A stretch of DNA of 61,465 nt, counting the filler, from Dugesia japonica (Eukaryota), in the NCBI GenBank assembly GCA_001938525.1. It is 5 parts of 5 records of this genome, joined end to end, with 100 filler letters (N's around TTAATTAATTAA, not from the genome) between each part and the next. Parts side by side here need not be neighbours in the genome. Positions count along the whole stretch, not along the records: positions 12,364 to 30,067 come from MQRL01596267.1; 4 more parts are not named here. One strand, written 5' to 3'. How positions within the stretch are numbered: position 1 is the stretch's first letter; every line of letters starts with the position of its first letter. This document shows, piece after piece, positions 1-61,465 of this stretch. The notes below the pieces were generated by a model. The model had not been told where the DNA came from. It did not search any database and saw nothing but the letters and a program-made list of their open reading frames with translations. The translations under genes and the position numbers were made by a program.

Positions 1-1
1 A

Positions 2-79
2 TATTATGTAAAGTGGCATGGATATCAAAAACCTTCTTGGATATTAGCATCACAGTTACTTAATAATGACAATACATAA
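2..79 (+). CDS. C-terminal chromodomain of a Polinton/Maverick integrase (partial, runs off window start)
   Basis: Frame 2 reads YYVKWHGYQKPSWILASQLLNNDNT*. This matches the YxVKWxGY...SW chromodomain that ends Polinton integrases, and it overlaps the start of a minor-capsid ORF, the usual Maverick gene order. Confidence 0.75.
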   Translation, partial: YYVKWHGYQKPSWILASQLLNNDNT

Positions 80-671
80 TTTCTATACAATTTTACCGAG
101 TAATAGCAGTCCGCGTATTCATCCTGATAATAGTTTTAGTAAATTCATTGTTGAGCTTCAAAATACATTATATTTTGAAGGTAGTTGGGAAGTAGCATTG
201 TTAGATTTTACNNNNNNNNNNNNNNNNNNNNNNNNNNNNNNNNNNNNNNNNNNNNNNNNNNNNNNNNNNNNNNNNNNNNNNNNNNNNNNNNNNNNNNNNN
301 NNNNNNNNNNNNNNNNNNNNNNNNNNNNNNNNNNNNNNNNNNNNNNNNNNNNNNNNNNNNNNNNNNNNNNNNNNNNNNNNNNNNNNNNNNNNNNNNNNNN
401 NNNNNNNNNNNNNNNNNNNNNNNNNNNNNNNNNNNNNNNNNNNNNNNNNNNNNNNNNNNNNNNNNNNNNNNNNNNNNNNNNNNNNNNNNNNNNNNNNNNN
501 NNNNNNNNNNNNNNNNNNNNNNNNNAAACATTAAAACTTAAAATATCTTATCAAATATTAACTAAGAATGAAGTAAAATTTAAAGATGAATTATACTTGC
601 CGGATTTAACTCAATTAGTGACTTATTTCTTACAAAATTTTTCGCATATATTTAAAGAATTTAATATATAA
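66..671 (+). CDS. Polinton/Maverick minor capsid protein (PX/penton), N-terminal part, gapped and truncated
   Basis: FYTILPSNSSPRIHPDNSFSKFIVELQNTLYFEGSWEVALLDF matches the FYxxLPSNSS..PxN....F...L...I.L.G.WEVxL motif of Maverick PX proteins. A 315-N gap lies inside. Confidence 0.75.
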   Translation: MTIHNFYTILPSNSSPRIHPDNSFSKFIVELQNTLYFEGSWEVALLDFXXXXXXXXXXXXXXXXXXXXXXXXXXXXXXXXXXXXXXXXXXXXXXXXXXXXXXXXXXXXXXXXXXXXXXXXXXXXXXXXXXXXXXXXXXXXXXXXXXXXXXXXXXTLKLKISYQILTKNEVKFKDELYLPDLTQLVTYFLQNFSHIFKEFNI

Positions 672-699
672 AATGATGCAATCATGATGATAAATCATG

Positions 700-837
700 A
701 TTATATTTCCTTATTGTATTGGAGACTGCTTTTAGGCTAACATCTTCGAGTTTCGCAATTGCTCTCATAGATATTCCATTTTCATTACGCCAAATGTCTA
801 CAATTCTTTTTCTCTGGTCAGGATTAAGTCCTTGCAT
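700..837 (-). mobile_element. Tc1/mariner-type transposase N-terminal HTH fragment
   Basis: Minus strand from ATG at 837: MQGLNPDQRKRIVDIWRNENGISMRAIAKLEDVSLKAVSKY, a paired-like HTH (S.RAIAK...VS..AV). It truncates the PX gene. Confidence 0.55.
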
Positions 838-1090
838 TTTATTCAGTAATAAAGATTTTTAATAATTGATTTTNNNNNNNNNNNNNNNNNNNNNNNNNNN
901 NNNNNNNNNNNNNNNNNNNNNNNNNNNNNNNNNNNNNNNNNNNNNNNNNNNNNNNNNNNNNNNNNNNNNNNNNNNNNTTTATACTACTGACGAAAATGAA
1001 GTTTGTTAAATAAAAATTTTTATTCTGGAATAATCAACATTTTCGAATTATATATTAATATAGTTACAGAAAAAAACAATTAATATTTAC

Positions 1091-4000
1091 CTTCAGACAT
1101 GTCTTTAGTATCGAATTCAACAAGTGGCTGGAGAAAAAAATATAAAATAATTCGTACAATTAATACACTAACTCTTAGCAAGTAACTAGTTTCCCAGATA
1201 CATATATGTCCATTTTCTCCGATTGTTGCAGCATATCGATTACCTGCAGATTTTGCAATGAGAATAATCTGAAACAATAAAGTTCACAAACAAATCAAAC
1301 ATATTATTAAATAAATATATTGAATAAATCCACTGTTGTAACTTGTTACTATAATAACAATTAAAAAGTAATCATTCAACATTTCAATATTATTATCAAA
1401 CCAAAATCTTAAAATAGTTTTCACGACTAGTAAATGCAAGATCCCATGATGAGCAATAAAGCACAAACTATTTAATATTTTAATTTAATTAAATTTTAAT
1501 TTAGTATAATACCATAGCTGTTTTAAATTTTTAATAGATGAACTAGTTTTTCATTAATTTAAAATACTTATTTATAATTAAATTTAATTTCTCATCTAAA
1601 CAAAAATTTAGAATTTCCAATTAATTAAAATATTACAATTACTTATATTATATGTTTAGCAAAGCAAAATTTTGTGAAGCTCAGAGATTTTCTTATCAAA
1701 ATGTTTAATTTTCCTATATTATACATCAATCTTCTCACTATTCGAATGACAGGGTATTTTAATTATCAAATTGAAGTAATAATTTTCAGATTTCTTTTAT
1801 TCATTGATAGCAATTCTTTTAGAAACTGTGTGCCACAATTGCAACACGAAATGCATTGATCTATATTTCCAATAATTTTCATAAACATGACGATCGTGCG
1901 CGCGTTATCTTATTTATTCATACTGTGGATAGAGCGTCGCGCAAGATTAAAATTTAATTCATTGGAACCAGATTTCTAATCTAACTTTTTGCCACATTGA
2001 AAATTAAAACTTTTAAGATTAAAAACGAATGAAATAAATTAAATATTTTTTATACTTTTAATTTCTGCAATAATTTAAATTTTACAAAATTAATAATTTA
2101 GATTGTTTCGTAATTAAAACAAATATTCTTTTTGATATAGTTTCTAATTTGAAAAATGCCTTTAGAATAATAAGAAAAACAATTCCTGAAGTTAATTCCC
2201 AAAGAAAACAATTGTCAAAAATTCGACTTAATAATAATAATAATACAAAAATAAAAAATAACATTTTGATATAAGCTTTTTAATTTATTGAAACTTTAAA
2301 AAAATCAATATTTTGGAAAATAAAAATTAATATCTCTTCTGGAATTTTGAAAAGTTGAGCATTTAGAATCTTGTATTAGGTTCTGAAACAGTTAGTCAAC
2401 CTTTGGTCAATGTTTAAGTTAACCCTTAGATGAGGCGAATTGTGGCGGTCCATCAGTCTTTGACAATAGCAAATTAAAGAAGATAATCGTACCTGATCCA
2501 GCTAAAACAACCATAGAAGTTTTCGAGGAACTCGATTTTGACCATTCGGCAGTACTTAGTCATTTAAAGCAAATTGGAAAGATGAAAAAGATGAATAAGT
2601 GGGTGCCGAACAGCTGATAGATTTTGAAAAAAAGCGGTGAAATATTTTATTTGTTAAAATTCAAATATTAACCAATTTTTTGTATTATTGATACTACATA
2701 TGTTTTTAGGCTTGGTGTGAATTTTATTAAACAATTAGAAGTACTTTTGATGAATTTTTGGGCACATTTGTTTTATGTGCTCAAAATATGATAATTTTTG
2801 GTTTCTAAAGCTTCATGTTCGTTTTAAAGGTTAAAAAATTTAGAAATCTGAAAATTTAAACAAATGTGACCAAATTTCACCAATTTACCACAAAATTTTA
2901 AAATATGTAGAAAAATCTTAAAACTTTAAACAAATTCGACGTTTTCCATGAATTTCCGTAAAAATTCAATCCAAAATTACCAATCCCGAGGAAAAATTAG
3001 ACCAATTTCACCTAAACCATGGCTATGGGTGGGTACGCGATAACTGTGCTAGTGCTTTACTATCAATTAAAAAATTAATTGTATACCTTATTTCCACAGA
3101 ATTGTTTATGTATTTGCTTGGAATTCATTATATTACTACCTATTTATATGATATAAAACTTCTTTGCAATCTTAATGCTTTAAAAATTCAAAAGACAAAT
3201 AAAACTTTGTTATAGATAATATATCATTAAATAAATATGCAACAGTGAATTTAGTAAAAGCTTCAAATAAAATTTGGAAAATCATGGTAATTATTTTTTT
3301 AATTAATAATTTTTTTGAAATTATTTTCTATGCTGGATAATCAAACAGTTTTAAAATTTCTAATTGTCAATCGATTAGCTAAAACGAAAACCATTGAAAC
3401 GATTAGTGTAATTGAAAATGAATTGTTGAAGTATAACGAAGGTAATATACATTTTAAAAAATTTTTAAAGCTGTTTTAATAGAAACAAAGTTTAATAAAT
3501 CTACTTATAGTTTCCTGAGATATCTTGAAAAAGACTATGATAGTGGCTTTGCTAGATTTAAAATGTAAAAAAAATCAACAGTTGCTGGAATCCAATTTAA
3601 TAGAAAAGCAAATAAAAATTTCTGGAACGCCATGAAAATCATGGTCAGAATCAAGTGAAAGAAGTAAAAGGTGAAAGGTACAGCAAGTATGTGGTAAAAT
3701 TGAGTTAAACTGATTCTTGCCAAAAACATCTTTTTATGCGGCCAAAGATTTGTGGAAACAAATACGATAAATATCTATAGATCATTTGATTTTAGTGTGA
3801 CTGGAGAAAAAGAAAAGATTTTATCTCTTCAGTAAACGAAATAAACTGATAAGATAATATGTAAAAATAAAAATAAATTTACTTGTTCAGATGAGGAATG
3901 TTTATTTGCCGTCATTGTTGCTTCTGAAACTGAATACACAATAATTTTTTAATCAGATAAATGGAAATTAATCTTACTAGAGAGAGGAACATTTTTTGTG

Positions 4001-6348
4001 CACTGTTTTTCGACAAATGTGCATTTATGTACACCATTTTTATTAGAAGGTTCGTAGTTGGCTATCAAATTGGAAATCTTTAAGTCACATTGGAAACATA
4101 ATATTCGATCATTTTCATTTTCTTTTGGATCATGATAAAATCCAACTTTCGACAAATTTTCTGGAGTCAGATTTCTACATTAAATTGATACATAAATTAT
4201 TTCTCAACAGAATTATTTCAAAATTCAAAATTGCATCATCGTATAACTTGAACAATGAGCTGAAAATATATTATAAATCATTTTATAGTATTTTTGACTG
4301 TCAATGAGGGAAAAATAACGTTCATCAGCTTTTTACTTCCATAACAATAATAGGTTATAGATCAGCGATATGACCCACGTTTTTATTTTTAAAAATTTTT
4401 AAAATTTTATATAATAATTGTATATAATATATATAATTTCCTAAAATTAAAGAGAAATAAAAATTAAAAGTATTAAAAAATTAAAGTATAAGTTTCTAGT
4501 GTTGAAATTATCAAAAAGTAGGTATGATATTAGTCTGTTTTAATGTGTTAATTAAATTATTAATGCATTTTTTAATTCATTATTAAAAGATTCACCATCA
4601 TTGCTATAGATGTTTATTTTCATTTTAAAGTTACTATTTATGAAAGTTATTCCCAATGAGATATATCAAGAAAACAAAATGAAAACGTTAAACCTAAAAT
4701 CGAAATTGAGAGCAATTCCTTAAATTTCTTTATTTTGCTTTTATATTTATTGTTTTATGATTAATCAAATTAAGTGTAAAATAACGAAGAAATTAAGAAA
4801 CCATGAAAATACTTGTATTTTTCANNNNNNNNNNNNNNNNNNNNNNNNNNNNNNNNNNNNNNNNNNNNNNNNNNNNNNNNNNNNNNNNNNNNNNNNNNNN
4901 NNNNNNNNNNNNNNNNNNNNNNNNNNNNNNNNNNNNNNNNNNNNNNNNNNNNNNNNNNNNNNNNNNNNNNNNNNNNNNNNNNNNNNNNNNNNNNNNNNNN
5001 NNNNNNNNNNNTAGAATATCCTTTAGTCGACAATTAATTGTTGCCATATTCCACTGAAATTAAATTTTCAGATAAATTTTACATGACATTTTATAAAATA
5101 TATTCTTTCTATTTATAAGGAAATAATTAATAATAATTTCATCTAAAAGAAATATAAGTATCATGAATTTTTAACATACAAGATGCAATTAAGACATTAA
5201 TTGCTTAACCAATGTCTAGAAAGCAACAGTCGGCCGACAGTGGTGTGACGAACTCAGAAAGTGCTCAAATCACTCTTACCATATGTTGTTTGGGTGTTCG
5301 TTGATAAGACTATAGTAGCATCCTCACTTAATTTCAGTTAAAGTTTAAAACAAAATTATTGTGTTTATGTTGATGTCTAGAAGTAGTTCTGACTAGCATT
5401 GATTTAATACAAATTTCACATTGCGGTGGGGCTACAATCTGAACTCCGATGGTCTCAGCGGAGTAATCACTATCGGTCTCGTTTGTGCAACGAAAAAGAG
5501 TAGTTCTTACACTTTCAACATAGACGAGCTATTCTATCTTTGGGACAGAAAATTAATTTGAGGTAAATTCACACATTTGTTTACTGGGTTTCATCTTCCT
5601 TATTGTATTCACTTTGTAAAATAATGTTACATTGCTAATAAAATTTGAATTGTTTCATAAATTCAATTATATAAATTAAATAATCATTGCACTTAATAGG
5701 TTGAGTTAGATAATACAAAAATCTATATAAAATAAGATTTGTCCTATTTTATATTATGATAAAATGACGCTTAGAATAGTTATTTCATTATGTGACAGTT
5801 GTACCAAAAATCTATATTTTATTGCTCCCCAAAAGTAATTAAGTTGAAAAATATTGTGAATAATTTTTATAAATAAAATAAGAAATAAAATTTCAGACCA
5901 TTTTTTAATATACAGTGAACTTTGCTTAAAGAGAACATCAACGGGACCGGCGATTTTTGTTCTCCATAATCGAAGTTTCTATTTAAGCAGAGTACANNNN
6001 NNNNNNNNNNNNNNNNNNNNNNNNNNNNNNNNNNNNNNNNNNNNNNNNNNNNGGACATCAATCTTTATTTATTGAGGTGTATAACATCATAAAAAATCAA
6101 AAAGATTTTCATCTATTCTAGAATTCATTATATCAATCAATCATCAATTATAATCACCTAACAAAAATCCAAAATTTTATCTATTAAAAAATTTATTACC
6201 AATAATAATTATTAATAATAAATAATCATGTATAATTTAAAAAATTTGAGTTTAATAATAGAAATGGAGCAAAAATTTTATTTGTATAAACAAAATAATA
6301 TTTCATCTATAATATTATTTTAATATTATTCATAATATTTATTATAAC

Positions 6349-6412
<64 letters not shown>

Positions 6413-9400
6413 NNNNNNNNNNNNNNNNNNNNNNNNNNNNNNNNNNNNNNNNNNNNNNNNNNNNNNNNNNNNNNNNNNNNNNNNNNNNNNNNNNNNNNNN
6501 NNNNNNNNNNNNNNNNNNNNNNNNNNNNNNNNNNNNNNNNNNNNNNNNNNNNNNNNNNNNNNNNNNNNNNNNNNNNNNNNNNNNNNNNNNNNNNNNNNNN
6601 NNNNNNNNNNNNNNNNNNNNNNNNNNNNNNNNNNNNNNNNNNNNNNNNNNNNNNNNNNNNNNNNNNNNNNNNNNNNNNNNNNNNNNNNNNNNNNNACCAA
6701 GTTTCTTTGATGGTCTCAGTCGAAATGCCGAAGATTGGATGCTCTCAACAAAAGATTTTGAGAAATTCAATCAAATGGAATTTGCTTTTGCGTTAGATAT
6801 GCTTCTAAGAGGTGATGCGAAACAGTTGAGAGAAGAATTTACCTGTTCAAATGATTCTTTTACCAAAAGGTCGAAAAATGGTTTATGGAAACATTTAAAA
6901 ATACAAAATCGATTGATGATAAAGTAAAGGAATTATCTATAATAAAACAGAGAACAGACTAGAAGTATAGAAATTTTGATTCTGATTCTCTTTAATATAA
7001 TTTTAATGTAATTTTTTTTAATTTATGACGTAAATTCAACATTGACAGGTTAGTTCGTTCACCATGGGTTATCGGTGGCGTGGGTATCAACAGCGGCGAA
7101 ATATTTTTTCGACTGGTATTATTCAGAAACAGAAATACTATCATCGGTGTTTTATTAAAATGTGTTGAAGTGGGTACAATAATCAACTGATTATTGGAGA
7201 GATTACATAAATCTCGAGGCTGTGAGATACAGACATTTAACTTTAAACCATAGCCTTAATTTATTTGGTTCAATTACTCACGCAAATACGCAAGCCATAG
7301 AAAATAGGTGGAACGTTTATAAATGCAAATACAGAGCCCGATTTATTACAAGTAGAAGTGATTTAAGTTTGATGTTTGCAAAATTTAAAAGAGAAATCTT
7401 AAATATTATAATGTCAAACTTGAATAAATTTGATTGATTAAAAATTATTTATCAATTACAAATTAATTAATTACAAATTATTAATTACAAATTATTAATT
7501 ACAAATTATTTGTCAATTTAAAGTTTTTCTTAAATTAGTTTAAAATATATCAAATAAATATCTTGGGTTTTTATTTAATTATTATATTACTACATTAATT
7601 ATTTAATATTTACTCGCAAAGCCGGATACTAGCCAAAATAATTTTTAAAGTCAATTTAAACCAAATTTTATATATTATTCTCTATCGATTAGTCGGTGAA
7701 AGATCAAATTGATTTTTCATTCATTTATTATTTATAAATAAAATAACATTTCATATATTTTAGAAATAAATTTCTATTAATCGAATTATATTTGAATTTC
7801 ATGTTGTTAAAACCCTATTGTAAACATTTTTGATATAATTCTTTTCAAAACTATAATTTTATTGATTTTATTTTCCCTTTCTAATTAATCAACATTTACA
7901 TAAAGTTGAAATCTGGGATGATAATTCAAATAATGCTTGTTTAATATCTTTTTTATTTATTAAATGATTCTATTAAATTAAATTTAGATGGATAAACCTT
8001 TATTTATTAATAAAATTAATTTTATGAACTTTAAAATTCTAGTTTTAAATCATGGATATTACTAAAGAGCATATTAGACATTGCATGGGTTTAAGATCAG
8101 TGTCAACGCAACGGTAGCAACCAATAATATTTGTGCCATATTTCAGATGTCATTGGTGTCCATTCCAAAAGTTTTGAAAAAGAAATTTTGATATGAAAGA
8201 CAACCCAAAATCGGGGCACCAACTCTAGTAGATGATGACATTTTGCTTGAAAATGTCGAATTAAAACATTGTCAATCGACACATAATTTGGAACACACAT
8301 TTGGTTGCGATCAGTAAATGATTTGGAATCATTTGGAAAGCATAGGAAAAATCTGTAAGCTCAGTATTTGGATTCAGCACAAGCTGGAAGATGAGAATAG
8401 AATTCAAAGAACAACCACTCTCAAGAATACTCGCCGAACTATTTTTGATCGCTTAATAACTGGTAATAAGAAATGGTTTCTATATGTCAACAACAAAAGA
8501 GATAGACAATTGTTAAATCCTAACCAGTCACTCATACCAACTGTCAGTTCTGGTCGAAAGTGTTATTGTCTGTTGGTGGAATATCCACGGTATTGTGTAT
8601 TGGGAGCTATTAGATGAGAATCGAACCATTAATGTGGAACTCTATGCTCAACAATTAGAGAAATATGTGTCAAAATATAAAATATGTGGTCATGCAACAC
8701 GATAATGCAAAGCCAAATACTGCTCGATTAATTTGGAAGCTTGAATGGGATGTCTTACCACATCTACCATATTTTCCTGACATCACACCACCAGATTATT
8801 ATTTATTTCGATTTCTTCAAAATCATTTGAATGACAGGAGTTTCAAGATAAAAAAGCCATTAAATAGAGATCTCGACCTTTGTCGACTCAAAGGAAGCGA
8901 AATGTTTTCGCAAAGGCATTGAAGCTATAATTTAAATATATACTTAAAAATCGCAATTACTTTGTACCTTTAATGACTTATTAAATATTTAAAATTAATT
9001 AATTTTTGAAAAAATCCATTTTTGTTTATTTATATAGTATTATCAATAATCTGATATTTATTATTCTCGATATGGATATCACGTCAATAATAATGGATAT
9101 TTGAAATCTAAATGTAGTAAATTAACTAAGCAAATGCTTACAAAATTAAGAAATTGGAATCGTGTTAGTAATTCTTATCCAGAGTTCGGTGGGATTGCAA
9201 AATTTAAAATGATAAAAGTTCGTGATTTAACGACTGGATATTATTCATATAAAGAACATGATAAGGCTTTTAATATTTTTCCATGATGTAAAATGTACAC
9301 AAGTTTATAAAATTATGTTCGAAGTAAATATTAGAGTTTATTAAAGCAAAAATATTATTACTGATTTAGAATTTTTAATGATTTTGTGAAAAAGACAAGC

Positions 9401-10257
9401 ATAATTTTAAGAAAATAGTTTGGTTCTCGTAAAATATTCGAATCAATACACTATTGATTGTTTAAGTTAGAAGCTCGATTCAGCTAATCTCTCTAAATTA
9501 TAAAGAGCCATGATAAATTTTAGTTTCATTCTATCTCGATTTGTTCTAATAAAAGTTTCAAGTTTAGAATATTTTATTTTTGAAAATTTACAATGAAGCT
9601 TTGTAATATTTTTGTAATTTTCACTAAGATTAATAATAACCTTTAAAAAATAAATACAAATTGATTAAATTCAAATTTTTAATAGATTTTTTAAAAATTA
9701 TTATAAAATATTATTTTAAAGTTTTTAAAATTAAATTAAATTATAAAGTTCAAACTTGATCAAAGTGTTGGCTTTCATTTGAAAAATACTGAAATTCCAA
9801 TTTATCTCGATTCATCCAATTAACTTCGTCCATTTTCAGAAGATCGATTAAATTCTGACCTTCTAGCACTGGGAGATCAATGAATATTCGTTCATGATCC
9901 AACTTTCGAGTTTGTAGTAAACTCTCAAATAATAGAATGTCCCCGAATTTCGATCGGCAATTAAAGACATTCCCTCGAGCGAACATGATTTTTTCTTTAC
10001 CCAGAAGTTGAATAACTATATTACTGTTAGCTGAAATTATTAGTTAAATAAATTTTAATAAATTTTAAATTTTAAATACATTNTCCTGTTAAATCAAATG
10101 TTTGAATAATATGTCCTTTTTCTGGATCCATAACTATTATTGATTGATTGTTTGCATAAACAATAGCATTAATTGCTGGAAAATAACACCATTCTTTAAT
10201 TATACCGCTTAAAGTAAGTCGAAAATTTTCAGAAATATTCATTTCAAAAATATTCAT
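1091..10257 (-). CDS. BIRC6: BIRC6/Bruce/Apollon-like gene, 5' exons (N-terminal beta-propeller and BIR). Exons ~10080-10257, 9756-10030, ~5400-5528, 3978-4174, 3883-3929, 1173-1268, 1091-1127
   Basis: Spliced exons are collinear with the BIRC6 N-terminus: WCYFPAINAIVY..IIVMDPEKGHIIQ (~YHPALNAIL..IKVIDGTSG), FNCRSKFGDILLFESLLQT..IDLPVLEGQNL (~GCRKDLNGILLLDTALQT..LELPVTEAQQL), LVYVESVRTTLF (~LMYSEANRRETF), GFYHDP..DRILCFQC..CTFV..TKNVPLS (~GFYHQP..DRAMCFTC..CPFV..TQNVPLS), GHICIWETS (~GKICIWDVS). GT-AG boundaries keep phase at the four junctions I resolved. The middle exons and the 5400-5528 exon's boundaries are unresolved. Confidence 0.8.
2426..2617 (+). mobile_element. mariner (DD34D) transposase fragment in a BIRC6 intron
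   Basis: LDEANCGGPSVFDNSKLKKIIVPDPAKTTIEVFEELDFDHSAVLSHLKQIGKMKKMNKWVPN: the second HTH plus the WVP(HEL) linker of mariners. Confidence 0.8.
3480..3760 (+). mobile_element. Possible Transib-like transposase N-terminal fragment (degraded)
   Basis: ISGTP*KSWSESSERSKR*KV resembles the GRP.K.F..SSERSKRRK motif of Transib-type transposases. Many stops. Confidence 0.35.
5910..5996 (+). mobile_element. pogo/Tigger-like element end (TIR), runs into a gap
   Basis: TA|CAGTGAACTTTGCTTAAAGAGAACATC..GGGACCGGC has the CAGTxxAC..CxxTTAA..GGGAC pattern of pogo-like TIRs after a TA dinucleotide. Confidence 0.4.
6349..6412. repeat. (AAT)n microsatellite; similar tracts at 47628-47681, 52546-52625 and 53590-53658
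   Basis: Direct trinucleotide repeats abutting assembly gaps. Confidence 0.95.
6697..6927 (+). mobile_element. Ty3/Gypsy gag fragment
   Basis: PSFFDGLSRNAEDWMLSTKDFEKFNQM..ALDMLLRGDAKQL fits the P..FDG....A..W.....L.G.A pattern of retrotransposon Gag. Confidence 0.55.
7029..7437 (+). mobile_element. Merlin (IS1595/ISXO2-like) DDE transposase pseudogene fragment
   Basis: RKFNIDRLVRSPWVIGG..RNRNTI..GTII/TDYWRDYINL..YRHLTLNHSLN..HANTQAIENRW carries the Merlin motifs WVFGG, SDxWxxY, HxTVNHS and HTQxIExxW. One frameshift. Confidence 0.85.
8052..8965 (+). mobile_element. mariner (DD34D) transposon, near full-length pseudogene
   Basis: MDITKEHIRHC.., WIQHKL, RLITGNKKWFLY, MQHDNAKPNTAR, WDVLPHLPYFPDITPPDYYLFRFLQNHL. 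A 3' TIR remnant AATCGCAATTACTTT lies at ~8950. Multiple frameshifts. Confidence 0.9.
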
Positions 10258-11477
10258 TTCAAAAATTGAGGTTACTCTTATATTAAATTATTAACGATTT
10301 AAAACAAAATTGAAATTTTTTAAAGTCAAATTATGACATTATATTTTAAAATTGTTTCAGATATATTTATGTTTATGTAATTATAATAAAATATTATTTA
10401 CGTATTTATACTTCATTGTGCAATTAATATCATTTTCAATTATTGATTAGTACTTTCAATATCTTCAGACATTTTGTAATGAATAATTTCAATGGTCATA
10501 TTATTTATTAGTATGACTATTGAAAAAAATAGTCATACTATTAGGAGTTATCCGTTAGGTACTGAAAAATTTGAGATATACTTAAAGAAGGTAGTAAGAT
10601 TAGTTATGTCATTTTTTTAAACAAGAAATTAACAGAAGAAATAATTTGACAAAAATGTTGGTTTTCTGTACAGAAAAAAGGAACTTTAGAGAAAATAACT
10701 TTGCACAACATTAGGAAGGTCAAGGATGTGAAGAAAACCTTAAAATTATTTGAAAACCNNNNNNNNNNNNNNNNNNNNNNNNNNNNNNNNNNNNNNNNNN
10801 NNNNNNNNNNNNNNNNNNNNNNNNNNNNNNNNNNNNNNNAAAAGAACCATTAATCAAAGAAATATGATCAAGAAGAAAAAACAAGACGATTTGAAAATGT
10901 AATAAAGTCAGGCATTTTAAACAGGATTTTTGGAATAAACCTGTAGTTGAATGTTAGAAATGTCACCAGAGAGTACATGTTATCTGAAATTGTCAGGTGA
11001 AGCCAGAAGTTCAATGTTATCGCTGTATACTGTAAGTAGATGGATAGTAGCGCAAGGGGTCAACCCCCGCAGGGGAAAAAATTATCTGACCCGATTTTTA
11101 GCGTTTTGATTGGTCTCAAACACGTTTCTAGCGTTTTTGATTAGTCGAAATTTTAAATTTAAGGTCAAGTGACACCGATNNNNNNNNNNNNNNNNNNNNN
11201 NNNNNNNNNNNNNNNNNNNNNNNNNNNNNNNNNNNNNNNNNNNNNNNNNNNNNNNNNNNNNNNNNNNNNNNNNNNNNNNNNNNNNNNNNNNNNNNNNNNN
11301 NNNNNNNNNNNNNNNNNNNGTTCAAATTAATTGATTTTTAAAATTTGTTTAAATTTACGGATTTTTGAGATTTTCATTAAATTAAATGAGTTAATGATTT
11401 TTATGGATTTTTCACAAAAAATCAATGGTATACCTATTTGGTTTAAATTTGCAAATTTTGAAGTGAATTTACCCCGT

Positions 11478-11550
11478 GCAATATTAACAAAAATAATTAT
11501 CGCTCCGGGCAATATTAACAAAAATAATTATCACTCCGGGCAATATTAAC
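11478..11550. repeat. 31-bp tandem repeat (~2.3 copies)
   Basis: GCAATATTAACAAAAATAATTATC(G/A)CTCCGG repeated. Confidence 0.85.
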
Positions 11551-11867
11551 ATTAGAAGCTTCTAAGACAATATTAATAATAGTATATATAAAAGACAAAT
11601 GAAAAGACTTATCAAAACATAAAATTTATTATTGATAAAACACAGATAATCACAGTCATTGTGTACAGTTGTTTAAATCTAGATCTTCATTGTAAATGAG
11701 ATCTTAATAGTACAAATTAATTAGTTTAAACAATATAAATTACCTGTAAATGTACTTCATTTCATCTGAGTCTTATTTATTATAGAATAATTCCGNNNNN
11801 NNNNNNNNNNNNNNNNNNNNNNNNNNNNNNNNNNNNNNNNNNNNNNNNNNNNNNNNNNNNNNNNNNN

Positions 11868-12260
11868 GTTTTTTGTTCCTATTCTAAATTGGTTGACTTA
11901 AACCTCTTTACTATAATTGTAACAATCAAGGTATGACTGATGATAAATGTCAGCATCTTTCAATGCCCTTTTCATGCCATTAGCCTTTATCTATTCTTTC
12001 TCGCTAAGTAAGCTATAACACCTCAGTCTCAGAAAAAACCATTTTTCATATTTCCTTCCTTTATTTTNNNNNNNNNNNNNNNNNNNNNNNNNNNNNNNNN
12101 NNNNNNNNNNNNNNNNNTCTTTGGTAAGGGTAACTTGTTGCATGTATATTGCAGCCTTTGTTAATTCCCAAATAGGTATTGTGATATTACCAATTTTCTT
12201 GAAATTCAGTATCTCCACCATGATCTTATATGTGTTGATAATTATTTTCTCAGAATTAAT
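11868..12260 (-). pseudogene. Polinton-type protein-primed DNA polymerase B, C-terminal fragment
   Basis: FLRLRCYSLLSEKE*IKANGMKRALKDADIYHQSYLDC..VNQFRIGTK matches the pPolB C-terminus (LR.K.YS..KAKG.K....H..Y.DCL). Gapped, with stops. Confidence 0.6.
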
Positions 12261-12263
12261 GTA

Positions 12264-12363
12264 NNNNNNNNNNNNNNNNNNNNNNNNNNNNNNNNNNNNN
12301 NNNNNNNTTAATTAATTAANNNNNNNNNNNNNNNNNNNNNNNNNNNNNNNNNNNNNNNNNNNN
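12264..12363. other. Synthetic 100-nt assembly spacer N44-TTAATTAATTAA-N44 (also at 30068-30167, 39335-39434, 52446-52545)
   Basis: The same six-frame-stop 12-mer is flanked by exactly 44 N on each side at four sites. Confidence 0.95.
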
Positions 12364-12364
12364 A

Positions 12365-13750
12365 GATGTAATTAAACATACTGAAGCTAAATTAACTAAA
12401 CCTTTAGAATACAATTTAAATAATAAAATTACTAGTGAGATAAATAATCTTGATAAAGTTTATGTAAATGAATCGGGAGATAAAATAGAAAAACTAGAAG
12501 TTATTCAAGAACCTAAAACTGATAACGATGTTGTAAATAATAAATATTTAAAGAAATATACTGATCAAATTAAAAAGGATATAGATAATAAAACAACGTT
12601 TAAAATAAACTCACTTATTATTAGAGTAAATGCTACGATTGAAACTAAAATATTAGAATTTAAAACTAAATTAGATAAAGAAATTAAAAATCTACTAGAT
12701 AAAGAAATAAAACAAATCGAGTTAAAAACAAATGATAAAGTTAATCAAGTTGTATTTAATTCTTTTAAACAAGATCAAGATAAAGAAATTAAGTCTTTAA
12801 AAGATATTGTAAAAGATGTTGAGCTAAAATCAAATGATAAAATAAATCAAATTGAATTTAATTCTTTTAAACTGAAACAGGAAACGTCTTTAAAGAGTAT
12901 TCAAACAGAGTTTAGTAATAAATTAAATAGTAATATACGATTTACTTTCTTTAAGCATTTATATATTAATACTTTTAATGATCATTTATTGTCAATCATT
13001 AATAGAATAAGAGCATATGAAAACAATATAATTTAAAAATTGAGTTTTGGTTGTCATCTAATTTTCCTTTTGGTTTAGATAAGATAAATGATAATTTTTA
13101 TTTTGAATATTTAAGTGGTGGTGGTTTAACTATAAAAGGAAAACCTGAATTAAAATTGAGAAATGCGTCAGTAGGAAATACCTCTTCCTATAGTAGTGAT
13201 AAATGTTTTTATTTAAATAAAGGAGATTAGTTTATTTCTAGTTTTGAATTTAAAAAGACTTTGTTTTTATGATTCTTTTTAATAGAGAAAGTTATTCTGA
13301 TTTAAAAGGTGCGTTTATTAGAGGAGGTGAATCAAATAAAAATACAATAAAAGAATATAAAGGATATACAAATTATGTACAATTAAATAATGAAGAATTA
13401 TATCATGATCAAAAAGTTAATTTAACTTTCACGTATGCTCCTAAACCTTATCCTAATTTATTATATATTGAAAAGAAAGGAAATCGAATTACAATTAATC
13501 AAGGTATTCATGAAAAAGAACAACACATTACTATAAAAAAGATTTTGAATTTGAAAAACTAGTTATAGGAGATAAAAATACTAGTGGATTTATTTATGAG
13601 TGTTTATGTTATGAAACTAGTGACGATGAAACAAATAACATAGGTATATACCAACAGTTTTATGCCCTTTATAGTAAACAAACAAGAGTAGTTCGTGATG
13701 TTAATAATAAAAATAATAATGAAACAATTATAAAATCAAAGTTTTATTAA
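12365..13750 (+). pseudogene. Polinton fibre-like protein: coiled-coil stalk plus putative beta-sandwich (LamG/ConA-like) head
   Basis: A stop-free frame at 12365-13036 (~220 aa, no start, absent from the ORF track) contains YVNESGDK..EPKTDNDVVNNKYL and heptad repeats. It continues through frameshifts into a beta-rich region ending KLVIGDKNTSGFIYECLCYE. Confidence 0.6.
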
Positions 13751-13782
13751 ATTAAAAGCATAAAATCTTATTTTTAATAAAA

Positions 13783-14447
13783 ATGGAGAAAGAACATGAT
13801 CGTATCTATCCTGATATAAATGAAGAAGAACAATTTAATCGAACTGCATCTATAGCTAATAATAAAAATAAATTAAAAACATTAAGAATTAAAGATTTTG
13901 AAANCGATTTAACATTTTTAACAGATAAAATAAATCATCATTATTATATAAAATTAGAAGATGGAAAATGTTTGATACGGGTGTAAGATATGCCGATATT
14001 TTAATAGGATCTTTATTTGGTGCAACAGGAATAACAATAACTGTTTTAGCTACAAGTGGTATCGTTATTTTAACTTTAACTATTATTATTCTTGGATCAT
14101 TTCCTTTAACTAATTCATTTATTCATGGTTTATTAAATATCGGCTTAATTAAAAGAAGAAAGAAGAAATATAATGATTTAATTAAAGAATTAGAAACAAG
14201 TAAAAATAAATTATTTCTTTATCATCAGAAATGTTTACATGATAATATATTAACTGATGAAGAAATAAATACTAGTAAAACAATTGTTAGTGAAATCAAA
14301 AATAAAATNTTAAAGATGAAAACTGGTATTAAAGTTAAAGAAGAAAAAGAAATAGAAAAAGATAGTACATTTTTATTAACAAAGTTAAAGGAAATGGAAT
14401 CTTTAATAAATCAACCTACGCCAAAAGTAAGAAAGAAAATAAATTAG
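13783..14447 (+). pseudogene. Polinton/adintovirus two-TM membrane protein ('gasderminX'-like), frameshifted at ~13950
   Basis: RIYPDI..LRIKDFE..; FDTGVRYADILI followed by a hydrophobic hairpin; KRRKKKYNDLI..SKNKL..KCLHDNILTDEE. This is the IYP..RL..I / TM / KKKKH..I..S.LN...AL.D..IS.EE pattern of this family. Confidence 0.7.
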
Positions 14448-14518
14448 AAATAGATTATAATTGTTTAAATTGTATAAAATTGAAAATTAATTATAAAAAT
14501 TAAATTAAAATTTAAAAA

Positions 14519-14818
14519 ATGGCTTATAACTTATTTGAAAATAAAAGTAATGTTAAGGATATTATTGATGAAATCAATAGAAAAACCATTGATACTGTTA
14601 AATTTAAAAATGAAATTAAACTTGAATATAATAAAATTCAAGAAACAACTTTAATTGATAAATATGTATTTTCATTTGAATCTTATTTAAATTTACGCAA
14701 ACTACAAGAAAAAATTCAAATCTTAGCTACTAACTTTTATGATTTAAGCGTTGAATATGAAGATTTATGCGATGAAAAGATTGAAGATTTAACTGATCAA
14801 TTAAATTCTAAAATTTAA
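14519..14818 (+). CDS. Polinton small coiled-coil hypothetical protein (99 aa)
   Basis: Intact ATG-initiated ORF with AAAATGG context inside the viral cluster. Confidence 0.6.
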   Translation: MAYNLFENKSNVKDIIDEINRKTIDTVKFKNEIKLEYNKIQETTLIDKYVFSFESYLNLRKLQEKIQILATNFYDLSVEYEDLCDEKIEDLTDQLNSKI

Positions 14819-14826
14819 TTATAAAC

Positions 14827-15189
14827 AATGTGTCAAACGAAATTATTAATTATTTTGCTAATAGTAAAGAATTTAAGGAAGAAATTAAAGATGATTATAT
14901 TACCGTAAAAAAATTATCTCATGCAAATAAAGTTGCATTGGCACCAGAATTATTTATTAAATTAAAACAATATGAAGCAGCTGTAAAATTACCTGGACAA
15001 ACAATTATTAATTTAGATATTGAAAACGAAGCTTTGATACAACAACTGAAAAAGTATGATAAATATGATCCAGAAGAAATAACTAAAGCAATTAAATTAA
15101 AAGAATTAGAAGAATCTAATAAAGATCATCGTAATAGATTAAAACGTATATTATTGCAAACGTTAGATCAATTTAAGGATGTAAAATAA
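14827..15189 (+). CDS. Polinton small hypothetical protein (~120 aa); start apparently disrupted by a 2-nt duplication (ATGTGTCA)
   Basis: Open frame 14830-15189 directly downstream of the previous ORF. The ATG at 14827 is out of frame. Confidence 0.5.
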   Translation, partial: NVSNEIINYFANSKEFKEEIKDDYITVKKLSHANKVALAPELFIKLKQYEAAVKLPGQTIINLDIENEALIQQLKKYDKYDPEEITKAIKLKELEESNKDHRNRLKRILLQTLDQFKDVK

Positions 15190-15239
15190 AATAATAAACC
15201 AAATATCGAGCCAATAATTAAAATACATTTATTTTTATC

Positions 15240-15900
15240 TCTCTTTTATATAATATTAACCAATCTTTTATCTCATTGCAAATATAGCTTAACTGCGCCG
15301 ATTTTATCTCCATTTTTACTCATTTTGATTAAATTTTCATGCGTAAAAAATGTTTATCCATTTCATTAAATATTTCTTCACTTGTTTGTTTTTCCGCTTT
15401 ATTACTACTATTTATTTTTGCATCTCTCATCATTTGAACTCCATTCTGAACTAGTGTCTCTGTTTAGTTTTGAACTCCATTATGAACTAGTGTCTCTGTT
15501 TGGTTTTGAACTCCATTTTGCACTCCATTCTGAACGCAGACTCCATTATGGACTCCATTATGAACTCCGTTATCATTAAGATACGATTTTTTACATTTGG
15601 ACAAACATTCTAATTCATCATTATTAAATAATATTTTGTCTGTTCATCGTAGCTAATTATTTTGCAATTAGTATTTTCAATATAATCAATAAAATAATTT
15701 AAGTCTTCTGTATAATATAATTCTTTTAATAATATAATACTTGATTTTAAATATATCATATAATTATGATATGTAGTTTTCTTAATACATATTCCTGTTT
15801 CAAGCATAAAGAAATTTAATAATTAAGGAATAGTAATACGTTTGATTTTGTTATCTGGATTATTTATATATTTTAAGTGAAACAAATATATTTTATTCAT
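15240..15900 (-). pseudogene. Polinton hypothetical ORF(s) with NGV(H/Q) tetrapeptide repeats
   Basis: Minus strand: ..NDNGVHNGVHNGVCVQNGVQNGVQNQTETLVHNGVQN*TETLVQNGVQM.., encoded by 12-bp and 36-bp tandem units at 15435-15570. Confidence 0.5.
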
Positions 15901-15974
15901 AGTTATATAAATTTCATATTTAATCATCCATGTTTCTTCGTCTCATATTATAGGGTTTAAATCTGTATAGTTAT

Positions 15975-17885
15975 TATTGTATATTGTTTTACATACATCG
16001 TCTTAATTAGTCGGATGTGATGTATGATCAAAGTCATCATTCATTCCAAAATATCCCATAGAATATTTAAGCAAATTTTCGCTACTTGTCTTAAACCATT
16101 ATTAAATTTGACTTTATCTATATCTAAATCATAAGCTACATTGTCTGCAATTAATTGAATCTTTGTATTACAGTTGCTACCATTAGTACAGTTGCTATTA
16201 CAGTGTTTATCACAGTCGGGTGGACCATTTTCATTGTGTCTTTTACATTTACAACCGGAAGCTTCTAATTTATATTTCATAAATACATTTACATAGTCTT
16301 TGAATAAACCTTTTATTGTTTTTTCGAAATGATATAATTCATATATATGTAATAATTTATATCCTTTATCTAAAGCTTTATTTACTCCAATTGTTGACAA
16401 GTTCCTGTTATACTTCTTTCTTCATCATTATGGCTACATGGCGCATTTATACAATAAAAACATGTTGTGCATTGTTTTGTCTTAAATATATATTCATGTT
16501 TATTTTTCGTGCAATGTTCACAAGTATTATCCTTATGCGAAGCTTGCGCTTTAAATGTACACGTTGTATTTAATTTATGGTTTGTGCATTTGCTATTTAT
16601 TTTATTCATGCATGTTTTGCACAATCTAAATAATAATTTATGGGCGTTTATTGCTTCTTGTTGAAAAGGCAACACCGGCAAATATAAATTTCTAGGTGGA
16701 AGCATTTTACATTTAAGTAAGCCAAAATATGGTTTATCATTTTCATTAATTATAGCTAATATATTATTTAGGTTTATATATTCTTCAGGCATAATATTAA
16801 ATAATATTTGTGGATGATCTATCGGGATATTCGTCATATTTATTAATAAAGAAACTACATCAACATATCTTATCTTTTGATTATTATTAACTTTATAATA
16901 TAATTTAAATGGTTCTGTTCTTCCTCGATAAAAAGCATCTTTAGGTTTTAATTTATTTAAAGATGCTTCCGACTTAAAGTTTTTAAAATTAGGATTCTCA
17001 AATAAATATCTTTGATATTCATATTCCCACAAAGTAATATATTCGACTTTCTCTCGTCTTTCAGTAAAATATTTAATAATATTTTTCTTTTTAGTTTGAG
17101 TTCTATTATATAAATATTCCATTGATTTACTTACTTTCTTACATATTTTTTCTGTCGAATATCATTTAAAACATCCATGGAAATAACAACCATTAAATTC
17201 ATAAACGCAATGAATTTGCTTTATTGAATCATAATAAGATCCATTTAATTTATAATTACTTATTGCCTTTTCTCCACCTCTTTTGGCATGTTGTATATTT
17301 GTTGATATAGCTTAAATATTCGAGCCAATGTAAAGATTTGGAAGAATAAACATCGTCAAATTCAGACAGTCTTGGAATTCTTATTGTATTATTATTTATT
17401 ATAGACATAAATGTTTTTTCACATACTTCCGCAATGGTGATATATTGAAAAGGATCTAAATTCAATAAATTACCATTCGGCATCTTTATGTTCATAAAAA
17501 CATCTTTGTATATTAAACATCCTTTAGTTAGTATCATTACATCTGTTAGGCAATAATAAAATAATTCATTTTGAAAATTAAATATTTCATTGTTATTTAT
17601 TCTCTCATCATACCAAGCTTTTAATTTTTCTTTAATAGTTGTTAATTGATCGGTTTCTTTATCTTTTGCATTATTACTCATTTTTTCATAACCATAATAA
17701 TATAAAGACGGATAAGCCCCAATATAATTCTGATTTGCTATTGTATTTGCAAAATGAGGAAATTCCCCTTTTGTTCCTTTAAAGTCGAATGTTTCGGGAA
17801 ATGCTTTTATAGCACATAAAGTAAAACATAATGAATCAATGAATCTAATATTAAAATGTTTTACATGAATGTGTATAATCTTATT
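15975..17885 (-). pseudogene. polB: Protein-primed family B DNA polymerase (Polinton, VSR-like-domain-containing type)
   Basis: IRFIDSLCF..KAFPETF..KGEFPHFAN..NQNYIG; FNFQNELFYYCLTDVMIL (ExoIII); LDPFQYITIA; YSSKSLHWLEY; YEFNGCYFHGC (VSR-like); KDAFYRGRTE; IRYVDVVSL (motif A); LPVLP; GLRQVAKICLNILW (motif B). Frameshifted, and motif C (YxDTDS) is missing. Confidence 0.92.
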
Positions 17886-17889
17886 TCAT

Positions 17890-18700
17890 TAAAATAAGAA
17901 AAAGCTTCCATCAAAATAAAATTTATTTGTAAAAAGTTCAAATTTTCGACAATAGCCTTCTTCAGGAACATTTTGGCTTCTTGACATATTCAATACAATA
18001 AATCTTTGTTACTCAATTCTTATTTATCGAAATTTTATTGGTTTATTTTTTTTACTTTTAATTTTAATGATTTTAATTTTTATTTTTTAATCAACTCAAA
18101 AAATTTCAAAAATTTTTTTTGATTAATACAGAAAAGTTTTAGATATTTTAAATATATTATACTTAGAATTTTTTAATTTTAAATTTTTGTATTTTTTTTG
18201 AAAATTTTTAAAAATTTTGTTTTGTGTTTTTTATACATATAATTTATGTTATTTTAAATAAATATTATTTTATAAATTTCTTTTTTAAAATTCATTCAAA
18301 AATGAACTAATTTTACACACAATTATAAAATTAATTTTTTTTGAACTAAAAATTTTTAAGTTTCTTTTAAATTCGTATTAGGACAACTAATTAATACATT
18401 TAATTAATATTATTTCGTTTTTTAAATTTTTTATATAAGAAATATATTTATTTTAAAAATATTATTTATAGATAAAAACTTTTTTTTTAATCAAAAATAT
18501 TTTTTCAAATATTGTAATTGTTGAACACTACATTAATCTGAGGTNNNNNNNNNNNNNNNNNNNNNNNNNNNNNNNNNNNNNNNNNNNNNNNNNNNNNNNN
18601 NNNNNNNNNNNNNNNNNNNNNNNNNNNNNNNNNNNNNNNNNNNNNNNNNNNNATTATGTTTGTTTTGAAAGTGTTTGAAGACTTCACTTTCTTCCTGTAC
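17890..18700 (-). mobile_element. 5'-truncated Penelope-like retroelement inserted in pPolB
   Basis: EESEVFKHFQNKH..PQINVVFNNYNI* is near-identical to the GIY-YIG tail at 44400-44700. It is followed by an AT-rich 3' region ending in a hammerhead-like motif at 17936-17969. Confidence 0.7.
17936..17969 (-). ncRNA. Minimal type I hammerhead ribozyme-like motif (PLE-associated)
   Basis: Minus strand: GUUC-CUGAAGA-A-GGC UAUU GUC-GAAA-AUUU-GAAC. Stem I and II pair, and helix III is reduced to the palindrome AAUU, so it could only form as a dimer. Confidence 0.55.
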
Positions 18701-19151
18701 CGCTTGGTGTTGGTATAAGTAGAAATTCAAATTTTGTCGCATCAATATCTATTTCCTCTGATGATTGTAAAGCATGATATTATTTATCAAAGAATTCATT
18801 TACTATAGTTTCTCTCCGTCCTGTATGAAAATAACTACTTGGATTTAATCTAATCATAGTATGATAAGCAGTTATCTTTACAGTGTAATTAGGATTATTA
18901 TATGTAATGTCTAATATAAATTCTAAACAAGTTTTAATATTTACTTCAATCTTTGTGTAAGAAGAAATCGTATATGTGTGAAAAATTCCTCTATGTTGCC
19001 TATAATAATGCAAGCCAAGATGGTTGACTCGATTGAAATCGTCTATCTGTGCTTCAACAAATAAATCATCTCTAAATTGATGTTCTTCAAAAGGTAGTGT
19101 ATTATTAATAGCTGTCCAATCGTCTAAATGTGAATTCGGGTTTGTTGCCAT
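18695..19151 (-). pseudogene. Probable N-terminal (terminal-protein) region of the Polinton pPolB
   Basis: MATNPNSHLDDW... reads through one stop to FEFLLIPTPSGTG, which resembles the P.G.G motif closing pPolB N-terminal regions. Same strand, directly upstream of the pPolB core once the Penelope insert is removed. Confidence 0.5.
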
Positions 19152-19283
19152 TTTTTTAAAAACCAAAATAAAATTTATGCAAATATTCCAAGCGAAAATA
19201 TAGAAATTAGGATAATTATTTGAAAAGGTAAAAAAACATTTCAGACAAATTTTCAAACTGCATTAGCAATACGAAAAATCGTC

Positions 19284-19497
19284 ACACAAGGTGGCCCACG
19301 TCTTGGACGAACATCATTTGAAAATGAAAAAGCGCGAAGAAATAAATTTTTGGTGAATCGTTGAGCAACAATTAATTCCCTTGTGGACAATAATACTTTT
19401 TATAATTATAGAGAAAACTTCCTTTTACATCGAAAACATGGGTTATAGCTTTTTCATTTTCAAATGATGGTGGTCCAAACGGGGATCATCTTGTGTT
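19284..19497. mobile_element. MITE with ~50-bp imperfect TIRs
   Basis: ACACAAGGTGGCCCACGTCTTGGACGAACATCATTTGAAAATGAAAAAGC versus the reverse complement ACACAAGATGATCCCCGTTTGGACCACCATCATTTGAAAATGAAAAAGC. No clear TSD. Confidence 0.7.
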
Positions 19498-19529
19498 ACA
19501 TATGATTGATATGAAAATATTTCTTCATT

Positions 19530-20460
19530 ATTATTAATATTCATTTCCATTCTTTTTTTTGGATAATATTTATTATTTAATGAAATTTGTATACTTTTAT
19601 ACAATATTTTGTTGTAACTTTTCTTTTTTATCATTTTCTATAGTTATACTATTTTGTTGCATAAATAAATTATTATTTTTATCAAATGATATTTCTGCTA
19701 GTTTAAATACAATTAAAATAAATCTTGGTTTTTATACTAAATTAACCATTTTAATTGAATAATTTGTTCCTACTTCCATTGATTGATTTCCAGAACTACG
19801 ATTTAAAAATGATACTGGTATTCGTTTATTTATTGATATTTGTTCTATATATTCCATTTCTTTTATTGGATTTAATGTCGATTCTGGAATATGTAATTCT
19901 AAAGTTAATAATTTCAAATTTGCTGTTGCTGTAGCTTTACCATAAAATATTAATTTATCATCTATTTGTCTATTACATTCTAATCGTATAAATATATTAT
20001 ATAATAATCTATTATAATATTGAATAAATTCAAATAAATTATTTATTGGATAAAAACCTTCATATTTTATACCAGTATATAATTTTAATCTTGATTGATA
20101 TCCTTTATTTGTAGCTGTTGCTCCACCATCTTCATTATCTGGAATCCAACCATATGCTTTTGTATAATGTTTTGCTGATTCATCATATAAAATTAAATTT
20201 AACATTGTTTTAAATAATGATGGAAACCAATTATTTTCCAATGTTATTTTAGTTTCTGTAGTTGAATCGATTTCTATCCTATAATATAACATTGATTTTC
20301 CAATATCTAATGGATTTGTTGATTGTAATTATTGAAATAATATATCACAAGTTTGATTTAATTTTACTACACTTGTTGCTGATATTTTTAATAAATCATT
20401 CTTGGATATTACATGATTAAAAACATAATTATTATCTATATCTAATTTTAAACCTTCCAT
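19530..20460 (-). pseudogene. Polinton/adintovirus major capsid protein (double jelly-roll, PY-like), 3' truncated
   Basis: ATG at 20460; LENNWFPSLF; GWIPD..NKGYQSR; PINNLFEFIQYYNRLLYNIFIRLECNR; LELHIP; FLIVFK; SIQISLNNKYYP..MEMN. These MCP motifs occur in order, with stops and frameshifts. Confidence 0.75.
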
Positions 20461-21109
20461 TTTTAAGATAAAAATTTAAGCCTCGTAGAATCCAGCTCAA
20501 GAAGATTTCAATATAAATTACAAAAATAAATAATAAAATTAAAATTATTTTTATAAAGTATTTGAGAAATTCCACCTCTAAAATTAAATAATCACATCCT
20601 AAATATAATTTCATAACCTTTTCTTTTTCAATAATCATGTATTTATTTAGCATTTTTTTATTAATATTTTCAACTATTTAATTTATTAAAAGTTTTATTT
20701 ACCTTATAATTTACTATTGATTTATATCTTTCGAATATTCTTTTTTATTATAATTCTCTATAAAATTTTAAATTTTTGTCATTAAATAAATTATTATCAT
20801 TTAATACATTTTTCAAAATAATTATTTTCTTCTGTTAATTCAACATTTTCATTATGCATATCACATATAGTTTGAACTAAGATTTCACCAGTTTTTATAT
20901 TTGCTTTATAATTTCAATTAATTTCTTTTAAAATTACACTTTGTTCTTTAAGTGTTAATTTACATACTATTGAATAATCTTTTTTAAATCATTTAAAAGC
21001 TCTATCTTTTTTGTATGGTTTTTTTTAAATTTGTTGGGTTTTTAGGATTTTGATGTTTTAACTTTTATCTGCGAATTTTCCGAACTCATTTTTATAAATA
21101 TTATTTCAT

Positions 21110-21240
21110 CTACACGTCTAGGGGCATACCTAAAAACCACAAGTATTTATGTCACCTCTGTGACATGCCCTTTTCTTTCCTTGGGTTCAGTGCGACTTTG
21201 CGGTATCGCGTCTTACTCCTTGGCTTCCTGAACCCTGACA
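21110..21240 (-). repeat. GC-rich LTR-like fragment with an internal inverted repeat
   Basis: The minus strand starts TGTCAGGGTTCAG, and GGGTTCAG...CTGAACCC form an inverted pair. No partner LTR seen. Confidence 0.3.
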
Positions 21241-24200
21241 GCAATAATCCGCTTTACGCTCAGAAAAAAAACTTATTATTATAATTTTACTTCAACAAAT
21301 AAAAGTTAACGAAAATGAGAATACTCCATCCACATTCAGTAACATTTATTTAGGCACATTTCACCCTCCATTAATGGGCGTCTAAATCTACCGTTTCATA
21401 CTAACTGAATCTCATCTCTTTTCGGCAGTAATTTCATAATAACTGCATCTCATCTCTTTCCGGCAATAATTTCATAATGTTTTGCGGAAGCTCGATCACC
21501 ATATGTAATAGTGGGCACTCGGAATATGCATAAAATAATGATTTTAAATGTGAGAATGTTAATAAAAAAAATCTATTTACTTCTTTAATATTTTGTCTTC
21601 TCCGAACGTAAATTTAACCGAGTAGCAAGTTAGCGCAAATATCGTTTTGAACTGTGATAATTTCTCGAAGAATAGTGATCGTAAAAAAATTGATTGTGAA
21701 GTGTAGAACTTTCTTGTGCAAACGAGTTTTATTCCTCGTTTGCACCACAACTTGTAACTATTCGTTGGCTCGCCAATCAGGATCTGGTTCTTGCAAAATC
21801 AAACCAAAAAAAATTTTCCTGTAAGGTTGGGAGGGGTGGGTCAGTGCGCCACTTTCTACCTATTTATTATTATTTTTATAATAATAATAATTGTGGACTC
21901 ACGAAATTTAGACCAACAAAGATCCGAATTAGCATTCAAAAACGGCAATAAAACCAGGAAGCCCCGGTTATTAAATAATCAAAATTAATTTCGAAAAAGA
22001 ATTTTATCGATAATTATTCAAAAAAAAAATAATGAAGACGATCAGAACGAATACCGAATTATTAAGAAAATAATAAGTAGTAATAATGAAATCAATATTG
22101 GTCAACGGAAAATTAAGGAAGAAATCTAAAGGTTATCTAAATAGTTAAAGTCTTATTAAAATTAAATAGAAAAATAATAAGTGTAAATTAATTAATTTAC
22201 AAGAAAAAAGGAAAATTAATTCGACGACAATTTAAAAAGGGGCATAACTTCCCTCAGGAACATCGGAGGAAAAACTGGTTATAATAAAACATGGGGAATC
22301 TATTTTGACGAAGTAGAAAATGCTATCATCTTTAGGAGGACCAGGAGAACGTTGGAAAGTTTGAGCCAATAGGAAGTCGGAAAAAGACAAAATCAAAGCC
22401 ATCTATAAATCGAAGACTTCTATAATTAAGTACCCAACCAGGAGAATGCTAAAAAATCTGAAAATCAGCTAAGGGACCAATCATAAGTCTACAAGGAAAG
22501 TTAATTTTTGGTTAACTTGTTAGTTATAAAAAAAACTTACTAATCAACTTCTAAGAATTTACGATCAACAGCATAAAAGGCTTATCTTACTCGACAAAAA
22601 TCTCTGTTAGGAACGGAATTGAAGAACATTAATTACTCCTTAAACATTGCAGAAAGAGATACATTCTATAGTGAGTGCATTTTCTGTTGATTTATTTGAT
22701 TTAATAAATGAATGTTGAATTATAATTAGCATGATTTACAAATAATGTTTTAAATAAAATTCAGATAATTCATTTCATCAACACTATAATTCACATGTAT
22801 AAAATAATAAGCATTTATTCACAGGATAGAATGATCATCACCAATTTTGGGATAATTGAATGACACATCCCATCTATTAACACTCGAATAGTGAGAATTT
22901 TAACTTTCTTGGGTGATTCAGACAGTGGTAGCATTGATTATTATCAGTAATGTGAAATCAATTAAAAATCCGTTTTGCTAATTAACAGATACACCAACAC
23001 CGGTTAATCGAAAATTTTGGCTCCATTCCATTTTCCTCAGCAAGAATATTAGGCCGTCGCTGGTGAGCAGGAAAGTGTGTTGTCATTCACCACCATGTTT
23101 AGCTTGGTTAAAGACAGTCGTATAATTGCTAAATGTGATATGAATATGACTTCTCAAATGATGAGCCAGCCCAGTGGCTTGACTTTGAGGCTATTAATTT
23201 GTTGTAAATATATATTTATAAATCATATGTTTTGTCTCCATAAATTTAAATATAAAGTGGGAAATCTCGAATTCGAATGAAAGGTGTATGAGTATACACT
23301 CCAAATAAGCGTTGGGAGTCAACGAATCTGCACTGAAGGCCTAAATCATAGACTTTAGGTTAAATTCTTCGCGGGGTCCACTGAGGGCTGTCTTTTCCCC
23401 CAGCCATATTTTTTTTGTCACCCACTCAGGTGGAACCCCAGCATAATTATTATTATTTATTTGTTATTTTTTTAATCTTAAATTTGAAGAGATTTTATTT
23501 TATAATTTGAATTATCGTGATTTAATACAATGATAAATATCTATTTTCACATATCTTGAAAAGAGTGATTTATAGCAATGTAATTATATTTAGAAGACTA
23601 AAATATTTCATAAATTATCTTACAGTTATATTTCATTGACAAAAATACATAAACGTTATAATTGTAAAAGTAAATATTTTTTCAATTTCTTATTCTTATA
23701 AAGCTATAATTTTTTTTCTGTCCTTTCTATCTTTACTTTTTTCACTTGTTTTATTTTCTGGAATTAAAAAGAAGTATTATGAGTTTTCAAAATTTATTTT
23801 TAGTATATTCACGTGTTGAAAGATTAATTGATTTGCTTAAATAATTTGCAGATTTCATAAATTATGCGGAAATAGAACGGAAATATGCAAAAAATTCCGA
23901 ACTAGTTTTGATCAGCAACGGCCCTCTTTGAAAAAAGGTTTGTTTTGGACATAATTATTGATTGTAACTTCAGAATTATTAAATTATCAAATACTGTCAA
24001 GCATTTTTTATAATGTATTGAATATAATTAAAATTAAATAAAATGAAAAATTTTCATCAACAATTTTGAAATCAAATTGTGTATCAAATCATAAAATACT
24101 TGATTAACCCTCAACCAACTGAAAGATTTTTCTAACAAATCCAGCTGACTAATGTCCAATGAGCACATGAGCATATCCAATGAAATTTTATGCCAAACCC

Positions 24201-24619
24201 CCAAAAATACATTTTTAATAATGCAATTAGTAAAATAAATAATGAAAAAAATTAATTTCCTCATTTAAGAAATATGTTATGAACAAATTTATTTATATTC
24301 TTTATTTATTTATTCTTTAATAATTAACTTAACATGATTTTCTTATTTTGCTTAATTAACCAATTGTTACTCGTTATTTTCTCTGTTCTAATAACCTCTT
24401 TTTATTAGTCCTTTCCTTCTTTGGCTTTCTTAATTTGATTTGTTTCATGCTGAAATTCTAGATTCTTCTGGTTATCACATAAGTTTTAGCTTCCTAATCC
24501 GGTTTTCTCTTTCATTATTTCTTCAACTGAATTATGTCCTTCTTGGGTCTGAATACTTCGTTTTCTTCTCAAAAGACAATCTTTGGAATTTCGAGTCTAC
24601 TTAACGCCATTTTTATAAT

Positions 24620-24960
24620 CCGTACCAGGTGTTTCACACCAAACATAAGTAATAAACAATTTATTCCGATCGTGCATTGCCGTAGCGCCGAAAGTGTAGA
24701 AAATAGCACAATTAATCCATTTGAAGCCTACTAAATCAACTTTTTGATCCTCACTTCCAAACCATCTCAATTAATGGTATTTTTCATCAGCTAACTACAG
24801 AAGAAAATTTGATTTTTTATTTTTCTATCTCTGATTAAACATAGAAACGCAATCAGTGAGCCTTGTTACTGATGTCAGTCAATTTATCAGTTTGAATAGC
24901 CCGATATTTTTCAATTTCATCTTCCACGAAATGGTCCCAAATCTGTTTAACGACATTGGT
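24620..24960 (-). mobile_element. hAT (Buster/Charlie, ZBED5-like) transposase fragment
   Basis: AIQTDKLTDISNKAH*LRF (~LQLDESTDISN.AQLL.F) and WINCAIFYTFGATAMHDRNKLFITYV (~W.NC..CTDGA.AM.G.N.GF). Confidence 0.7.
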
Positions 24961-26269
24961 AGGTTTATTTGTTTGCTTCATTTAAATCAATTAAAATAAG
25001 ACTTTCGATTCAATACTTTATTAAAACACAAATAATTCTTTAAAATTCTTCTTGCCTTTCTGAACGGAACTTCGAAAATTGCATTATGTAATTTATATTT
25101 TTATATAATAAACTAAAATAAATTTATTATATTTATTAAAAATATATTTTGCAAATATAAAACTTTTAAATTAAAATATTTAATATTTAAAAATAATTCC
25201 AATTATGAAATTATTTCAAAAAAATTAAACCGATAAAAATTTGTATTAAAAACTTTCACTAAATATTTACATTTAAAAACTTTTGCAAATTAAGATTTTT
25301 ATAAATCTCTACAATTAAATTTTAAATTTACATTTATCAATTTATACTAATAAACATCAGTTTCACTGCAAGCAAATTATTGAAGAACAAATGAAATGAC
25401 TTGCTGCGGTGTAAATTTTTTTTTTCACTTAACACCAAAAATAAGTTTTATCATTCAATTTTCAAAGGAAAACTATACAAATTTGAAATGGGAACATTTA
25501 ATATTCATTTGCAAGAAAAACTATGGAAATAATTTTTTCAGTTATTGTTTCTTGAAATTTCTTGAAATTAATTTTTTTTCTTATAATTTAAATCTTAAAT
25601 TTAAAAATTGTAGAATTCAAAATTTTATCGTGGTAAATTATGCTTTCTTTACGGCACACCAATGTGATATAGGTTTTTCAATAATATCTGATTTTGTGAA
25701 TAATATTTGATTGATTATGCAATATATTTTAAATTAAATATTTAGAAAATTAAAAGTGAATATATTAATTTTACTTATGCTTAGAAAAGTTAATTGAAAA
25801 TAATAATTGAAAAAGTAATTATTTTAAAAATTACACTTCAAAATCAAACAGAATATATTATGATGAACACTACAATTCAGAGAACGACGAATNNNNNNNN
25901 NNNNNNNNNNNNNNNNNNNNNNNNNNNNNNNNNNNNNNNNNNNNNTAGAAATGATAAAAAAAATTTAAATGGACGAAATTTAAAGTTTAAAAAATTTATT
26001 TAAACAACACTAATTTGATTACTCAACCTTTAAACATTACGTAATAAAATGTACATGAACCACAATAAAAACTTGTCTGAAACTGTTTATCCTTAATTTA
26101 TTCAAACAAATTAAAACTCTTTTTTAATTGAAAATCATTTTTCAATTTAATAAAATTTTAGAAAACACTTTTGCTTTATTATTAAATTTTCACTGAAAAC
26201 ATTTCCAAAATTTTAAATAAAATAATCATTTATTATTTAATTTTCATTTAATATTTTATTTTACTTCAG

Positions 26270-29109
26270 CCGAATTACCGATTATCCCAATCAACTTCAC
26301 AGTTCCAGATGATACAAATAAAATTAAAATTAAATATCAAAACTGTTTTTCGGTAAGTTTTTCATGTTTCTAATATGGAATTTAAATAAACTTTTATAAA
26401 TAGGAAGAAATTATTTTCACTTTCAAAGTTAGAAATGAAACAATTATCTTTTCACGAGACCTAGAGAATTACGTTTTCTTAAATGATGTTTTTACAGCTT
26501 ACAATTTAGTAAAAATGCCGATCTCGTATAATAATTTGATTTAATGATTTTTGTTACTATGATTATTGATTAATTTTAGATTATCTGTAATGCGATACAA
26601 CGTTGAAACCTTAGCAAATGTGGAGTTCAATGTTAAAAGTAAATTTTTTTATTATATTTATTTAATATTATATATTTATTATTTATTTATCATATGATAT
26701 CGTATCATACGTGTAACTCACTTAATCGTTAACTATTTAGAAACAAAATGAATAAAATTTGTTAATGTATTTTTATAATTTCTAAATGAGAAACTTTTAT
26801 CGGATATTAAGTATTTCTTCATTCTGTTCGAGTTCTATCATATCCTTCTTTTTAAAATTCGCCAATTACCCCATACTTTTAACCGAAATACTAATATGAT
26901 TACTATTAGATATTGGGCTTACTTACCAATTTTTTGAAAAATCGCACAAAAACAGGTTTGACTGTAATTTGCTACAATAAACTTAAATTTAATTTACTCA
27001 CTAAAATATACAATCACCAAAAAATATTATAAAACTTAAAAAACTAATATTCAAACAAAAATACCGAACACGCAATTATTAAAATTACAATATTATTTTA
27101 ACATTAATTACAAAAATTAATAACGAAAAACTTAAACAGTATTCTAATAACTTTACGTTGCAGTAGGGACATAGTACTGAACTACACCAACCCCCTTCGC
27201 CCTCTACCCGGGGTAGAAAAATTATTGGTGCAAAATTTGATTGGTCGAAAAAATTTTTCCGCTACTTTAAAATTTTTTAGCTTTTTAATTATTTTTTTTT
27301 TATTTATTTAAAATAATTATTTGTGGTCCCAATGAGGATTGACATGCGTTTTCAAATTCATTATTTGTAGCCCAGTGAGGACCGATATACGTGCTCACAA
27401 GCATTATTCATTTACTTAAATAATATTTTCGTTCTTTGAATTAACTAATGACCGGCGCGGACTAAAACCGCTTACAAAAAAACATTTTTTTGAAAATGAA
27501 ACGTTAAAAATGTATTTTTAAAATTAATAGTTTTACTAAATGTGTTGAAGATAAAAATTGTATCAGTTTTAAGCAAATTGCATTGTCTCATAATATTATC
27601 GGACATTACTTTAATGTCAATTTAAAAATATATCTACTTTTTGAAACATTCATTCTAAACTTAACATTAAATCAAAAAATTGATTTGAAAATTTCATAAA
27701 TTATTGATATTTATTTAAATTAAGTAAAGAAAATATTCTGACTACTTTGGAGTTTCAAATTAAATAAGAACTGTGACATATTGAAAGTAAATAAACTATA
27801 TTCCTATCTAATATTTTTATAAAAAAGAATAAAAACGAATGGCTTTGAATTGAGTAATGTCAAGAGATATGGTTTTTAAACAGTGATAATTTTATTAAAT
27901 TATGTATTTGAAATTAATTAAATATTTTTAAAAATTTTTAATTAAATATTACTAATAAATATATTAATAAATTTTATTAAAATTAATAGGACAACTGCTA
28001 TATTTATTGAACATTATAGTTATTTAAAACGCTTATTTCAAATATTCAAAAGAAAGAATAAATTGACCTAAAANNNNNNNNNNNNNNNNNNNNNNNNNNN
28101 NNNNNNNNNNNNNNNNNNNTTTGTAAAATAAATTAATTAAAGAAAATTGAATAAAGCAAAATAAATATTGGTAATGATTTTAAAGTTACAAATGTCCTTG
28201 TGTCAGTAGTTGGTTTCGGTAGCGTGATACGTTTGATTTTCTTGTAACTGCGAATCACCGCGCAGAATCATGAATGATAACCGTTGCAGTATGCGATTCC
28301 TAAACAAAGACATTTTACTACGGTTTATCTTTGAAATAAGTAAAATTTGAATATTATTTTATTAGTAATATATTTTTTCAAAATACTATATTAATTCAGC
28401 AACGAAAATAACGATTTAAATTTATTCAACCTATTAATTAATTTTCCTATGGTTTTGGTTTGTAAATAATACAGCTAATAGGAATTAATCAAATACTTTA
28501 AAGTGTTCGACTATCGCAAAATATTAATTTTAACGGTTTTTCCCAAAAAAATAACAAAATTACTGCCCATTCTTAAAACCAAACCACATTTATTTTAACA
28601 ATAGTGATCATTGAAGATTATTTCTTTAGGTTTAAATTGAAAATGAATTTTTTAATATAATATAATATAATATATATATATAATGGTAATAATAATAATA
28701 ATAATAATAATATAAAATATTGTCAATTATTCAAAAATAACTATAAATAAACTTGCATAATAAAAGAAACCAAGTACACATTACTCATATTTTACACATA
28801 GAAGATTTTGACAATTATCAATTTAACAAATTGACTTTACGGTTTAGTTTTCTCATTAACTCAATCGTAACTGATTATAATATATATTGAGTAATATTTG
28901 TTATCATTATTATTATTATTATTATTGTCATTATCATTTTTCTATTCTTTTTATAGAAGTAAAAATGGAAAACTGCTCTAAAGTTAATCAAAATTACTGC
29001 GACAATTTGTGCAGCAATAATAAAATGGTTGCGGGAACGAAATGCGAATTGAAAATTAAGAATAATACAGTGCTGATAGAAAATCGAAATATAACATGTC
29101 CAATGCCAG
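26270..29109 (+). CDS. Partial multi-exon gene, putative secreted or cell-surface glycoprotein (exons ~26270-26351, 26404-26525, 26580-26638, 28957-29109)
   Basis: The first three exons splice in phase: ELPIIPINFTVPDD..NCFS|EEIIFTFKVRNETI..MPIS|LSVMRYNVETLANVEFNVK. A phase 1-1 Cys-rich exon reads VKMENCSKVNQNYCDNLC..TKCEL..NITCPMP. N-glycosylation sequons are frequent. Confidence 0.5.
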
Positions 29110-31876
29110 GTAGATAACAAAGAAAATGATTAATATATTTGTTGATGTATTTATCGAATATTTGAAGCTGGATAATGAGTTTCCATATTTTAGATAAAAA
29201 TCCAGTGCACTTCAAGTTTGGCTGAGAGTAAATNTTGAGTGACACTTGAACAAACATTGATAAATTATTTATATAAAGATTTATTTCAAAATTCTTTAAA
29301 TTAATCAATTAGAAATTCATTTATCATTGAATATCAATAAGATGATCTCATTATTAAAAAGGTTATGATAAAATAGCAGATTTTAAAATGAGTATTAGTA
29401 AATTTCCATTATTTTTATTACAAACTTCAATCACTAAATATTGATTTTGTTTTGCGTGGTTTTGCAGTACCGTATAAAATTATTATTAATTTGTATTAAG
29501 ATTTTATATTTTTATTGAAATTTTGTTTATTATGTGTGCACAGCCTGAAAAGCACAAAAGAGTATAAATAATCTAGTAGTCTCTTTAAAATTTTATTGCT
29601 GTGCAACTGACTCTTTTGATAAGCAGCCTGCTAATAGAATTTTATGTTGTAACGCTATTTTAACATTTGTTTAAGAAAATAATAATTTTCATAGTAATGA
29701 ATTATTTGTTTTATATAGGAAATACCCATATACCCATATTTATATTTTTTCAATAGTGTTATATAATATAATATCAACTCAATCAACCTTAAAAATTCAA
29801 ATTACGCAAATTAACTAAAATAGATATTAAATTTTACCAGATAAAATGAATATTAAGTAACAAAGGTCTTTACGAATCAATCTAAAATCCTTTGTTGAGT
29901 TTAAGTACCCAACAAATAATAACCATTTAATATATATTTTAGTTAAATTATCATTACTTATTTATTTTTTACAATTACAATTATTGCGAGAATAATTGTT
30001 GGACGTAACCATTGATCTTTTATCAGATTTCATTAAAATAAAAGTTTCGCTCCAATTATTTTTTTTTNNNNNNNNNNNNNNNNNNNNNNNNNNNNNNNNN
30101 NNNNNNNNNNNTTAATTAATTAANNNNNNNNNNNNNNNNNNNNNNNNNNNNNNNNNNNNNNNNNNNNAAGTATTTAAAAATTAATATTTAGATATCTCAA
30201 TTCCTATTGGGTGAGATTATTAATTAATAATTATTTCTTCATAGCACTAATTAGACGGTTTATTGATTCTTTAATGCATGCATAGATCCTCATGAGATTA
30301 TAGATATCTGGATGCTGGTTTTATATAAATTGTAAAGAACCATAACCATATTATGTAAGTACATAAAAATCCGAGAACTAGGACATTCGATTAAGTTCTT
30401 CTGGTGCCTAAGAGGACTTAAAACTCATGGGATCCATAATAGACATGTGGAGGTAAAATAACAATTTAAACAATTTTAAAGACCCTAAGAACTCAAACAT
30501 TTTATTAGATTACTTATTAAAAAAACTTCTGCTGTCAGTTTCAAAAATGATTTTCTCATTTCAATAGTTACATCTATAAAATTAAGCCAATCACTCGATA
30601 ACAATAAAAATTTTGAAAAATTTGTATGAAAATAAATGTTTATTTTGTATAATTATAATCATCGCAATTATAATTAAAATAATTATTATATTTACAAACA
30701 AACTTAACTTATATATTTAAGTTTACCAAAACATTGTGCACAAAGTCATAAAATGTTTGGTAAACAAAATAGTTCATATATGGCAATACTTTTTGAATTT
30801 TAAAATTTAATGAAAGTTATCAGTATTATTCATTTTTAAAAATAATTAATTTACATTTTATTTTTAATTTTTTGATCATTCAAGAACCCTGAGTTGCAGC
30901 TGATAAGGACTATATCTAAATTCATCCCTGTTGTAAATTATTTAAATGATCAATCTTTAAAATTCTATGGATTTTGATTAATAAACCTTTTCTGAGTTCA
31001 GAATTTAGTCTTTTAAGATAATTGCCAATCTTCATATAAAACATTATTTGAAGCTTTTTAGCTGTTTTGTTCAGAATTGGATCATGTTTGCTATGATTTT
31101 GACTTTTCATAACAAGACAATAAGTGATAGTATATGTTTATGTTTTATCTGTTTTTCTAGGTTTTTGCTGTTTTTTTTATTTTTTAATTTTAATTTAAAT
31201 TTAAATTTTTTAATTTAAATGGGTTATAATTTGCTCTTTACTAATAGGATAAAGATAATTTCTCACTGATGTATTCGTAATTATTTCAAATTTACTGCAT
31301 TATCAAGAGTCTAAATAATGCGATTATACCTTTTGCAAAAAAAGGCTACAATTATTGCAATATGGATGTTGCGATTTCTCACGTGTCCTCACTGAATTGT
31401 AGAACTTCATTATTATATCTATTATTTGAGTCCCATTTTATTGCCTGGACGATACTATTATACTCCCACATTTTAAGTATAATTTCTTATGTGGACATTT
31501 TTTTCAAGTGTTGTGCCCATTCTTTGAGTGTATGTCGTTTGTTGATTTTTCATCTTTTTTTATTTGCATGGCGTTAGATATTTTTAATATTTTAGGGTGC
31601 GCCCACTTTTCGTATTGGACCATAACTAACTTTGATGGTTCCACGTACTTTTAAATTCTACTGTAATTATAAATTTTAATATGGCAAGAAATAGCTCACG
31701 CATTAGGAAATATTTCAATTTTTTAGAGTATATTTAAGTTATTAGATCATATTAAAATTTATCTTTAAAATTATGTAGTATATTTTTTTTTGAAATTTGA
31801 TTGAAAATATAAGATTTAATTTTCTTAAGTTATTAAAATGGATAAATATTAAAGTATATTTTTGTAAATGTTTATA

Positions 31877-31945
31877 CAATCGAACCTTTCTATAACGTCA
31901 CTCAGTTCCGGTCCCGATAGGTGACATTATATGGAGGTTTGACTG
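31877..31945. mobile_element. 69-bp palindromic Tc1/pogo-type MITE with TA TSD
   Basis: TA|CAATCGAACCTTTCTATAACGTCAC..GTGACATTATATGGAGGTTTGACTG|TA: imperfect ~25-bp TIRs flanked by TA. Confidence 0.8.
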
Positions 31946-33850
31946 TATTTATTATTTTAAAATTATTTTTATAAATATTTATTTTATTTGAAATGTGAAT
32001 AAAACTACAAGGGATTTCATTCTTTGATATCTTGAATCCTAAAAATTCTAATTGATGCGACCAAAAAATACATTTAACCATATTGATCTTCCATCCAACA
32101 GAATATATGGTGCTGATTACTTTTCGTACATGATCTTCAAAATTTTAAAATTTATTAAAAAATAATTCCACGTTTTATTGGAATCCTGGAGTTAACAACC
32201 CAAATTTTTAAAAATTTAATGCTCAGATTTCAAAATTTTTTATTCAAATAACCGGGATCAATTTTGATTTTATCAATATTTTACAGATTCTTTTTTCATC
32301 ATCAATCAGTCTTTTCAATAAATAATTTTACGCTGATCAAGGATATAATAACCTACAATAGCCAAAACTTATAAGAGGCTGGTAAAATCAAAAAANACAA
32401 GTGCCAAATAAATAGTTAATCGTAAGATTCAAAATTGTTGAATGTATATTTTAATGAAGATTCAAGTGTGAAATACAGTAGCCAAAAAAATTTAGACATA
32501 TTTCATATGTAGTAAAACGCATTAGAAGATGAAGTTAAATTATTACAAACTTATTTAATCTTACAAGGTAGAAATTTTGAAGACGATTTTTGGAAATACG
32601 TCAACTGAGAAAAATATCCAAATATCACCAAATATAGCGAATGAATATATACTTGTTTCGTATTTACATACCTGTGTAAATTGGCATTTTCCTATTTTAA
32701 ATTAACGAAGACTAAACAATGTTTTGTCCTGCTTGAATCCTATACAGATGATTCTTAATTAATATCTATGTCAGAATATATACCTAATTATGATTACTTT
32801 GTTAGAGACATGCAAACAGTCTTCCCATTATGTTAAGGTTATAAAATAAATTTTAAACTTTTCTTTATCTAAGCTAATTTAAATTAATAAACAATGCTTA
32901 TAATTACTCAAGTTATTGTAATTCCCGTGACGCGAGGTTTTGGCCAATTTAATAATTATAATAATATTAGGTTGTTAAATTAGAAATAAGCATTTATAAT
33001 TCAAATAAAATTTTATTGCTAAATACACGAAAAAATATACTAATCTACAAGATATTCTCGGACAATGTCAATGGATTCTAGCCAACGTTGACGAAGAGAA
33101 TGAATGTCACATGTTTAAGAAGTAGAAAAAATACTTTGACATGATTTCACGCCTTTCTTTATTTGAAAATTTTTTACTATTCGTGATTTTTCTTCTAGTT
33201 GATTGTGTGAGCAATTCCATCGTTTGATATTTTAGATTATCTTCAGTTAATATCAATATCCATTATTAATCATAAATGTGGTAAGAAACATGACTAATTA
33301 TACGTTATTTGATGTTTTATTATACATAAAAAACATGGTATGTTTCGATTTATGAGAATTGTCTTTTTATTTGTACATCATTTTCTTTAACGAAACTTCA
33401 TAACATATTTTTCATTTTGAGTGCATCATCATGTTTATATTTTATGTCACATTCAACTTCTCTCTTAAAATTATTTAATTGATTATTTATTGAGATTACA
33501 TAATTGACGTTACGTAATAAACTAAACTCTTTAAATAGTGGATTTTAATGATTTTTAGTTGCCTGATGATGACGGTTATTCAATCGAGAAATAATCGTAA
33601 ATAAATATTGTATTAAATGGTATTCTTTTATGTTTATGAAAAAATTGCCAATTTTTTTGAGTTTTAATCATATTATTTATTTATTATTGTCATTTATTAA
33701 CTTAAATATGCAACATTACACAATATTAATATAATAATATATCAGATTTAACAGTAATTAAGCATCAATTGTTAATAATACAAATTTATTTAATAATAAC
33801 AAAACATTAAATATTTAAAATTTTTTTAAAGATAACATACATTATATACA

Positions 33851-34397
33851 TCACTTGTAGAAATCGTTTTTTTGTTCGGGATAAATAAATATTCTAACAA
33901 AATCATATATAATTGTAACAACACCTTTATAAGAAGTTCTTGGTACACCTTCTTTAATATCAGACAATAATTTAAAAAATTCTGCTATTTTTTGGTATTC
34001 CTTCATTGAAGAATATTTCATACGAATATTTGAAGTGTAATTTATAGGTTTTAACATATCTATGATAGTTTTTTCAGAAGTGTTATAAAATATTTGTTCA
34101 GTCCACCATTTATCGAAAGCTAAATAATTAAGATAACTCAAATTTAGTTGAGTAAAATTTACATATCTTTGATTGAGAAATTGAAATTTCAAATGAGAAT
34201 CATAAAACTGAGAATTTGAAATACCATATTTACCAAAAGTAAGAGATCTTGAAATTTCTGGCCGAATACAATGACGATTTTTTCTGTTTTTATTTTTTCT
34301 CATATATTCATCCCAAAAACATTCTGACCAACCAGGTTCTACTTCTAACCACAATGATTTTAACATCATCCAACCAAGACCTCCAAAGAAATCCGTC
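33851..34397 (-). CDS. MGAT1: Alpha-1,3-mannosyl-glycoprotein 2-beta-N-acetylglucosaminyltransferase (GnT-I, GT13), terminal exon
   Basis: After the AG acceptor at 34398: TDFFGGLGWMMLKSLWLEV..W..FWDEYMR..RKNRHCIRPEISRSLTFGKYGIS..QFYDSHLKF..GVPRTSYKGVVT, all GnT-I motifs. Upstream exons not located. Confidence 0.88.
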
Positions 34398-34672
34398 CTT
34401 AATCAAATTTAAAGCAACGATAATAAAAATATAATCCGTTTAATATTTTATTACGTTAGTTTTAATTTAACAAAATATCTAAAAATTTAATTTCAATAAA
34501 ATTGAGATTATAAATCATAACTAATGAAATTTGAAATTGTACTTGTATTTCTTCCATTACAATATCAATTTAATAAAAATACTTAAATGAATATAATGGT
34601 ATATTGGAATTAGAAAAATTACAAAAATATTCAACATACTAAATATGATTTGCACTTTTTAATTGTGTGATA

Positions 34673-34750
34673 CAGTAAAACCCCGCTAAACGCGGGATAT
34701 ATGTTCCAAAAAGTTCTAGCGCTAAATAAAACAGCGTTAAACGAGGTCAT
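34673..34750 (+). mobile_element. pogo/Tigger-like TIR fragment
   Basis: TA|CAGTAAAACCCCGCTAAACGCGGGATATATGTTCC is a typical Tigger-like end. Confidence 0.5.
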
Positions 34751-35897
34751 CTTAATACATTAATAACGGGATAAGTGAAACAGTCAGGACATAAGAAAAT
34801 TTATCGAACGTTCACCTGCATTTTAGTTTTTAACGAAATACTTTCTCTTTACGATCATCCATTTCAAAAACGGAAAATTACCGTATTTATCAAAATAAAA
34901 TGAATTATTAAAATTTTTACATATACATAAAATAAGGTCAATAAAATAGTCAATAAATATGCTTCAACGTTTAAATGAAAACTGACATCATGTGATGCAG
35001 TAAACAAATATCAAATGAACAAAATCGTGCTTGATTTAAGGAAATTCCAAAAATACATGATGTAAATGTTCAAATTTTCTCTATATTGAATCATTTGTTA
35101 AAATAATTATAACCGAACAAGAAATTTCAAAAAGGCAAATTTTTAAAAAGTTCAGAAAAAGATTTGATACTATTGAAATTATCAAATTGCTTTAATACAA
35201 GTTTTTGCAGAAATATATTTAAAATGTTTCAAAATATATTTAAAAGCCCTTGAAAAACAAGAATTTATTTAAATAAATGTATATGAATATTGGAGTATTT
35301 GATTTTCTTATATTTTGAACATTTTACAAGATTCTTATTTTAAATATTTTTTGAAAATTTTTAGATATATTTCTGCAAAAACCTGTAAATAAAATTTTGA
35401 TTGGAAATTCTTTAATTAACATTAATAATTATATAATATTTGAAAAAATTTGACTGCAAATGTTTTCGATGAAAATTTACATATAATTAAGTTTTCATTA
35501 AATTAATAACTGCGATCAAAATGTTGTTTTGTTTCTTTTAATTTCTTTTTTGGTAGTTATTCGAAATACAACAATGTTAGTAGAGACAAAAAATTCGATT
35601 ATTCTTATTTAGAAAAGTATTTAATTATTTTCTGTAGACAGGATTATGGATTGAAATTGTTTAGGACAATTTAAATGTTTTCTAAAAACTGAAATTATTG
35701 GTCAAATCGCGAATTTAATACAAATGTTTGAGGTAGAAGATAAATTATCTGAAGTAAACTGTTGATTGCAATTTGCAACCAATTTTCACGAACCTATAAT
35801 TAAACCGAAAGAATTTCACTACTCCTTTGGTTGTAACTTTAATTAATCAACTTAAATTTTACAATCGAATAAAGATTTTGGGGAATCAAGTCACTTT

Positions 35898-38420
35898 TAG
35901 AGTTCCTCGACCAATAAAAACCTTTACCATTTACCGGTAAATTAAGTCTTGTAATTTACCATTTACCGGTAATATAGTAATTTCGAAAAATTAATAAACA
36001 ATTCAAAAACCAAAGAATCCATATCATAAAATAATAAATGAACAAACTACAATGCACTATGTAAAGGTTTAATTGAGCACAATGAGCGGTTGGAACTTAA
36101 TCAGTTCCTTTATTAATATTATTTGTTTTCTTTATGCGGAGGAGAATTCTGTAGATCCCAATAGAGTCACCAGAAAAATATATAGGGACACTTGGGATGT
36201 ATGGTGTGTTGGGATAGTTTATTATTAACGATAAAAATATAAGAATATTTCAAAATAAAATTAACAATAATTTAACAAAATAAATCTTATAAAAGTGTAT
36301 TAAGATACAAACCCAAATTATTGGTATTTACAGAATAATATTTGCCAATTCATTGCTATGCAAAAAATGTATTAAATGTGATGAAGGTTCAACAAATAAA
36401 ATGATTGCACACCTTAAGCTTGTATACAGGATTTTGACAAAAACAACTCGACACTCTTGCTTCTAAATTAATAAAAAATAAAACATTAATATCCTGGTAT
36501 TTACAACGAGAAACATTAGAAAAGAGTGTCTAAACTAGTTGGTTTAGATAGTTTCTCTTATCATAGCATAACAAACTCATATTTTATTCGGTAAAGTATA
36601 AGTAAACTTGGATACACTCTTCCAAAAAATTTAAAGGATACTATGTGATTAGTGAAACAATATTACAATCAAATAAAAATTAAAGTTTTAGACTAATTAA
36701 AGTCCGAAATTTCTCTTGAAAAACAGTTTTCGCTTTCTGTGGACGAATGGACAAGCATAAAAAATAGGAGACATTGCAATATTATATTGTATGATGGTCA
36801 TGAAATTTACAATTTTCGTTTAGCAAGAATCACTGGGAAATCCAATGCATGAGAATTCAGAAAATAGAAAGAACATGATTAAACGAGTTCAGTATGAATT
36901 TCGATCATAATATTATCTGCTCAATCAACGACGGTATAGTAGTTATGAAAAAATATAAAAGAGGAAGTCTAGTTGAATCGGTATTATGTTTAAACCATGC
37001 ATTATATTTAGCAGTAACCAAATTTTCCTACCAAAACATCTTGTTGATGAAGATAATTCCATTGAAACCGAAGAAGATATTATTATAGGAAAATAAATTG
37101 ATAGTGAAGCTATTATAGAAGATAACAAAAATGTTTTGATAGTACTCGGTGATCACGTGATAATTTAAAATACAAATTCAACAACTACAAACAATGACCA
37201 TTCATTTTTTTATAATCAATTTATAATCAAGATTTTCTGGACCCAACAATTAACGAAATGTGAAGTTATTTGAAGAATTTTCCCTGTAAATGAAAGGAAC
37301 ATTATTAATATTACAATATCCATTAATCATTATCAATTTATATATCAATTAATTAAAAGTACGTTTTTATCGCATTTGTATATTTGTGATCCTTGCCGGT
37401 TGTTTTTAAATATTTTCGATTATCATCATTGAAAAATGAATTTTTGAAAAAGAAAACAAAACCGATTAGACAAAGAACTTGAACTAAAAATTGATATAAA
37501 GATACGCGGTAACTCAATAGATCCTATGATACAAAGATATGTACAATTAAAAGATGAAATAAAGGAAGCTTTGAAATATTCTAATTCCTTTTGCATGTTA
37601 GAAATATTTGGTAAACATTCAAATATTTTTAGAGCCGGTTCAGATAGCTGCAGAAGCCTTAGTGAAAAATGATGCTCGCTATTCAACGCGAGAAGTGTAA
37701 TCGAATTTTTATGTACAACCTTGGGAGGAAATAACAATTTCTTCTTATTACAGTGCTTTCTAAATATTTCATCAAGTTGTTCAAAATGCTTCATCATCAA
37801 ATCAAAATATTTAATCATTGATAATTTATAATTAATTAAATTAGTTATATTAGTTATTATTTCTCAAAAAATCCACTTGGATATAACTGACAACGATCAA
37901 AATAGCATTGAAAATATTGAAATCTCTCCAGAAAGAATAACTACGAAAAACAATGCCAGAATCCCTCGGAGAACCAGGAATTTAGATAATTCTTTAAGAT
38001 TACTCATTTGTCAAAAATATGTTATTGTTATTATAATAAATGTATTATTAATTAGCATATTTTTAGACATATAACCATAATTTTTTATTAGAAATAGAAA
38101 GTTTTACTTGAGTACAATTTTCTAAAGAAATTATAAAATATTATTAAATATTTAGATAAAGTGATTAAATATTTTGGTAAAATGATTAAATATTTTGATT
38201 TGATGATGAAACATTTAGAAAAACCCTGTATTTAGTTTACTTGAAGAAAGAAAGTGATAAGAGACGTAATATCAAATTATTGTCTCTTATACTATATATG
38301 ATTAATACAAAGAATTTAATAAAACGCGAGTTTCACTTTGATAACTTTTCTAAGAACTCGACTCTAGAATTTGGGAAACAACTAACTGAAAGACTATCCC
38401 AACGAGATGAGCAAAAAGAA
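35898..38420 (+). mobile_element. hAT (hATm-like) transposon, degraded and rearranged
   Basis: TAGAG-starting end with subterminal repeats TTTACCATTTACCGGTAA x2; BED finger (CKKCIKCDEGSTNKMIAHLK); FSLSVDEWTSIKNRRH; LARITGKS; INDGIVVMKK..CLNHALYLAV; LKIDIKIRGNSIDPMIQRY (TRWNS equivalent). Confidence 0.85.
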
Positions 38421-41400
38421 TAAGATTTAGAAAAAATGATGTTTGAATTTTAAAATATGGATTTGAAATCTCAGTTTCAAAACACAATTTTTTTGTTTAT
38501 TAAAATCGATTTATAATCAAGATTTCTGGACCCCAACAATTTACGAAATGTTAAGTTATTTGAAGAATTTTCCGTGTTAATGAAAGGAACATTATTAATA
38601 ATACAATCTCCATTAATTATCAATTTATATATCAATTAATTAAAAGTACGTTTTTTTATCGCATTTATATATTTTCTTTAGAATATAATATGTTGATATC
38701 TTATAATTAATCTCATTGTGTAATTAATAATTGGCCTGCTCAAATTTAACGTGTTAGTCAAACACATTCTTATCTCAGATTACATTTTACAATAAGTATG
38801 TTGAAAATCTCTGCAATGTCGTGTAATGATTCTGATTTGTTTATCAAAAATAGTCAAATATCTAAGCGTATTATGGGAAGTGTGTGTGACAACATTCGGT
38901 ATTATTATTTATTTATTATTATTAGTTAAATTTACATTTTCCCAAATTAATACTGTATAGGATAACTATATTTCATTCCATTAATTCAATAACAATTATG
39001 CACAATAGATAGTAATTGAAATGATAAATAACAAAGATAAAAAATTATTAATGAATTTTTAATTATAATATATTATGTATTATATAATATTGTCGGGGTA
39101 AACACGAAAATTGAGCTCTATTCAATTTGAATATTCCTAAATATCTGACTGAGTTCAATAAGGTGCGTCTCTGTTAATTAATTCTTCAAATAAATAACAA
39201 TTACTGTAATTGAATTTGATCCAACTAAATAAATTTTATTAATGAGCACAATAATCTTGACATAAACCTTCGGCAAATCTGCAATTTCATGCAAAACTGA
39301 AACTATATTTATAGCATATTTTACGCACACGTACNNNNNNNNNNNNNNNNNNNNNNNNNNNNNNNNNNNNNNNNNNNNTTAATTAATTAANNNNNNNNNN
39401 NNNNNNNNNNNNNNNNNNNNNNNNNNNNNNNNNNATTTATTGAAATATTTATTAATTTTAATATAAAATTGTAGTTATTAAGTTTTGTTGCAATTTTTTA
39501 AATAATTTAAAATCCATTGGTTAAATATTTGAAAAATTATTAATCGTTTATATAAACTACCGAAATTGAAACAAGATTTGAAAAATGGATTGTTTGTTCA
39601 AGGTGCTGTGTTTTGATTATGTTCATTTATCTTTAGGATCGTCATTGGTTTTGATTACCAATTCTTTTGCACTTTTGTTATTTTAAGCAGATTAACTAAA
39701 AAAAAATAGTTTGTCAAATTCTTAAATATACATTTCAAATAATGTAACAAACTCATCAAATTAATTAATTTAACTGAATTAATTCTTGAAATTATTTCGA
39801 ATGAATGAAAAAGAAAGAATAAAGTCTTTGTCAAGATATAGAAGCAAATAATAAGCAAACTTGATAATAAACAATGTAAAATAATCTAGAAGAGATATTA
39901 AAGTTGCATTATATTAAAATTAACAACTGACAGCAAAATGAATACAATGAAAAATAGCAATTAATAAATGTAGCTAATAATATACGGTTAAGGTGTGTCT
40001 GTTGAACACATTCTATTACATATTAATTAATTAATTACATGTTAATTAATTAATTTATTATTTTCTTTACTCCGACTTATTCACACACATGCGCGCTTTG
40101 TAAGGTAAAGTTCTACATTGTGTCTGTTGGACACACGTGAACATTACTTTATTTCTTTCACTTATTTTTTATAATTACCTGTCATTGAAGTACATTTATA
40201 AAATATCCTTGATTTGTAAACCTGTTTATGCAATATTTTGAAAAAGTTCTTTTAATTTTCTTAAATAACAAATTATCATATTTTAAATAAAAGATTTTGA
40301 TTAATTATTATTTTTTATAGAATTTTTTTCTAATATAATTTTTATCAATACATAAAATAATAATGTAAAGAAGCAGTATTTATTTTATAAATATTGATTT
40401 TTAAATTCTTGTTATTGTTTTCTGTAGAATTGCAACTTAATACAAATTAATCATTGGCTTACTAAAAATTATACATTGAAATAGAATAAGACAGGGAATG
40501 TCTAGCCGGTATAATTACAGTACGCAAAAAAATGTAATAGATTAGAATTGAGTAATTAAATTACAAGCATTTTGGAGATTAAAACTTTAGAACTGACTTC
40601 AAATCAATTTATTTCAATATGTAACAGAGCTAATCTTTAAAATAAGTATTTTATTTTCCCTAGCTTTTTTAATAGAAATATTATTTTAATAAACAATTTT
40701 ATTTTTATGAATAATGTTTACTGCTACTTAAGAAAATATTATATTATTTTAACATTTAAATAGGAGACAATCTTGAAAGGCAAAGTCTAAGTAAATATGT
40801 TTATATGTTTAAAATATTCAGTAAATCCTCACAATTACTACTCTTCTTTTAGACATCGCAAATTCATAGAAAATTTGAAACTAAATATTATTTGGCTAAA
40901 ACTCGGAAAACTGAGTTTTCGGCACCATTAAAAAAGTAGAGAGGAAGGAAAAAAGAGTTTGTAAAAAATAGAAATATAAAAGAACTAAATTAATTCATTG
41001 ATCAAATAATCGAATAAAAGACAACAAATTCGAAAAAAACCAATCAACTATAAAGTTTTCGACGCCCGATGCANNNNNNNNNNNNNNNNNNNNNNNNNNN
41101 NNNNNNNNNNNNNNNNNNNNNNNNNNNNNNNNNNNNNNNNNNNNNNNNNNNNNNNNNNNNNNNNNNNNNNNNNNNNNNNNNNNNNNNNNNNNNNNNNNNN
41201 NNNNNNNNNNNNNNNNNNNNAATGATCAATTTCGTGTCCCTAAATTCATAGCACTAGTTTCGCCACTAAGTAAAGGATGGAACTTATTAGGTACAAAGAA
41301 ACATGAAAATGGCGGCATCCAGTGTAAACATTGGAAAAAAAGAAATTATTTAAAATATAGAATTATATTCTATATTCATCTATTTACATCTTTTCATTTT

Positions 41401-42080
41401 TATATTTTATTAGACTCATTAATATAGTTAGATATGTTAAAAATAACCCATTCTATTGTTAAACTAATATTTAATTTATAGTCGAAGTTACATAATCAAT
41501 TTTTGAAAACAAACCNAACTAAAATATTTTATTGCTACAAAATAGACACAAGTCAATGACATCAATGTATTTTTTCATATGTCTGAAATAACCATCCATT
41601 GTAGGTTTTCTTCCTTGTTTAATAAATAGTTGGTTTAGTTAATAGAATATTTTTAAAAAATTAAATATTTTCAAAATTACGAAAATAAGTTTCAAAAAAA
41701 TGTTTCTTTTTAAAATTTTTATTAAAGTAACAAAAACATTTTTTTTAATAATTTACATAAATAAAAAAATTATCATTATTTGCAATTTTCTCAACGCGTT
41801 ATTGTTATTGATTTCCCAATGCAATTGATAAAGACTGCATTTTGATGTTGAATCTTGTAATATCTCTTATTTCCGGACTTTCATATTAATAGTCAAAGTT
41901 CAATTTGTTTGCAATCTTTATTTTTTCTTCTTTATAAATATCGATTTCTACTGTTGGAGGATCAGGGTGAAAAAAATTTCCGGATTTTTCATTAAGAAAT
42001 TAGTATTTTCTAATTCATTCGGATTGAAATTGAGGTTTTCTTTGCATTCTTTTGTTTGCAAGATAACTACACTGTCATAA

Positions 42081-42141
42081 AATTGAATTTCAACGATTAA
42101 ACGATTGAATTTCAACGATTAAACGATTGAATTTCAACGAT
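42081..42141. repeat. 22-bp tandem repeat (~2.7 copies)
   Basis: GATTGAATTTCAACGATTAAAC repeated. Confidence 0.85.
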
Positions 42142-44189
42142 ATAACAATTTATCGTTGTTTGAGATTTCTGACATTGGAGGCATGATGAAATTCAGATTG
42201 TACTCTCTCTTTAAGATTTCTGCTTTGTTCACGACACATCTGAACAAATATTTGGGATGATCCAAAGTATATCTTTATCAATGATTGAATTTATTTTACA
42301 TCCATCATTTTGTTCACTTTCCTTTTGGGAATCTTCATTAACTTTGTTGCATATCCTTATTTCTTTGATAATTTCATATTGTCAGAAAGAAGTGCTCTTC
42401 AAATCTGTCATTTTTAAAAAAAGGAATTATTTAAAACAATTTGACTTTATATACTTGTCTGTGTGTGCATATTTATTATTGTGTGTATAAGTTTTTAGTG
42501 GTTCTAGAATGGATGGAAAAATAAGTGGAATCAATAGAAATTCATCTAGAGGAAAAAAACAAAAACAAAGAAAGAAAAGAAAATTAAAAAATGTACAAAT
42601 AAATGTTTATTATTGTAAATAGTTTTGTTTTCTTTTTATCAGTAGTACATAAATTTAAAATATGTTAAAAATATATTTAATTGCAATATGTATACAACCT
42701 GAGTGCAACACATCTGCAACACACATTCATAAAAAACACCTCGAAAATTAAAATATATATAATTGGCTATTGCAACATAATTGCAACTGGCATAAAACAC
42801 AAAACATCTTGCTCAAATAAATAAAAACTGCCCAAACATTCAAAATATTAAAAATTCCCGATAATTCACCTATTAACTCNTTTACACCTCTTCCACCATG
42901 GTTTTTGAAATTTCCTACACATTTCCTACATATCGGAAAAATATAAACATCTTTTTAATATAAAAATAACCATCCTCTTTCTGCAAAAATTCATTTCAAC
43001 TTGAAACATAATTTTTTCATCTAGATATACTACTTACTAACCTTTAAAATTCATTCAACAAAAAATTAATGAACAATCCACCAAATCAATCCAAAATTAT
43101 TACTATCATCCGCATCAACATTACACATTCCCAACAACATTAAATTTATCTAAATACATGAGCTATATTGAATACCAGATAAATTTTAACTAAAGTGCGC
43201 AATAACTCATTGCCCTGATATAGTGTTCTCACAGGTTTTTCATTCTTTAATGAATTTTACGCCATAAGTCCTTTTGACAATGTATATGTCAAACTCGTGG
43301 TTTACCTCAAAAACATCATCACACACACANNNNNNNNNNNNNNNNNNNNNNNNNNNNNNNNNNNNNNNNNNNNNNNNNNNNNNNNNNNNNNNNNNNNNNN
43401 NNNATACAATTATTAATTGAGAATATTACTGTAATTTTTAATAATTAATTCACAAATTTTGCTAAATTTGAGTAATCAATTTGGCTAACTTTGTAGAATA
43501 TTCCTAATATAGATATAATCTGTTAAGAAACTGCCAATATTATTCTGAATATTCAGTCTGCCTGACTGTCTAATATGAATTACTTTTAGGAATCCTCATA
43601 ATTCCAAGTAGATTCGAATAATAATCTATTTATTTTGCAGANNNNNNNNNNNNNNNNNNNNNNNNNNNNNNNNNNNNNNNNNNNNNNNNNNNNNNNCATT
43701 TTTATCAGCATTGCCATTAAATATTAAAATAAAAATATTATCATCGCAAAAAGCATATGTAGTAATAATTAAATATTTAGAATTTTTTCAAATAAATCCG
43801 TGAAACGTATTATTTAAATCTAGCTACACAAAATTTTACAATTACAATTATTGCGAGAATAATTGTTGGACTTAACTATCGATCTCATTTGAAATTTCAT
43901 TAAAAATAAATTAAAATGTTGTTTTTTTTTAAATTGTTGTTCTTTGAGTATTTCAAATTTTCGACTTTTGCCTTCTTCAATTAAACCAAAGCAGGATTAT
44001 CCTTTCTGTACTTTCTGTCAAATAAATATTATTTGATAATACAAGTATTTAATGTTTTACCAATGCTGACGATATATCTTTTCTATTATGCTTTGAGTAA
44101 ACAAACTTGATTTCTAACGTCTTGAAATTTAAAATTGAAAAATTTTACTAATCAATAGGAAGAGTAAATAAAGCGTATGTCAACTTTAT

Positions 44190-44700
44190 TTGATATTTCA
44201 TTAAATTAAAAGCTTCGATCAAAATGTTGTTTTGTTTATTTTTATTTCTTTTTTTGGTTGTTATACAAATTTTCGACTTTTGTCTTTTTCAGGAATTTAA
44301 CGTTTTGATTTAACCAATATTAGAAAATTTGACAAAATTGTTTGCATTTTATTGAAGTTTTATTGGATTAATTTTATTTACGTTTATTTTAATTATTATA
44401 GTTACTATAAAACTACATTGATTTTAAATTTATTCACTTTGATCAATATTTCTTTATGTTTCTTCCTGTGAAGTATAGAAAGGTAGCCTGTTCATAATAT
44501 TTTTAATGTTATATGTTTATCCTGTGAAAATTTTATGTTTGTGTTGAAAGTGTATGAAGACTTCACTTTCTTTATGTTTGAGATGCTTCTTAATTCTTCT
44601 TTGGATGATTCTGCACATTTCTACTATATATGTATCCTTACATGAGGTGCATATTATTTTAAAAGTGATATTTTTCTTATTGCATATATTATGTCACCTT
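44190..44700 (-). mobile_element. Penelope-like element 3' end: GIY-YIG endonuclease remnant plus hammerhead-bearing tail
   Basis: ICNKKNITFKIICTSCKDTYIVEMCRIIQRRIKKHLKHKESEVFIHF (C..K...I.C..C...YIGET.R....R..EH). The tail contains CCUGAAAAAGAC AAAA GUCGAAA. Related tails occur at 17890, 30020, 35500, 43880, 45060 and 47280. Confidence 0.8.
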
Positions 44701-45769
44701 GTTAATCTTTCTTAAACGCTTTGCAAATCAATAAATTCAAACGATTTAAACTGCTAGTAAACTACTAACCAGCTACAATAAAATGACAATAATATTATAA
44801 CTAAGTCATTGAAAATTGACATTAACTGTTAGTAAGAATTAAAAATTGAAAATCGCAATTTAAATTTTGAAGAAAATGTTATAAAAAATTTCAAGAATTT
44901 TTTAAAATATTTAAAATGTTTGTTTAAATATTCAACTTTTAAAAACAGTGTTTTGGAAGATTTGAAGATTTGAAATTTTGTGTTATAAATAAAAATTTAT
45001 TGAATTTAATGGACTTTTCAGAAAGTTTATCAGTAACTAACACTGTTAATTTGATTTTAAAAAGTAATAGCTTCGAAAAAAATAAATTGTTGCTTTATAT
45101 TCAAATTTTTTACTTCAAATTTCGAAGACACAATTGTGTCTTCTTCAAGAATATAATCCTATTGTTCCTGAAGAAGGCATAGCCGAAATATTGAAAAAAG
45201 AACATAAACAATTTTGATATTTTGCTTTTAAAACATTTTATTTTAAATAAAATTGTTTATTCATTTATTTTACAGATCAATGGTTAAATATTTCAAAAAT
45301 AGATTTTTATTATTATATTAACTGTTAAATCTAAATATCATTAATGCTAAATTTACATCGTAGTATCCTAAATTATACTCTTAAAAATAAAATTTTAAAA
45401 AATTACGTTATTAAATCTAAGCATAACATTATTTATTTTGACATTGTAGTTAATTATTGGATATTACTTCCTATGTATATAATTTATTAGAATAACTGTA
45501 ACAATATACAAAACTACATCACTATAAATAAGTGAAAAACTAATACTTTTAAGGTAATATTTTAACTAATATTAAAACTAATAGAGGGTTAATAAATACA
45601 AGCAATATATTTTACATTTGAAATAAAATGAAAAATGTATAAGATATCAAAGTGATTCATATTTATAATTATATTCATAATATTTTTATTAAAAATTGAT
45701 TTCCTGTAAATCTTTAGAAATTCGATTATGGATTATTAATTCTTGCTCACTTTTTCACACAAGTGAGCC

Positions 45770-46090
45770 CTAATTTCACCAATGACATGATACATGTTAA
45801 TTTTCAGACCATAGAGTGTTTGTCATTTCTTAGTGTAAACAAATGATTTAATATGACTCCAAAAAAGTAGTCCAATAACATGATCTTGGTAGGCAGTTTA
45901 CATCGGCATTTCTTGAAATTATTCGGCCTGGAAAATTTTCTCTCAATAAATTGATTGTAACATGAGATGTATGGTATATCACAACATTTTGTCGAAACCA
46001 CATTTTGTCCAGATCAAAATACTTTAATACATGCCACAGAAAATCGTTAATCTTGTTCNTGCAACATTATCCATCCAAGAATGTTTTTAA
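45770..46090 (-). mobile_element. Tc1/mariner-superfamily transposase C-terminal fragment (rosa/DD41D- or maT-like)
   Basis: DLDKMWFRQNVVIYHTSHVTINLLRENFPGRIISRNADVNCLPRSC (~MWFQQDGAT.HT...I.LL.E.FPGR.ISR.GDV.WPPRSCDL). Confidence 0.8.
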
Positions 46091-46459
46091 TGTATATCAC
46101 TATGTTAATAATTGTAATGTTCAGTGTCCTCAAAGTTCAATGTCCTCAAAGTTGAGAGTCTATGAAAGCAAAGTGTATGAATTACAATCCAAATGGAAAT
46201 TATAACAAATGACATTTAAAGATAAAATCTCACAGTTGAAGACAGAAACTTCAATAATGTAAGATCGATATCGTCTGGTACAAACAAANNNNNNNNNNNN
46301 NNNNNNNNNNNNNNNNNNNNNNNNNNNNNNNNNNNNNNNNNNNNNNNNNNNNNNNNNNNNNNNNNNNNNNNNNNNNNNNTTGTATACGACTAGTATTCGA
46401 TAAAGCAGATAAAATTTTAAATGAGTCAATTATCGTATTTTGGAACAAAGAAATGTTTC

Positions 46460-46650
46460 TTATATTCCATCCGAAATCTTAAGACGGGTTTTCACAACGA
46501 CCCGCTAATTTTGGGAAGGAGATAAAAATAAATTTTACAAATACTTCAAATTCCGTGGTATACTCCTGTGACAAGATGTTGTTAATATGAAAAGATGAAA
46601 ATCAAGTTATGTGGAAATAATAAAATGTCTCGGAACCCAATAGTGTTCTT
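46460..46650 (+). mobile_element. Gypsy reverse transcriptase remnant
   Basis: YSIRNLKTGFHNDPL (~FS.LDLKSGFHQIPL). Heavily degraded. Confidence 0.4.
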
Positions 46651-47626
46651 GATGAAAATAATTTGTCTTCGGACGATTTTACTAACAATTTTAATTTAAC
46701 AATTTCTTTAAGCAATTTTATTTGCTAAGTAAAAAATATACTATGAAGAAAATAAAGTTTTAGGAAACTTGTAAAATTAATTTTTAATTTATAATTTTGA
46801 AAATGAAATTCTAATAATATAAAAAAATTTGACTAATTATATTAACATTTATTTACAGTTCTTTTTAAACTTTTTTCGACTAAAAAGTTAGATTTTCTCT
46901 GAAGATAAATTAAACAACACTATCAAATGAAGTTTAAAATAGTTTTTTTAAAGATTATTATGATCTAAAAAATTTTTTAGCAGAATTACTTTGTGTTTAA
47001 TTGAAGCCATATTGTTTTTAAATTTTTTATTAGTATGCTTTGAATAATCTATCGTGCTTTTTATTTAATATTATATTAATCAAAAGTATATTACGAAAAC
47101 CAATTTTAATATTCATTAATTATTGATCATTAGCGTTTTTTTATGTAGAATTTCTAAATCCCTAAACAATTTAAATAAATCAAGAAAAAAAATATTTTTA
47201 AAAATATAAAAAATCTCTTCAACAGGTGTATGAAAAAAATATTAAGCTAATTATTTTCATTTAAAATATTAATTATTATATTATCAGATTTCATTCAAAT
47301 AAAGTAATAGCTTCGATCAAATAAAATTTTTGTTTTAAAGATATTCAAATTTTTAACAATTGTCTTTTTTAGGAATATGATGACTTTTTGATAGATTTAA
47401 TCAATATTAGAACATTGTTACAAAATTGTTTATATTTTATTAAAATTTTTTTTGGTTTATTTAAATTAAAATTTTATTTTAAATTTAATATCTAAATTTT
47501 TATTTAAATTGAAAATTTTTAAATATTTAATTATTAGTTGTATTTTATTATTTTTTTATATTTGAAAATTTTTTAAATTATAAATATCATAAATTAATAT
47601 AATTTTATTCAATTCAATTAAATTCA

Positions 47627-47681
<55 letters not shown>

Positions 47682-47879
47682 NNNNNNNNNNNNNNNNNNN
47701 NNNNNNNNNNNNNNNNNNNNNNNNNNNNNNNNNNNNNNNNNNNNNNNNNNNNNNNNNNNNNNNNNNNNNNNNNNNNNNNNNNNNNNNNNNNNNNNNNNNN
47801 NNNNNNNNNNNNNNNNNNNNNNNNNNNNNNNNNNNNNNNNATTATTAATCCTTCGAAATTAAGGATGAAAGATAATAAT

Positions 47880-48400
47880 TGAAATATTATTTAAGTATTA
47901 GATATCAAAACAAAAAACATTCGAGAATAGACAAAGCAATTCAACAGATGTCAATCACAAAGAATAACACGTCATACACAATCCCCACTGAAACGTCTTC
48001 CAGAATTAGGACGATTAAAAGTAATGCACACACAATATATTGTCGGACATTTACCTCAATGTGAAAGAAAGCGATACATTCTTACGATGATCGATCGTGA
48101 AACATCTTGGCCTAAAGCCAAACCATTAAATGAGAAAAACCACAAAAGCAATTGTAGATATGGTTGAAAAAGTAGATCAGTAAATTTGGTCCATCGGAGA
48201 TTATAATTACTGATCAAGGAAGACAATTTATCTCAAATCAATTCAAAGAAATGTGCAAGAGACATGAAATTGATCACTGCAACACAACAGCATACCATCC
48301 AGAATGTAACTGTAAAATCTAGAGACTGCATTGAACCCTAAAACAATGCTATTCTAACACATAGAACAACTGCAGAACGGACATATTCCGAATACCTTCG
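47880..48400 (+). mobile_element. Gypsy integrase (rve) pseudogene fragment
   Basis: IITDQGRQFISNQFKEMCKRHEIDHCNTTAYHPECNCKI*RLH*TLK. Confidence 0.9.
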
Positions 48401-48489
48401 AGCTACGTCGGAAGTTATGTAATATGACTTTTAATCATACTAAATTTTCAATTAAAAATATACTTTAAACAAATTTATTTGGTTTAAAT

Positions 48490-50212
48490 AAGGGGTGGGC
48501 AACCTGTGGCTCTCGAGCCACAACTGGCTTTTTTAATCATATTTTGTTGCTCTTAAGATTTTTGCAAAATTTTAAATTTTAAATATTTTTTGTAGTAATT
48601 TTGTTTTTTTTTTACTGTGTTTCAAGCTGAAATTATTATTATAGTAAAATATACTAAATAAATGAAAATATAAATGATTGTCTAATATTTTGTTTTAAAA
48701 TTGTTTTTTCTTGGTTATTTTTTAATAAAAGATATTAAAAATGCAACAAAAAGAATTAATTAGAATTGTTGTGATAGTAAAGATTGCAATAATAAATAAA
48801 GTAAGATCATCGTTATATTTTGACATATTCTGGTCGTAAATTCTGTTCCAGAAAAATATCAACTAGAACTAATAGACTTATAATGCAACACTGAACTTAG
48901 GAAAATATTTTTTGCTACTGAAGATATTACATACTTTTATAAGAAATTCCTAAAAGCAGATGCATATAAAAATTTAAGAGAGCATGCTTTGAAAGTAGTC
49001 AGCATTTTCCGCAGTAAATTTATCGATGTGAAGCATTTTTTTAAAGTAAACTTTTGTTAAAGGTAAAATGAAAGCAAATTTGACCCACCAGAATTTAGAA
49101 AGCGAAATAAGAGTTGCTGTATCCAGTTTTACAGCTGATTTAGAACATCTCAGTCACGAAGTTGAACAGCAGAAATTTCATTAAATTTTCAAGTGTTATA
49201 TANNNNNNNNNNNNNNNNNNNNNNNNNNNNNNNNNNNNNNNNNNNNNNNNNNAAGTTAGACACTTTGATAATCTTACTATGCTTTGTACATGCTCTTTAC
49301 ATGGTCTTTTTATAATCTTTACATGACCTTGGGATGACCTTTTTATACTCTTTACATAATCTTATAGGAATCTTGATAAAATCACTAAGAGGGGTAAAAA
49401 TTAGGATTATTTTTAAGATTTGGAGGAATTTTATGATATTTTTATTTTTAGATTTATATTTTTCATTTTTAGATTTATTTTTTTTATTTTTAGATTTATA
49501 TTTTAATATGAAAAATCCATAATTCCTTCTATGACAATTCACTCCATATCATAATTCCTTCTATGACAATTCCTCACATTGGGATTAGAGTGTTACTGTT
49601 GGGTGTCAGGTGTTACTGTTGGGTACTGAGTAATTGGGGTACTGAGTTTTGCAGTTTACAGTTTACAGTTTACATTCTACAGTGACATTTTACATTTTAC
49701 AGTTTACATTTTACAGTTTACAGTTTACACTTTACAGTTTACATCGGGATTGTAAATTTGACATTTAGGATTTGGGATTTGGATGTGAATTATGGATTTG
49801 GGAATGGATTATTACAGTGAAATCTGAAATCTTACACATAAATCTGAAATCTTACACATAAATCTGAAATCTGGATTAATATTTAATTTTGATTTCACTA
49901 TTTTTAGATATTACTATTTATATGCTCGATTTTGTATTTTATAGTAATATTTGGGTATTTGGATGGTAAATTGGGGATTTGGATTTGGATATTACACTTT
50001 CGAATGTGAAATCTGACATTTTACACTGGAAATGTGGAATTTATAAAATGCTGAGATTTCACATGTGAACCTCAAAGAGTACTTATCATTATACTTATAT
50101 ATGTATTTTTACTATTAATAAAAAATTTCACATCTTAAATTTGAAGTTTGGTTCTCGAAAAAAAAATAATTCAATTATTGGCTCTTTAGTTTATTAATGT
50201 TGCCCACGTCTG
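48490..50212 (+). mobile_element. Internally deleted hAT (Buster/SPIN-like) element with a perfect 8-bp TSD GTTTAAAT
   Basis: Left end AAGGGGTGGGCAAC and right end GTTGCCCACGTCTG; GTTTAAAT at 48482-48489 and 50213-50220. Dimerisation-domain remnant YQLELIDL*CN..YKNLREHALKVVSIF..LTHQNLESEIRVAVS at 48840-49184. Confidence 0.9.
49290..50070. repeat. Mosaic of short minisatellites nested inside the hAT element
   Basis: TTTTTAGATTTAT x3, ATAATTCCTTCTATGACAATT x2, GTGTTACTGTTGGGT x2, (TTTACAG/TTTACAT)n, AAATCTGAAATCTTACACAT x2.5. Confidence 0.8.
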
Positions 50213-52556
50213 GTTTAAATAGTATATTTCAATAGAAAATCAGAAATTTGAATTTTAATAAATATCTTGTATTTATGTATTCGAAATTATACGAACTCAA
50301 CAATCATAATCGGCTCTTAATTTAAGATGAAAACATCAAAACATTACTTAAACATTATCTTAACATTGTTGTTGATGACTCGCATTACCATTTTCTATGA
50401 TGATTACTCTTATATTCACATTATCACGAAAGCTAATTGCAATTACCTATAAAAAANNNNNNNNNNNNNNNNNNNAGATGAATTTTAAATGTAACGCAAA
50501 ACAAACTAAAACTATGAGCTAAAATTATAAAATAATTGATAAATGCTAAGTTCATAAATTCGGAAAGCTGTGGTCATTAAATGATAGAATCCAAATTTCG
50601 ACTTTACTGAATGACAATCTAGTAACATTAGGTGAACCAGAATTATGACTCAGTAATTTAAGATAATAAAATTCAAATTACAAAAACTAAACAGTAAAAT
50701 GATTAAGTGATAACTAGAATTATGAAATATAAACTAATAAATAGTAATAAAATTCAAATTAAAAANTTAAAATAGACTAAATGGTAAAATGATTAAATAA
50801 AATTAAATTTGTAAAACCATAATATTAATTTTAAAATTCTAAACCTCGAATTTGCAACTAAATAACTACTATGCTTATTATGTGATATTACTAGTAAAAA
50901 ATATTCATATCGTAATTCATGAATTAAAATAATAATCATTAAAGTAAATAATCTATAATAATAAGTAAATTCCAATAATAAATTAAAATCATCAATTAAC
51001 AAAATAAACATAATTTATCAATTAGAATCAATACTTTTAATCAAGTTTTATACATAAGTTTAAAATATCACATTTGACGAAGAAAAAAGTTCACAAAGTG
51101 AGAAGATCATAGTCAATAATCAACAATTACCCGTCACTCTCGCGACTTTACTTAAATAGCTTTACATGTCCACTTTAAAAATCATAATAACTTTGACATT
51201 AAAACTTCATTATCCCTTTATCGCAACTACTCATTATTAATAAATTCACAATATTCTCTATTATTTCTTCATATGCACGTTTATCACCAAATATTCTTTA
51301 CTAATGAATTTCCAACATTATCTTTGTTAAGTAATAATAAGAGAGATAGATAAGTAATGATATCAAAAATGTGTATTTCACAACAATGCTATGTGTATAT
51401 ATATTGGGACCAGGTATAGTAATTACCCAATTGACCTTGTTGGTAATTATATCATCAAACAGTCAAACATATCAGATTTTTCAGGTATACATGCAAACAT
51501 ACAATTACATAACATAAAATATTTTATTATCATTATTATAATTAATCACATCTCACAATCTTCAGTGTCTCGCATTATTATTTTAATGTATCTTCATCAT
51601 ATACACCTTCATTGTACTTAACTCATTAACCATCTATACACTCTTTAATATTTCGTTCCAGTGTTCATACTTTGCAAATAATATTGTCAATTGTTCACCT
51701 TCACAATAATGTATTCACTCTGTACCAAACAACTCTCTTTTGATACTTAGCAAAGAGTGGATTATTTCGCAGGTGTCGAATACGGGCATTAATTAATGTT
51801 GTATTTATTAGCATCATGAATTATTATAGATATTATAATTATAGACATATATTATCAATTATTAAAAATTACTTTTCTCTTTCCACGGAAATTGACAATA
51901 AATTTTAAAATTCTTATAGAGCGTTTAACTCAAAATATTTTAGATTCTTTAGAGATAATTCTTTCAAAGTTGCGATTGCTTTCATAGCAATTTTTATTGT
52001 CAACTTTGAAAGTTAAACTCTCTGGGTTACCACTTCAAATTTTTCATATTTATTTTACTCGCAGTTTATATAGTTTTATACTTCTATTGTTAATAAGCGA
52101 AGCTCACCCATTGGTAACTTCATATATATTTTCTATAATTTTGTATTTTTTTTCATTGCAGTTGGTGCTCACCCGATGTTCAGTGCTATAATTTCTATTT
52201 TTTCTATAATTTCTATAATTTCNNNNNNNNNNNNNNNNNNNNNNNNNTTTGTATTTTTCTCCATTGCAGTTGGTGCTCCCCGATGTTCATTGCTATTATA
52301 CGTTAGATAATATCAGTGTGCACAGTGCTCACCCGATAAACATGATCTTAAATTTTATTCACAATGCACGGTGCTCACCGAATACATATATATGTTGTAG
52401 TTTTTGCTGCAATTCCTTTGTTGAAAATTGAAATGGTGCCAATAGNNNNNNNNNNNNNNNNNNNNNNNNNNNNNNNNNNNNNNNNNNNNTTAATTAATTA
52501 ANNNNNNNNNNNNNNNNNNNNNNNNNNNNNNNNNNNNNNNNNNNNTATTATTATTA

Positions 52557-52623
<67 letters not shown>

Positions 52624-53589
52624 TATAATAAAATATATATATCCGTGTAAAATATATTAATTACTAATTAATGAAATTATATAAAAAAACGTTCATGTAA
52701 AAAGCTAATTTATTTTGAAAACGGCAAGTATCAAAAACAATTTAAATTATCGAAATTAATTTAGTTATTACTATTAAATTATAAAATAAAAAACACAAAA
52801 TACTAATAATACTAATTTTTCATCAATTAATTTAGATTGTCATAGTGGTTTTAGAAGAGATTTATAATTTTAAAAAATATTTTTGATAATCACTTAAAAG
52901 TGCTTTGAAATCAAGAGAACTAAGAAATGAATTTATTTAAGAATAAAGAATTGTTACGTAAATCAAAGAAATTTAAAATATTACAAAGAAATTTTGTTTT
53001 TATGCTTGTCGTCTGGATGTTGCTTATTTTCTTTCAAACAAATATTTTAACAATGATTTATGGAACTATTTGAATAAATAACATCATTTCATCCATTTAC
53101 GTAATTCGTTAAAATTATAAATTTGGTTTCAATATATAGATTATAATGATTCAATATAAAATTATTGTTATTAAAAAATTATGTCAAAAAAATTTACATG
53201 ATTAAATAAGTAAAATTGAATAATACTANNNNNNNNNNNNNNNNNNNNNNNNNNNNNNNNNNNNNNNNNNNNNNNNNNNNNNNNNNNNNNNNNNNNNNNN
53301 NNNNNNNNNNNNNNNNNNNNNNNNNNNNNNNNNNNNNNNNNNNNNNNNNNNNNNNNNNNNNNNNNNNNNNNNNNNNNNNNNNNNNNNNNNNNNNNNNNNN
53401 NNNNNNNNNNNNNNNNNNNNNNNNNNNNNNNNNNNNNNNNNNNNNNNNNNNNNNNNNNNNNNNNNNNNNNNNNNNNNNNNNNNNNNNNNNNNNNNNNNNN
53501 NNNNNNNNNNNNNNNNNNNNNNNNNNNNNNNNNNNNNNNNNNNNNNNNNNNNNNNNNNNNNNNNNNNNNNNNNNNNNNNNNNNNNNNNN

Positions 53590-53659
<70 letters not shown>

Positions 53660-54318
53660 AACCAAGCAACCACCATATAGTCCTGAAATGGCAGCATTAG
53701 ACTACCATCTGTTTCAATCTCTACAAAATTCTGTGTACCTCAGATGGTGGTAGTAAACACATACATTGTGGGAAATTTTGCATAAAAAATTAAAAATTCT
53801 ATGAAACAGGAATCATGACAACACATTGTTGATAGTAAAGGCCAATAAATTGTAGAATTATTCATTTTCCGTGCCTTTCTGATCAATATAATTGAAGACT
53901 ATTTGCCGTATCCATATTGTGCTAACTTTCAGACCTGATTAGCAACATTGATAAGTCTAATTGTAAACATCAGAACCTTGTTAACATTTATCAAATAATT
54001 AAGTATTTAAATTTCAAAATTAAACTTAACTGTAATAAATTGAACTATTAAATTTTTTTAACTAACTAGTTTAACATAATTAGTATGGTTATATTATTAA
54101 AATATTATGTTTACTTATTCGCATAAGTATTTACTTTAATTAATTATAGAACATTTAATTAAATAATGAATTTTAATTTTAAAAGCAAAACAAGTAACTT
54201 AAAATAAATTAATTAGAAACATTCACAACAATTAACACAATGATATAAGTCCAAAAATTATAATAAATAATGCCGACTAAATAATCAAAACTAAATGCTG
54301 ATCTATGTCAAGTTAGTT

Positions 54319-55437
54319 TTATGTTGTATTTGAAACAGAATATGAAGAATTGGACTTAAATTTTCTACCAATTAATTTATTTATTTCTACACGAAATCTT
54401 TTCATTTTTATATAATAAATAATAATATTAATCGATTCCATCCAGAGAAACAAATGGGTACCAACATCACCGAGATTGTAAACCAATTGCAACTGATCTT
54501 TGATTTGTCTATCATCAGTTTCAATATTTTCAATAGAATTTGCAACGAAATACAAACCAACATTCGGTACACTTCCGATTAGAAAACAAATTGATAATAT
54601 TAAAACAATAATTGTTGCTTTGACTTCTTTTTGGTCAGATTTCGTAGAAACTTTCGATAGCTTTTTCATTTGATGATTATTTGAAATCATTTTCCATATT
54701 AAAGAAATATTTATGAAAATAATAAAAACCATTGGAACTACTCCAGAGTAAACAAATAACATTCGCCATAAATTCATAAATTCGAGTAAAGTTTTATTAT
54801 CGTCTAAAGATAATGTACAATAAATTTTCGATGCAATTTTTCTCCACTTGATAAATCCGGAGTAAATATTATTAGCAATTATACAAATGAAAATCATAAA
54901 AACCGAACTTAATAAAGCTGTTCTGAATCCCATTTTAATCATTTTCAGAGGGAAATAAATAGCCAGCATTCTATCTAAACATACTAAAAGAAATGCTCCG
55001 AACACCCAAGTAGAGCAAGTCATATAAAAACATCGATAAATTCTACAAGCCATATCATTAATGTTTATAATAAACAAAAACACTGATCCTCCACTAGCGT
55101 ATGGTAACCCTTTAGCTGGAAACAACCACAACCAACCAAATGATAATATAAATAAAAAATCCGAAATAGCTAAAAAAGTTAATAAAATAATTTGACGCGA
55201 TTTTTTTGAATATTTAAAAATGAAAATATAAGATATAACAGCGTTGTTTATCACTCCAAATCCACCAATTAATGGGAAAATATAAACCGAAAGAATTCCC
55301 AGAACATGACTCAATATACATAGTCTGGCGTCGTTATATAAACTGTTATTACTCGTTCTAGTTTGGCAAAGATACAACATATCATATGGAGTATCTATGA
55401 AACTATAATTCGTTTTTAATTCCGTCAAATCAACCAT
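54319..55437 (-). CDS. Intronless class A (rhodopsin-like) orphan GPCR, 372 aa, probably flatworm PROF1-like
   Basis: Seven hydrophobic segments; TM1 GVINN, TM2 LAISD, ECL1 W..PAKGLPYASGG, TM3 CRIY..DRMLAIYFP, TM5 VVP, TM6 GSVP, TM7 ESINIIIYY and helix 8 RFR. The ORF is intact. Confidence 0.92.
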   Translation of the reverse strand: MVDLTELKTNYSFIDTPYDMLYLCQTRTSNNSLYNDARLCILSHVLGILSVYIFPLIGGFGVINNAVISYIFIFKYSKKSRQIILLTFLAISDFLFILSFGWLWLFPAKGLPYASGGSVFLFIININDMACRIYRCFYMTCSTWVFGAFLLVCLDRMLAIYFPLKMIKMGFRTALLSSVFMIFICIIANNIYSGFIKWRKIASKIYCTLSLDDNKTLLEFMNLWRMLFVYSGVVPMVFIIFINISLIWKMISNNHQMKKLSKVSTKSDQKEVKATIIVLILSICFLIGSVPNVGLYFVANSIENIETDDRQIKDQLQLVYNLGDVGTHLFLWMESINIIIYYIKMKRFRVEINKLIGRKFKSNSSYSVSNTT

Positions 55438-56689
55438 GTTATACTAGTGAAATTATAAAATTGATGTCCCATTAAAATTTTTTATTTATCCAATGCATTG
55501 CATTCAACATAAAATATGCATTTTCATTTGTTATTTTTTTTTATACCAATAATGCATAGTTTTATTTCAAGTGTAAAAATAAATATAGAAAACTTTTATT
55601 TTAATTAAAAACAAATCAAACTAATAAATTTTTAATTTAATGAAATTAATATAGTTATGATATTTACAAATAATTAACATGATTATAATGCAATAAACTT
55701 AGTATTTTGTTTAAACAATTATATTTGCGGTGTATTCATTATAAGTTTTTTTTTAAGCTAATTTTCCCAATCACGAAATTCTAAAAGTTAAACAGTGATT
55801 TTATTCATATTTCTAGTTATATATAATTTTTAAAAATTCTTTTTTTACAATTCGTTCTTGAAATTCTGCTAAGGCCTCTTGTTTGATAAATTAATATTCT
55901 TATTTAGACACTAGTCATGATAGAACAATTAAATTACAGTTTGCTTCTATTGAGATTTAGCACAAAGAACAAAAAGTAATTTGGAAGACTCAATAATAAA
56001 ATTGAAGTAAATGAATAATATAAAGCATGTCTCCATCTCACCCCGCTCGTAAAAACTTTGGTTTTCGTGAAATTATTCAATTGATTACATATTATTTGTT
56101 AATTATAACATTAAACTACAAAAATGTTTAAAAATAATTTTCATATATTGTTTCAATAACAGTTCGGTTTTTATTCCATACCATTATATTACCTCCTCCG
56201 ACATGTAAAGTCCAAAAGAATGAATTCATTACGGGTTGTTAGCATCCAACCAAGTATGTTCATGATTGAACATATTGATTAGCTTGTATAGATTTAACTA
56301 GACTAAGCTCGATTACGCAATGTGCTTATTCAGCGCAGTGCTTTCAACCATTCACATCCAATTTCAAATATACACCACCACAACTGTTTAACCTTTATAA
56401 GATAATAACAATTAGTTGTCAACGCCAATATTTGACTAGATACGGATCCACAAAATGGTCAAGAATTCAAAGTCAACTGTTATCAATTCAATGCAGGATA
56501 TTAAATAAATCTTTAAATTAAATCATTACAGAAAATAATTACTTATTATCATTAGAAAAACTCATTACTAAAAATTGTATTTTTAAAAAGGAAATCTACT
56601 ATACATAATAATAAAACAAACATTTTTTTATTTTAAAATAAATAAATCAAATTTAATTAATTATTCACTTAAAAAAATATTTTTAAACA

Positions 56690-58830
56690 TTCAAAAATCA
56701 CACATTTTCTCATATCCCGCTGCAAGAATGTTTTAAGATTTTCGACATTTCTTGTGAGGTCTTTTTTCATATCCAAACTTTTGTGATAAAACTGCAGCAA
56801 CCAAGCCAAAGCTCACGTCCGTGTCTAAGATGAACTTTCTTCGTAAATCTGAGAACCCTTGGACTTGTGTTGTGGTTAATTCTATTTTCAATACTTCAAA
56901 CATCTCCGACAATCCTCCAGACCTAATTAATTTTGTGTTTCCCTAATTGTTTTAGTTTCTCAGACCTAATTACATTATTTTTATTAAACATCTCGTAGTA
57001 GTTAAATATACCACGAAACCTGCGTAGTCTTTTCACACACTTTGACTCTCCAAAAGATTTTATTGTTATTACTTTAACTGGATCTGTTTAAATTCATCTT
57101 TAACTAATTATTTGTCTTAAAATGTTATCTTTCTTTTTATAATTGAGCATTTTCTTGGATTGATTCGTAGACGTGCTTCCAAAATTCCGTCTAAAACCTT
57201 TCTATATTCTCATAATATTTCTACCTCGATTTTAAAAACCACAATATGTCATCCAAGTATACGATAGCTCCTCTTACTTTAGCAGTGGCCTCTATTCAAA
57301 CTCGCATTCGTTTAAAACATTATTGATCCTGCTTTGTGAAGAATGCTGTTTTCTCTCTAAGGTAATTGTCCAATTCCAATTGTTACTACATATTTTGCAG
57401 GTCTATCAAGCTGAAATATGTTGGTCTTGCTCAATGCATTGAATATTTTGGCATGGAAAATGCTTGTTGTTTTGTGATCTCATTCAACATTCTTAAATCC
57501 AGACAAAATCTTATGTATATTTTTTTCTTCTTCCACATATCTACAAAAGATGTGTTATATAGTAAATGACACTTTCTGATAATGTCATTCTCGACAGATT
57601 CTAAATCGAATTATCTATCTTATCTTCCATATTCATTGGCTATTTCTATGATTTCACATTAATAGGTCTACCTTTTGTAACGATTTTATGTTCCATTAGA
57701 TAAGTCCTACCCACATCACATTTGTCCGTCACGAATACTTCTCCCTTTAATTTTACCTATATTTTTTGAACGATTGTCACTTCCCAATTTTGAACTAGCA
57801 TTCAATCTTTGCCACGTTTTTCCTTCCTAATCTGTTTGCCAAAATATGCCTGTACATTACAAGTTTAACTTTTTCCTTCGTCTTTTAATTGTCCTTCATC
57901 ATTTTAATTTTACGTAAATCCAAATATATTTAAGAATTTCACGCTGTTAATAATATACATCAGTAATCAACTTCAGTATAGGAAAGCTAAAAACCGTAAA
58001 ACCAACTTCGAGTTTCAAACATTCTGTCGTTTGCACAGAGTATTTTCAAAACATATTTCTCTAACTGCCTATACCCATATTTTTCCAACTTTCTACACTC
58101 AAACCATTAATCCCTGCTAAGTATGCAACAAACAATGTATTAACTTTCCTTCAACATGTACACAAATACTCTGAAATCTATAATATTCGATATTATTTTG
58201 AAGATAATTTTTCAACACATGCTAACTCTTCAATTATTTCCTCTTCAAATGAGTTTCTGCAAATAAATCTAAAATCTTTCTCAGCTACCACATTTTATCA
58301 TCTCTTCCTTTTTCGAAGATATTCGGTAGAACGTTTTTGTTCTGACTAACTCTTCTATTATTGAAGCCTCTTAATATTTGTAATTTGGCGTTTTCTTTTA
58401 CATTCTTTATTTCCTCTTCCTCTTGTTGCCTCAAATACATTTCTGGAGTATTTAAATGTTTGTATTCTTTGCTTCTTTCTACTTTATTAGTACTTATCTG
58501 TTCATCATCTTTCTTAAAGTAATTACTTATGTTACCATTTGTATCATATTTTCTGTAATTCTTAACAGTATTATTTATTCTTTGACATTCCCTACTGATA
58601 TTACTCTTAATCTTACCAAAACAATTTAATTTTCTATCTAACCTGACATGTCCTTATGATATATCTCTATGGTCTAAGCGTTCAATATCTCATCTTTAAA
58701 CTTAAAGTACATCACAGTCTCAAATGAACTTCTTTATTACAACTCCAATACAACATCTTTTTTATCCCCTGCTACAACCGCCATATAATCCTGATATTGC
58801 ACAATTAAACATTTTCACAATTAACAAAAA
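56690..58830 (-). mobile_element. Degraded Gypsy LTR retrotransposon (gag-pol remnants)
   Basis: Degenerate zinc knuckle CFGKIKSNISRECQR at ~58590-58625; GRTYLMEHKIVTKGRP (RT entry) at ~57670-57712; possible integrase remnants further downstream. Confidence 0.55.
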
Positions 58831-59263
58831 TAAAGAAAGAATCGTCAACATATTTTTTGTAAGTAAGAGGCTTTTTCAAAGAAAATAAGTTCATTCGTTC
58901 TTTAAGCTTATTCAAGAAAATCGAAGCTAATGTCGGAGCTAAAGGGGAACTCATAGTCCCTTTATATTGTAGTTTCTAAAATAATTTTCAATAATTTTTA
59001 TAGGTTTTGAAAGAAATGTTAAAGAAAATATTTTAATATAATTTTAAATAAAAATTTTTATTTATCTTTGAAAAACTTCTTTGATTTTATAGGTGTAAAA
59101 CAGTAACTTTATTATAATATTATGATAGAGAAAAAAATATTTTTATTGAAAAATTGAAAAAATTAAGAATTTTAAAAATTAAGAGTTTTAACCATCTTAT
59201 ATTCAGTATAATTGCATGAATCTTTGTTTAAATAATGTAGATTGAATAAACTAATTTTTTGAA

Positions 59264-59312
59264 TTTTGTCTGATGATGACACTAGATTGATTTGTCGAAA
59301 TATATAACAAAA
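59264..59312 (+). ncRNA. Minimal type I hammerhead ribozyme
   Basis: UUUUGU-CUGAUGA-U-GACA(11 nt)UGUC-GAAA-UAUAUA-ACAAAA. The core is complete, stem I has 6 bp, stem II has 4 bp, helix III is palindromic, and the predicted cleavage is after AUA (59306). Confidence 0.8.
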
Positions 59313-59399
59313 AAGTTTTATTTATTTTTTATTAAACATTTCCCATCGTTTGTTACATATTTATCTAATGGAACATTTAGTCATTTTAATTCTTAATTT

Positions 59400-60260
59400 C
59401 ATATAAAATTCAGAATTTCCAACAAAATATGCTAGATCTGTGAAGATGAAGTACGAATTAAGGAATTTTCTCAAAAACTATAATGTAATTCATGCAACAG
59501 ACAAAGACTTTTTAGAATTAACTGATGGTTTCATGATAAAGAATATTTGAAAGATAAAATGAAATTTTTGGTATCAACAAGAAAGACCAAAGAAAATGAA
59601 TGCTATAAATTCAGATCCAGTTATCGAAAGTCGGTGATAAAGAAGAATTGGATGATGATCGAACTTTAAATTTCAAAGCTGCAATCTTGAGGGAGTTGAT
59701 GGGAGCTATAAATACAAGTTAGTTAATTGTACAATTGATACTGTTGGTAATTTGAATGTAAGTGGTGAGTTTGATAATGGAAGCAAATTTATGAATAAAA
59801 TTGAATGATTGTGATTTCATTTTGCATGATGTTAATATGTATGCTGATTTGAAATTTAAATATATAAATATTAAAAGTTTTGATGATATTTTAGAATTTG
59901 ATAATTGTAATAAACTTTGCAGTATTTATTTAATTAATGAATGGAAATAATTTAACATTGACTATAATAAAATGAATGGTAGACCCAGTATTTTATTGAA
60001 TATTAAGGATAAAACACATATTTGGTGTTTATTAGATACGGGAGGTAAGATAATCGTGATTGCAGAGAATTTAATTATTAAAATTCAAGGAAAAGTTAAA
60101 AATATTGAGTGATATTGGTGTAACTTGTGCTAATGATAGTAGTTTGAAACTTGTAGGATACGCAAATTTGAAAATTAAATTAAATACAATAGAAGTGGAA
60201 GAAACATTTTACACGACAAATAAATCTTATTACGATTGCAGGTATTGAACTGTAAATTGA
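59400..60260 (+). mobile_element. Gypsy gag-protease remnant
   Basis: HIWCLLDTGGKIIVIAENL (retropepsin DTG) and LTCANDSSLKLVGYANLKIKLN. Confidence 0.8.
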
Positions 60261-61465
60261 AAACTGTATTGAATTGAAAAATTATTAATTCAATTAATAA
60301 GAAATGACATTTATAATAAAGATAATAATTATATGAATAGCCCTGTGGTGTATGTTTGTTTGTATGTGCATGATGCTCAATATTAATTATAAAATTTCAA
60401 AAAATTTCAAAACTTGTGATTTTTTATTATAAGTGTAAAATTTTTAATTATTATAATATAANCTTGTTTCTTTATTTATTTGAAAATTTATTAAACTTAA
60501 GAAAAATTGAAAAGTTTAATGAAATTTATTCAGAAAGTGAGCAAGAAAAATTCAAAAGTGATTAACTTCAATGATGATAATTTTAAAAATATTTATGAAT
60601 CTTTCAATAAATCTTTCAATTAATGTTATTTGAACAAAAAAAAATTATGAAAGCAGATAATTTAAAAAATAAGAATAAAAAATCTATAAATTTTGAGATT
60701 ACGGTACGACTTTCCGCTCATAAAATACTTAGTATGTATGTTAATCAGATAAGTATAGAGTCAATGACTATCAANNNNNNNNNNNNNNNNNNNNNNNNNN
60801 NNNNNNNNNNNNNNNNNNNNNNNNNNNNNNNNNNNNNNNNNNNNNNNNNNNNNNNNNNNNNNNNNNNNNNNNNNNNNNNNNNNNNNNNNNNNNNNNNNNN
60901 NNNNNNNNNNNNNNNNNNNNNNNNNNNNNNNNNNNNNNNNNNNNNNNNNNNNNNNNNNNNNNNNNNNNNNNNNNNNNNNNNNNNNNNNNNNNNNNNNNNN
61001 NNNNNNNNNNNNNNNNNNNNNNNNNNNNNNNNNNNNNNNNATTTAATTAATTAAAATTATTAACCAATAAAAAATTAAATAATTCTAATTTGGAAAAATA
61101 TTTGTTTATGTTATATTATATATGTAATTCTTCGTATATTGGGAGTCATAGATAATAAAAATGGTGTACTAGATCTAGTAATATATGAACAAGCTATTCC
61201 AATTAATACAATATGAACCAATAAATTGAATTTATTAATTAAAACAAAGCACTAAAAATTTAAAAACATTGAAGTCAATTATTTATTAAAACCTTATAAC
61301 AGAAAGACGAAAATATGAAAATTAAGTTGTCCAGAAAGTTCTTTTGGTTTTTTATTCTGAAATAAAAAAACAATTTTTAAACACAGAAAATATTTATTTT
61401 AAAACATATTACACTTTTTATCAACAACTTATTGCAAAATATTTGTGAAAATATTTCAATTAAAT

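Follow-up and report, generated by a model that had tools for sequence, protein, structure and literature searches.

The window analysed here is a 61,465-nucleotide stretch joined from five records of the Dugesia japonica assembly GCA_001938525.1. Positions 12364-21861 are occupied by a decayed copy of a multicopy Polinton/adintovirus-type element, whose genes are convergent and lack introns (Table 1). Such an identity and such a cluster had been proposed in a preliminary description made from the sequence alone; all of the parts it listed were recovered at their places and strands, and the identity was borne out by a double jelly-roll (DJR) capsid gene, PF03175 pieces of a protein-primed polymerase (pPolB), many copies, and co-occurrence of the genes in independent loci.

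Table 1. Features of the element and its left boundary, in window coordinates
Feature	Position	Strand	Remarks
Assembly spacer	12264..12363	.	44 N, TTAATTAATTAA, 44 N; contig end cuts the element here
5'-cut ORF, fibre-like by position only	12365..13750	+	Lys/Glu-rich helical-looking stalk; broken C-terminal part in four pieces
Two-helix membrane protein (2TM; "GasX-like", SLATT-like by lead)	13783..14447	+	Two frames, one frame change near start
Small ORF, 99 aa	14519..14818	+	No family
Small ORF, 125 stop-free codons	14812..15189	+	No family
Broken ORF with 12-residue-type repeats	15332..15643	-	36-bp and 12-bp tandem arrays at 15433-15573
Small broken ORF after truncated polymerase	15613..15915	-	No family
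pPolB remnant	15916..17885	-	Exo III region, VSR-like insert, motifs A and B, two Cys-rich inserts; four frames/pieces
Penelope-like insertion	17886..18693	-	GIY-YIG end and very high-copy repeat; partly unreadable (N)
Terminal-protein-like N-terminus of pPolB	18690..19151	-	One in-frame stop; read 19151 to 18690
MITE-like element, 219 bp	19281..19499	.	53-bp inverted arms, 85%, E 5e-9; no target duplication seen
DJR major capsid gene (MCP)	19500..20460	-	Starts 20460, match ends ~19500; PF21738, relatives, fold of P0003
Small hydrophobic ORF, 73 aa	20432..20653	-	Overlaps capsid start; KD19 2.9; no family match
Degraded Lys-rich ORF	20800..21090	-	Read by eye; no family
Likely right terminal-repeat region	21100..21861	.	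38-bp tandem; ends ...TTCTACCT

The window's own capsid frame, with in-frame stops read as X, scored 31.9 bits against Pfam PF21738 (cut-off 27), in agreement with the proposed double jelly-roll MCP. Among 1.84 billion representatives the ORF had 44 relatives, the best of them 44% identical (E 5e-34), and all ten full-length relatives tested were above the PF21738 cut-off; the top relatives originate in environmental assemblies. A word-index search for longer relatives returned none from 393 candidates. The AF2 model of the relative P0003 (pLDDT 86, pTM 0.86) matched the capsids of PBCV-1 (Vp54, Foldseek E 2e-15), Sputnik and mavirus, with probability 1.0. Folding the window ORF alone from its single sequence was uninformative (pLDDT 35), and its predicted DJR fold is carried over from P0003, the 44%-identical relative. 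The gene carries two in-frame stops, an internal gap of ~21 residues and one frame change, and has lost its C-terminus, with the final ~80 of 422 MCP profile positions missing; the MITE-like element sits where the capsid match stops.

The pPolB remnant lies on the - strand as expected, and aligned by tblastn with residues 599-1103 of 1382 in P0002/P0054 (E 1e-21 to 6e-4). PF03175 matched 17259-17885 above its cut-off (E 6e-7) and 16044-16421 below it (E 4.5e-4); the final ~140 bases of the remnant are assigned by eye only. Motif C and the C-terminus are absent, as previously noted, and ~340 residues between the terminal protein and Exo III (vOTU, Exo I/II) are gone, the vOTU region at the site of the nested insertion. 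A TP-vOTU arrangement is found at the N-terminus of Polinton pPolB (PMC11161782). The suggested terminal-protein-like region held up in one respect: its 27-residue linker, LQS...PxGxGR, matched residues 222-247 of the PolB relative P0001 (pairwise E 0.018). The region had no Pfam match, and on this short linker we call it terminal-protein-like. Between exonuclease and palm, a YEFxGCxFHGC-type insert aligns to the insert of P0002, which itself matches PF18741 below cut-off only; the window insert has no direct PF18741 match, and we term it VSR-like on these short or indirect matches. According to PMC10328495, which cites Kapitonov and Jurka 2006, a VSR insert in pPolB marks group I Mavericks, although Maverick group numbering varies among papers. 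As this mark is already published, we discarded the idea that flatworms have a new class of VSR-bearing polymerase. Unlike group I Mavericks, the element's pPolB has two further Cys-rich inserts, in palm and fingers.

On the + strand, five stop-free pieces of 100-223 codons were tested, and the probability that each would arise by chance, given the local composition, was 1e-5 to 1e-11. The ORF described as fibre-like is present, with a 223-codon stop-free piece (P 9e-12) and an internal 104-bp duplication, but the label itself is unproven: the ORF had no Pfam or PHROG match, its similarity to the ORF in the matching slot of the metagenome locus L013 reached only E 0.32, and the heptad test was not significant (213 of 2000 shuffles as high). 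A virion fibre is recognized by a head domain on a stalk that is a trimeric coiled coil or beta structure. Likewise, the "GasX-like" gene does encode a two-helix membrane protein, with 62% identity over 160 aa to the intact P0050 (236 aa), a hydrophobic stretch of KD19 2.55 and a homologue in the Polinton-type locus L013 (pairwise E 3e-8), but neither it nor P0050 matched gasdermin in Pfam or PDB sequences. The GasderminX of Beta-class virion modules is characterized by a pX-like tail and by its homology to the C-terminal domain of gasdermin. A resemblance to SLATT 2TM proteins is a lead only. P0050 matched the SLATT_4 cluster of the ESM Atlas at TM 0.50/0.58, below the Atlas naming bar, and DUF4231 with a feature match of 0.85, while the window's own piece had only matches <0.8. 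The SLATT 2TM proteins of Polinton-like viruses (PMC12220804) are likewise two-helix membrane proteins amid virion genes; in contrast to these, the window protein and P0050 have no Pfam SLATT match.

The repeat protein was confirmed by a 36-bp tandem at 15433-15524. Both nested insertions suggested earlier, a MITE and a Penelope element, are also present. The 219-bp inverted-repeat element at 19281-19499 has a DNA fold z of -8.05 (0 of 200 shuffles), and 17886-18544 was rejected as a MITE, since its only terminal inverted matches were A/T-rich ones expected by chance. At the right end, 21100..21861 has a GC content of 36.5% against 17-25% within the element and no inverted partner anywhere in the window; its terminal letters are near, yet not identical to, the AG/AGT end motifs of PMC8097293. 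Polintons are recognized by AG/AGT-ended terminal inverted repeats and a 6-bp target duplication. In 12364-21861 neither a left terminus nor a target duplication is present, and genes for integrase, ATPase, penton and protease are all missing, which leaves the full Polinton definition out of reach for this piece; 167 ORFs from metagenome loci compared with the window gave no ATPase, penton or protease match. The reported lack of ATPase, protease and integrase is true of the segment, but it is uninformative because the element's left end adjoins a 100-bp assembly spacer, a layout found identically at four places in the window. Every core gene carries stops, frame changes and deletions. The copy is dead, as had been stated, with damage beyond that described; it can neither replicate nor produce capsid.

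Capsid relatives were found in 19 metagenome loci, the four longest of which were examined gene by gene. A Pox_A32 ATPase above cut-off was present in three of the four, and a catalytic PolB part in two; one of the four (L013) repeats the window's arrangement, in which the 2TM gene precedes a PolB in convergent orientation. Penton- and protease-like ORFs were read by eye or by weak Pfam matches. The element's genes therefore do co-occur elsewhere and, the capsid having matched a DJR, neither of the two outcomes that would have spoken against the proposed identity was obtained. L001 and L013 share the capsid family but differ in polymerase class, that of L001 having an HNH-type motif, and in the placement of the capsid gene. 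The window and L001 capsids form one clade (support 100/99), whereas the element's PolB pairs with P0002 (E 2e-26) rather than with that of L001 (E 0.07). A VSR-type polymerase here accompanies a capsid from a clade that has, in its nearest sequenced locus, an HNH-type polymerase, which suggests module exchange of an already-described kind. In PMC8502044, adintoviruses with an Alpha PolB and a Terrapene-class (Beta) virion module likewise have a pfam03175-type PolB beside a 2TM "GasderminX"-like gene, and the element's capsid relatives, like theirs, accompany a divergent PolB class, the Alpha/Beta labels being assigned here from motifs and pairwise scores and not from reference sequences. Unlike those adintoviruses, the element has no visible pX-like tail, cupiennin, adenain or integrase; flatworm terms were absent from the available part of that paper's supplement. 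No relative was returned from viral_contigs with the capsid ORF, the PolB piece, P0003, alignment A2, P0002 or P0050 as query, nor from phage records.

We consider it highly probable that the locus represents one degraded copy, cut short by a contig end, of a multicopy Polinton (Maverick/adintovirus-type), and that it carries genes for a capsid, a protein-primed polymerase and a membrane protein. Replication of its intact ancestors was likely protein-primed, and their integration likely relied on an integrase encoded outside the piece; we predict that they were packaged in icosahedral particles. By analogy with other Polintons, synthesis at inverted ends would have been primed by the terminal protein with which pPolB begins, genes for the packaging ATPase, the penton, the protease and an RVE integrase would have lain leftward, past the assembly gap, and the 2TM protein may have acted on membranes during entry or exit. 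We infer virion formation from the genes present, the same basis on which it is assumed for all such Polintons. Interspersed multicopy presence is supported by DNA runs for 12364-17871: all 30 bins of 12364-18460 were covered in both runs, and, the nested repeat aside, listed sites had up to ~40 contigs each.

The suggestion that this lineage is probably poorly described in flatworms did not survive. Four Schmidtea mediterranea Polintons of 11.6-15.9 kb (Polinton-1_SM, Polinton-2_SM, Polinton1_SM and Polinton2_SM) are tabulated with their capsid, penton, ATPase and protease status (Krupovic 2014, PMC4028283 Table S1), with MCP in three, penton and ATPase in all and protease in two; compared with these, known here from the table and not from sequence, the present copy is dead and cut. 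Flatworms have 748 integrase-linked pPolB copies in 8 of 73 genomes (Jeong 2023, PMC10748475 Table S2). The class, capsid genes included, is already catalogued in planarians, and as it stands the element means little, being one further dead copy.

It is possible, though we favour it less, that the Polinton family spread inside cells only as a self-synthesising transposon, its capsid, fibre-like and 2TM genes being inherited baggage in a host without particles. Two poly(A)/cDNA runs gave no clear transcription in 27 bins within 12364-18460, which favours such spread, as do the dead capsid of this copy, the joint disappearance of virion genes from certain Polintons (PMC4028283), and the silencing of planarian Polintons, which are known piRNA targets (PMC8532177). 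A more far-reaching proposal, which we regard as doubtful, is that planarians host an adintovirus lineage able to form particles, that its entry block of fibre and 2TM genes is present in far more genomic copies than any one polymerase through polymerase swaps under a common virion module, and that its "GasderminX" is a two-helix pore of the SLATT type, the device by which protist Polinton-like viruses have been proposed to escape endosomes. If the animal Polinton 2TM protein were such a pore, it would unite these elements with the protist viruses and correct the gasdermin label. Particles in planarians, if found, would matter, since virions of integrated animal Polintons have so far been deduced; planarians are tractable animals in which Polintons are abundant and piRNA-controlled.

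It is improbable that the segment joins two Polinton copies, a fibre-like/2TM block of an abundant family and a rarer small-ORF/PolB/capsid block. Summed depth, which is not a measure of copy number, was 1000-9800 in the 11 bins up to 14607 and 70-1800 in the next 16 in both DNA runs, a 3- to 10-fold downward step at ~14600 that a join would also produce; no listed contig bridges the whole stretch, and the copy has several other deletions. Against this, the gene order of L013 is identical (fibre-slot ORF, 2TM gene, convergent PolB), and the two small ORFs run head to tail on one strand with no repeat or gap at 14450-14520. That a free virus or contaminant was scaffolded into the host assembly is extremely unlikely: its left end is a contig break and its closest capsid relatives are environmental, but stops, frame changes and deletions run across the core genes, matching DNA recurs in runs of one species from several studies and years, and two further observations, the nested host repeat in the Penelope-like insertion (summed depth 2-6 x 10^5) and host-like DNA that continues without a gap beyond 21861, largely refute the reading.

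Elsewhere, the host context of the window comprises BIR, GNT-I and GPCR coding pieces with transposase and RT relics. An integrase-tail/penton relic at 1-670 was ruled out as the element's left arm, as a host BIR exon, other host-like exons and a contig break intervene. Within the Penelope-like insertion, a minimal hammerhead core at 17944-17965, with no Rfam match and no favoured fold (z 0.69), is a candidate by motif match only (2 matches against 0 in 100 shuffles). The same insertion shares 40 bases at 95% identity with 44533-44572, a stretch in which a GIY-YIG-like frame was read by eye and gave no Pfam match.

The decayed element at 12364-21861 is almost certainly a Polinton, as two defining genes and the multicopy state were found. 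The position of the cluster and its division between strands were read from the sequence as the preliminary description had stated them. From the right, the minus strand carries a GC-rich end region, a degraded Lys-rich ORF, a 73-aa hydrophobic ORF, the capsid gene, a terminal protein (TP)-like ORF, the polymerase and a repeat ORF. The end region (21100-21861) has a GC content of 36.5% versus 17-25% in the element interior, and the five plus-strand stop-free pieces tested far exceed the length expected at local composition (each with P between 1e-5 and 1e-11). To the left, the element is bounded at 12364 by a 100-bp spacer (44 N, 12-base palindrome, 44 N), a layout seen at four window sites and here a contig join. 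The 38-bp tandem at 21394-21478, in the terminal region, includes a site of TTTCCGGC type; the words TTTGAA/GCGCGAA occur at 19313-19340, in an inverted-repeat arm lying upstream of where the polymerase starts. Both resemble E2F/CHR sites.

Features of the element, related loci and surrounding DNA (window positions, except L001)
Feature	Position	Strand	Remark
5'-cut ORF	12365-13036, broken pieces to 13750	+	
Membrane-protein gene	13783-14447	+	
Two small ORFs	downstream of membrane-protein gene	+	
Cys-rich polymerase inserts	16150-16290; 16430-16620	-	in palm and fingers
Nested insertion	17886-18693		
Hammerhead core	17944-17965	-	
Hammerhead core	45168-45188	+	
Hammerhead core	43.9 kb; 44.3 kb		degenerate
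L001 (metagenome locus)	3-4244; 7609-8877	-; +	intact-looking; nearest capsid clade; HNH-type PolB, at least 1414 codons	
Second Polinton relic	1-670	+	chromodomain-like tail, then penton-like N-terminus
Host exons	1083-10287	-	BIR domain 3952-4179 (PF00653); propeller-like pieces
Protein-like piece	9050-9286	+	78 stop-free codons; no Pfam match
GNT-I exon	33854-34402	-	
Rhodopsin-family GPCR (PF00001)	54322-55443	-	intronless

The 198-aa natural capsid piece scored 22.4 bits against PF21738, below the cut-off of 27, and 31.9 bits when in-frame stops were read as X; the cut-off was exceeded by all 10 full-length capsid relatives tested. A phmmer search of 1.84 billion representatives returned 44 relatives, the best being P0003 (44%, E 5e-34). 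A 16-relative profile of 422 positions aligns to the window capsid from position 8 to 343, a stretch that holds two stops, one frame change and a gap of ~21 residues; the match stops at a 219-bp inverted-repeat element. Folded alone, the window piece gave no usable model (pLDDT 35). The P0003 fold, from a 32-row alignment (pLDDT 86, pTM 0.86), resembles PBCV-1 Vp54 (E 2e-15) and the Sputnik, iridovirus and mavirus capsids, and similar viral models include adintovirus and MELD virus entries. The double jelly-roll match on which the MCP assignment depended was thus found.

Three PolB pieces align with P0002 and P0054, a PolB relative and a full-length member of its cluster, over residues 599-1103 of 1382, retaining the Exo III region, a YEFxGCxFHGC-type insert, and motifs A and B. 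Motif C (residue 1195 in P0054) is absent, bearing out the reported loss of the C-terminus. In the literature, the VSR insert is what distinguishes group I Mavericks (PMC10328495). P0002 is without the two Cys-rich inserts; because reads from other copies cover them, they are a family trait. The TP part of pPolB is described in PMC11161782, and the ORF starting at 19151 is placed as this part from the resemblance of the linker at 18690-18779 to residues 222-247 of P0001, another PolB relative (pairwise E 0.018). Between the TP-like part and the resumed PolB match, ~340 residues (vOTU, Exo I and II) are gone, coinciding with the site of the nested insertion. This copy is inert, as previously described.

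The insertion shares 40 bases at 95% identity with 44533-44572, where a GIY-YIG-like frame was read by eye; a Pfam search of this frame gave no match. A minimal hammerhead core lies on the insertion's own strand (2 matches in the window versus 0 in 100 shuffles), within a repeat of very high copy number that is associated with GIY-YIG relics, although an Rfam search and folding gave the core no support. Penelope terminal repeats carry such cores (PMC4209133).

Reads were placed at 80% identity on 12364-18460 only, and all 30 bins were covered in both DNA runs. Summed depth, which is not a copy number, was 1023-9750 for bins 1-11, 71-1834 for bins 12-27 and 2-6 x 10^5 for bins 28-30, compared with 3-26 for single long contigs; the element family is plainly repeated in the genome. 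In each DNA run, summed contig depth falls 3- to 10-fold at ~14600, past the two-helix membrane protein (2TM) gene and before the small ORFs. Two RNA runs, of which 6% and 25% were sampled, showed no clear transcription over the 27 Polinton bins: depth was at most 0.27 save for one bin at 1.22, and 95-96% of placed RNA reads continue into sequence unlike the stretch.

The preliminary description required that its ORFs co-occur elsewhere, and metagenome loci agree. Sixty pattern matches gave 19 loci, and in the four read (each at least 4.7 kb) capsid relatives adjoin a Pox_A32 ATPase above cut-off (3/4), penton-like ORFs (4/4, by eye), protease-like ORFs (3/4, motif or weak Pfam) and the catalytic PolB part (2/4). 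Locus L013 reads capsid, ATPase, ORF, penton-like, protease-like, small ORF, 2TM homologue, then convergent PolB; its 2TM homologue matches that of the window (pairwise E 3e-8; E 0.009 against the whole window). The family's gene content predicts that it likely formed particles. The window capsid falls with L001 in a 10-row clade (support 100/99) of a 28-row tree restricted to relatives of at least 280 aa, where 46% of columns are occupied in the row for the window. The PolB of the window aligns with P0002 (E 2e-26) but not with the HNH-type PolB of L001 (E 0.07). A capsid clade shared with L001 but an unlike PolB fits the reported exchange of polymerase and virion modules (PMC8502044, PMC10748475), and this possible replacement of polymerases beneath a common virion module is of remaining interest, together with a SLATT-like lead for the 2TM protein.

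The description of a GasX-like two-TM protein held in part: one relative, P0050, is intact (236 aa; 62% identity over 160 aa) and shows that the membrane-protein gene is real, but no gasdermin match was found in Pfam or PDB sequences. The GasX-like label stands as a resemblance. The protein has one long hydrophobic stretch with room for two helices. The nearest ESM Atlas entries to P0050 are unnamed eukaryote/virus clusters (0.90), and its structure compares with a SLATT_4 cluster at TM 0.50/0.58, below the Atlas naming bar. SLATT genes are described as frequent among the Polinton-like viruses of protists, where a role as escape pores has been suggested (PMC12220804; 10.64898/2026.10.13.758929). 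Among the papers listed, from literature lacking most subscription papers, none equates SLATT with GasderminX or the Polinton 2TM; the one paper found with both terms applies them to different viruses. The fibre label of the 12365-13750 ORF is unproven: profile searches gave no match, its heptad periodicity was equalled in 213 of 2000 shuffles, and comparison with the ORF at the corresponding place in L013 gave E 0.32.

Table S1 of PMC4028283 lists four S. mediterranea Polintons, with MCP in three and MCP, penton, ATPase and protease all present in two, and Table S2 of PMC10748475 gives 748 pPolB1 copies linked to an integrase, from 8 of the 73 flatworm genomes. Polintons are reported as silenced by SMEDWI-2 (PMC8532177), a Maverick expansion is reported in a Dugesia preprint, and PMC8097293 gives end motifs and describes most copies as degraded. 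A literature search on Repbase Polinton names found no relevant paper; the element possibly belongs to an already named family.

Coding pieces of BIR, GNT-I and GPCR type in the window, along with remnants of transposons, point to an animal-like genome of ~23% GC, and a planarian host is plausible. A Pfam search of the second Polinton relic gave no match; its chromodomain-like tail is of the kind borne by Polinton integrases. Host exons separate this relic from the main element, and those at 1083-10287 suggest a BIRC6/Bruce-like gene.
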